Below, piece after piece: positions 1 to 64,000 of a stretch of DNA of 64,000 nucleotides. This stretch comes from Bigelowiella natans CCMP2755. Its lineage: Eukaryota > Protista > Cercozoa. Both the position numbers and the translations under genes were made by a program. Location: NCBI GenBank assembly GCA_000320545.1, contig ADNK01000742.1, positions 25,580-89,579 on the forward strand. Reading direction: 5' to 3'. How positions within the stretch are numbered: the stretch's first letter is position 1; the number at the start of each line of letters is the position of its first letter. The notes beneath the pieces were generated by a model. The model was given only the letters and a program-made list of their open reading frames with translations, was not told the DNA's origin and did not search any database.

Positions 1-2745
1 AGTGCCACTTTCCCACCTTTCCGGATGTTTTCCTGTCGTCGTTCCTTTGACGACAGGAAAGCGCGGACAGATTTGTTCCGACCTTCCTTTTGCATTGAAC
101 AAAGGAAGGTGCAAACGAACATCCTTTCCTTTTTTTGAGCAAAGGAAGGATGAACAGAAGGCAGTTGTTTTGCAAATCAAGGGGGGGTTGGGGATTGCCT
201 TCACTTCTCTTTCCTTTCCCCTCCCCCCCTCTCGTCCCTTGCATTCCCCTTTCGTGTTTTTGCGGGTGTGTGGATGTTTTTGTGACACTTTTCTCTTTTT
301 GCGGATTGACCGCCTGTGTTCTTTCGGGTTTTGCTTCGTTTTCATGGGGATCAACCCCATTTTGAGAAAACAAAATGGTGCTTGATGCACAAAGCTTGTT
401 TTTCATGAATTCGCTTTTCGAATTTTCGATTTTTTCGTGACCGAAATTGATTCGGTGCCAAGTTTGCAAATTGGGGAGGCGGATGGCTGCTCTTCGTGAG
501 AGCTTTCCTCCTCGTGATCGTGGCGTCAGCTGCCACGAGTGATGCATTCTGACATCAGTGGTGCAGATGCAGTTGACGGTGAAGCGGATGGCTGCACTTC
601 CGTTCGGTTCGTGAGCAGAACGAGCGGAAGGTCCGAGCATGCATCGCCACTCACCGTGCAACTTGAGCATTGCAGCTGGTTGTGCAGGATCATCGTGGCA
701 GGCCCTGCCCTGAGCCACCGAATCGAACTGCACGTGCGTTGCAGTGAGTTCGATTCCGGAGCTGTTGTGCATTGCACAAAGCAACGGGAGGTTTTTGCGG
801 CCATTGGCGCTTCCTGCCCATGCATGCATTGCATGCATTCAAACTTGCAGCTCGACCACGAGTGAGTGCAAGCTTCCAATGGCGGCAACGCATGTGGTGG
901 CCTGCTTGGTTGACGAGGCATCACATGCGCAGCATCGTGCATCGGTTTGCCCGTTGTGGAAACGTGCATGTGTGCATGCGCGTCAGTCAATTTGCCAGTT
1001 TGGGAGGCGTGTTGATGCTCCCACGTTCGCGCAAGTTTGACATGCATGTGGTCGACATGCAAGCGAGCATGAACCGAGGAAATTGGCAAATCAACTGTGC
1101 ACGTTGTGGCAGGTGAAGCGGCACAAGTGCGACAAGCATTGCCTTGGCACTTCAGCCTGCCGCGACAAGGAATGCACACACACACACGTCGCGCGACAAG
1201 GATCAGCCTTGTCGCGGCCCAGAAATGCAATGAAATCATGTTTGTTCTCTGACAAGCTTGACCTCCATGAAAGGGCGGTCAAGCACACGCATGACTTCAT
1301 CACAGTTCAACCTGAACACCGCTGCCCACTCGTTTGCCACCTTTTGCTCACTGCGCGCACATCGCACCGCACCCAACCGTTCAATGATGGAGGATGTTTT
1401 GGAGCAGTTTGGGGACTTGGATGTTCGTGATGGCCGACGGGTTGCAAAACACGTCTTGCACTGCGACGGCATCGATGAAAACGTGGATGACTTGGTCAAA
1501 ACGATGACCAATGACTTGGAATCGCGGGAGTTTGCACTTCATCGTTGCATGGATGAAGGGGCAACTTTGCGAACTTGGGCCTGCATGCTCAAGAAAAGTG
1601 GAGACCCGGACCATGCTCCACCAGGCACGCTGGAGACGAAGGAGCGGAAGGCCAAGCAGCAGCCTTCAGTCCGGGATGTTGCGGGCGCCATCGACTCGTT
1701 TCAAGAAAAAGAAAGAAGAAACAACATCCAGGGAAACCAGCACACACACGTCGCACCAGGGGCAGGGTTGCAGCAGCTAGGGCTGCGACCTCTTCTTCTA
1801 GCAGCAGCAGCAGCAAGTAGCATTGTCATGTTCACAGTGTCATCATCGATTTCGACATCTCATCAACTCTGCAAGGAGATCATTGTTGCTTGATTTTTTC
1901 ATGTCACATGTGCACATGCTGAGCTGTTGGCGCACGCAGCAAGCAACGCGCAGTGGCTCATGTCGGCTGCTGATTGGCATTGTGCAAGTGCCAACATGCC
2001 AGAAAGTGTTGCGCTACATTGCAGAAGCTTGCAGATTCACAATGTCTTCACTGTCCACGTGTGTTGCAATTCATTGCAAATTTGCAGTGTGTTGCATTTC
2101 ACACTCAAACATTGCAAATTTGCAATGTTCTCAATCGTCATCTTGCCAGAGTGATGTGTGCATGCATGGTCATCACCCGCCTGTCTCTTGCATGTGCACC
2201 AGTGCGCACTGTCATCTGAGCACGCGCACATGCGTGCAGCATGCAGCTGCGGTAGTTTGATCACATCGGCAATTGCTTGCACACACCCAGACTTCACACA
2301 CGCGGTGGCCTCGATCATCGATGGTGCGTCACATTTGCTTGAGTTGATGACGGATCAGCAGGCCCCATTTTTGCAGATGACGACTTTCCATGAAAAATCC
2401 AGCGCGTTCAGCATTTCAATTCTTTTTTCATGCGGACGTCGGCATTCGCTTGCTCTGCATCTGCTGATTGTCCATCTTTGTGGAACAACACAGGCTTTGA
2501 AAATTGAAAGAGCTGAGACAAATGCTGAATTTTCATGAAAGTGTGGCGGGAACTCTCGTTTCATGTGATGCAAAAATGATCAAAATGCTTGCACAAGTCC
2601 CCCAAAACTCAAGCTACGCAGGCGCAGGAGAAGCGAATGTCAAAGTCCGCGTGAAAAAAAAATGAAAATTCGTGGTGCTGGCACATTGCAAAGTCGCTAT
2701 TGCTCAGGATCAGAGGGAATGGGGGCTGCTGATCCGTCATCAACT
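1..2745. other. TpA-depleted island (hypermutated gene-like or repeat sequence); runs off the window start
   Basis: No TA dinucleotide found by eye in 1-1777. Only 7 in 1778-2745, all in CTA or TAG context. TG/CA are abundant and CpG is retained. Normal TA frequency resumes at about 2749. Confidence 0.9.
1258..1893 (+). pseudogene. Degraded gene-like ORF inside the TpA-free island, product unknown
   Basis: The 211-aa ORF has no Tyr. Its core (RVAKHVLHCDGIDENVDDLVKTMTNDLESREFALHRCMDEG) reads as ordinary globular protein if some H/C/M are reverted to Y/Y/I. No family recognised. Confidence 0.35.
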
Positions 2746-3069
2746 CCTTATTACGTCGCACAATATTTGTGCGATCCCATTGAGGTATTAGATACGATGG
2801 ACCATGTTACAGTTTGAGCATACTGGCGCCTCTACTAATAAAGATGCTTGCATTTTTGTCCATTTATCACTGCTTCGCTACTCTCAGCCGTGGACTTTAT
2901 GTGTGGCTCGCATGTTGTGTTCAACCCCACAAATTAGAATACATTGTGCCTTCAACGGTTCCATGCATAGCACAGCTTCACAGTGTAAGAAAACTTTATT
3001 AATATGAGTTTCTGACTGGCGCGCATTTACCATGCATACCATGTACAAATATTTCCATCATTTAGGAGA

Positions 3070-3472
3070 GGGTATGAGCTACTTTTGCAAGATTCAGTGT
3101 GGATGATTTCGATGATCCCGTTGAAGAGGATGCGGGGGAGAAGTTCATTTGGCTATTTGCATCCATTTCTATCAGTATGAAAAAATTTTAGTTAAGTGCG
3201 CATGTACAGCGCGCGTAAAAGCAGCAAAAAGTACACACTGAACTACACACACTTGTGTTTTCTTTTACTATGCATATTAACACAGGCTACTGCTACTACT
3301 ACTACTACTAGTACTACTACTACGACTACTACAACTACTATTCTATTTCTACTACTTTTACTACTTTTATCTCCGCAGGGGCAGCACTGGTTTGTCGCAT
3401 CGCCTTTGTGGTAATGCCTGGGGGCATAATGGTGTCAGGATGTGAGACAGACTGGTCAAAGTATTGTTCGGC

Positions 3473-3507
<35 letters not shown>

Positions 3508-3873
3508 ATATTCCTAAGTTCATATTAAATCATTTTTCTTTGTATATCTCCTCATTTTCTCCTCTGGATCGTGCGTGCGTGCGTGCGTGCGTGCGTGGAA
3601 AGAATTTTCCCGTATGACAAGAATCACCTGGCATGGTCTACGACTTCAAGAAGAGACATAGCATCGATATTGGATACATTTTGGTGAAGTGAATTTGCAA
3701 TCTCGATCGCGGCCATGGCGTGCTTAGCCTAAAAAGTGTGCATATTTTTATTATTTTATGTTGTTGTGCGCGTGTTTGGGTTTGAGAGAGAGTGGGCATA
3801 AGCTGCACACAGTAGAGCACTAGAATGGTGTGGATATTTTAGGAGAAAATGACGAAACAAGTTCTCTATCATA

Positions 3874-3931
<58 letters not shown>

Positions 3932-4528
3932 CACAGTGATAGCAAATTAATGTTGCAGCAGCGCCATAACAACACCTGGTCGCATGGACAGCATCCTTCT
4001 CCTCCATCGTTGCTGTCCCTTCCGTCCTCGCATGTTGCTCTCTGACACGTGCATTGATTTATTAGATTGTGTGTGAACTTTTTAGTTTTGCTTTCTCACC
4101 AAAAATTAATCGAATCATGTTTGCGCAACTAGCGACGACCTGACACTGTAGTTTGCATTTAGGGCGTGGGCAGGATGTTGGTTTCTTGCATTTCCATTTG
4201 CACACTAAAAACCACAACGACAATAACAATAATAAGAACAATAGTATCATGATGACGATGTCTTCAACCATACTTAACTACGTAATGATGGCACTGCAAA
4301 AACATTTTAAAATTGCAAAGCAAAATTGATTGTTACGATTATATGACTATACGTTGTTGTGAATATATACCTGGCGTCTCGCAAACGGGCGCGCAAACAG
4401 GGTCTGGGGTTTGGCATTCCGTGTGACATTCTCCAGGGGCACATATCACTTGGCACTGAATAATAACACAAATTATGTGCTGATGGTGGGGTACACGCTA
4501 TTGAATTTTAAATGTGCTCCTTACAATG

Positions 4529-4581
<53 letters not shown>

Positions 4582-5309
4582 TGTTTACCTAGCTTTACTC
4601 AATATATGTTTTTTATTTTTACATATACATATATGCGTGTGTGTATGTGTGTGTGTTGTGCAGACTAAAACACATCGAACCTTCGGGCACGCGTTCCTCT
4701 CGCACATATCCTGTAATACATTCAAATTATGCGTGAGTTGATGCATATATCTATGCTCCGACAATTGAAGCACACTGATGACGTAGTAGTTATTGCCTTT
4801 CTACCTTAGGACAACGGATGCTGCAGACAGGTTTTGCGCAGCGTACTTTACACCTTGCACATGGCGTTTGTTCGCAGCTCACCTAAGCAGAAAAGGAGTG
4901 ATGAATCGGGTAGCGGGGAAGATATGAAAGAGGACAGGCAGGTCACTATCGATATGTTTGGCGCCCAAGTTTGAGGGTCACACATTAGCCTAATGATGAT
5001 TTACCCTCTTGACCAACATCATATTTAGGATTTTAGAGTTATAGCTTCACCTCACACTTAGGCGTTTCGCATATTGGGTGACACATCGCAGGGCACTCGG
5101 GGTCATTGCAGGCCTTTAATTATTATACGTACAAACAGGAATGAATGTGACAAAACTGCTGCCGAATAAGGGACACTTAATCATCATTTTATTTGATGAT
5201 TGACAATTTTCTAACAGCGTTCCTATCTTGTATGACAAACACGTACACTCTGACACACTCGCACATGCACACACAAAATGAAGAGATAACGTACGAAAGC
5301 AAGATAGTA

Positions 5310-5346
<37 letters not shown>

Positions 5347-5746
5347 GACGTATATATTCACCTACCCATCGACAGATCGGATGACAGCCACCGCTAGCGG
5401 CCTGTGTGCGACGACAAAGAAAGAAGCAAATATTCAATTGGGATGTTGATGTTGAAAAAATAAGTATTTGAGAAGGAGAGAAGAAGGAATGAAGAGAATA
5501 AACGTTCGTATTTTTCGAACATGATTTTCCTGCTACATCAGAGATTATTTGGAAAAAGCTAATAATATGCTACTTAAATGGATTCGTCTGTTTATTTTCG
5601 GTATGAAGTCTATACAACATATACAAACTATTCATTGCCTACAGAGCTTCGAGTTCTCACCCCAACTGCAGGGTCTTCATGGACAGCCTACGATAACATA
5701 TGCAAACTCATTAAAAATAATATGAATATAATATATTATGTGCAGG

Positions 5747-5789
<43 letters not shown>

Positions 5790-6136
5790 TGTTGATGTGT
5801 GTGTGTGTGTGTGTGTGTGTTTATGTAATATTGCTTTGGAATCATAGGCAGCCAATTCCATTAATAAAGGCGGCTGACCTGAAATCTGGGCATTTGCTGA
5901 TCTTCAGTTTCTGACCTCTTCATTACGGTGTTGTCGAACTCCTAATTTGCACAACATAATTAATTCATGGTGTTGGTCGGCGATTTCAAAACATTACTAT
6001 GTATTGTAATGTGTTTTAGACGTACCTCATCTGTGTGTCGGTGCATGTCACTTCTATGCGGGTATGCTTCTGTGATCATGGGTTCCACAACAAGGAGCAT
6101 TGCTAGTAGAACTGCAGGAATAGGCCCGGTGATCAT
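3070..6136 (-). CDS. Secreted cysteine-rich repeat protein (multi-exon; 3' end approximate)
   Basis: ATG at 6136 gives a signal peptide (MITGPIPAVLLAMLLVVEPMITEA). GT-AG exons spell CHPICRW/ACNDPECPAMCHPICETPKC/VSCEQTPCARCKVRCAKPVCSIRCPK/DMCERNACPK/CQVICAPGECHTECQTPDPVCAPVCETP/CKWKCKKPTSCPRPKCKLQCQ, followed by two CCPC-containing exons. Confidence 0.75.
3873..3928. repeat. Compound (CA)n(GA)n intronic microsatellite, one of many in the window
   Basis: Read directly. Similar (CA)n, (GA)n, (TA)n, (CAT)n, (CTA)n and (GCA)n tracts occur in many introns. Confidence 0.95.
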
Positions 6137-6539
6137 TTTACTTTGGTCAATTTTTTAGTAGGATTAGAATAAGATCTGAATCTCCCTGTCTGTGCACTAA
6201 GGTCCTTCAGAAGGGCGAAAATAGTTGGGGGCGGCTGGCTCGCTGATTGATGATTCAAATTTTTAAATCAGCTAAGTTCGACTGCAACTTTAAAAAAGCG
6301 CCGAATTCAAATCGAAGCCGATTTAATTAATTCTTGATTTTTTTCGAGCTCTACGAGGTACTCGTAGATCTAGATCTATTGCTAGATTGGTTCACAATGA
6401 ATTTGAATTTATTCTTTGTCTTCCAATAAAAATCAATGGGAAATGGCTCAACCATCGTCTGCTCAGCCCAGCTCCTGACAATTAGGGTGCAATCCAATCC
6501 ACACTTTTTGAAATTCCACAAATCACGTAAATTGCGGTG

Positions 6540-6660
6540 GGATTTCCTAGGATTTCCTAGGATTTCCTAGGATTTCACTACTGGTTTTGCGTTACCAAAA
6601 ATGAGCCCCCAAAACCAATTTTCGCAAAACCAGTGAAATCAGGAAATCCAGGAAATCCTG
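6540..6660. repeat. Imperfect inverted repeat built from GATTTCCTAG 10-mers
   Basis: Left arm is (gatttcctag)x3 gatttcactactggttttgcg at 6541-6591. Right arm 6623-6660 reverse-complements to caggatttcctggatttcctgatttcactggttttgcg. Spacer is about 30 bp. Confidence 0.8.
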
Positions 6661-6858
6661 AATTATTTCGAAAATTTTAGCCAGCAGAATGAGGAAAGGT
6701 TTGATGTAGATCTATTCCGTACAACATTGTGACCGTTGATATCAATATTCTTTTATGATGAATAAATGTCATTAGTTAGTTAGTTAGTCTGTTCTTTAGT
6801 TCGCATCCTTGACTTCCCAGCTATGTTAGACTGTGCACAACACAGACCACCAGATTCT

Positions 6859-6890
<32 letters not shown>

Positions 6891-6980
6891 CAGTAACACT
6901 TTCCTCAGATTTTTATAACTCCTTCTCTGCCGAGTCAGCAGTCCGCCCTCCCCTACTCTGAGCCTTCCTCATAAGAGAAT

Positions 6981-7096
6981 ATGAGCAAGCTTATCAGCTC
7001 CGTCAAGTGCTTTGGGGGTGCGGTGCAGAAGTTTGTGCATCAGGTGGACCATGATTTCGCAACAAATAATGTAGCACTGACACATCTCTCTCTTTA

Positions 7097-7146
<50 letters not shown>

Positions 7147-9110
7147 TTCTCTCCTAGAGCAAGGTGGTGCAATGTGAAATGACCTTTACGGCATTTGTTC
7201 CCTCGAAAGCAGCAGTACAAAAGGTCAGATGTGAGGCAATATAATCCAAAAACAATTGTGTATTAGTTGGCCCGCGATGTCAAGCGCATGTGATGTTCAC
7301 TCGTGAGTCTCTAGGTGCTGAGAAGAATGATAATCCACGGATAGGTTCCCGCCCTCTACTATCTCTCCGGGCTGACTTGCTCGCCAGAGAACTTTATCAC
7401 GAAGGTAAGCAGCAGTAAAAATAGTAATGAACGTATGTTTAGGGGGAGAGGGGATGATAACACACTCGATAGAAGCCATTCGCAAAATCTAATCTTCGCG
7501 AAAATTGCTGTATTTGTAAGGCTGGTGCATTTGCTGCCGCGGAGAAGCATGGCATTGCTTTAATTGCCCCTGATACGAGCCCAAGAGGTCATTCAGAACC
7601 CAGAACCGAAACTTTTCAGGAGAGCATCCTCACTCGTCTCCCTCTAACCTATAAATACGTGAATTTTTCATATGATCCTGCTTAGACGTTAACATTGAGG
7701 GCGAAGATGATTCCTACGATTTTGGTTCTGCTGCCGGTTTTTATGTGGACGCCACAGAGCCCAAGTATAGCTTTGATAATATGATGACGAAAATGTCAAC
7801 GAAGGATGTTATCCACCTTCTCCTAATCATCCTCCTCTTCCTCTTACTTCCCTGACGATTTTTCAATAGGTGGGCGAAGCACTATAACATGTACTCATAT
7901 GTGGTGTCGGAGCTTCCAGAGGTTGAGCACACGGCCGCAGCCGCTTCACCTATCATGTCACCTTGTTGCTTTCGCACGTTTGTTGATTATTTATACAATT
8001 GGTTCAGCTCGTGGAAGAGCACCTACCCTTAATTGAAGGCAACAAATCGATATTCGGCCACAGCATGGGAGGCCATGGCGCACTGACGATGTATGTTGTT
8101 GTATCGCATACTAATTGTCAATAGCTGAGATTGTATTACGCGCTGCATTACAGATACCTCAAGAACCCAGGCGCGTACAAATCTGTGTCGGCATTTTCTC
8201 CAATCTGCAATCCAACGGACTGCCCATGGGGTTCGGTCGCGTCATAACATCAATCCGCATTGATAACAAAAACATCGTGATTTGTTGCGAGACGCTACAT
8301 TTCAAAACTATTGCTATTCCAGACTCCTAGAAGCATTGTGGAGTGACAGTCCGGCTTCAATGACCCTATTTTCATCGTAACTACCATTAGGAGTGAAAGC
8401 TTTCTCTGGCTATTTAGGAGAGGATAATATGGAAGTAAAAAGGGAAAGGGGGTGAAAACGGCTCTGCTTTGTGCGATGGATCGGAATGTACATTGCATAA
8501 TCTTTACGACTACCTTTCGGCTGCGAAAATAGGCATGGGGGGATTACGATGCAACGCTGTTAATGGAGAAATATGGCGGGCCGAAAACGCCTATCCTTAT
8601 CGATCAGGTACCATGAATTCATCCAATACTTGACTTCACATATTATTATCTTGTTATATTTTTGAGTGTGTATTTGGATGCAAAGGCAGATATAGTATTT
8701 GGGTATATTATTATATAAATTTCTACTCACGCGTGTGTATTAGGGATTGGATGACTCATTCCTGGTCGAACAACTTAAACCGGATAGTTTCAAAGCAGCA
8801 TGTAGCAAGGTATGTACTATTATGTGCAATCAAGAGCATGGGATCACAAAAAACATTTCAAACATTTGAGTACGCATATGCCAATATATTACCACTGTAA
8901 TAGTAAACTAATTTGGCAATCGCTGCTTTAAAATTTTGGGCTGCTATCACGAGAAATCGTATTTTAAAAATCAGCTTCTTAACTATTTTATCATAGAGCG
9001 GCGTTCCACTAAATCTTCGCTTGCAGGAAGGGTATGACCACAGCTATTTTTTTATTTCGACATTCATTGCTGACCACGTCGATTTTCATGCCAATGCATT
9101 GCTGAAGTAA
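6981..9110 (+). CDS. ESD: S-formylglutathione hydrolase / esterase D (about 12 exons)
   Basis: Spliced exons read [70 protein letters not shown] (catalytic Ser motif), [17 protein letters not shown] and [20 protein letters not shown], ending at TAA 9108-9110. Confidence 0.95.
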
Positions 9111-9309
9111 TTTCGTATAGAGGGAGTTAGACATTAATTAAGGCATATGAGTTTGTGCTCGATCTTAGCATAGCTCGATATTCGGTCACATCTAGACATT
9201 GCGACATCGCATCTTGCCGTTCATGCGTAAGAGACAAAGTATATACTAAAGCACATACGTGTCTCTAACTTGAATATCCCATGAAACACATCAGTGCTAG
9301 CACTATTAC

Positions 9310-9695
9310 CACAACACACAAGTGCACATGCATCCATGAATGATGCACATGCACTTGAAAGGGATTCTAGTACGTGCACAAAAGTGAGAGACAGAGTGTG
9401 TGCTAAAGCATGTGCGTGTCTCTGCTAACATCAACATGTGCATCGCACATCTGGACATGGCTTGACATGCTTTGTTCATGTGAGGCACAATGACGCGCAG
9501 CGTTGTTCTTTGATGCCATGGCCGGCACAGCTAACCCGCTTTGCGCATGCATGCATGTCTACAGCTAGATGTGCTCAGAACAGAACATGCATTGCAAAGA
9601 ACAGGTGTGAAAACTGCACGTGTTCGCATGCGCACGTGCGTGCGCCATGCGTAGCCCATGTGGGGCCATCTAGGAAACGAGCATGTGTGTGTGCA
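9310..9695. other. TpA-depleted island containing a diverged local duplication
   Basis: 9 TAs, 8 of them in CTA/TAG context. 9384-9423 is a copy of 9227-9266 that differs only by A/G and T/C transitions. Confidence 0.8.
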
Positions 9696-10358
9696 TTATT
9701 TTCATCGAAAAATGATGCGACCCCAATAACGGAGTTTGAAAAAAATGTAATTGGTTCATTTTGAAGAGCGCAACCAGCCTTTTCGATTGCGCCCAACCTC
9801 GATTAGCTCCACCCCGACGCATGATTGCCGAGAAAACTAATTTTTTGTGACGTACGATACGAAAATGTGCGCGTTTGACCAGGTTGTGACGATAATTGCG
9901 ATGAAAATTCAATCACTGATCATTGCGCATTCTTCCGTCCCATTTGGATGCAACTCTGTGGTCTAGACTGCAAATATACAAATTAGAAACTTACGGTCGT
10001 CGGTCAGCACGCTATGCGCACGTACAGCTTTCACATTGACAAGCAAGTGACATGCATGCATGATGACATCCATCACAACATTGCGTGGCGATATACAGGC
10101 AATTCTAATAAGTAAGTGCGTGGGTCGCGTGCTCTCACGTAACGATCAAGCATCTACAGTGAATAAGCATAGATATAGACGACATGCCAGAAACGACGTT
10201 GTGACGCACGGTGATATAGCATGTAATCATACCAATCTACTTAAACTATCACTCAAATCAAAATCCATGTGCCAGGCATAACTCATGAGCTATAATTCTT
10301 AATGATAGTAGATTTTCATCTCTACTAGTATGATAAATAAACGTTCGCTCCAAAGAAG

Positions 10359-11048
10359 TTAGGCAACGAGATCTTTCATATCTCCATTAGATCCCGAAGG
10401 AACATTGCTGCTTTGTGCATCGTCAGTACAATGGTGGACAATTTTAGCAGAGAATGGAGGAAGTGCCATGCAAACCCAAGCTACCATTGTGAAGTAAAAT
10501 GCGGCATCAGGGCCATACTCCACATTGGTCCAATAACCGGTTGGGGAGGAGCTTTTGAAAGAATCATTCTTGAAGGCTGAAAAGCAGCCACTAGACCACG
10601 AAATCCAGCATAAGAAGCCAAATAGAGCCGATCCCGCTGCGAGACCCAAACGCAAATAAAATGCCCACTTCGCCGCACTTCCAAATCTAGGATGTATAAA
10701 GCAAATAGCAGAAAACATAGCGAAGACAGCGGCTATAAAAAGCATGGCAAAGCAAGCATCCGCTGTAGTCTTGCATTTCTCACAGAAATCTTGGGTGCAG
10801 CTGTGATCGTTGTATGCATACGTATACTTGAAGTCTTGCCAACCATTTGGGCAGTTGTCTATGCATTGAACGTCATAACGAAAGTCCAAAAGTCCAAATT
10901 GAACCAACAGCTGATACTTTGTGGATCCTTGGGAGTGCTGTTGCTTTCCCACAGCCCATGGCACATGGTTTCCTCCTTGCGAGAGGAGGTAGAGGACTGC
11001 TCCCCCAATGGATAAAGTCATTGCAAGATTATTTGCGTACGTAGTCAT
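10359..11048 (-). CDS. Intronless four-TM protein, claudin/PMP22/amastin-like fold
   Basis: 229-aa ORF with four hydrophobic segments. The first extracellular loop has W...GLL...C...C, resembling the claudin-superfamily signature. Confidence 0.7.
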   Translation of the reverse strand: MTTYANNLAMTLSIGGAVLYLLSQGGNHVPWAVGKQQHSQGSTKYQLLVQFGLLDFRYDVQCIDNCPNGWQDFKYTYAYNDHSCTQDFCEKCKTTADACFAMLFIAAVFAMFSAICFIHPRFGSAAKWAFYLRLGLAAGSALFGFLCWISWSSGCFSAFKNDSFKSSSPTGYWTNVEYGPDAAFYFTMVAWVCMALPPFSAKIVHHCTDDAQSSNVPSGSNGDMKDLVA

Positions 11049-11189
11049 CTCTTTCCTAAACCTTACAGGGGATAATGAAAATCAGATGCATGTTTCTCAA
11101 TGGAATATTGCATCTATTATAGAAAACTGTCCAAAAACAGCAAAAGAAGTGCAGGACAACCCCATCTCTACGTTGATACCCTTTCATAT

Positions 11190-14100
11190 TCTATGTATAC
11201 TCGTGGCCCTGGCGGGTGAGCTATCTTATGCACTGATGAGACCTATTCTCGGGTGTTCAGGAGATCGACTTTGGGATGCTACGGAGCTGGTTCGTATGGC
11301 TTCCACTTCCCACAAAATATTCCAAAAAATGTTGACGCAATGAACTTTTCACACAAATCCGTGTGATAATTAGAAGATATCTTTTCAGTGATGATGACTG
11401 GATGAGAAACTGCTCCCTGCGACAATCAACTTGGGACGTTTGCTTTGAAATGAACGGCATGAACGTTTAATAGAAAAACGCCATCTGCGAAATTGAGTTG
11501 TCCATGCAGGAAAGGCTGTGCATCTGGTCCAAGGTTGGGGAGATGCACACGTTGCGGAAGGGATTCCGCACATGACGACAATAATCATAGGCGAAATTTC
11601 GAAGAAAACATACCCATTCTACATTTAAAAAAAACTTAAATTCGGACGACCAAGACACTTCGACGGAACAAGAATGAGGCTCAATGGTTCGACCCGTCGG
11701 CTGTGTTGTCTGTTTGTCATTCATCAGTAATTAACTTGTGGGACGAATTGTGGGACGAATATTTTCTATGTTTATGATTGAGTCCTCTACTCGAATTTCT
11801 TACATCCATGAATGGTTCTCGGCATCCTCGGAGTTCTAAGGACATGCCAACAGTGTTTCCATAACATGAAACTATTGTTTGCCGTACAACTAGTAAATGT
11901 TTCATATCAATGTGATCTTCAATCAAAAGGAAAACTTTGACGGCCTCAAGAAAGAAGAATATATAATAACTACCTCTAAAGAAGACCACTCTAACAATGT
12001 CACACCCCCCGTTCATGCAAAACCGGGATCCGATCACATTGCAAACAAGGCGAAAGAGTCCAGCAGCACCCCGGCAGCGCCCAAACCCAATCACATGGGA
12101 GAAATCGGTCTTACCGATGCCGAAAAGTAGGACTCCCAAAAGGTAAATGTATTGGCACAGCTCACGCGCTTTATTTATTCCATTTTTTTGGTCGGCAGAT
12201 CGAGCCCAAAGTCCACTGGCATTAGTCCTAAGGCTCGGGGCCGAATAGACTTATTTGTACGTAAATTTGATAGCGGGGAATACCAAATTGATACATGATA
12301 CCTCCGATTGACAGCATTGTGGTATTCTCGAATGGTCACATAATTTGCATGGGGTACAGAGAAATAATCGAGCCAAACGCGCAGCAAAAGCCATTCTCCG
12401 CAACTACACTGCGCTAGGAGATGAGAAAAGAACGACAAAGTCAGATACCTACCCAGTTGGAGACAAAACCTGCACACACCGATACACTCTTAATTTCGTA
12501 AAGTCGTCTTCTTTTTTGTAAGCATGTATGTTATCGACACTCGTTCATATAATGATCCGTTGTAACGTATATTATAATCACTGAAGGTGCTTTTCACCGA
12601 GCTCACGAAATAGTAAAGGGAAGGATACACATAATGCACTCTCTCCGAGCTCTCGAAGCAGCATGTTTCACGGGATACTCCCAACCCGCAAAGCGACTGC
12701 ATCATCGAGTGGCTTCAAAATCGTTGTGGACCATTTTGCTAGCCAAGGATGCCGACCTAGTATGGAGGTCGTAAGTAGCATTTCAACTGCCTGCATGGAG
12801 AAAGACGTGTGTAGATTTGGATTTCTTTTGAGCCTGGGTATTACTCAATTTCAGGACGAAACATTAGAATGTGCGGAGTTCTACATACCGAATCACCAGA
12901 GGTTTGGTGGCGAGAAGATCGTTTCCTATAGCAGCATTGCTGTAGATTCGTAGGACTCAAATGATCAATCTAAACGTTGAAATGCTATAATTGATGCGTT
13001 ATCAACTGTCTGAATATGTTAACACTAGGCCTGGCCCGTGGTCCTTTCACGGAGTGTTTGATGGCCATGGAGGTTCGACGTATCAATTAACTTTTTAAAC
13101 GGACTATGCTATTGTCAAGCCTCCATCCACTCTTCATATCCATCCCCCGATATTGGTAGAACTGATATTGGAACTGTTCCACCGCCAGGCAAGCGCTCAG
13201 CAACATTCGTCAAGTCATATTTGCACAAAGAAGTGATCAAAGAGCTGAAGACGGTTTGTAGTCTTATTTACTTATTCGACATAAAAATGCGTCTTTTTCT
13301 CTATCCCTCCCACAAAACGCCATAATGATGATCCATTTTCTAGCGTCTGAACGATACACGTCTTGTCGTACTACAGGGAAGCTCTGCGAACGCTGCTCTA
13401 GTACGGGCCTTTCAAAAGATCGACAGGAAATTATGTCAGCCTCTCATTAAGTATCGATTGATGGGAAAAGATTTGATGGGCTGTTGCGAACGTGTGTGTG
13501 GGGGTTTGTGCTGTTGTTCTTATTTCATAGATCAGGTGAACGAATTCTCAGGATGTACAGCGATTATTTGCTTAATATACCACCCCACCGGAGAAGCATG
13601 GGTATTTCATCTATCTGCTTATTTATATAGAACTTTTCCCCGATCATCTTCACAAAGTAGAATATGCAGATGAACACGTCCTCCCCCTCATTTCCGTCTT
13701 ATGACTTGTCTTTGGCCAGACTGCAAATGTAGGCGATTCGCGTGCAGTTCTCAGTCATGATGGCAAAGCTGTTCCTTTATCGAAGGTCACGCCATGCAAT
13801 TTATATTGAAAGGGAAGCCTTATTATGAAATAAAAAATATTTTCCTAAAACGACAAAACATCGCAGGACCATAAACCAAATAGGCCTGACGAGCTAGCGC
13901 GAATCAAAAGAGCAGGTACATTATTGCCTTCATTTTCTACTACCTGTTGGCCATTTTGCGGTATGCCTTTGCCAAGTTTAAGGCAATTACAACCCGGTAT
14001 ACTAAGCGGATCAAACCACATGCGTTCACATAGGCGGAATGGTGTTCCACTCTCGTATAAATGGAGAATTAGCTGTGTCTCGGGCTTTCGGAGATGCGCG

Positions 14101-14556
14101 ATGGAAGCGTGACAGGAACAAACTCGTTACTGCGGAGCCAGAAATTAGCTACAGAAAGCTTTGTAAAGAGGTACGTGGAATCACCTGTAAGCTCAATATC
14201 TCGGTTTCATTCGATAACTCATTCCTATGATCTCTTCTTAGGATGACTTCATTGTTCTCGCTTGCGATGGTAATACTAATCTTCGTTGATTATTTAAATG
14301 AATACAGCTGCGGCAGCTGCAAATTGCTTTGTCATATAAACGCCTTTTATCTCAAAAATTTACGTAACCAGGCTTGTTCGATGTCATGAGTAACGGTGAG
14401 GTTACAGCTTTCATCAAAGCAACTAGAAAGATAGGGAAGAAAGGTACTTCAGGGATTGCGGAAACCATCGTCAACCATTCTATTGTCAGCTTAGAAACTA
14501 TGGACAACGTGTCAGTGTGCATTTTATTTTTCAAGTGGAACAAATTAAAAAAGTAA
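11190..14556 (+). CDS. PP2C (PPM) protein phosphatase with long N-terminal extension; start uncertain
   Basis: Exons spell SQGCRPSME/D, FHGVFDGHGG, SGCTAIICLI, TANVGDSRAVL, DHKPNRPDELARIKRAGG, RINGELAVSRAFGD, DDFIVLACDGLFDV and TMDNVSVCILF, with stop at 14554-14556. The core (12587-14556) is secure. Upstream exons from about 11190 are only plausible. Confidence 0.85.
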
Positions 14557-14761
14557 TAATTCATATATCTATTTATGTATGTGTGAGAAGGTCCAAATAC
14601 CTTTGAAAGAATGTACACTATTAACGCGCACGAATTATTAAGACGTTCACGCTCAAACATGCCGTGCGTTTTCACCACTGTCGTCAACCTAATGCCGCTA
14701 TGCAGCATCTGTTTGCATTTGTCCTAACAAACAAACACACAACAACAGTCTGTTCGTGTTA

Positions 14762-15048
14762 TCACATGATTTCGATCGTTGTGGATCCATGTCAGCAGTG
14801 CGACTTGTTCGCAAGGCACGTGCATGCGTGCATGGCAGCATGACACTAGCATGTGTGCGCCCTCACAACGTGTGTGCACACATGCTTGTTGCCTGAGCAT
14901 GCCCGTCACCACTTCATGCTCTCATTGCCATCATTGTCATTGTCATCATTCATCATCGTTTTCATCATTGACGCTCATTCAAATGAACACAGTTCCTGCA
15001 CAATGATCGACGATGATGACACTGTGAGTTGATGGGATGCACACACTG

Positions 15049-15082
<34 letters not shown>

Positions 15083-15830
15083 TTCGTTTGCAAGGAAAAC
15101 ATTTTGTTGAACTTGCGTGTCTAAAGATCTTGTTCTTCCAAGGATCTGAGCACGTGTGCGTGCAGCGCAGCGCTGATTCAAAGCTTCTGAATTCGTTTGA
15201 TGTCCTCATCAACAGCGGTTTGGATCGATTCGCTGTCAACCGCACCTGTGATGGCTGCTCTCTAGGAGCGAGGATGGATTCACAACGTGGACCACATGAG
15301 TTCATCCGATCATGTTGTTTAGGTGAAAAAAAACTGCTGCTTCACAGTGGCAATGTCTGCTCACACAGTGATGATGGTGGCCCAAAGTTCAACCACCAGC
15401 CGCTTCCATCGAGGTTGTTGATGACACAACTTTGCACAGCACGATGAATGGACATCCTTGAATGAATGAACAACTTGAAAGAATGAATGAATGAAACGGT
15501 TCCACAGGAACGGTTGAAAGGATCACAGGATCACAGGTCACGCCAATGCCGAACAATGAACAATGATGACAAACTGCACTTCCAAAGTGTTGCAAGACAT
15601 TTGCAGTGTGCGAAACGCAGTGCCTCGAACTAACTTCAGTGAGACCTAACTAGTGAAACCAGAAGGAATTCAAGAACAACATTCTAGCCATTCCTGAGGG
15701 CTACATCTAATCGACGGAAGACGATCACGGTCTCGGCCCCGGTCGCGAGCACTGAGTGAACTTGGCATCGGGCCGCACCCTTTTTAGGAAAAAATGACCA
15801 CCAAATCTTTTCCAGATGTTGTCGCAGATG
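14762..15830. other. TpA-depleted island with intron-like content
   Basis: All 11 TAs counted are in CTA/TAG context. It contains a (CA)n tract, tcat/atga low-complexity runs and a gtgagt donor-like site at about 15024. Confidence 0.85.
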
Positions 15831-15897
15831 CAGATTATCCTGGATTCGTTTGACCTACAGTTTCCACAAAAGAAACGCTTAGATCTAACTCGCGCCG

Positions 15898-17559
15898 ATG
15901 TCGGCGCAGGTGCATCCCAGTGAACGGACGGCACAATCGAGTAACAAGTTTAGAGTTCATAGTACTCATGCGGCCACAAAGGAACAGAAAAATAGAAGCC
16001 ACGAACTTGAGGCAGGCGAAGCAGAGGAAGCACGTCATTCAGATGCACAGGTAAACGAGGAAAGGAAGCAACTTCGAGCCACCTCCGTTACCAACTTGGA
16101 GAAGTCCAATCCAACCCCTGACAAATGGCATCCTAGAGATTCTTGTGAAGCGGACCTTGAGACGGCCTGGCGACTGGCAGAAGACAGGTGCTGCGGTCGG
16201 CTGCTCTCTGGATGCTCTCTAACATGTGGGGCCCTTGGCAGCGCCTGCACGGCCATGTCAAAATTCAACTGCTGCTATCGGTGCTTTCTTTCGGTTGTGC
16301 TCTCGCTTTTCATCCTACCGAAAGAGCTCGCGAGTTACTTTGCCATCATTTTCGCCCCGGAGGTGATGGCGTTCACGTTCCTCCTGGACACGTGGGACAC
16401 AGTGTCGGACGTCATTTTGGCGGTGAACTTTGGCGGCGAGAAAGTCGAAAATTCATTATTCATTAACTTGTTAACATTTCATTTTATAGCAGGACAAGTG
16501 TGTTTTCTCTTAAAATGGTTTTAAACGTTTTTATATTAAGTTGAACTAGAAGTAAATGAAGAGAATATTTCAACAATAATTTGATGTCGGACAGGTGGAC
16601 TACCAGTTTTGGGTCATCATGGCGCTCATCTTCGGAACGTGGAATCTGGTCCTAATCCCAACCCTAACCCTATTATCCTTAATCCTAGACCAATTCCAGC
16701 CCAAACCCTAACCCTAGGTATATGAGTTCTTCTGGATCGTGCAGGGTCGTAGCAGGCTGACAGCCTACAAGAGCTTCATGATCAATAATGTAGCCGACCC
16801 CCACAAAGCCCCGGGCAGCGACACCGGAAGCAATAGAAGAGGTAAGTTCGCCAACACTCTTGCCATGTTCGGTCGCTGTGTAGCGGAGGATGGTCTGGTT
16901 ATGATTGCAGCTCTTCTGCGCGGGAAGAAGATAGAGGGGCTCGGAGGTATTAAGATCTTTGTTATGTCAGTAAATATTTTTAAAAAGATATGATTCAATA
17001 TTTTTGAAAAGATATGATTTATCTTCATTTAAAAATTCATACTCCATATTTTTTAATACATAGAACAGTCAGCGTTCGCCACTTCACTGCTGTTCCTGGC
17101 CCTTTGCATCCTGAACATGGCCGACCTGCTAATTTTAGTATTCAGCCATTCGCTGAATGAACGAAATCCTATTTCTCCGGTACTTTTTACTCTTTGTGTG
17201 GGGGGTATCCCCTTCGGGGTTATGATCACCCTTTGGGTTCACTTCCTCCTCCTTTTCTTTACGGACGTGGAATACAGCGAGATAGCCCAGGCGTTCATCC
17301 ATTTGGCTGGTGTCATCATATTAATGGTGTCATTCTGCAGCCTTGGCTGCCAATCGTTGCCTCTGGAAACAGTAGGAACGAGATTCACCAGCAACAAAGA
17401 CAATTTCCGTATTGGAACCTTTTCGCCAGTAGTGGACATCTGTGGGCGGCTCGATGAGTGCTGCGCGTGTGCAAAGGAGAGCAAGGTACGTACGTGGCAT
17501 CGTATGTGCATGTATGTGTCGGTGCACATGCATGTGTCTGTGTGTGTGTGTGTGTGTGC

Positions 17560-17598
<39 letters not shown>

Positions 17599-17750
17599 GT
17601 GTGTGTTGATACTTGCATAAATTTGAACATGTAGATGGATTCCGAGGATCGTAAAAGCTTTTTCATGCACGCCAGCATGTGGATGTTCTCACGAGTTAGC
17701 AAGCCAGCGGCTTGGACTTCCGGTTTGATATGCTGCCTGGCTCAGTGAGT
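15898..17750 (+). CDS. Multi-pass membrane protein of unknown function (multi-exon; 3' end approximate)
   Basis: ORF 15898-16524 plus further GT-AG exons encode several TM-like segments (LLDTWDTVSDVILAV, FWVIMALIFG, CVAEDGLVMIAALL, TSLLFLALCILNMADLLIL, IPFGVMITLWVHFLLLFF). Confidence 0.55.
16650..16717. repeat. Degenerate CCCTAA telomere-like repeats in an intron
   Basis: Contains cctaatcccaaccctaaccctatt and aaaccctaaccctag. Confidence 0.6.
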
Positions 17751-18014
17751 GCCAAATCGCCAACATCACCTGAGCCAGAGCACCCGCAATCTTCCACTCC
17801 ATCAGGGAGGGCTGGCATCAAGTTGCGGACGGGAATGTTCTTGTTAGAGATTCAAAATATGCATCCTCCGAGTATTTAAATTACATATTTGAAGATAGCT
17901 CCTACTATCGATAACATGGATAGTCATATATCATGGAAGCCATGCGAGATATTTCTTTTTCCAGAGAGTTGTGTGAATATTGTCCGCACTCACCTCGGGA
18001 GATGTGGGTTTAAC

Positions 18015-18520
18015 CCATCGAAGCTGGGAACCTCTCCAAGCTAGCAAGGCTAGGGACATCAAGGTCCGTGGTCGATGGACCACGAGTTCCATCGGTGAAG
18101 GCTTGAGGAGGAAAACAAAGCGCTCATCATGCAAAAAACATGGCACACATGGTGCTTTCCGATCCGTCAAACAATCATTTAACACTCGTCGCGTTCATCG
18201 AAGAACTACCATGCCATTTTTACTCGATTGACGATTACGATTTTCTGGCGCTACAACATGTGCATGTTCATGGGACGGATGCAATGGATTGATTGAACAT
18301 TTTCAACACAAACGTCATCTCAATCTAGCAATGTAGCTATGCAATGATGTTGCAGCAGCCGTGAAAACATGTTCCCAGCGGCTGCCCAGCGCTCATGCTG
18401 CATGTTCCATCTGATTGTTTTCCGCTGTTGCATCTTCGATTCATGCACGCAATGCAAAGACATTCATGCACGTCGCCTCGCACGCGGCGAGAAGTGGGTC
18501 CTGTGACACAATTCTTTTTT
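18015..18520. other. Small TpA-depleted island
   Basis: 18241-18520 has 4 TAs, all CTA/TAG. 18015-18178 has only two, both CTAG. Confidence 0.65.
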
Positions 18521-18749
18521 TGTGTATTTTTAACATATTCTGCGATACCTATTGATATATTCTCGTTACTGCATTGACTCTTTCGTGAGAAGTAGTACTT
18601 AAACTCTCTTCATCATACATGCTCCCTGTCTTAGGTTTCTGCAGAACTCTATATCAGAGGAAGCACCGCATGCTGCTTCATTAGGAGGTGCAACCTTCAT
18701 TTCGTTGCCTTCCAAGAGGGTACTACCAAGAGAAGCTAAGTTTGAATCT

Positions 18750-21700
18750 ACTGCTGGCGTTTGGTTTCTTGCGATTTTGTTTCAACATTATCAAGATCCC
18801 GGCGTCCTTCCGGAGCATCAAAGCCCTATATTGCCATCAAATCGCGCGGTTATGAACAAATAGTAATCCCCCCCCCCCCCCCAAACCGTATTATAAGAAT
18901 GAATTGAAGGCGGGGTTTAATCATATCTCAGATGAAATAAAAAATGATGACTCGTTCTGCGAGATTCCATCATATACGACCAAAAACGTTCTCATCAAAA
19001 GAAAACTTGACATTGCTAGCACCGCTCTTCATAGTGGACCTCCCACTTCTCCTGTCTAAGTTTCCCTCTTTTGTTGTACCTCCTGTTCAATCGATGACGT
19101 CGATTTATTTGGAAGTGAAAATGAAGCATTGAATCCAAAACCACTGTTGCTTACAGAGCCGTCTTCTCCGGATTTCTTATCATCCATTTCTACACACGTA
19201 TATAATAATGCGTGGCGCATTTTTCAGCATTATTACAGTATAACAGGTGCGCTCTAAAATGAAGTTGTCCAAGACGAAGCAAAGGGAGCTGCTACCTACT
19301 TTAATTACCATGTCTACTTCACCTAACTACTCCTTCTAATAAACTAATGCACTGAAAAGCGCACACGAGCACACACATCCCTCTACCTGGCACCGTGTTA
19401 TCGCCGGAAGATTCCACTTTCGGAAGCTCAGATATCTCTCCAGACGGTGATTTGGTAGGCTTTTCGTTCACGATAGTTACGGCTGGCAAATCTTGACTAA
19501 ATTATATGTAAATATGTTATTATGTCTAGTTGCGAAACTGCACGGCAAGTTCATTTATGGTGATGTGTCACAGATTGCATTCGTATTCTAAGAGAGGCCT
19601 CACCCGCAGGCCAGCAATGACATTATTAATGTTTGTGCATCAGCAAATCTGTCTACATATTTTGAATATTCTTGTGAATCTTTTGCTAACGATTCTAGAT
19701 TTCGAACTCCTCCTTCCTAATCTTACATTATGAGTAGTACCTCGTTGCAGAGGATAATATGTTTTTGGGCATCTTCAGCTGGTGCTGGGGGTTGTCGCCG
19801 TCAACACTGCGTGGTGTCTCCGCTTCTTTCTTAGTATCCTGATCTCTAGAACTATCTGAACCATTGTTGTTGCGTGCATGTCGTCTTGACCTTGGATTTC
19901 TCGGAGACACTCCATCTGCTTCTCCTCCGTCGTGCTGCCTATTTTCTCTAGACCTCGATCGAGATCGAGATCTGTCTCTGACAATCACATTTGGGGCAGG
20001 TTTCCAGCGCCCACCTTCTGCAACCGTTGACTGCAACCTGTCAGCGTATTCAATGGGAACCCGTAGTGGCAACGACAGAACGCTCAACATCAGCCATCGG
20101 AGCTTCTGCCTCGAGCCTTCCTCGTTCTTGTGGAAACGATTCAGCGCCAAGAACTTGCGATAGTCAGGCTTTGTAATGTTGAGGTTGAAGAAACGGTGCA
20201 TCACGAAGGACCATTCGCTCATGTAGCGTGCCTCCCAGAATCGCGAGTGTTTCTTGTGGCGCAGTACAGTCCGGCGAAGCGTGTGGAGAAGTATAACATC
20301 GAAGCCTAGTGTTTCGTCCTTCTTTTTCTCTTCTTTGCCCTTCTTGAGGTTGATCTTTTTCTTCACTTCCTCACGTTTCTTAGCTTCGTGCGACATAGAA
20401 CCCTTGCTCATACTCATACTATGAGCAGTGAATTTTGAGTTGGATTTGGTATCAGCACCTTCTTGGCCAGCAGCAGCTCCCTTCGATTTATCTGCCTCAG
20501 GTTCCACGATTTCATGAAGCACGCCCAAGTCCATTTTGCCCAAGTCCATCTCAGTTGATCGCTTGCGATCATGGTGCTTGACTATGGCGGCCTTGAGGTC
20601 TATGCTGAATACGTAGGCATTTCCTTGATCGTCAGTCACAATGAGGCTTTTGGAAGGGTTTGGACGGGGGATGTGCATCTTTGTTATATTAATAGGACGC
20701 TTTCGATTGTCCAGTTCTTGCGCAATCTCGCCGTGTTCTGTCAGCAATGGTGCCTTTGAGAGCTTGAACCATTCAACAGCCTCAAAGGTTCGTCCCTATT
20801 GCATTCAGAACATAGGAAAATGTTACACACGTAGGAAAAGAAGTGATGGAGGAAGGCGGAAAGGAAGAGGAGGAGGAAGAGGAGGAGGAAGGGGAGGAGG
20901 AGGAAATTTCTCTCGACGTGCACGACGACCTTCTATCACAAGTTAACAACTTGCGTAATGGTAGAACACATACACAACATTATCTCATCATCATCATCAT
21001 TTTTCTACACCTGATAATCTTTAGAGTCCGCAAGGCGATGTCCTTCGAAGTGATTGGACTTACCTCCTTCTTTCATGATGACTGGCTTCACGGTATACGT
21101 ATCATGTATTTTAAGCGTACCGACGTTCGCAGCATCTTTATCGTCAACTGGCTCTGATGCCTTTTGGACCTTTTTGATCTGAACAAGTAAGCCATGCCCC
21201 TTGCCCGGTCCATCGGGTGCAATCATCACCGCCCGATCGCCGACGAAGAAAGTGTTTTGTAGGTAGTGTCGTATTGAACGAACGTTAATTGTCTGTAGAA
21301 TCTTCATTCCATCTCGCAGAGAAATGACGGCTATGGTCCCCATAGTAAGCACGAAGCAGATGCTTTGGTGCTGTTCCTTGTAAGGAAGAAATTGGAGAAT
21401 CTTCCGGCCAAGCTGCAGCTGCTTCGACCCTTGTCTGTTAGGGGCTATTCGAGACTCAGCTCCCATAGAGTATATCTGTGGTCGGATCGACCCATCGTCA
21501 GTCCCTGCTAATATAACGAGATCCTTCTCCTTCGTAGCATTAACATCATCGAACATGTGCGTGACGGTGGTAATCACAGACACAAAATCATCGAAAGTCT
21601 CCCGATGAACTGCCCGACGTAGCACACCCATCGGAGACCCGTTCTCGTCCAGTTCGAGGCGCATTGGCGAGATATCAAAGGTGTGAAGCTTGCTCTTGCC

Positions 21701-24700
21701 GTCACTCTCTGTGTACACTGCTAAGATTGTGGGCCAACGGCGGCGCTCAATGAGATGTAGGCCGGAGATCTTGGAATCGAACGGCTTCATGTAGAAGGGA
21801 TCAAATATTAAAGGTACCGAGTTCCTTTCTTCACCCCAAACAACTTCAAAAAGACATACCTGGCCGTCCTCGCCTGCTGTAACGACTAATGAGCCTTTCC
21901 ACTTGGATTTAGGGCGAGGATTAGAGATATGCATGTGGGTTACACTTCCCTCGTGCACTGGATAGTCGACCTCAATGTCGTCTAGTTCGGGCCATACCAT
22001 AATCCCTTCCATGTTCCAAAACCGAACACGGCCATCCGTTGCGCCAGATACGACATAGGATTGGTCATCAAGGCCGTGAACAAACCCGATACAGGAAACC
22101 GAGACCTTTGCATCCTCGCGTGTCTCTAGGTGGCCGGTCCACTGGGCAGAATTCCCTAAGGGAACATCCCAAGCGTGAATAGATCCATCGATGCTCGCGC
22201 CAACAACGTATCGCTTGTCCCGTGAAATTGCAACATCGTTCATGTGCTCTATCTTGGGCTTCGAAGGCTGTTTCTTTTTCTTTTTTGGCTTCTGTGGTTC
22301 TAGTGGGGAACCAGGGCCGAAGTCTAAGGTTTCTGATTTAAGCTTATCATCGAACAATATGTCTTCAATTATGTTTCCTTCGTTGTCCTTGGCATCGCCA
22401 TCATCCTCAAATCTCACCTTAATCCGATTCGTTTTGTCATTATCCAAGGTACTGCTTACATTGTCGTCGTTCAATATGTTTTCGACGGCCTTTTCATCCT
22501 CTTGATCAATACCACTACCCTTACTACGACTATTTTGCTTGGGAGGGGTGTGATCTTCGCCCAGCTCGTTTGGTTTCTCGGCAGGGGTTTGGAGAGGCTG
22601 TTTCTGCTCTTCTTCCGCTATTGCTCCTAGTTCCTTCATCAAGACGGGTGTTTTGGAGTTCTCCGCGTATTCGATATCACTCACTCTCTTAATCTCCTCG
22701 TTGGCTGACTTCGTGACACTATAATGAACAAGTCCGCCCCTTTTCTTTCCACCCCAACCGTCGATAGTCACGAAACCCTGTGACTTCTGGTCCGCGCTCG
22801 GGTTTAAGAATAGCAGAGGAGCTGTCCTGAACTTAGCCATGACTTTAGAATCTGACTGTTGGAGATATTCCCATATTCTTTTCCGCCTGCAATCGGAGAC
22901 AAGGAAGGGTGAGATTCCTGTGCAATGGGCCTGTGAGACTCCTAGAATCTCCTCGAAACACGACTGACACATCTGCTGGATGCGACGAGCGAACTGTACT
23001 TTGTCTCTCATTGGCGTGTTATCATCATCAATCCACGCATTCGCGAAGATAACGCCAAGATCAGAGAGGATCGGGGATTTCGATATCATATTCCGCACAC
23101 TCATCTGAGCCCTGTCCATCGCTCTGCGGATGGAAATTTTGGCGAGGTTTTGGCGCTCTTCTAATGCCTTTAAGTTATCAATGTTGACAGTTGCTCCTGC
23201 CTTTTCAAATTTCTTTTCTTTGATGGATGTCAATCCGGCCCCGCCTACGTTGAGACTAACGGACTCACTCCCTATGCCTCTCTGAGACTCAGCACGCGAT
23301 GACGATGACAATAATCGTTTCTTTTCGTCTTCCTCCTCATCATCATCATCGCCATCACCTCGGCCACCAACTTGAGCTCCGGGGCCGTGTTTAGTATCAG
23401 AAGTATTGATACTTAAAGGATGTTGAATATCTTCTTCACTCATTTTGGAATCAGGTTCATTGGCATTTTCCTTTCCAGTACCATCATCTTTCTCGTCTTC
23501 TTTCCCCTGTGATTTAGTTGCTGGATCATCGACGACTTTCTTATCCGTGTCTCCTGTGAGGAAAACAGAGTTGAACATTGACCTCCATGATGAGCCTTCT
23601 TTTTCTCCCTCCTCTTTCTTCTGCTCATCCTTTGTTTCATCTTTCTTTTCCTCGATTTTCTCGCTCTCGTCTTTTCCTGCATTCACCTCGCCTTTGTTCG
23701 AGTCGTCTTCTTTGTTTTCCTTACCTTCTTCTTTCTCCTTTGGTTTAGCGGATAAATCATCGTCGCCTCCAGTGGAGGCGGAAGCAGGAGAATTCTCATT
23801 CTCGCCTTTGTTCGAGTCGTCTTCTTCGGTGATATTCTTACTTTCCTTACCGTCCTCCTTGTCCACAGAAATCCCATTTTCGCTCTTTTCTCTGTCCTCC
23901 TTTGATTCGCCATCCATATTTTTATCGCCGCCATCGTCGGTTGACTTGCTTTCTTTCGCATTGTCCTTTTTCTCCTCCTCTTCTTTCCTGTCGTGACTCG
24001 TAGTCTTGTCGGTTATTTCTCCTTCCGAACTCACTTTTCCCTCTTTATCTTCTTCTCTTTTGTCCTCTGATATCTCCTCATTTTTCTCTGGGATCGTTGG
24101 GGGAGGTCGCTTTTTGGTAGTTTGTGAGAGGGAAGATGTTGCTATCATGGGCTTTGACGCCTTCGACATCTCTGGATGCTTCTTAAAGTCGTCCAAATTT
24201 ATACCGGGACTACTTATGGCCGTGTTAGATATGTAATTCTTTGTCTTTTTCTTTGTAAAGCGCGGGGCGCTTGGCTCCGAATCCTCATCGCACCAGTCAA
24301 CGCAGCAGCAACATTCCCCTCTATGTCCATCAATGTCCCTCTCTTTTGAGCAGCATCCGCCAGGTTCGCAGTGCTCCTTCTTGCAAACTAGAGCCATCCA
24401 TACGTTGGCTTGTGAGAATTTTCTTCTCTCAAGAGCCCACATGTGCTGACAGTACTTGAATCGGAGGATCGTTTTGATGACAGGAACGGTGTCATGCAAT
24501 TCGTCCCACACGGAGATGAAAATGTAGGAACCGGTTGCAGTAATCGTCAGAATCACAGCAAAAGCAATGACTGTAGCAAGCTCCCCGTCTATCGGAAGCT
24601 CTTCTGTCAAAAACACTGTACCTATAAAAAGCACGACGATATGGTTCCAAAGTGCAGCGGACTCGATCTCGTTGAGTTCCGACTCCACAAACGGGTTGAA

Positions 24701-27700
24701 GTAGAATTGCGCAAAAGTTGCGAAACAGAAGACCAGAAAGGCGCCTGTGACTTGCACGAATTTGGTATCCTCGAGAGAGAATAGCACGCGGAACAATTCG
24801 AGCATGAATTTGCGGAACAATACAGCGAACTCCCAGTACCAAAACTGGTTTGCATATTTTAAATATATGTAGCCATACTTGGACTTGTTGTCAGGGTGAT
24901 ACAACCCTTTCTCTCCGAGCACGCCGTCGCCATACACCATCGCGATGAGAAAACCCGGGATCCCAAGACCCCAAATTATCAGAAATATCAGTGAAAATGT
25001 GACTAGAGTCCAATGCTGCCCCTCCCAGCATACAATCTCTTGGTCCGCCTGGAGAAACTCTTTATTGCCCACGGCTTTGATGCATACAAAGATCTCTAGG
25101 GCGCCACCAACGAGCACGAGATGCGAGAAGAGAAGACACATACAAAGAGCATTGATCACCATGAACCAGGAGGCCTGGATCTTTGCCCGAATTTTGTCCT
25201 GCGTCTCATCGCTATCATCATCAACACCATCCACGCGTTGCTTCTCGAACATCTCTAAGATCTGGTTGCTCAGGTTTTTGAAGAGCTCTGAATCCTTGTC
25301 CTTGGTCAAAATGAAGTTGTTGGCCATGAACTTGTGGAACTGTGGCGAGTACATCCACATGATCCCGCCGCTATGCGTCTTTAGAGCTAGTTTCTTCCAC
25401 TTCTCAATCTGCTGGGCCTGGTGTTCCTCCTCCATTTCAAGTCGCACCTCCGCTTTACTTTTTATGATGGTAAAATCATCGGCGGCGACCTCCGTGTCTT
25501 TCTTCTCCTGATCAAACATCCTCCGTTGCTCTTCTTGTGTAGCGGCGCGGCCTTGAACATATAGGTCCTCATCCATTTGGCACTCCAGAAAAGCTAACCA
25601 CTGAGATTCATCATGGCCAATGTGGATATCCTGATTCAGCTTCACATAAGCACGGTCGAACGCGCTGAGGCCCTTCTTCCGATAACCAACCTTTTCTGTG
25701 TCTTTCTGATCGTCCTGGTCAAAATGCTTTGGAGGTGCGAAAATCTCTAGGATTCCTTTGCACAACATGCAGGCGCCGCGGTAGGTCTGCTGAACAAACT
25801 TCACAATGCAGATGAACGTGAATAAAAATGCCACGAAAATCATCATGAAGAATATCCTTGGAATTGAGATGAAAGTCCGTAATACGTTGCCTACCAAACA
25901 AAACAGGGAAGAAAATGAAGACTGATTCAACTTTCCTAATGGTACAAACACAACTCCCATACCAACCACCACAGCCGCACAAAATACTACGATTGATTGA
26001 TGCTCAATTAGTTGTCGGCATTTACCAGCGTAGAAGAGCCAGACAGAATCAAGGCACTTCTCCCACCACTTCTGTTCCTTCTTGACTTTGATGTCCCTCG
26101 TCAACTTGTTCTGGCGCCAAATCTTACAGTGACCGTCACACCAAATAATCCCGAAGATTCCCATTAGTACCGCAATGAGCACCAATGGCGTCAACTGCAG
26201 CAAGAGAAAGGACCACAGGTACGGTATATCGACTTGGCATTCGGGCTGGGCAAAATCGATGTTGATCGAGATGAAATTGAGAGAATTGTAGAAATTCACC
26301 ACTGCGGGAGGCCATGTGATCGAAAAGTGGTTGAAGGACGCCGAAGCGGATATGAAATTCATCCATATACGTGTTGACCCAAGGCCCTTCAGATAAGGCG
26401 CGAACAGATAGAATCCGTACAGGAAAGCAATTGCGAGAATTCCTGCGAATACTAGCAGAGATATGTCGGTCGGAGGGCACTGCGCACATAGGGCTCCTGT
26501 ATATTATAGTTGAAACATATCAATCACCGTCAGCTTATCAGAGACGATGTTGGAATTCAATATTCAGTGTTATGTGTTACTTATGTACCGTCGCGAAAGT
26601 GGTTTTTGGCACATTTAGCGCACTTGCTGCCCGTGTACTTGGAGCTGCACCAGTTATTCACATCGATTCCTCCTTGACAGGCCTCCTCAGGAGAGCACTC
26701 GTAGAAGATCTGGCTGTCACCATCCTCAAGACGATAGTAGCCAGTACCTGGATAAGGAACTACGGGGATCCCTTGGTAGTTGCTACCAGGGCAAATGGCT
26801 CCAGCCGGGCAAGCAGTGCAGCATGGATTCGTATAGGGCACCCCGTTCAAACTGCACGTTTTGGTCGAGTCGAAGTAGGCCTGAGGGGAGCATGTACAGT
26901 TCTCGATGGCAACCGCCCGCGTCAAAAGAGTCGCGGGGTCAGGATTGAGCTGGTCATTTAGCGAGGAGGCTGCTAGAGCAGCCCATGGATACTCCTCTTG
27001 CGTGGTGGAAAGCTCAGGGCAGGTTTTGCATGCAGCCTGACCGGTCTCATCCTGATACAGGCCTGCTTGACAATCTGAGCACACACGCGTACCCGCTGTT
27101 GCACTAAAGGTGCCCAAGGGGCACGGCTGGCACGTCAGGTAGTAGTAACTTGCATATTGGCCGGCGGGACATGCCTCCGACTGGATTGTGAAAGAGGATT
27201 CTGCAGAGTTTTGATCCGAGAAGTAGTTGGTCACTACGTTGGTGGTCTCGCCGTTAAATGTGACGTAAACCTGGTAGGTGTACCCCGTAGGCCTTGCTGG
27301 TGCAGGGCAGATCATCTCCGTCTGTGAGACGATAATTGCCGACGTACGTGCCATTAACTGATAGCAAGTAACGGAACCGTCTATGCAATTATCCTGTCCG
27401 CTTTCAAGTACGGTCACACCTGAAGTGGTGTACGTTCCGACCACTAAGCTGCGGTCAAGCACAGCTGTTCCAATCGTTGTTCCAGAATCTGCAGGATCTT
27501 CGGATTTGAACGCGAAGAGGCAGTAGGCAAGGGATGTGGTTGTATAATACGTGAAGAAATTTTGTCCCGTGAGGGTTACGTTCATATCGCCAGCCTCTGG
27601 AGTCCGCGTCTCTGCACCATCAAGAGTTATGGTCGAGATGTACGGCCTGGCGTGCACGCCAAAGACAAACGTCCCGTCGGAGGCAAAATTTTCGCCGTCA

Positions 27701-29128
27701 AGAGAGATCTGAAAGTATACTAAGCGGTTGGCAGTTCCGTTGAGATAGTATGGCGGAGTTGTACAAACGGCGCCTTGGTCATCACATGTCGGTGCGTCGT
27801 TGCATGTGCAGGTGAAGTACACTGTCGGGCCTTCCCCCGCCACACGGGGAGCGAGTCTGATAATGGGAGATATTCCGTAAAGACTCGACGCGGAAATTGT
27901 AACCTGGGTGTTGCCCCACTCAGGCTGCACCTCGGGAGAGATAGACAGCTGCGAAAAGACGCCATATACGCTTAGCGTGGCCGGGTTAGGGGAGTACTGC
28001 TGTCCGTTCATTGCAACTTCTATCTTGATAACATCGCCCGATGTAATGGTAGAGCTTGTAAGAGTTGGTGCGTCAATTTCGATGTTCCATTCTTCACCAC
28101 AAACCGTGCCACTGCAGAGAGAAGCCCGTGGTACGATGTATTCCACGTCAATGTTGTTCCAGGGGTAGTTGGTGGAGAGAATGTTCGTGGTGGAGGATTT
28201 GTACGTCTTGACGCATGCTGCGGACATAGTTTGTCGGTACCCGAAGGCACCTGTTCCAGAATAAGGCACTGTATTGGTTACTCGGAATTGCAACACCAAG
28301 CTGTGACTTGACGTAAGAATGGTAGAGACATCGATTGGCGTAGAGAGAGTGAACTCGTTCCATCCTGTCGTGAATACGTGACCCGGGGAGGAGAAGACAA
28401 CCTGAAAGACGGTTGGATCCTGGTAGGTAATTTTGCGCGCCGTCGTAGAGTACGATGTGATCACGCTTCCTGTCTGGGTCAGGTAACCGATTTCGAATGT
28501 AGTTGGAGCGGTTTCTGGCACTCGGTCCACGTAGATCTTGAGCTTGGTAACCGAGGAATATATGCACTGAGTGCTCGCCGTGGAGGCACAAAAGCCACGC
28601 GAAAGAAGCTCAGTGTACGAGTATGTCGCGTGAAAGATCACGTCTTCAAGTCCTCCCAGGGGATAACCTTGTCCAATATAGAGAGTATCAACGATCGCGT
28701 TATCACTGTACATCTCGGACACTGACGTGGACGTTCCAACCACGGTCTGCTCAAAGGTTTTCACTCCCGCATTGTCCGAGTACCGCACCGTTATCTGTGA
28801 CGAGTCGAAGAGATTGGCTCCGCTCAGCTTGTACCGCACCTGGGCCGCTCCCACGCTCTGAATTTGCGGGATGGCCGTCACCGAGGACACGAGACTGCTG
28901 GGCTCATTGTAAAAATAAAACTGCTCAGTAGTAACTGTTGCCGCCCCGCAAATATGGATCGTCCGATAGCTGCTCACCGTCACGGGAGGAGTTGTGCAGA
29001 GAATCGTTGTACTACGAAACGATACAATATGAAGAGCACAAAGATGAAGAAAATTCAGAAGAAGAAGATAACGATAACAATAACAAACACTATTCCAACT
29101 TCTTTCTATCACTTAATGCATATTAAAC

Positions 29129-29169
<41 letters not shown>

Positions 29170-29823
29170 CACATTGCTCTCGATACTTTTACCTGTTGAC
29201 TAATGTCGCTGCCGTAGAGGCGTTTCCTTGTGAGCCCCCAAAAAGACACGTCAAGACGTTCGCATTGGTAAAGTTGGTGCCATACACTTGGACGTTTGTC
29301 CCGCCGGTAACCGGGCCCGAGGAAGGGTAGAATCCGGTTACCGTGATACCGAGGCCACGCGAAGCAGGTGCTATTCTCACGTGCAGTTCATCAATAGCGA
29401 ATGTCCCAAGATTATTGCTACCATCATCGGCCTGGTAAAAGCGAAATTTGGTGTAGGATCCCTGAGCAAGGGATGGGACGGCGGTCGACACGTAAGTCCA
29501 GACAAACGTAGCTCCAGTAGAACCCAGGGTGTAGAAGGTCGTCCAAGTCACATCATCATGCGTATACTGTAGCTCAACGTACTTTGTCGCACCGATTGGA
29601 CCGCTACACAACGCCTCACCCCCGTATCTGAAGTAGAAATCAATGCTGCCGCCGAGGGTTGTATCGAGCGTCTCTGTTGCTAGAATTCGGTCCCCGCTGT
29701 TTGGTGTGTTGAACGAATGAGCGCAACATGATGGTGATGGCCATGTGGGGTGATTTCGACAGCAGTAAAATTCAATGTAATAACATAGTAACCTCCCCCT
29801 CCCACCCCCCCACGCATACACAC

Positions 29824-29862
<39 letters not shown>

Positions 29863-32800
29863 TGATATATACTGTATGTACTATATCGAAATATTTGCTA
29901 TTGGAGAAGCCCTACCTATTCGAAAATTCGAGCGATTGAGTGGATCCGGATGGCGCTGACGCGGACGCCGAGGTAATGCAAGTCGTACCCAAAGAACCCG
30001 TGTTGGTTTGAAACTGGTAGCTCCTCACAGTAGTCTGAAAGTCGTCTGATATTACCTTGCAAGTCTCAATCGTGGTCACCGTGAAATTAGCGCTTCCTGG
30101 AGCTGCAGCGTACTGCTGACCGTTGAGCGATACCTCGATCGACAGAGCCCCAGATGCTACTTGTTGTCCGGAACTGAGAAGGACCGGCAGCACAAACTGG
30201 AATTTAGTGTACGTCGTTGTAGTAGATGCTGCAGCGGTAACGCTAAGGCTATAGTCGTACTCGATTGTTGGTGAGGCAATTGTAGAAGAAGAAGCAGTGG
30301 TTACATCAGCGGGTCGTGCGGAGAGGGAGTTTGTGTCGCCGATATTAGTAGCTTCAGCGTACCTAAATTCCGTCTCCGAAAGAGCAAATCGAACGTAGAT
30401 CACTGACTGATTAATGTAGCTAGTCCAAATTGTGATGGTCGTTTCTTCATCAGGATATGCGGACGTTGGGGACACCTGTTGGACGCTCGGGGCCGAATAC
30501 GTCTGCAGCGATACGGCTCCTTGCGAGTTGTACTGCTGCCCGTTCAGCGCGACCTCGATCGTGAACGAAGTCGAGTTGGTTGTGTTGTCTCCAAGTGCGC
30601 TAGGAGTTTCGGATAGAATGAGTTCCATCTCCTTTGACTCAGGGCCCAAGCTGACTTCAACGTCGGAGCTCGACGAAGAAATAGCTGCTTGCGCATGGAT
30701 ATAGTCGAATTCACCTCCCGCATTAATAGAACCAATGAAAACGTAATAGTTGGCAGCACCGATAACAGCAGTTGATAGAGGACCACAGGTATCGCTGGAA
30801 TCCAGGCCCGTTCCAGTGATCGTCATGCCGAAGCTCGAATTGACGTAGATCGAGAATCTGTCGACGTTGAGGCTGCACGACACGCAGCTTGGACCAACGC
30901 AAAGTTGCGTATTGTTCACGTACAGCATACCCGAGGCACCAGCGGTCGGGCGTGTAGTTCCGCGAGTGGAGCTCAAATAGACAAACTGCTGCGCCCCAGC
31001 TGTGCGGATGATACGGAAGTCAATTATGGTGTTCGCCAGGAACTCAAAGTTGCTCCGAGTTGCGACACGCGTTGAGCTCAAAGCGTATCCGAATCGGAGG
31101 CGGCTGTTTGTGTACGATATTTCGGACACGCTTACGTTCTCTGGCTGCACATACGACCAGAAGGTATAGTTCTCGGCAGAAAGCTCATCAAAGATTGCAA
31201 ACGCGTGTTCAGGACCGAAGGAGTTTGTCAGGTTGCCATCTCCATAGTACAAGTGGTAGAAACTCGTCGCCGAAGCTGAGATAGAGGCTCGAAACCACAG
31301 CCTCGTGTTCTCTGTGTTGCAGCTGCTTTCTTCCAAGTACAGCGGATACTCTTTGAGCGAGTTAAATTCTGCAGAGAAAAGTTTAATATCGGAACAGTCG
31401 GCTTTGAGCTGCCCTGCTGAGATCCAAGCCTTCGAGCTGAACACAATCGCGACCGGGTGGTCAACGACCGCCACGGTCAATGCATTCGTGACGTTCACAT
31501 TGCGCTTGTACTGTGGCGAATGTGTGTTGTTTGAAACGAAGCCTCCCATTCGTACACTCACTTCCTGGACTCCATTCAGGGCGGTGTCCGTCATATTCCT
31601 GCCAAAGACAGCGAGTTCAAGTTGCGCACCGCTTTGTGAGGCGACGGAAGAGTCGGCAAGGGCAGTTGATGGGTATAACGCCAACACTGTTGGCGTCTCA
31701 TAGTACGTGTAATCCATAGCTGAAGCCGTGTAAATGATCTCTTGATTAAAGGATGTGTCCATTGTAACATTGGCAGTCTCCTCCCGCTTTGCGGTTAGAG
31801 TTTCGTTGAGACTGGGCGAGGAGCAAAGCAACTCACTCGCACTAACGTAGACGCAGGAAGGCGATGCTAGAGGGCCAACCATACCTTTAATTCCACGCGT
31901 GGGGAAGAATCCACTCCCAATGACACGGAAGCTTGTGTTCCCTGGATGGAATAATATCATTGAATTCAGCATTTGACGCAACTGTAGGAAATCTATGTGG
32001 CAAAAATTGCGTATATTTTCTAGTAGGGGCTCTAGCCCTCCTCCCGACGAGGAATAGATGCGATGTAACAAAAAGAAAAATATGGAGATACAACGGAGAA
32101 ATTCCGCCCATTTTCATCGACATAAACTAGAGAAGTTCTTTAATTCAATTTTATTGTGCTGCAGCATTGTTATCTATTGCAAACGATCGACCAACCTGTA
32201 TCAGGCCCACTGTGTGGAATCAGCTCCGTTACTACTGGAAAGTCGTAGTACTGAAACGGGGTCGTGGCGGGAGAATACTGCTGAGCATTCAACGAGACGC
32301 TAAGAGAAATATTAGCTTCCACCGAAAAGCTGGATGTATTGAATGTAATCGCAGTTGAATTTAGAAGAGTTGCAGTGGTTGTCGCTTGGTTGGAGCTCCC
32401 ATCCGCGAGGACGCTGTAAAGACTAGCCCCAGAGAGATTTTGGAACCCTATTTTTTTTTAATGACAACGTAATGTATATATAGCCCGTCAGTGAATAATA
32501 GATCTATCTACCAATCGGTCAGTCAGTCAGTCAATCAGGTAAAGCAGGCGTGCAAGCACTTACTATTAACAATCAATCAACATTCTTTTTTGGCTACAGA
32601 GAGAGAGAGAAAAAGTATGTAGTGTGAGTGGGTAAATACCGCTCCCATGAAGTGTAACCGTCATGCCTCCTCGTATGGGTCCATATGGATCGACAAGAGC
32701 TTCTATTTGAGGATGAGAGTAGCGATGGAAACTGGGAAGAGGAGAAAGGGAGGGGGAGGAAAGAAGACCGAAATCAGGACGTAAATGCATATGATAACGC

Positions 32801-32980
32801 GCAACATCTCTTCATACCCCCCTCTCCTCCTTCAAAATAGAAATTACAGCATAAATGCATCGACTCATGGACGCACGAATGCACGGATGCACACACATGC
32901 TGGCACACATACACGTATGTCCAATCGTGTGTGCATGCGCAAGTGTTTATCCTATGAGCCAATGGTTACTACAACAACCA

Positions 32981-33032
<52 letters not shown>

Positions 33033-36000
33033 ATCTACGATGTAGCTTGCTGGCCATTGAGCAGCACCTGTGGGTACTGGATGCTAGGCGTACATACAGT
33101 CTCGTTGTAGCAGGTAATCGACACGCTTTCGTCCACCGGTGTTCTGCAGGTAATTGTCCCGTTGGCGAATGTTCCGTTCACCAGTGAGCTACCGAACATA
33201 ACCTTGATTTGGTCGCCATAGTAGCTGAAGTTGCTTCCCGAAACTGTCAGGAGAGTATCACCAGCAAATGGACCGAGAGGCGGATCTGTTTGCGTCACAT
33301 TCGGCAGCCAGTAATACTGGAAGTGAATCGAGCCATTGTAGAAAATCTTTTGGTTTCGGGAAAGGTCCTCGATCGATACGGTAACTAGCACACTCCCTGC
33401 TGTAAGATTGGTGGCAGGAGGAGAGACACACAGGATATGATCGCTTTCGTATCGGCAGCTGAGAGCGTCTATGTCGCCAAACTTTGCGCTGACATCCGCG
33501 GTCTGTCGGTAGGTGCCATAGATCTTCACAGATGTGTTGCCTGAGATAGGCCCGGAGAGGGGTGCTTGTTGGCTGACCACAACCTGCGGATAGTACTCAA
33601 ACTGCGTAGGAGAGAGTTGGACAAAGTTCTGAGCATCGAGAGCGAGAGCCACAGTAACATTGCTTGCTCCCCCTGCCGAGGCTGGAGCCTCGCAGAAGAC
33701 GCGAAGCTCCTCGCTTCCTGCTGCCGGTTCCAGCAACGTAGCCGTCACAGTCTCGTCACCGAGTTTGCAGCGAAGGTAATTCGGATGGGTGGGGCGGGTG
33801 AGGTTGAGGATGCCAGTCCCACTTATGGTTAGCTGTGTACCTCCCAGTACTGGCCCAAATTCAGGCACGATCGATGTCACCTCCGGCTGCCGATACGCAG
33901 TAAAGTTAACCTGGGTCTGTCCGAACTGCTGCCCGTTTAACTTCACATGCACATCTCCAGAGCTGACATTGTGAGGGGTGGTAGCGCGAATCTTGACCTG
34001 ACTGCCATCCGTGAACGTCTCTACATGAACTGCGCTATCGACTCCGAAATAAACCGAAATGGGATCTCCAGTGACCACAAAGCCCTCCCCAGAGACTGTG
34101 ACTACGGTGGAGCCGTTGATAGGCCCAAAAGGCGGATCAAGATACGTCACGTTTGGAGTAGAGTAGTAACGAAATCCGACGGAAGTATTGGAGACGAAAG
34201 TTATGATAGCATTATCGGTAGGGTCATCTATAGAGAGCCCAAGGAATGTAGCGCTATCTATACCCTCTGGTGTGTTGCAGACCACATTAGCAGTACTGAG
34301 GTACGTGCAATTTACGATACTGCCAGAAAAGTTGGCCCTTACCCAGCCGGTATTGAAGAAGTAACCGGAGATTGTCACGCTCGTGTTACCTGTGACAGGT
34401 CCCGAGATCGGGCTTATCGCGAAGATACGGGGCTCATCATAGAATTCAAACGAAGGCGAGAAATTGTCTGGGGAGTATTGCTGACCGTTGAGGCTTATGT
34501 TGAACTTCGTCGCTAGTGGCGTGTCGTCGGATGGAAACGCGTTTGTTACTGCATCTGTAGTGCACTCTATCGTACCATCCGCTAGATAGGTTCCAAGGAC
34601 GAAATCCGAAGCCGTGTTGCCATACTCACACCGAATGTTCGTGCTCCCATTCGCGAACGCTCCCTGTGAATCGGTGAGCACAATACGAGTCGAGCCATGA
34701 AATGGCGCGAAAGCTGGCGATGCACTGTAGCTCCTGTAGTCATAGTAAAGGAACTGCACTGCATCGTTTGTAAATTGCTGTCCGTTGAGGGAGATCTCGA
34801 GCGTGGCAGAGCCTTGCTGAGAAAATAGAGGCGTTGTCGCGATTATACTGCCATTCGCGACTGAGACACCAGTATCAACAATGGTCGAATTAAGCCTGAT
34901 CTTGAGTGTATCGCCATAGTCAAAGAAGCCTATCCCCGATATCGTCACCAGGGTGTTTCCCACTGTGGGGCCAAGGAAGGGCTCCACAGCCAGCATATTG
35001 GTCGAGTAGTACGTAAAATCTTGATTTGCTGTAAAGAGCGGTCCACGAGTCTCCGTAGGATCGATCCCGACGCGCATCGTAGATAATCCCGCTCCGTTGG
35101 CAGCTGCAGGCGACACGCAGTTCATATACGTAATCCAGCACTCACAGGCGCCATCAGTGAAGCTCGCGAAATTTGGGTTGAGAGTGAAAAGGGAGCTGTC
35201 GCACGTCATAGAGGTGTTGGCTCGCTCCCATCGAGAATACACACCGTTTTTCCCATAACGTACGCGTCCCTCTGGACAGACACAGCTCTCTCCTGAGTCG
35301 GCACAATGGCTTGGCCCTGATTCTGTGAAGTTTGAGCATGTGGCCTGCGTCGTATTGCTGCCCTCTCCGAACTGTGCCACCTGACTTGAGGTATTGTACA
35401 ATCCCGCAGTAACACGGATATTAGTCGCACCGGAGATAGGGCCCGACTTGGGCTCAATCGAGTACATCTGAATTTCAGGGTAGATTGTGACGTTGAGATC
35501 TGGTGTTGCATGGAACTGCTGCCCATTCAGAGTGAGTTTTAATGAGATGTCGTCCTCAATGTGTTGCGTGAAGTTGAATCGGATCTCAGTGTCCGAGATC
35601 AATTCTCCCGTGTAGTTTGTCGCTGAAGTTTCCCATGTCTGGTAATCAGTGGCCACAGCCACTAATGCAGCGCCGACTTTGTTATTCGAAGAATCAGTGA
35701 TTTCGAAACCAGATCCACGAATCGTCAGCTGCGTGTCACCCCTCACTGGGACCAAGCTTGGGGAGATTTGTGTGAAGGAAGGGTCGTTATAGCCTTGGAA
35801 CAAAATTCCGTTTGCAGTTGCCTGTTGCCCGTTGAGAAGCACTTCAATAGTGTATTCCCCCGTACTGAGAGTGGGGGTTGTAATCGAGACGGTGCTTGAG
35901 TCTTCAACATTCCCGTCTATGAGTGTCGTTGTGCCGCCACTCGTGAGAGCAACTTTACACTGGTCTGGCACAGATGCAAAACCATTTCCAGAGATTACGA

Positions 36001-36405
36001 TGTTCGTGCTCCCTGATACTGGTCCGAGAGGCGGAGACAGCACGGATACGTTAGGGGCAGCGTACGCCTGGAATTGAACACCACTTGAGGAGTACACCGC
36101 ATTCGTGGTGAGTATAGAAGTGTCATCGTTTGAGATCTCAAGGGCTCCGGTTGAGACACCTTCTGGTGAAACACAAAGTACTTGTGTGCACACGGGAGCT
36201 GCGGCGTCGGCTGACGATCCAGGATCAGTACAACTAGAAGCCAAAAGAGAGCAGTTACTGGATGAGAGAGAATTGAACGTTCCCAAGGCGATGCCCGTAT
36301 TGTAGAAAGTACCTGCAAGATAGTTGGTTGGATTTGCATATTTAGCAGCACGCGAGGTCGATTGATTTGGTTGGGAAAATTCAACTTCACACATGCATCC
36401 CGAAG

Positions 36406-36442
<37 letters not shown>

Positions 36443-39202
36443 TCCCATGCTCATTCTCATCCACATATACATACGTATATTCCCTTATGAAATAGCTCCT
36501 CTCGGGTAAAGCAGCAGTCATAAGATTGCTGTTCAGCAAATAAAAAAAATAATAATAGTACCTGTTACGGTGACTACAGTATTGCCCTGGACCGGGCCCG
36601 ATTGTGTGGAGAGGGATGTAACCTGAGGTTCAGGGTACGAGTACACCCATACATTCTGCGAAGACACTTGGACACCGTTCGGTGAAAAACTGAAACCCTG
36701 CCATTCAGAGCCCGTCCTCGTCGTGTGTGACGTCGTGAATACAATGCTGAAATCACTGACGATGGTAACTGTCAGGTTCTCATTCGTATGGCGGTCCAGA
36801 TAGCGAAATTCCGACTCGTACGCCTTTAGTTGATTAAGACCAAAACTCAACTGGTTGATATAAATTACAAAAACTGTGATATTACAACCGCCCCGTATAG
36901 GTTGTAACCGAACATTACTAATGCTCGAAAAAGACGAATCATTAATCGATCTAAAACTGAGTGTGCTCGGAGACGCCTGCTGACCATTAAGAAGTATAGT
37001 GAGGGTTTCTGCGACCCCTATGTCAGCAGTCCTTGATGGTAAGTCGGCGACAATTTGCGTGGCATTTCGGAAGGAAACAGATGTGGCATCAACGCCAGCG
37101 AGCTTCACCAGTGAGTTCCCAACGGAGAAATCGATGAATCCAGAACCAGAAATGGTGACTTGCGTCCCATACAAAAACCCAATCGACGGTGCCACGACAG
37201 TAAGAGTTGGTTCGGCGTAGTACTGAAAGTTTTGGGCCGACGAGAAGGACCGAGCCGGATTCGAGGCAGCATTATCCATACTCACATCTACATTGTACGT
37301 GCCAGCAGTCTTTGCTGGTGTTGTGCACGTTATGGTGTGAGCATTGGTTCGTGAGCAACTTGCTTCGGTGGTGCCGTCTATTCGTACGTCAAGACTCCCA
37401 GAATCATAGAAGAAACCACTTAAGGTCAGCGTTGTAGCCCCTGTTATTGGACCTGATATCGGGCTCAGGCTGCTTAGAGTTGTATTATAATACTGGAAAT
37501 CGCCTCCTGTATAGGCGAGGCATGTGGTCCCTCCGTAAACATTTGGATCATTATACTGTACACAGACAGTTTTAGTGCCAGTGCCCGCTGGTGAGTAAAC
37601 ATGGATTAGGGTCGAGGTCCTAGCTATGAGGAATGCGGTTGTCGCACCAAATTTTACAGTCGGTGTCAGGGCCGCGTTAAAATTTGTGCCCGAAATGGAG
37701 AGAACGGTACCGCCAGCCTCGGGGCCGAATCGGTCCTTCTGTGAAGTGGAGACAGTGTAAATATCAGTCACTGAATACGTACTGAATTGTGGCGAGGACA
37801 GTGTTGCGTACACTGCGTTCCTGATCGTTACATTGACCACATGGTTAGAATCTGTTGGTATTCCAGAAGGCACGACCCCAGTAATCGTCGTCGCACTTAC
37901 AACGGTAACATCGGTCATCTCGTATGTCCCAAAAAACGCTCGGGTAGCTCCTGACCCATAGGGAGAAGCAAAGTTAGTGCCCGTTATAGTAACCTCAAGT
38001 CCTGCAGGAGCATACACAGGGTCGAGGTTGGTTACTGTCGGGGGACTACAAACGGGTGCTGAGCCATTGAACGTCCCGGCGACCCAGCCGCCATTGGGAA
38101 AGTCTCCATTGCAGCGTCGGGCATAATCACCCGATGTCATCGTATACCCATTGTCGCAAAAGTAATTGCAAACTTGCAAATGAGGTACCTCAACGCTAGC
38201 AGTCGGACAGTTATCGGATCGCACATTAGCTCCCAGAGCTGGAGTAGGACATGGAGTGAAAGTGGGGGCAGAGGTGGTTGGGGAACATGTAGACGGAGAA
38301 CAGGTCGAGGGCCCCAACGTAGTCGGACTTAAGGTTGTTGGCCCGCACGTGGAAGGACTCAATGTGGAAGGGCTTAATGTTGTCGGGCCCGAAGTGGTTG
38401 GACTACAAGATGAGGGTGAAAGTGTTGACGGGGAGAGAGTGCTGGGTGCTCCTGTTGCCGGGCTGAGGGTGGAGGGACTGCATGTCGATGGTGAAAGTGA
38501 GGTTGGATGCCCCGTGTTAGGACTTACTGTCGGGCTCACAGTGATGGGAGCAAGTGTAGTTGGTGAATCCGTTACTGGAGAAGCTGTTGTAGGATTGCAT
38601 GAAGTAGGAGTGAGCGATGGGGTCGCTGTGGTTGGTGCAAAGGTTACTGGCGACACTGTAGGCGTATGTGATGGGCTGGTGGTAGGGGAAGAGGTAGGGC
38701 TGGTGGTAGGGGAAGAAGTTGGGCTTTTGGAAGGGGAAGAAGTGGGTCCAACAGATGGGGACCCCGATGGGGTCAGCGAAGGAGAGTGCGAAGGGGAGTT
38801 TGAGGGTGAACTCGAAGGGCATTTCGAAGGCGTCGATGTCGCTGGAGAACTACTACTTGGAGAGAAGCTAGGAGACATTGTCGGAGACAGGCTAGGTACT
38901 TCTGTCGGGCTCGACGTCGGAGACACCGTTACTGGAGACGGGCTAGGTGCTTGTGGCGTAACTGGACCCGTAGAAGGTGAGGCTGTAGCAGGGGCCACTC
39001 TCGTGAAGCAGTCTATAAATATATTTTCCCGTTATGCATTACAATAATATCATATGTGATTTATGAGCAACCCATCTATAAATTTATGTCGTAGACACAT
39101 TACGATGGGGTGGTGGAAGGTGTGATAATGTCGTTAACGACAACTACCAAGAGCGCACAGCCAAAGGAAAAGAGCTCCAGTGATCGGAAGGCTAGACACC
39201 AT
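18750..39202 (-). CDS. Giant (roughly 6000 aa) surface receptor-like protein: signal peptide, S/P/T mucin stalk, Sushi, many IPT/TIG, DUF2341-like, reelin-like, Cys-rich GCC2/ephrin-like repeats, multi-TM region, acidic tail and WD40 repeats; 3' end approximate
   Basis: ATG 39202 gives MVSSLPITGALFLWLCAL. The long ORFs 36533-38998, 33035-36472, 29912-32071, 29189-29821, 26581-29112, 21005-26362 and 19728-20747 each end at a GT donor and resume in compatible domain context. IPT motifs recur (P..GP..GGT.(V/L)T(I/L).G..F, EVxLNGQQ). Confidence 0.85.
38256..38990 (-). repeat. Coding low-complexity SPT/PT repeat (mucin-like stalk)
   Basis: Repeated SPTSSPT/TLSPST/CSPTT peptide units. The Val/Gly-rich opposite-strand ORF is its shadow. 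Confidence 0.85.
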
Positions 39203-39872
39203 CCTGATAAATTAACAAGAATAAAACAAACATAGTGAAAAGCTTTTTGCATCTCATTGGTGGCAAATTTCAACATCAAAGGACCCAGACGAGGAGGGTC
39301 GCAAATTAATTACCCAGATCCCGAAATTACAATTTATGATTGTACATGTTCCACCGACATAGTAATTCGTTTACTAACCTGTACGAATTCTGAATTTTGG
39401 AGCTATGAATTATCGGGGAGCGATAAGGGCCCAAGCCCTTTCACTGAGAATTGTTACAGGGATGATCCTCCCCCATGAGTCAAAACTTCTTCAGGAATAG
39501 ATTTCCCCCAACGCTTTCTAAACATCAAAAATGTCATCGACAAACACATAGCGACACACCACGGGACGGTGTATTTGGTAAAAAGGCTACCGCATCAGAA
39601 CATCTCTTAGCTTTTTGATTTTGGTACGGAATTCCAATTGGAATTACGTACGAGTAGAAATCATACAGGTAAGTTCGGTGAAAACAGGACACTTTCATCA
39701 TCTCCATCATGGCATGGAAATCCAGACTGATCTTCAGTTTTAATAACTTTGCCGGAGGATGAAAATGTAGGGCGTATGAACTCTCAGGAATTACGCTCCA
39801 CAAAATGGTCGGAAAAAAATTCTGCGACTTAGTTTAGAATTAAAAATGCACTACGATACCGTAGGATTCCTA

Positions 39873-39922
39873 CATGTAGATCTACATGCATTTAGATCTA
39901 TAGATACTGTGGACTAGATCTA
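39873..39922. promoter_or_regulatory. Cluster of three TAGATCTA palindromes between divergent genes
   Basis: TAGATCTA at 39877, 39893 and 39915. The first lies within a perfect 16-bp palindrome, catgtagatctacatg. Regulatory role is inferred only from position. Confidence 0.35.
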
Positions 39923-40257
39923 CAGTTTCGTTATGCGCGTGCCATGCTATTTTTAGTTTACGCTCTCAAACTCAAAATGGCAATAGATCCCTCGTGAAGA
40001 CACACGAATGTCTCTTATGCTTGCGTAAAACACCAAACTTTTTTTGCTATTTTTAGCGCTTTGTCAGGCGTTACTCAGCACGTGTATCAAGATTGGTCTT
40101 ACATTTTTCGAATCCCTGTGGACGCTTGAGCACCACTCTCAGAGATTCTCAGGCAATATTCGCTATGCGTCTTTTAAAAGTAAGGCGATTACTGCCATAT
40201 TACTCTTCATCGACGTTGCGCACCGAATACTAGTAGTGTTCCTAATGAAGCAACATG

Positions 40258-41781
<1,524 letters not shown>

Positions 41782-42469
41782 TCCACGGTCTACAGACGTT
41801 CTTCTTCTCGTTGCAAATGAAATCACAGCCGTCGTCCTATATTCGCTGTATAGGATGATAGACGCATTGGAGCTTCGATGCGGGATTTGACGTGTAACGT
41901 AGGTAGCATGTGTATATTAGAAATATATAATGTATTGTAGAAGCTTGACTAAATAAACACGCAAAGCAACCACCATCAGTGGCTCAGCAGAGCGATGCGA
42001 CGCATTGTAACACTTTCTTAATTTGCACGAGCACTATAGACATCACAGTGCCTGTTGCCAGGCAACTTATTGCCTGTGAGCACGTTGTTGTTTTCACCAC
42101 ACTCGCGCATGCAAATCAATACATAAATCTAACGTGAGGTTTGTTATTTATTCACGCATACTCCTGCTTGCTGCTGCATGCAAGCGGCAATGTGACAGCC
42201 ATGTACTTAATGATACCCATTCAATGCGCTAGCTACATGCGCGCGTGTACTGTGCTACATCGCGCCTATGGAGATCACTGCTATGCGCTTGTGCAAGCAA
42301 AACGATTTTCTTCAAAACATATACCAGCATCGCAGTAGCTCAATAAACAAAGGCGCAAAATGCGCGCAGCAGGACAAGATGCAGCACACGAACAAGCCAG
42401 ATAATGTCGTCACATTTTTAGGATCTTCATTTTCCCCACGCTCGCAAACTGCCGTCATTTCTTCATAAT

Positions 42470-42638
42470 TTAAAGCTTTCGGTTCTTGGCTAAAGGTGAC
42501 GTTGTCTTGACATGCTGTACCCAATCGCTATCCGACAGAGATGCATCCCACTCTCTGCCAAACATGCCCTTTTCAAGATCACGATATGCTTGTACCTGTG
42601 GAGAGGGTTAGGGTATAAATTTTTATATGTATTATATA

Positions 42639-42676
<38 letters not shown>

Positions 42677-42751
42677 AAGCGCTGTGACCGCTGCTTTGCA
42701 TAGCTACATTGGGATGACCATTGAAAATATTGAATTTATTCATTACACCTA

Positions 42752-42819
<68 letters not shown>

Positions 42820-43002
42820 ATTTATATGTATAAGATAGAGTACTAGCATTGGCGTAGTGCGCAAAGAGGAAGTATCATCATCTACATCCCAACATCCATT
42901 TTCTTGCTAATAACGGTAGTGGTACCAATTCTTGGTCGTTGTTCATCACCATTGAACCTGCAGTAGCTGTGGCATGATGATATGTAAGATATGAGAGAGA
43001 AA

Positions 43003-43047
<45 letters not shown>

Positions 43048-44096
43048 CACGGAAAGAAGATATTGGGTTGTTGTAAAATCAAGGCAAACACTCAAGTCGT
43101 CATCATCCTCACGCCCAAGAAGAGAGGATCGATGACTACTCACCGATTGGTTCCCGAAGAGGAGTGCCGCCGAAAAATAAAATATCAGCTCCTTCGTCAC
43201 CGCAGCTCTCTACCTCAATCACTGCAGCGCCATCAGTACGCCTGCTCAGAATGTTTAAACAAGATATATGGTAGGATATTGTTTAAATCAGTGGAGGCGG
43301 ACAATTACAAGGCGGCCGTGCCGGAGAGTCATAGATGAGAAAGGATGAGGCTCATAACCAAGAGAAACTATGGTGAGAATTTAATGCAACTTCCTACGCG
43401 TGCAGGCGTGAGCAATCAACGTACCTCTCGAAATAGCCCAACTGGTGCGTGTTCACGACGACCACCTCATCTCCCTTTCCCCCTCCTCCTTCGGCATCAT
43501 TCGATGATACTAGTGATGCCGAAGCCCGTGCTTTCACCTTTCCCTCTCGTACATAGAAGAATGCGGTTTGGCGTTGAGGAAGATCATACATCCGCCACAC
43601 TCCTGTAAACACAGACCATGTATATCATCATCCTAATTGTTACCGGTAAAAATATTATATTACTATTTCTGTATGCTGCTGCGTGCGTGCCCATCATCTC
43701 ACCACCTTTGGACCGGAAGATCACGTGGAGAAGCGTGACATCTGTGCTCGTTTTCACACGGGATACCTCGCCGCAATACCTGTTGTTGGATCAGGTCATG
43801 ATCAAAAACTGCCGAGGTTATGATCAATAAATTGAACTATGGAGAATTAGGGTATGCTGGGTTGTTTTGCACATCACCCTCCCGCAAGAATCCTGACATA
43901 TACGCCTTGTGTTTCATCCCAAACGGTGGGGATTGGCAGCGACTGGACTCTGCCAAAATCTCCTACTTCATCTTCATTCCCAAGTCCATGCTCATCTTTG
44001 TTTCTTGGAGATGCAGCAGCAGCAGCAGCAGCCTCAGAAGCCAGATCAACCTCTACTTCTCCCGGCCCTGACACAGTGCACGAAGAGCATACAGGA

Positions 44097-44170
<74 letters not shown>

Positions 44171-45249
44171 AGTTAAGAGAGGAGTTTTGGAACATCACCC
44201 GCTTTGTCTTTCCTTCTATGAATGATCTACCTAGGAGCTGCACACGCGGCTCTCGCATCTTCTCGTTAGAAGGTAGGTTGAGCCTGCAAATACGAACGGA
44301 GGGCGTTGTTGATGATAATGATGATGATGATGATGGTGATAATTATAACCGTTCATTCCATGCATGCAAAGGATCCAGTGGACTACTACTTATCACCACT
44401 ACTACCACTACCACTACTATCACCACCACCTCCACCCCTATTATTACCATATTTGAAATAACTCCTGCTGCGAGCCGCTCACTTGACTGAGGATGTTACG
44501 TATTATGCCCGTTATATCCGCTCCCTGGGCTGCTTGTTGCTCTACACCTAACCCAGTATGTTGGTGGTTGGTTAAAGTGCCAGAGGGAGGGGGGGGGGGG
44601 GGGGGGTTTAGTAGACCATGCAGAGAATAGAGTGAGTGAGAAAAATACAACGACGCTAGGATGGCGATAAGGTGTGACGGTTAAGTGATGAATCCGGAAG
44701 AATTATCAATAACTCTTTGAAGATTAATAAAGGAGAGTACTCGATGATATACGTACAGGCCCGTGCTGCATCACGCTCAGTTTACACGGCTGGTGTTCGC
44801 GGATTCGTAGCAGCAGGCAATTGTTGTGCGAGCCGCATTCAAACTAGGCAGCAGCAGTAACAGTTGTTTCGTCATCATATCTAGTACCCTTGGACGTGTC
44901 CCACATCTCCTACGATAATGAATTCCAAGAGTTTAGTGATTGCTAACATGTTTTGCCACTAAATAACTATGATGAAACGATATCAGCACCATATGAGACT
45001 TGCACACGCTGCTGCTGCTGCTACTACTTACTCCAACTACAGCTTTTACTACCTCGTGCAAGATACCCCGACCAGTTGTGAGCCATTGCACAGCAGGGGA
45101 TGGTAGTGATGGGGGTGGTGATGACGACGAGGGCGAAGAAGAAGAAGAAGAAGAAGAAGAGGACATAGGTGCTTTCCCTTCCTCTGCCCAATACCGCATC
45201 TTTATCCCCATGCTGTCTCGATGTATGAACCCGCCCTTTATTGTCGATA

Positions 45250-45287
<38 letters not shown>

Positions 45288-46800
45288 GTTACTCACGAAT
45301 AGGTTGGGTGACACGGCATCATCAGCATCGCTACTGTCATCCATCACCGAAGCAGCGTTCATTTCCATCTGCACAATAACCTTGAGAACATAGGTGATAG
45401 TCTCGAATCCACGGTGGGGGTGGGCCGGGAAGCCCTCCGGAAGAATCAGCTTCGTAATCGGTCGCAGAAGAACGTCCAAAGGGGAGAATGAATGCCGATG
45501 GTGAACGACAAGGATGAAAGGGTTCGTGTCAACATAATCCTGAGGAGACGTATAAGTTGCGAGAAGTAGGGAGAGACAGCAGCATAGAAAGTCATTTTTT
45601 ACAAACACCAGCAAAATCGACAACACAAACGCCCGTAGCACGTGGATGCGTACAGCAATAGACGCTGCTGCTTCATTCGCGGCTGCAGCTGCAAGTACCA
45701 GCATTGCAGGTGCAACTCGTCCACCGAATGTTTTCTCGAGATAATTTGCCACTGATTCGAGCCCAATGAGCTGATAGAAATAGATGGCGTTGGTTGGTTT
45801 TGTTTGTTACATCGTTCATGAGGTAAGATAAATAAAAATGATAATGACAGCGACGAACTTGATAGTCGTCAAGGCGCGATGTTAATTATGATGATTCTGA
45901 TAGCGAAACTGCAGGTAATAATTGAAACAATATTTATACCCTCTCTAGTGCGACGACGACTGCATTACTCATGCTCAATGATATTTGGGCATAGCAAATG
46001 AAAAATTTAAAGAAATGAAAATTATCAGCACCAGCATCATATTTATTTTTGGTATTGTTACGTCGAAAAGAGTGTAGAGGATCCCGTTAGCAACAGGCCA
46101 GACAGGAAGACGTGGAGGCTTCTCAATCCGGGATAGTAATCTCACCCTGCCACTTCCACCACCACCACCACCACCACTACTACTACTTGCGCTACAACGC
46201 ATCTTTCTACATCTGCTGCTGGATCTGCTCCCACATCCACTTTCATGGCGTTGATGTTGAGCACGGGGAAGTAACGATGACGGTTTTAGCTGCGAAGGAG
46301 ACACCTCATAGCTCCTATGATTTGCACCACATCTGCTGGATAATCTCTTTATTGCAAAGCAACTGTTGCTTAAACCTACAATTGAAATCGATATAATCAT
46401 ATCCATTCTGTGTATTTTTTGAAGTCGGCATGCTCACCAGCTCTTCTTCTTGTCGACATGAATTGACGCGAGTAACAAATGGAACGTGGCCGCAAGCGGA
46501 GGAATTTACTTTATAAATTGAAAAGGAAAAAGGGGGGAAACAGAAGTAGCGTTGGTTGTTGAACACGACGATGCTAATAACACGATTGGAAGCAAAAGAA
46601 ACCTCTCGGTGTTGGCAGCAGCCTTAGTCATCATCATCACTGGTTCTGTTGCAGCAATCCCAAGAATGAAAACCAGAAGGAGAGACAATGATAACACCTT
46701 GATTCTACTACAAGTTTCTCCTTCCCTCCTGCATGTGTTTTGACTCATGTCGGTCGGAGAGCAACTAGCGAAGGTGGCCGAGGAGCCTGCAGTCTTCAGC
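42470..46800 (-). CDS. Pirin-like (bicupin) protein with N-terminal extension; start unresolved
   Basis: Exons read KPPRLPVWPVANG, LEKTFGGRVAP, EGFPAHPHRGFETITYVL, HRDSMG, QWLTTGRGILHE, QELFQIW/LNLPSNEKM, GGTPLREPI/ATAGSMVMN and AYRDLEKGMFG, with stop at 42470-42472. Confidence 0.88.
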
Positions 46801-46989
46801 TCAGTAGTCAACATCTGTTGTCACCGCCCTCTTCGTTTAAAACGATGAGCAATGACGGTATCGGAGAGGAGGTGACGGCTAACAGCGATGTGGGGAGGGG
46901 GGAAGGATGGAATTGGAAGCAGCAAGTTGGTCAACGACGCCCATCTGTCCCTTGCAATTGTCGCCGGGGTTGTTGTGATTTGTTGCTAA

Positions 46990-47815
46990 AACTGTTGCAA
47001 AATGATGCACATGAATCACGAAGAAACATCCTGATTTTTGAATGAATTTTGCGAGAGGATTTCGTCCAAACCCAAACCAGCAAGGCTTTTTCCCTGTGGG
47101 CTGCTGCTTGCAAGTGCATGTCTCCCGTGTGTTTCCCGATTTCGTGCACTGCAAGCATCGTGCAACACTTTGGAAGTGCAGTTTTAATGTAGTTTTTCAT
47201 CATTGTTTCATTGTTTCATTGTTTCATCATTGTTCGTTGTTCCCGACCGTGGACCTGTGTTGCAGGGCAGGTGCAGTGGCGCACAGGGCTAGCAACAGGT
47301 GACTCTGGGTTTTCAGTCACGAGGGTGGCTTTTCCTCCTTCCCATCCCTGAACCAGCGTGTGCGGCACCATCGAACCAAGCACAGCAAGTGCCAATTTCA
47401 GCGAGGCCCACGTCTGCATCTGCAAGTCACACCACTTGCTAGCTCACCAGCTTGGCCTCACGCACGTGCAATGTTGTCCAGCATCACACTTGCAAGTCCA
47501 CACCTGACTGCGGACAACCACCTTCACTCTTGTTGTGGCTGATCACTGTGACACGTGCGCGTCTGAACCTGAACGATGATGCACTTGCACACACGCACGC
47601 CATTCCAGCATTGTGTCACAGCGTGGATGACAATGATGGCGTGCGCCATGGAGCATGGGCAGCAAGCAGCACCGCAGCACCAACAGAATGAGAGTGACAG
47701 CTAGACGACCTCCCAAGCTCCGTCTAACTGTTCCATGTGCATGCATGATGATGATGATGATGATGATGATGACAAAGATGAAGCAATTTCATGCGCTCCA
47801 GTGCTTCCATGCTTC
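46990..47815. other. TpA-depleted island between the SelO 3' end and the pirin 5' end
   Basis: 6 TAs in about 825 bp, 5 of them CTA/TAG. Runs such as tcattgtttcattgtttcatt resemble converted ttatt low-complexity DNA. Confidence 0.85.
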
Positions 47816-48245
47816 GTGTAATTCATTGTTGACGGTTCTCGCGCAATGATTCTGCAAAGTTTACATCTAGCGAAGCACCATTTTGTTACCATCTAGAATT
47901 GTTCATCGTTTGATTCGTCGTAACACCATCTTGTCGTGTCCATTGCAGACACATCTCCATACAATAAAACCCCCGATCGTGTGTCAGGTTTCACTCCATT
48001 GTATATCAGTGTCGATGATGCATGTGTTATTTTTGTACTCGCTCACTGACTACCATACCATGCTCTGGAATGCAGTCAACGGCAGTGCAATAGCGACGAA
48101 ACAACAAATAATGAGCCTAGATAATATTTTTTCTAGCAAAGGCGGCAGGACAGTGGAGAAGAACGTCTCTATTGAGTTATTAAGAAAAACAAAGCAGAGA
48201 TTAAATCCACCTCGGTTCCCCTAATGAAAGACATTATCCTATCGC

Positions 48246-48712
48246 CTATGATGATCACGAGAGCTGGGCAATTCCTATATGACCAGGAGCAAGAGGCAAA
48301 CAAACAATTCACACTGATATCAAAGAGCTATGATACGAAACATATGTATCGTTGGAAAGCAGCATCTTGATAGGAATTCACTTACCGGCACTGCGACTTG
48401 CCCATTGAGGGGCTGGCTCTTCGAATAATGAAGAGGAGTCTCTGTGAAAATATGAGATGAACGATGAGAACGGCGGACTTTATGTTGGTGTTCGTGATAT
48501 TTTGTGCATTTACTGGGCTCCAATCACTGTGTATTTTGTCCATACGTCGACGTGGGTGAATTGTGCGTAGGTGTGTATGCATGTGTTCACTCGAGTGTGT
48601 GCGCGAGCGCGCGCGCATGTGTGTGTGTATGTTCAGGATCAGGATAATGAACTTTGATTTCTGCATTTGCGAAACCATATTTACGCATAGACTCAAATTC
48701 AAACACAGACAA

Positions 48713-48747
<35 letters not shown>

Positions 48748-48933
48748 ACGCATAGACACATATGTGAATATGGTTCGTACTTTGCAAATTGCTGCTCATC
48801 CTCCAATTCAGATAACTGTTGTTCCTTTTCTTTCCATTCACTATCCGCGCTAGCTACTGCAAATGTTCATCATTAATTCAAAGATATAGCAGCAATGATT
48901 GCGCACAAAGTAAAACAACATATACTTGCATTG

Positions 48934-48972
<39 letters not shown>

Positions 48973-51900
48973 ACTCATAAACATACAAATTCAAATGCAC
49001 ACATAAATTCTAAACACATACACGCTAGGATATTCATTTAATATATTATTTAGCGAGCTCATATGCTTAAGTGGTGCGAAAGGATGAGTCAAAACCTCCT
49101 CGATTCATTAGAGCTGCCTCACAAGGATTCATCGCGTATGGTGACTTTAATGCTTGGTGGAGGCTGAAACCATTCATGAATATCGATAAGAGGGGGATAA
49201 GGAGAGGGGGGGAGAGCTGGACAGAGGGGGTGAGGGGGGGGGAAACGAAAGAGAAGCACAGAATCAACATTGCCCATGCGCGCAACTAAAACTAAACAAT
49301 AAAAAACACCAAGAATAATCGTAAAGAGATCCTCCAATCTATCACCACAGAAAAGACCGTTTAAGAGTTCCATAGTCTCCTCTCTCAGCATCAGCAATAG
49401 CCAATTGTGCAGCGTAATTTCGAAGAATTATGCGCGGATTATTTGCCAGGATTCGCCTCCTCCAGGAGGAATAGTCATCCGAATCTTCGAGATCGGATGC
49501 CTCTTTGCGTATCTTGTAAAAGCAGACATTGATGAGCATACGTCTGATGCACAAGAGCAAAGCATTCGCGTACTACCGCCTTCTGGTAGGTCGAGAGCCA
49601 TTGAAGGAAGCTTGCCTCTGTCTCCTTCTTCGCTGTTCTCTCATCAGCCTGGCCTTCGTTATCATCTCCTTCGTCGCCGTCCTCCTGAATCAACACGCGG
49701 CGGAATTGGGCAGGTAAGGACTCGATGCTCGTGTACTCGAAGCTGGGATCCAAGAAGACCAGGTTGCGGAAAAAGAGGGTGAAGTCCGCCTGCTTATTTT
49801 GAACAATGCGTATGGAATCGTATTCGCAATTATAACTAATCTTAGAGGAGGAGGATTTTCGTTTATCGTGCATGCGTGCTTACGTGCATAGGTGTACGTA
49901 ATTGTTTATTCGCAACAACACCTTTGAGTCCCTCAGGAAGGACATGACGGATGTGATAAAGCTCCCGGCTCTCCCTCCTCCTCCTTCTCCATTGTAAGGT
50001 TCATCCGGTATGTTGTCTAGTCCGAGCTTGGCACTCATCAACTCGATGTACTTCTCCTCGAATATCTAGTACATATGTAACAGAAATAGCGTTCGTTCGT
50101 TGAGGAAGGAAGGTTAGGATTATAAGGTAAAACATCTGAAACAACCGAAGAATCAGTATTACGACGTAGTCAGAGCTATGGTAGAACCAACAGCATTGGC
50201 TAATCGAAAACATGTAGCAGCAGCAGCAGAAGAAGAAGAAGAAGAACAGCTAAGAGCTGTTTTGTCGTTCTCATCCTAACGCTCTCACCATCATCATCAT
50301 TCTCATCAAACCTTATCATACTCTCCAATGAGTTCCTCCATCTGTGCTGAAAGCTCCACCTCACCGTCTAGGGGAGGAGGGGGGGAATATCGGTGCGGAT
50401 GCATGTAAACATGCAGCATGCACACACGAGCAAAAGTGTACCAACGACCACAACGCATTATATTGTACAACCACTACTTCAAACTGCGTCTTTGTGTTGT
50501 ATAATTTTGCGTATTATCAATGTTATTAAGATTTATCGGCATCATCAGCAGCAACAGCAGCAAGCACATCCCTAACGAGAATACAAGTCAATACTCGAAC
50601 GAACAGGCGCAAGAATCATCTCGCCTCCTCACCACCCCAATATACTGCTGTGTTTCCTTTTCTTCTTCCTCTTCCTATTCAGACCTTCTCCAATGCAGTC
50701 GTCAGGATTAGCGAGCGGGTCAATCGCCACACTAGAAATAAGCGATATGAGCATGCAGAAGAACAGTCGGGTATTGGAGGTGTGATGAATCAATGAATAA
50801 ATGAGAGATATAAATAATAATGAGTATCACAAAACATATTTCGCTTTGGTCGTTGCGTAGGTCTAGTACGTGTCATTTCGTGATGGTGATGGCTACATGC
50901 TACTCGTGCTCCTCCTCCTCCTCCTCCTCCTCCTCCTCCTCCTACTACTACTACTACTACTACAGCCACTTCTACTGCAATTACCCGAGAGCGTATAGAT
51001 TCCATTTGCCGATGAATGGCTGAAAGGGCAATTCAAGGGATGGAGGTGAGGAGGAGGAGGAGGAAGAGGAAGATCCATCACCTGATTTCCGTACGCATAC
51101 CGCAGGGAGTTATCATTCAGATTTGGCGTGTAGTCGGGACGCAGCGTCTCCAGGAATCCAAAAGGCCCGTAGTCAATTGTAAGTCCTGGCAATCACGCCA
51201 TCGTTATCCCCATCATCACCGCCACCATCATCGTCGTCATTATCATTATCATCGCCACCTCTTCAGCAACAATTGTCACTACTACTGCTAGTTTTACCAT
51301 CTACTGTTTCTAGTACTGCTATGACAACAACAACAACAACTACTACTACTACTACTATTACTACCTAATGGCGACATATTGTCCGTGTTCATGACCTGTA
51401 AGATATCAACCATGTGGGAAGAGGAGGCAAAATCATTAGCATATTGACAATGATAATGTAACAGCTGTAATAATAAATGGCTCTACCGTCACCATGATCG
51501 TAATCATCATCAGCATCATTATCATCATCATCAGCAGCAGCATCATCATTCATAGTCGTTACGCGTGGAATACATTGCATCCTTTTATCATATATTTTGC
51601 TGAAAAGCTCCAATTCATCAAACTCTAGTACCCCATGGACGAAGCCAATCGACTAGGCACATCGGTGAGAACAGCAGAAGCAGCACAAATAGATAATAGC
51701 GGGATAATAGATCACGACGGAACGACGAGACGCAAGGATAATAAGAAAAGATCAAAACCCAGCAGTGAGGAAGAAAATCATGGTAACGAAAGCACCATGG
51801 GAGCGGATTTAGACGAAAGAACATGAAAGGGAAACGTAACCAATCTTTCGTTCCAAGGCGGTTGGAAGACTAATTTCAGAATGTTTTTGATTCCGAAAAC

Positions 51901-52034
51901 ATTGGCTGTTCCGGGAATATTTCTTCCAAAACAAAATTTGGACGTTCAAGTAGCATTGTTCGTCATCGTGCCCTCTCCTTGCTGTACGCTAAATTTGTCT
52001 TCTTCTTCTTCCTTACATCCTTATCATCGCCGTT

Positions 52035-52066
<32 letters not shown>

Positions 52067-52654
52067 CATCCTACTCGCAGTTCATCACCGTTCCCTTAAC
52101 GATGGTGCAAGCTGTGTGCTGCTACCTGCCACTGAGCGATCAGCTCTGCGGTCCGCTTCACAACCTCTCGCATCCAGCCCATGTACCTTGAGAGGAAGTA
52201 AAATCGAGTAAGACAGATCGAATGAAGGAATGAGAGAATGGCCAACAGCTCCCAGCTGACAGCCTCCATTGGAACAGAGAAACAGTAGCTCTGCCGCATT
52301 TTTACCTATTCGGGTCGTTTGGTTGTATAAGGCCCTTAAAATCATGCGAGATGCAGTAATCGGCTAGTGCTCGCACGCCCTGACCAAGGAAGGGGAAATG
52401 GTGGAGATTAAAGAGAGTCCGGTATGAATCATAGGCAAATCGAAATATAGCGGTGATTCTGGCGAGTGCGTGCGTATCGTATCGTATCGTATCGTATCGT
52501 ATCATATCGTGTCGTTTGGTGTGGAAGGCTAGCAGCAGCAGCCATCACCTCTACATCCCCGCGAGAGAATGGGAGCTGGAAAGAGCCAAACCTGCTCAAA
52601 TACCGTAATACCGTCACATTTTGAGCACACAACCACATTCAATTTCAATGCATG

Positions 52655-52691
<37 letters not shown>

Positions 52692-53677
52692 CCTCTTGTT
52701 TTTGTTGTGCGTCCGTGCTTACCGGATAAAAGAGGGAGCGACACGGCAAACAATTGCCCCCTTTGACATAGTAATAGTTTTGGGAGTGTGGGGAAGGAGA
52801 AGGAGGTTGAGAGGAGGAGTACTAATGCTGTCGTTAATGTGGCAGACAGTTTGCCGCACATGCTGCACGGGCATGCATTTCAAAGTTGAGCGAGGGAACG
52901 AGTACCAAATGACAATGCAATGATAGCTCTTGGCATTACACTTCTCGAAAGCACGCGTTTAACCTTTTCTGCCTTGATCCTTCCATCGTAAAACATGTCG
53001 CGATACACGGAATCGCCTGTCTCAACCAACGACAAAGCACGGGTCGTGGGAACCTAGCAATAGCCCATGTTGCATAATTCAATACAAAAAACATATACCC
53101 TCACGTTCCCCCCCCCCAATTATAGCAATTCTTGCTTTTTGTTAAAAAATTGTCGGGCGAAATTCCAGTGGATGCTTGTGACACATGCCATTGATGAACA
53201 TAACGTTACAAAGAAATGGTGTCATCGTTCACTGAGTGCTCTGCTACTACTGGCAGCAAAGAGGGCAGAATAAATCACTTCGTTTCAACCCTTCCTCATC
53301 CCGTTCCCCCCCTCCATCGCCCCCCTGCTTTTTGCAGTAAAAATAGTAGAAATTCTCACCCCAACGGCATGCATAAACTCGCTGCAAAGAAACTCCCTGC
53401 AAAATAGCAATGAAGAGTTAGAGGAGAAGGAGGAGTAAGATATTAAAATGAGCAGGTTTCATCGTGAAGGAGATGAGGGTGGAGCGACGACAACATAGTT
53501 CTACAATGCTGTCCGCTCATCACATATATTGATAAAACAGTTTCCCAACATGAGCCGCAGGTTATTCACCCTCACCGAATCGACGATCGTAGAACTGCGC
53601 GCCCGTCAGCACGCCTGGGGACATAAAATAACAGTGAGACGTCTTTCAAAGGGACTCTCTACCATCTCCATACGTCA

Positions 53678-53711
<34 letters not shown>

Positions 53712-55739
53712 GATATATTGCTTTGGTGACGTTATAAGAACCTTGAGTAAGGCGTTTCTCCTGCGCCTTTAAGCTGCAGCTCGAAATGGTTGTTGTGATC
53801 GTCGACCTCGTCGCTCTCTCCTCGAGTTGTCGTTTGGACCTCCGCCAGTGCAATTGCCCTGCCATCGCCTGTGTTTAGGCATATGTTGTATGTGTGTGGG
53901 GGGGGGGAGTAGGGAGGAGGTCGATGAAGATGTAGATGTAGGTATCATCTTCCACATTTTGCATCTTCCTTTTCTTCTTCTTCTTCTTCTTCTTCTTCTT
54001 CTTCTTCTTTTTTGAAACAGTGAATATAACGCATGCAATGATGATACCGAGCTGTCCTGCCCAATTTCCAAACTGGTGGCCTATTGGAAGAGGAGGTGAG
54101 CATGTGTACGAAATTCGATCAGTATGGAGATAGCGATGGATTAGTGTCTCAACCTCCATAGCACATGGCCCACGGTGCTGAATCATCTATGACGTCGTTG
54201 CCACCCAATACTCGAACGAATTCCTCTGTCTGTGTGGTAGGAAGAAGAATGCAGTCGTCGTTCAGCCACTGACCAATTGAGATGACGATATTCAGGAAAG
54301 AAACAAGTCTGAATTCTCCACATGGGGCTTAATTGACGTGCAGGCACCGATTTGGTGAGAAGAGATTGCCACTATTATTTACATGGAGTGGGGGGGGGGG
54401 GTGAGGGGAACTAAGAGAGGACCTGTGCAAATGATGGGTCAAAACCTGCAGCATATTACCACAACGTTCAGTCAGCAGGTTTAGCAGGTTTTCCCACTGC
54501 AGCATCGTAAAAGCACGTAGCATACATTTTACAGTACTTTGTCATAGATTTGGAGATCATTATATTTTGCCGTGTTATTGTAATTGTTGTTGTTGCACTT
54601 GTTAACAGCACGCTAAATTTAAAACCGATGAGGCCTTTCACGGCGCCGCCGTCTACCTAACCGACCTAGAGTCGATAGCATATCCTCCGAATACAGGACA
54701 AGTCTCGGATCCTTCACTGTTGGACGCATCGATGACGATGATCGATGCAGCAAGGGTAAAAGAGGAGGTTGGTTAGAATTCAGTGCTTCGGGTGTCGCTC
54801 AGCTTTGGAACGAACGCAAAGCAGAATCACATCTACTGTGGATCCCTAACAACAACGATAACAACAACATCGTGCATGCGAATCGTGTAGTAGTACCTGG
54901 AGTAGGCATAACATATGAGAACGCTGCATCAACCTGCCTACGAGTGTTCGAAGCTTCGGGGTCCGCCTTCAGCTCTTCTATTGAAGTACATTCATGAAAT
55001 GCTCAATTAATTATATTGATAGGGTTATGAACAAGGCGTTGAATCTAGAAATCGTGACGTCGTACTCAAGCGAGTAGAGTTAGTGGTGATGTTTCTACTT
55101 TGGTAGCTGTTGACGATATTTAAGTCTTTCCAACTTTTGTGTCCCGCAACGCTTCTATCTCCTTGTGCTTTCGCAGCCGAATCCTTCGCATTCGCGGATG
55201 AAGGCGAGGATGAGAATGAATGTGGCGATGCAGCATTCACAGTCGTTGTTTCTCTTCGAAGTCTCGGGATCCTGGCGCTTGAGAATAGGCTATGAATTGG
55301 GTATCTTCCAAGTAAGCAGTTAGCGCAATTTTTATTTCTGACGGCACTGGCAGCGTACTTTGAATTGCGGTGGAAAGCGCCGATCTTTCCGAATTTAGCG
55401 GCACTACCGGCAGCACGTCGGAGGTCAATTCGCGAAGCAAGAATTTGCTGAAATAGTGTAGAATTTTAGGGTTAGGATTGGCGGCCCAAGTTCTTTGTCC
55501 GCTAGATTAAAATATTCAGTCTCCTTACATAATAAGCATGCACTTATCATTACTCCTACTACCACAAAGGGCATTTTCATTGTTCTACACACCCCGCGGT
55601 TCATCGCCATTGCCATCATAGTAGCGGTCGCTAGGCAGCAGGCTACGACGGCCAAGGATCGGAAGGACGCTGCCGCCGGGGCTCTCCTTTGGTTCTTCGA
55701 ATACAGGCCTCTAAGCACCTCGCCCAGGGCGATGACCAT
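48246..55739 (-). CDS. SELENOO: Selenoprotein O / YdiU-family AMPylase with predicted penultimate-region selenocysteine
   Basis: Exons read AFSYVMPTP, WAMCYGG/HQFGNWAGQLG/DGRAIAL, ELQLKGAGETPYSR/ADGRAVLRSSIR, VPTTRALSLV, RVAPSFIR/FGSFQL, GLTIDYGPFGFL, NPRIILRNYAAQLAIADAERGDY and PAPQWASRSAG/IAQLS(TGA)SS(TAG). Confidence 0.93.
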
Positions 55740-56119
55740 CCGAGACTCCGAAGAGGTGGGGTATTATTATTACCGGAACAGAGGAAGGACGACTCCTCGT
55801 CGCCGCCGTCGTCGGGTGTGGTTTGCTGATAATGAGACCTATCCGCTTTGCTGCGGAGAAGATCGCAGCGCGCAGTTGCATGGCATTTTCCACATGATGC
55901 AGCCTAGGTTGGAGCTTTATCGGCGTAATATCAAAGCATCTTTCTTCGAAAAGTACTCCAGATATTCTGACGGCATCGAAAGCGCGGGTGTTATGTTCTA
56001 CGACAATGCTAAGATGAATGTCGCATGGTAAAATCACAATCGTTTTCGACTGAAATTGCCATTCGAATTATATTGACAGGAGCTCATAATTCGGTCTGGA
56101 TCACATCCGCCCTGGGAGA

Positions 56120-56951
56120 ATGGCGTCGCTGCCCTCTCTTTACGCTCTCCCAAGCGAGGCTCCACCCGTATCAACCAATGAATGCCAGTTCATTTATAAA
56201 GCCTTGGCAAGTAACCTCCGGGTGGGAAGACTTGCCATGTTTTTTTGTTGATACAGCGCGCGGAGTCTTATTCACTCATGCGCACATTTCACTAAGATAG
56301 CTATCGGATAATGTGATGCTTACAGGTCGACGGACGGAAGCCCATGAAGATGCGCCGTGTAAAGATCAAATTTTTGAGAAAGTGAGTGAGCACGTGGCCG
56401 TGCAAAGGGCAGCACGCCGCACAAACAATACCCTTTGTATGTGCTGGCTAACGTTTCTTTTTCTTGTAGATCTGGTGCTGTTGAGGTTAGCATTGGGAAG
56501 ACACGAGTCCTTGCTGCAACAACAGCAGATATCGTCAAACCATGGCCGGTACTACTACATGCTACTACTGGCTAGTCTACTCCAATCGTCTCAGGAGGAA
56601 CGACAATGACATTCTGCTTTTATCCCCCACCCTTCCTTTTTCTTTATTTCTGAAGGACCGTCCCTCGGAAGGCTTCCTGCGAATCCACACCGACTTTTCA
56701 CCAATGGCATCGCCGTTTTTCGAGAACAATAGGTAATTTAAAGGGGATTAGGGTGTTGCACAAGAAGGAGGGGCGAGAGCAGCTTGTTCCAGCAACCGTC
56801 TCGCTCTTTCACTCCACCCCTCCCTTAACCCACCTTCTCCTCCTCTCTCTCCATTCCTCTAATTTGCTAAACATGCTAACCAGGCCCTCTTCACGTTCGA
56901 TCCAACTGTCACGTATGGTCGAAAAAGGTGTAAGTGTGTGTGTATGTGTGC

Positions 56952-57003
<52 letters not shown>

Positions 57004-57228
57004 AGCTCACACAATGCTGTGACAGGCATATTTCCGATCATCAAACGAGCGAATGCAAAAAAAGACAATAATTTGAGCAATAATTGCGGACAGCATACAC
57101 CGGTGGCGAAGTCTTACGCATCTGATTCATCAGGCATACGGGAGTCGAACGCTGTCGATACGGAGTCTCTCTGTATTCTCTCGGGGAGTAAAGTCTGGGA
57201 GGTGCCCATGCATTTAAACATCAGCAGC

Positions 57229-57268
<40 letters not shown>

Positions 57269-57404
57269 ATGGTAATAATGATAGAAAAGGCCATAGTTGT
57301 TGTGCTAGGTGGTGGTGGTGGTGGTGGGAGTTGGTCACTAGTGTTAGAACCATTTTCACACCCACTCGCTTCCGTTATCTTCATCATCCTCAAGAACAGT
57401 AGCT

Positions 57405-57436
<32 letters not shown>

Positions 57437-58794
57437 TATATTCCCAGATTCGCCTCGACGTAAGGGTTATTGATGACGACGGAAATATCGGTTGTCGACT
57501 CACCGAAGAACCAACGCGCAACACATACTGAGGGGAGAAAAGTAGAAATGGGAGGATGGCAAGCCTGTGGACTTTTGAACGGGAGAGAATAGATGAGTAT
57601 TCACGGGTTCTAATCATACCTTTAAAATGTGCAGGAGATTGCGCGAGTCTCGCTGCTGTGGCGTCCCTGATGCACTTCCGCCGTCCTGATGTTACGGTAC
57701 AATCACTATGACAATGATGGCGATGATAATCAAATTGATGGTGATACGCTGTAGATGTGGTCCATAAATACCTCTTTTTTGACTTGAGAAATCCAATGGG
57801 TTCTAAGCGAGTTATTCCTGCGATTGATAGCCACACACCTTCAGCATCTTCCCCATTTTTCTTGATGACACCGTCACCATGCATTCGATGGCTCAGGTCG
57901 TTGGAGAGCGAGTCACAGTGCACAGCGTTGAGGCGCGTCAGCCGGTAGAAAGAAGCAGGAGCAGAGGAATTGTGTGCATGCCATGCGTAACTTGCTAGAA
58001 AAAGAAGTAGATCGCTGTTATCGTTGATAATATAACGAATGTCCTCTGTCATAGATCGGGCTGGCTCTGCACCATATCCCCATTATGATTACCTTCGCCG
58101 TATTTCCGGTGGGGGGGGGCGGTGATAAGAAGGCGGTGGAAAGCGCCGGCAAAGGTCTGTCTATTAGATGATGCAGAGGATCAGGGTGGCCATTGATGAA
58201 GATGGGGAAGAAACATGCTTGTGACCACATATTATGCGCTGAAAAATAATCCTATCATCTTACAATTCTCTCCCCCCCCCCTCCCCCCCCCCCTCTCTCT
58301 CTCCCTCTCTTCCTACGTGGGTGTATGTATGCATTTCCTTCCCCCTCCTCTTGTGAAATAGCTGGAGGCAGCAGCAACAGCGGCAGCGACGTCCACGTCG
58401 TGATAGATCCTAGCCGAAAGGAAACTTCAGTGGCACAAGGCGGTAAGAAGCAGCGGATACGATGATGATGATGATGATGGCAGCTTTCGGATATAATTTG
58501 TATTTCATGCTGTATAACCGATTCATTAATCGGGTGTAAAAATAATAGCAAAATATGTCCAAGTCCGTCCGATTAATTTCGTAACACGACGATGCCTCTA
58601 CCACTATATTCTCCCTTCCCTGCCTCTCCTCCTCACCCCCCTCCTCCTCATCCTCATCCTATTCCTCTCTCGCTCGCCACTGCTTCGTTTCATTCTCATT
58701 ATTGCTCATCGTTGCTGTTGTAATCAGAGATATCGTTCACCGTAAACAAGCACAAAGAGGTGATGATCTTCCACGCTTTGTAGTTATGATGTAT

Positions 58795-58839
<45 letters not shown>

Positions 58840-59449
58840 CCCCCCCCTCTCTTCATTCCCATCCTCTCTTCTACAACGTGCAAGGCGTATTATCGTCGAT
58901 GACGTATGGCGTGGTGTGAACGATGCAGATTTGTGCTATACATAAAAGTGGTGGAATACCTCTGCGGCCTAGTAAGGTACTAGAAGTAGTAGAAGAAGTA
59001 GCAGCAACAGCAGTAAAAGACGTGCGCTACTTGTTGAAGGGTGTGTCTGTTTACTATTATACTCTTTCGAGCATTGCCCAATTCCGGTAGTAGAATCATA
59101 CACTCCTCTCTTCTTCCTTCTTCTTCTTCCAGATTCTCAAGTATGCGAATGCGGCTATAGTCCAAGCGCAGAAGCTCACTGCCCAGTAGTCACACTTCTA
59201 ACACGAGGCATAGACTGCAGATATGCACAGCGCTGTATCTTTCGTTAATGTTGTTGTCGGGTCGGAATATCTATCAGTGCCATCATCATCCATCGTCATC
59301 GTCATCTTGTTGCTATGTTTCTCTGCTCTTTTATCGCCCATCAGGCTAGAAAAAGAACTAGCTAGGGAAGAGAAGGAACAGCAAGCGAGATCCCGAAGAG
59401 GGTTGTCACGCACACACGCTCAGGCAGCACATGGGAGAGCGAGAGGAGG

Positions 59450-59495
<46 letters not shown>

Positions 59496-59771
59496 GAGAG
59501 AGAGAGGGGCGGGGGTAACAATGATCACTGTTAGTCTTCGCAGTTGTTTCAAAAAAAATCTTTCACACATCGTAGGGAGAGCGTTTACACCAACCCCGCA
59601 GCAGCATTCGTCGAAAATATAAGTAGAGTCACCCAAGAGGAGGAAACAGACGTTGGCGGTGAAAGCGCAGCAGCAGCGAACGATGAGATGAAAGACGAGC
59701 TGGGTGGAGCTGATGAAAAACAAGCAGCTGAAACCCCGACTGAAAAGGGGACAACAAGTACCGACAAATAA
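56120..59771 (+). CDS. RRP45: Exosome complex component RRP45 (EXOSC9-like)
   Basis: ATG 56120. Exons read STNECQFIYKALASNLR/VDGRKP, VEVSIGKTRV, DRPSEGFLRIHTDFSPMASPFFE, NAVDTESLCILSGSKVWE/IRLDVRVIDDDGNI, LMHFRRPDVT, LHHIPIMITF, VIDPS and ICAIHKSGG, with stop at 59771. Confidence 0.92.
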
Positions 59772-60689
59772 AATGATGACAAGACTGCTGCACGGCAGAT
59801 CGAGTGCGATAGCCCTAGAGCCATTCGGTGTAGTATGCCACGCAGGAGGATTTCTTGTGTAATTTTAATCAGCTTCATCTCTGTCTTGCGTAATCCGCGG
59901 ACATGTTCAAGAATAAAGTAATGAGGACTAAATGATATTACAAACTCATTCTTATCATGATTGCAAAGCGCACAGCGCATGGCACGTATGCTATGTGCCG
60001 GGTATAATGAGACAATTGCATCATTTGAAATGGTCGTCAGAATTTGGCGAGGCAACGCGGCGGCTACAGCGCTGTGATTATGTTTGTTTGTTTCGGCATT
60101 ATGTGCTTATTAAGACAAGATAAATGCGCAGTGCATGATGCTTGGGCTCTAGGAAACAAACAATTCGTGCGCCAAATATGTTCATATGAGTGCAATAATC
60201 ACTCTTTTTCAATTAATTGTGAAGGCAGCGTGAAAACAACAAATTTGCAAGCATGAAGATTTATTTGCTGAACAAAATCCCATTCCATCATCAATTTGTC
60301 CAGATGTGCATAAAGCTACAGACTTGCTGGTGCTAATTAATAATCCAGTCGTGTTATCATTACATATCAGTCGCTACATTATACGGCATCAGCTGCGTTT
60401 GCAAGCTGTACTACAATAGAGAGCCTGTTTCAGTTGCTAGCTTACTGAAATGGAGCGATGTAATGACAAGCATAGGTAAAAGATTCTCATTCTTTCTTCC
60501 TTTCCTCGTTCAGTTTATCGTTCTTCTTCTGCTCATGATCCTGAGATGATTGGCCAACAAAGTCATCATACATAGCTCCAACGGTCACATTAGGAGATAA
60601 ATGCTGTCTCCAGACATCTCAGTTGACCGACAAGGCAGCCCCCTTGTAAGAAAATTGGAAGAAAGCTTATTTGAAGCTAGATACATCAT

Positions 60690-61030
60690 TCGGCAAGCGT
60701 GTTTGCAGGAATTGCTAACATCGACCGTCGTATTGACTTTGGCTCTATTGCGGCTATTATTATTACCTTTGTCAACTGGCGCTCAACAAGCTGGCGATAG
60801 ATCCCGTCATCGCCTTTAGATAGCAACTCGTTGTGACTCCCCCTCTCTACGATCTTTCCCGAGGAGAGGACCAGCACCTAAAATAACCAAAAATGGCGTG
60901 GGCCCGGGGGGGGGGGGGGGGAGGGGGACGAGTGGGAAACAAAGAACGTCCTCAGAGAGTTTCCTTTCTTTTTTTCGCTCTTAGCACCGTCACACACGCC
61001 AGCATTTACACGCACAGAATATGCTCAGTA

Positions 61031-61082
<52 letters not shown>

Positions 61083-61236
61083 GGTGGTTGTGATCGCATC
61101 ATGCCTGGTCCGCTGTCTTGACTGTACTGAGACGATGTGCTATCACAATGGTCGTGCAGTTTTTCATCAGCACCTCGAGGGCCTTCGTTACCTTGGCAAT
61201 GCATAATGCGAATCACATCAAATTCTACGTGTTCTT

Positions 61237-61274
<38 letters not shown>

Positions 61275-62302
61275 TCGTATTTTGTTTCTTTAATCTTGCA
61301 CGTGTCGCGGGAGCTATCAGTTCATGCTGCCACGCAGCTTCTAATACCAAGAATTCCGATTCAGCATCCAAGGCAGAAGTGGCCTCATCGAGTAGTAATA
61401 TCTTCGGCTTCAACAAGATTGCCCGCGCAATCGCCACACGTTGCTTCTGCCCCCCGCTCAGCTATAATAAAGGAGCGACGTGATGATTCAACGTGAGAAA
61501 TATGGAGTTTCTAGCCGCATTGCCCACCCGTAGTGTGAATGATCAGATGAACGACGGCGCATATAGTTCGCAGCAATGATTCCTCACTATCACCAAAACA
61601 AGGAATACGAGTGCGTGTATGGCTGCTACTGCTACTACTGCTTCTTCGACTACTCAGAGATCACCTGAACGCCCCTCTCCCCAACTAACGTGTCGTATCC
61701 TTCAGGAAACTTCTCGATAAAACCGGCACAGTTGGCCTGGCATCAACACCAAGAGGGAAGGGTGAGTGCAATAGTTAATTCGGTAGGATGTGCTGCTGAC
61801 GGTTCTTCAAACGCACAACACTCAATTTGGCAACGACGACGACTCCGGTCAAAAGAACTAAATTGAAGGCATGTATGGATGCACATTGAAGTGGACTCCA
61901 CCTGCTGTGCGGCGCTTTTCATCTGTTCTTCACTCACAGAATTCTGGGTAAACAAAAGTACACCGTTCGAAAGGAAGGTCAAAGGAGGAAGAGGGGTGGA
62001 GAGACGAGAGGACACATACAATCACCATAAACAGAGACAATTGGTGATTATCACCCGGCAGCACACGCGTTGTAATGTGTGGTACGAGTTCAAACTTCAT
62101 TTCTTCTCATCAGCAGCTTCTTTCAAAGGGGGAGGGTACCTTTTCCACTCCGTACAGAATATTTTCGCGTATCGAGCATGCAAACAGGGAGGGCTCTTGA
62201 GAGACTAACGCCATTCGCCTTGTTTGTGGGGATGAGTAGTAGCAGCAAAAATAGCAATAGCAATAGCAAGGTCTCTCAAACGGAAGGCAGAAAGTCAGTG
62301 TA

Positions 62303-62361
<59 letters not shown>

Positions 62362-62768
62362 TTTCTTCTCCTCATCACCATGCCGCTAACTACTCGCCTA
62401 TTAGCTAGATGACTGCTGCTTGGCTGATGAATAGACAGATGAATAGACAGCAGAGGATACCATCACCACCCCAGCAGCATCGTCATCTTTATCGTCATTT
62501 AACAACATGCACGTCATCATCTCACACGCACACGCCTTTATGACCTATGCAGCCATTCAGGTGGAAGGCTCATGAGAGGTACACCATCAATATAGATCTT
62601 GCCTGATATACAAGGATGATATTGATGCTAATTTGACATGTTGGCCTCGATATATCTCTGTTTAGCCTCCCTGCACTTCCCCTTCCTCTCCCCCTCCGTG
62701 ACGCTTTTCCTCCAACAAATAAAAGACCAGGATTTTCTTTTAGGCTATTCTGATTCATTGTGATCCCT

Positions 62769-62807
<39 letters not shown>

Positions 62808-63160
62808 CCTCGCTCCCTCTCTCCCTCGGCCTTGCCTTTATTTGGGTCGTAAAAACGCTCTAAAAGCGCTATGATCGTGCTCTTTCCCGCCCTGTATGTG
62901 TAGTAGGTGCTCGTGTGTTTATACGTCGTATTGAACAAGTTGAAGAACAAATGCATTCGATCATAACTCTCTGCTCACTCAAACTACTGCTGCTGCTGCT
63001 ACTACTACTTCTTCTTCTGGTTGATGCTGATGATAATGTTGTTGTTGCTCTCACCCAGATTGGCCGACAAGTGCCACCGTATCTCCCGGATTACACAACA
63101 AGCTAACATTGCTCAAAACCTAGTAGTAGACGTCATGTATAGTGTGTGGGGGGGCAGATA

Positions 63161-63212
<52 letters not shown>

Positions 63213-64000
63213 ACACACATACACACATACATGCACAGAAGAATAGAATGGATATCGTCCAGGATCATAGGGGGGAGAGTGGGGATATGTAGTAAAAAAG
63301 TAAAGTGAGCATCATGGCTTTTCTGTCTTCTTCTTCTTCTTCATCATCCTCCTCCTCCTCCTCATCATCATCATCATCATATTCTTGTTATTGTTCTTTT
63401 TGTTCCTCCTAACCTTCCTATCCTGCCTCGTGGGATAGGCGAACTCCACACCCTCGAAACGAACTTCACCTGGTAGCGGTAGCACGGGGGGGGGGGGGGG
63501 GGGGGGGGGGGTGGAAAAGGAGGTATTTTTAATATGTAAAAAAAATATTTTTTTTTTTAGAAAAGTTGGGGGATGTGTAGGACGAAAACAACGTTGTTCT
63601 GGTTGATGATCTAATAATCCCCCCCGTTTTTATGGTTTTTAAACCTCTTTATTTCCTATTATGAGCCCTCTTGGACCCCTTTGCCTTCTTGCCATTACCG
63701 AAATCTTATCCATCAATCGCAGAGGATCGGACGCGATCGCAAAGTGTTTATTGCTCTCATTGACACCATACCTCTCCTACGGGTAACCGTTTACACAGCG
63801 ACGACTACAACAACAGCAGCTGCGGTAACAGCAGCAGCAGCATCAGTTGATCATCTGGGGTGTACATACCAGCTGCTCTAGAATACTACACTAATAGATG
63901 ATCATGATGATGATAACGAGGTGACTGTGTGAATTCATCATATACGTACTTTCGGGTCTGAACGAGCTGGCACTTGAGATGGCGACGATTGGGTTGTTGA
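60690..64000 (-). CDS. ABCB-family ABC transporter, C-terminal nucleotide-binding domain; 5' part lies outside the window and the last exon is unresolved
   Basis: Exons read [39 protein letters not shown] (Walker A), [36 protein letters not shown] and [13 protein letters not shown]. Confidence 0.88.

What the first reader, a model, noticed from the sequence alone, without database searches (positions are those of the whole stretch)
1..2745. TpA-free islands: a candidate region-targeted TpA-to-TpG/CpA hypermutation system (an inverse of RIP)
Seen: zero TA in 1-1777 by manual scan, where roughly 100 would be expected at near-even composition. Four more sharply bounded islands show the same pattern (9310-9695, 14762-15830, 18015-18520, 46990-47815), while flanking DNA is TA-rich and includes long (TA)n tracts. 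CpG is abundant in the islands, so 5mC deamination does not explain them. Established: fungal RIP runs the other way (CpA to TpA). Inference: a process converts A to G at TpA on both strands over kb-scale tracts. Candidate mechanisms are a DNA adenine deaminase (TadA-like enzymes favour TA), error-prone Pol-eta-type WA-to-WG synthesis, or a modified adenine. It may act as a genome-defence system against duplicated DNA. I do not know of a description of this system, but I cannot search the literature.
Basis: partly seen in the sequence, partly recalled or inferred. Interest (0 to 1): 0.92.

Follow-up and report, generated by a model that had tools for sequence, protein, structure and literature searches.

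The report
TpA-erased transposon remnants in Bigelowiella
The TA-free stretches are real: they are old mobile-element DNA in the alga Bigelowiella natans in which nearly every TA was converted to TG or CA, by a targeted hypermutation process that a 2026 preprint has already demonstrated experimentally in this species.

Summary
There is no TA in 1-1777 (about 98 expected, P about 1e-43), and 1-2745 holds 7 TA against about 163 expected. CA and TG are in excess and CpG is normal. Smaller islands lie at 14728-15622, 46883-47818, 9310-9649 and 18340-18524.

The window is Bigelowiella natans nuclear DNA, because named JGI Bigna1 gene models map to it at 97-100% identity.

bioRxiv 10.64898/2026.01.13.699255 shows by mutation accumulation that B. 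natans mutates TpA to TpG or CpA in integrated viral DNA, and it maps genome-wide TpA-poor clusters.

- Island 1 carries a gag fragment (1348-1704) of a Ty3/gypsy-like LTR retrotransposon family.
- One family copy has normal tyrosine content. At least four others, including this one, have none. Every Tyr became His, Cys or Arg, with different outcomes in different copies.
- The island's right edge falls within 4 bp of the end of a 406-bp inverted-repeat element.
- 23 of 26 surviving TAs sit in CTA or TAG contexts, and the preprint's own mutation table shows TAG is hit less than half as often as expected. ADAR prefers the opposite.

The enzyme remains unknown. Other readers of this scan noted the same signature on other pieces of this genome.

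The parts
1..2745 (.). TpA-erased island 1, cut by the window start so it probably continues upstream. It holds 7 TA against about 163 expected, 277 TG and 276 CA, and is 51% GC.
1..1777 (.). Completely TA-free core of island 1 (0 TA, about 98 expected).
1348..1704 (+). Fragment homologous to the N-terminal gag region of a B. natans Ty3/gypsy-like LTR retrotransposon. It is 70% identical to residues 67-172 of P0028 and 77% to residues 52-173 of P0030. All four Tyr of P0028 in this stretch are Arg, His, Cys and His here.
1384..1893 (+). Predicted 169-aa ORF, present in EukProt as P0024. It has no tyrosine. Only its first 107 codons are homologous to the retrotransposon gag.
2341..2746 (.). 406-bp inverted-repeat element, MITE-like. 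Outer arms 2341-2369 and 2718-2746 are 29 nt and 97% complementary. Inner arms 2413-2464 and 2618-2669 are 52 nt and 77% complementary. CTT flanks both ends. The outer end coincides with the island's right edge. Only 2 TA remain inside.
9310..9649 (.). Island 2, weak (7 TA, 21 expected). The in-island copy 9384-9423 of a 40-bp direct repeat has TG wherever the outside copy 9227-9266 has TA, except at a CTA.
14728..15622 (.). Island 3 (5 TA, 63 expected). Origin unknown, with no Pfam domain.
18340..18524 (.). Island 4, short (0 TA, 10.6 expected). It has a sharp right edge and lies just beyond the 3' end of the large minus-strand gene.
46883..47818 (.). Island 5 (7 TA, 55 expected). Origin unknown, with no Pfam domain.

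Best explanation
The islands are footprints of the endogenous, locus-targeted TpA-to-TpG/CpA hypermutation of Bigelowiella natans, acting in place on integrated mobile DNA. In island 1 the substrate was a fragment of a Ty3/gypsy-like LTR retrotransposon (gag), together with an adjacent 406-bp inverted-repeat element and unidentified flanking sequence. The process changes the A:T pair of a TpA step to G:C on either strand with about equal probability, so each TA becomes TG or CA. It works less well when the TA is part of TAG/CTA. It stops abruptly at element boundaries, and given time it removes every TA, which also removes all Tyr codons and all TAA/TAG stops. Shown: the signature, its direction, its independence in different copies, its context bias, and (from the preprint) that it happens de novo in integrated DNA. 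Inferred: that it serves as a defence against mobile or foreign DNA, that targeting is guided by chromatin or small RNA, and that the chemical step is enzymatic deamination of adenine in DNA.
For: The window is B. natans. EukProt/JGI Bigna1 models aug1.13_g5917 and aug1.204_g22274 map to 26584-32731 and 18653-21934 at 97-100% identity. TA is erased with matching CA/TG excess and unchanged CpG. In the preprint's mutation-accumulation experiment, 210 of 211 de novo mutations in an integrated NCLDV were A>G or T>C, nearly all at TpA, at about 1000 times the background rate. The preprint also reports 124 TpA-poor clusters and enrichment of RT and DDE domains among TpA-poor genes. The island ORF is homologous to gag of a retrotransposon family. 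A relative has the order CCCH zinc fingers, RT, RNase H, integrase. The family copy P0028 has 3.7% Tyr, whereas P0030, P0031, P0025, P0026 and the window copy have none. From P0028 to P0030, all 31 aligned Tyr become Cys (14), His (12), Arg (4) or Asp (1). The next commonest changes (K>E, V>A, I>V, M>V, T>A, L>S) are those expected from TA>TG/CA. An outgroup, P0032, has Tyr at 6 of these positions. At the same ancestral Tyr, different copies carry His or Cys, which indicates independent hits. P0025, P0030 and P0031 appear in the preprint's lists of TpA-poor genes and P0028 does not. In the window copy, 7 of 8 inferred A>G changes follow a T. In the 40-bp duplication, five TA in the outside copy correspond to TG in the island copy. 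Of 26 surviving TAs, 23 are CTA/TAG (Fisher P = 6e-8). TAG half-sites make up 9.7% of the preprint's de novo hits against 21% of background TAs (P = 2e-5). TG and CA are intermixed, with no strand-specific patches.
Against: No raw reads, methylation, small-RNA or mutation-accumulation data could be examined for this locus, so current activity here is unknown. Only about 360 bp of the 2.7-kb island could be assigned to a known element. Islands 2-5 have no identified origin, so 'mobile DNA' is an extrapolation for them. The paralogue polarisation is at protein level, because no DNA of the other copies could be fetched. The background for the TAG test comes from this window and not from the NCLDV region. 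Within the preprint's table, TAG (3) and CTA (17) are oddly unequal (P = 0.01). 1-1777 has lost every TA including the TAG-type ones, so the protection is relative. The enzyme is unidentified.
Confidence: 0.85

Rival explanations
1. The signature arose at RNA level. Retrotransposon transcripts were hyper-edited by an ADAR-like enzyme (A to I at UA), then reverse transcribed and integrated as TA-poor copies.
For: A retrotransposon fragment lies in island 1. ADARs prefer a 5' U (as stated in the preprint).
Against: TA>TG and TA>CA are equally common on the same strand: 277 TG against 276 CA, and 14 Tyr>Cys against 12 Tyr>His. Editing of one RNA strand would give only one of the two. The erasure also covers a non-retroelement inverted-repeat unit and stops at its end. 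The preprint sees the mutations arise in integrated DNA of a giant virus and a virophage. ADARs favour the UAG triplet (PMC2532740), whereas TAG is the spared context here.
Confidence: 0.03
2. The chemistry is not adenine deamination. Instead there is a thymine-directed step (for example hydroxylation or another modification of T in TpA that mispairs with G), or targeted error-prone repair synthesis (Pol eta-type WA>WG). The biological targeting is the same.
For: The change is strand-symmetric, so A>G on one strand cannot be told apart from T>C on the other. No deaminase has been shown to act, and the preprint's ADAT2 candidate rests on homology alone.
Against: Pol eta's WA motif includes AA, but 206 of 211 de novo events are at TA. 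The islands keep normal AA content (observed/expected 1.28 in 1-1777). Nothing in the data argues specifically against a thymine-directed route.
Confidence: 0.25
3. The TA-poor tracts reflect composition or selection rather than mutation. For example, the DNA was acquired from a TA-poor donor, or TA was selected against (transposon target sites, UA-cleaving nucleases).
For: TA is mildly under-represented across the whole window (observed/expected 0.75).
Against: A copy of the same element with normal TA content exists in the same genome, and an outgroup confirms Tyr as ancestral. Different copies carry different replacements at the same site. Non-coding parts are erased equally. De novo events are seen in the laboratory.
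Confidence: 0.02
4. The tracts are an assembly or sequencing artefact.
For: None was found.
Against: Tyr-free proteins of the family occur in independent gene models on four scaffolds and in an MMETSP transcript. The preprint re-sequenced the strain with Illumina reads and found the same regions.
Confidence: 0.01

Closest known systems
TpA hypermutation of integrated foreign DNA in Bigelowiella natans (Mettrop et al., bioRxiv 10.64898/2026.01.13.699255)
   Same: It is the same organism, the same TpA>TpG/CpA signature and the same regional confinement. The association with reverse-transcriptase and transposase-type genes is the same, and three paralogues of the island's gene are in that paper's lists of TpA-poor genes.
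   Different: The preprint centres on a 186-kb giant-virus insert and a virophage, and on clusters of at least 3 kb. Here the substrate is an LTR-retrotransposon remnant plus a MITE-like element, the erasure is complete over 1.8 kb, and four islands are shorter than 1 kb, below that paper's resolution. The flanking-base bias (TAG spared), the independent outcomes in different copies and the element-sharp edge are not discussed there.
Repeat-induced point mutation (RIP) of fungi
   Same: Both are dinucleotide-specific transition hypermutation confined to mobile or foreign DNA, and both destroy coding capacity.
   Different: RIP runs the opposite way (C>T at CpA, which creates TpA). It requires duplicated sequence and acts before meiosis. 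Here a single-copy virus is targeted and a family copy with normal TA content coexists with erased ones.
ADAR hyper-editing (A-to-I on double-stranded RNA)
   Same: Both give an A>G outcome with a preference for a 5' U/T.
   Different: ADAR acts on RNA and favours UAG (PMC2532740). Here integrated DNA is changed in place, both strands are hit equally, and TAG is the least affected context.
APOBEC3/AID cytosine deamination of viral and retroelement DNA
   Same: Both involve host-driven hypermutation of invading nucleic acid as a defence.
   Different: APOBEC3/AID gives C>U on single-stranded DNA with strand-coordinated clusters. Here the change is at A:T pairs, and TG and CA are intermixed without strand patches.
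tRNA adenosine-34 deaminases TadA and ADAT2/ADAT3 (the source of adenine base editors)
   Same: Their natural target A34 always follows U33, which is a UA context (established knowledge). The preprint proposes the B. natans ADAT2 homologue as a candidate.
   Different: There is no evidence that it acts on DNA in this alga. ADAT2/3 substrates include UAG-type anticodon loops (established knowledge), so the sparing of TAG is not predicted.

Membership tests
B. natans TpA hypermutation footprint (preprint 10.64898/2026.01.13.699255) | The sequence is from the Bigelowiella natans nuclear genome. | tested here: met
   Named Bigna1 models map to the window at 97-100% identity.
B. natans TpA hypermutation footprint (preprint 10.64898/2026.01.13.699255) | 1-kb windows have Rho(TA) <= 0.43 and Rho(CA+TG) >= 1.52, with at least 3 consecutive windows forming a 'cluster'. 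| tested here: inconclusive
   1001-2000 and 2001-3000 pass. 1-1000 has Rho(TA) 0 but Rho(CA+TG) 1.42. The island is cut by the window start, so the run length is unknown. 47001-48000 passes alone.
B. natans TpA hypermutation footprint (preprint 10.64898/2026.01.13.699255) | The direction of change is TA>TG/CA and not the reverse. | tested here: met
   Tyr becomes His, Cys or Arg against a copy with normal TA content and an outgroup. Codon-level changes agree, as does the 40-bp duplication.
B. natans TpA hypermutation footprint (preprint 10.64898/2026.01.13.699255) | The target is of foreign or mobile origin. | tested here: met
   Met for 1348-1704 (retrotransposon gag) and suggested for 2341-2746 (inverted-repeat element). 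Not established for the rest of island 1 or for islands 2-5.
B. natans TpA hypermutation footprint (preprint 10.64898/2026.01.13.699255) | An elevated de novo mutation rate at the locus. | not testable with these tools
   This needs the mutation-accumulation read data mapped to this locus. With almost no TA left, little further change is expected.
Fungal RIP | C>T transitions at CpA that enrich TpA. | tested here: not met
   TpA is erased and CpA is enriched, which is the opposite.
ADAR-type editing footprint | Preference for a 3' G (UAG) and a single edited strand per molecule. | tested here: not met
   TAG is spared and TG and CA are about equal on one strand. ADAR's UAG preference is from PMC2532740.
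Ty3/gypsy-type LTR retrotransposon (for 1348-1704) | Homology to a gag-pol polyprotein with the order RT, RNase H, integrase. | tested here: met
   The window fragment matches P0028 and P0030 (E = 6e-41 and 2e-50). P0030 has RVT_1 and RT_RNaseH_2. The relative P0032 has zf-CCCH at 61-114, RVT_1 at 565-687, RNase H at 756-873 and Integrase_H2C2 at 1044-1102.
Ty3/gypsy-type LTR retrotransposon (for 1348-1704) | Flanking long terminal repeats, a primer-binding site and target-site duplication. | tested here: not met
   No long direct repeats are present in 1-3200. Homology is limited to about 360 bp, so this is a fragment and not an element.

The most novel reading that the evidence does not exclude
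The hypermutator may recognise a self-complementary D-T-A-H step in double-stranded DNA. It may be directed to individual inserted elements with base-pair-sharp limits by a homology- or chromatin-based guide, hitting each copy independently after insertion. That would make it a natural, targetable A:T-to-G:C DNA editor. Its flanking-base preference (TAG spared) matches neither ADAR nor the tRNA A34 deaminases proposed so far, so the enzyme would be of a new kind.
Probability: 0.3. Interest if true: 0.85.

Novelty: already known. Interest (0 to 1): 0.45.

Why it matters
A eukaryote that erases one dinucleotide from invading DNA through A:T>G:C transitions is a new type of genome defence, and it may hold a natural DNA adenine (or thymine) editor. 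The phenomenon itself was reported in 2026, so the value of this locus is as clean supporting material. It shows that retrotransposons are substrates, that erasure can run to completion (no Tyr codons, no TAA/TAG stops), and that copies are hit independently. It also shows that the limits can coincide with the end of an element, and that TAG/CTA is a poor target. The last point constrains which enzyme can be responsible, and it can be tested in vitro.

Tried and rejected
- Fetching DNA of the window's genes or of the paralogues by exact protein look-up failed, so nucleotide-level alignment of paralogues was not possible.
- A metagenome scan with the gag alignment found no relative.
- Pfam scans of 26 ORFs from the islands gave no credible domain.
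- The islands do not look like copies of one another, in ordinary BLAST or after collapsing transitions to purine/pyrimidine. The only match, 15571-15615 against 47140-47184, is low-complexity.
- A runs test for strand-coordinated patches of TG against CA was negative. In island 1 they alternate slightly more than chance (z = +2.3 to +2.6).
- Rfam found nothing in the window.
- I considered whether surviving CTA/TAG could be new TAs made by C>T at CAG/CTG. This cannot be excluded for the survivors, but it does not explain the deficit of TAG among de novo hits, and the CTA in the 40-bp duplication is retained in both copies.
- The window may abut the preprint's scaffold_13 706,000-724,000 cluster, but coordinates could not be matched.
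Full report
**1. The observation**

A dinucleotide count in 250-bp steps and a list of TA-free gaps show no TpA at all in 1-1777. Base composition predicts about 98 (Poisson P about 2e-43), and none of 2000 shuffles had fewer than 72. 1778-2745 holds 7 TA (observed/expected 0.11). In 1-1777 CA is at 1.62 and TG at 1.40 times expectation. CpG is at 0.89, the same as the whole window (0.90).

A two-state HMM over all TA/TG/CA sites gives these islands:

| Island | Coordinates | TA observed | TA expected |
|---|---|---|---|
| 1 | 3-2742 | 7 | 163 |
| 2 | 9310-9649 | 7 | 21 |
| 3 | 14728-15622 | 5 | 63 |
| 4 | 18340-18524 | 0 | 10.6 |
| 5 | 46883-47818 | 7 | 55 |

It also picks up one (AC)n/(TG)n microsatellite. 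The flanks are ordinary rather than TA-rich. The right edge of island 1 is abrupt, with TAs at normal density from 2749.

**2. The organism**

The window is eukaryotic, with many microsatellites and intron-containing genes; SelO exons are visible on the minus strand. The 1785-aa ORF at 21005-26362 is itself in the protein collection (P0009). Its cluster holds EukProt entries EP00466_Bigelowiella_natans, namely JGI Bigna1 131209 (aug1.13_g5917) and 147566 (aug1.204_g22274). By tblastn these map to 26584-32731 and 18653-21934 at 97-100% identity. The window is therefore B. natans nuclear DNA, probably scaffold_13 of Bigna1 or its equivalent.

**3. What is already known**

A full-text search found bioRxiv 10.64898/2026.01.13.699255 (Mettrop et al., version of April 2026).
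- In 15 mutation-accumulation lines of B. natans, 231 of 302 nuclear point mutations fell in an integrated giant virus (scaffold_10) and a virophage (scaffold_146), at about 1000 times the background rate.
- These mutations were almost exclusively A>G or T>C at TpA.
- The authors found 324 TpA-poor predicted genes, enriched for reverse transcriptase, endonuclease-RT, DDE transposase and a zinc-finger domain.
- They found 124 clusters of at least 3 kb that are TpA-poor and CA+TG-rich, including one at scaffold_13 706,000-724,000.
- They propose a defence against foreign DNA and an ADAT2-like adenine deaminase as a candidate.

The preprint does not discuss wider sequence context.

**4. What island 1 is**

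Pfam found nothing in the island's ORFs. An exhaustive HMMER search with the ORF at 1267-1893 returned four hits:
- the window's own 169-aa model, P0024;
- P0025 (87% identical; Bigna1 69966, scaffold_10);
- P0026 (73%; an MMETSP transcript);
- P0027 (68%). Its 90% cluster contains P0028 (Bigna1 130375, scaffold_11, 892 aa).

P0028 has two CCCH zinc fingers. Searching its C-terminal part found P0030 (Bigna1 147227, 1151 aa), P0031 (Bigna1 139163) and an environmental relative, P0032. P0032 has the order zf-CCCH, RVT_1, RNase H, Integrase_H2C2, and P0030 has RVT_1 and RT_RNaseH_2. This is a Ty3/gypsy-type LTR retrotransposon family.

The window matches only residues 52-173 of the polyprotein, at 1348-1704. 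There are no LTR-like direct repeats, so this is a fragment. The rest of island 1 could not be assigned, except for a 406-bp inverted-repeat unit at 2341-2746. Its arms are 29 nt and 97% complementary, a second inner pair is present, and CTT lies on both sides. Its outer end lies within 4 bp of the island's edge.

**5. Polarising the changes**

P0028 has 3.7% tyrosine and the outgroup P0032 has 3.1%. P0030, P0031, P0025, P0026 and the window's P0024 have none. Tyr codons need TA.
- Aligning P0028 with P0030 (867 positions, 76% identity), all 31 Tyr are replaced: Cys 14 (TAY>TGY), His 12 (TAY>CAY), Arg 4 and Asp 1.
- The next commonest changes are K>E, V>A, I>V, M>V, T>A and L>S. These are the ones produced by TA>TG/CA inside codons or across codon boundaries.
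- Where P0028 and the outgroup both have Tyr, P0030 has Cys, His or Arg.
- P0025, P0030 and P0031 are in the preprint's lists of TpA-poor genes and P0028 is not.
- In the five-way alignment the same ancestral Tyr is His in one copy and Cys in another at four of five positions. The copies were therefore hit independently and did not descend from one erased master.
- In the window copy, 7 of 8 inferred A>G changes follow a T and 5 of 9 T>C changes precede an A.
- The 40-bp direct repeat at 9227-9266 (outside island 2) and 9384-9423 (inside) differs at eight positions. Five are TA outside against TG inside. Two form a CA/TG pair that implies an ancestral TA. One is a non-TpA A>G. A CTA is kept in both copies.

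Near-equal numbers of TG and CA (277 and 276) and of Tyr>Cys and Tyr>His show that both strands are hit alike. There are no strand-specific patches.

**6. Flanking context**

Of the 26 TAs that survive inside the islands, 23 have a 5' C or a 3' G and 9 are CTAG. In the rest of the window the figures are 36% and 3.7% (Fisher P = 6e-8).

I tallied by hand the trinucleotide column of the preprint's Table S2 for scaffold_10:

| Change | Context counts |
|---|---|
| A>G | TAT 34, TAA 32, TAC 22, TAG 3 |
| T>C | TTA 35, ATA 33, GTA 30, CTA 17 |
| T>C outside TpA | 4 |
| C>T | 1 |

Collapsing strands, TAG-type half-sites are 9.7% of hits against 21% of background TAs in this window (P = 2e-5). TAG is thus hit at less than half the expected rate. 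This is probably an underestimate, because the partly depleted virus should be enriched in resistant sites.

There are caveats. The baseline is not from the virus itself. TAG (3) and CTA (17) are unequal (P = 0.01). 1-1777 has lost even its TAG-type TAs, so the protection is relative.

ADARs favour UAG (PMC2532740), so this bias argues against an ADAR-like catalytic preference. tRNA A34 deaminases accept UAG-type loops (established knowledge), so they do not predict it either.

**7. Mechanism**

Shown:
- Integrated DNA is changed in place (preprint).
- The change is at TpA, on both strands, in sharply bounded tracts.
- It is repeated independently on different copies of a retrotransposon.
- It can run to completion.

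From the preprint's numbers (206 TpA hits, 6169 TpA, 3132 generations) the mean rate is about 1e-5 per TpA per generation. About 4e5 generations would erase 98 TAs. This is a rough inference, roughly a thousand years at one division a day.

Inferred: a defence function, a guide that defines the tract, and adenine deamination as the chemical step. A thymine-directed route cannot be excluded, because the outcome is strand-symmetric. Pol eta-type WA errors fit poorly, since AA is untouched.

**8. Verdict**

The feature is real and striking. It belongs to a phenomenon already reported for this species in a 2026 preprint, so it is classed as already known.
- the retrotransposon identity of part of island 1;
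- the protein-level polarisation and the independence of hits in different copies;
- the edge that coincides with the end of an element;
- sub-kb islands below the preprint's resolution;
- the sparing of TAG/CTA.

Other first-stage notes report the same signature on at least eight other pieces of this genome. None had been followed up.

Noticed in passing
window 18653-38224, minus strand: What looks like five separate ORFs (WD40, ephrin-receptor-like, DUF2341, two TIG/IPT-repeat ORFs) is joined into single 5649-5720-aa products in two JGI/IMG records (P0019, P0023). These align across all of them with introns removed. The (AT)n tracts at 29129-29165 and 29827-29871 lie in the introns. The Bigna1 models split this into several genes, so it is probably one giant surface-type protein gene.
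   Followed up: partly
P0027 and P0029 (EukProt, labelled Prorocentrum lima): Two proteins labelled as from the dinoflagellate Prorocentrum lima sit in the same 90%-identity cluster as the B. natans retrotransposon polyprotein P0028. This looks like cross-contamination of transcriptome data rather than shared elements.
   Followed up: no
window 48200-53500, minus strand: Exons of a SelO-like gene are visible in the ORF translations (for example around 50893-51192, 49342-49560 and 52880-53035). Another note of the scan reports a selenocysteine at its C-terminus.
   Followed up: no
preprint Table S2: Four of the 210 A>G or T>C mutations listed for scaffold_10 have trinucleotides ATG or ATT (positions 402688, 416158, 431449, 450385). 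By the table's own column they are not at TpA, although the text says all are.
   Followed up: no
P0026 (MMETSP transcript): A Tyr-free, hypermutated copy of the retrotransposon gag is present in a transcriptome, so at least some erased copies are still transcribed.
   Followed up: no
window 40831-40945 and other (TA)n tracts: Long (TA)n microsatellites (up to 58 units) persist in ordinary DNA a few kb from erased islands. The process is therefore not genome-wide. Tracts such as GTGTGTGC (9396-9403) and the CA run at 1173-1190 may be former (TA)n inside targeted DNA.
   Followed up: partly
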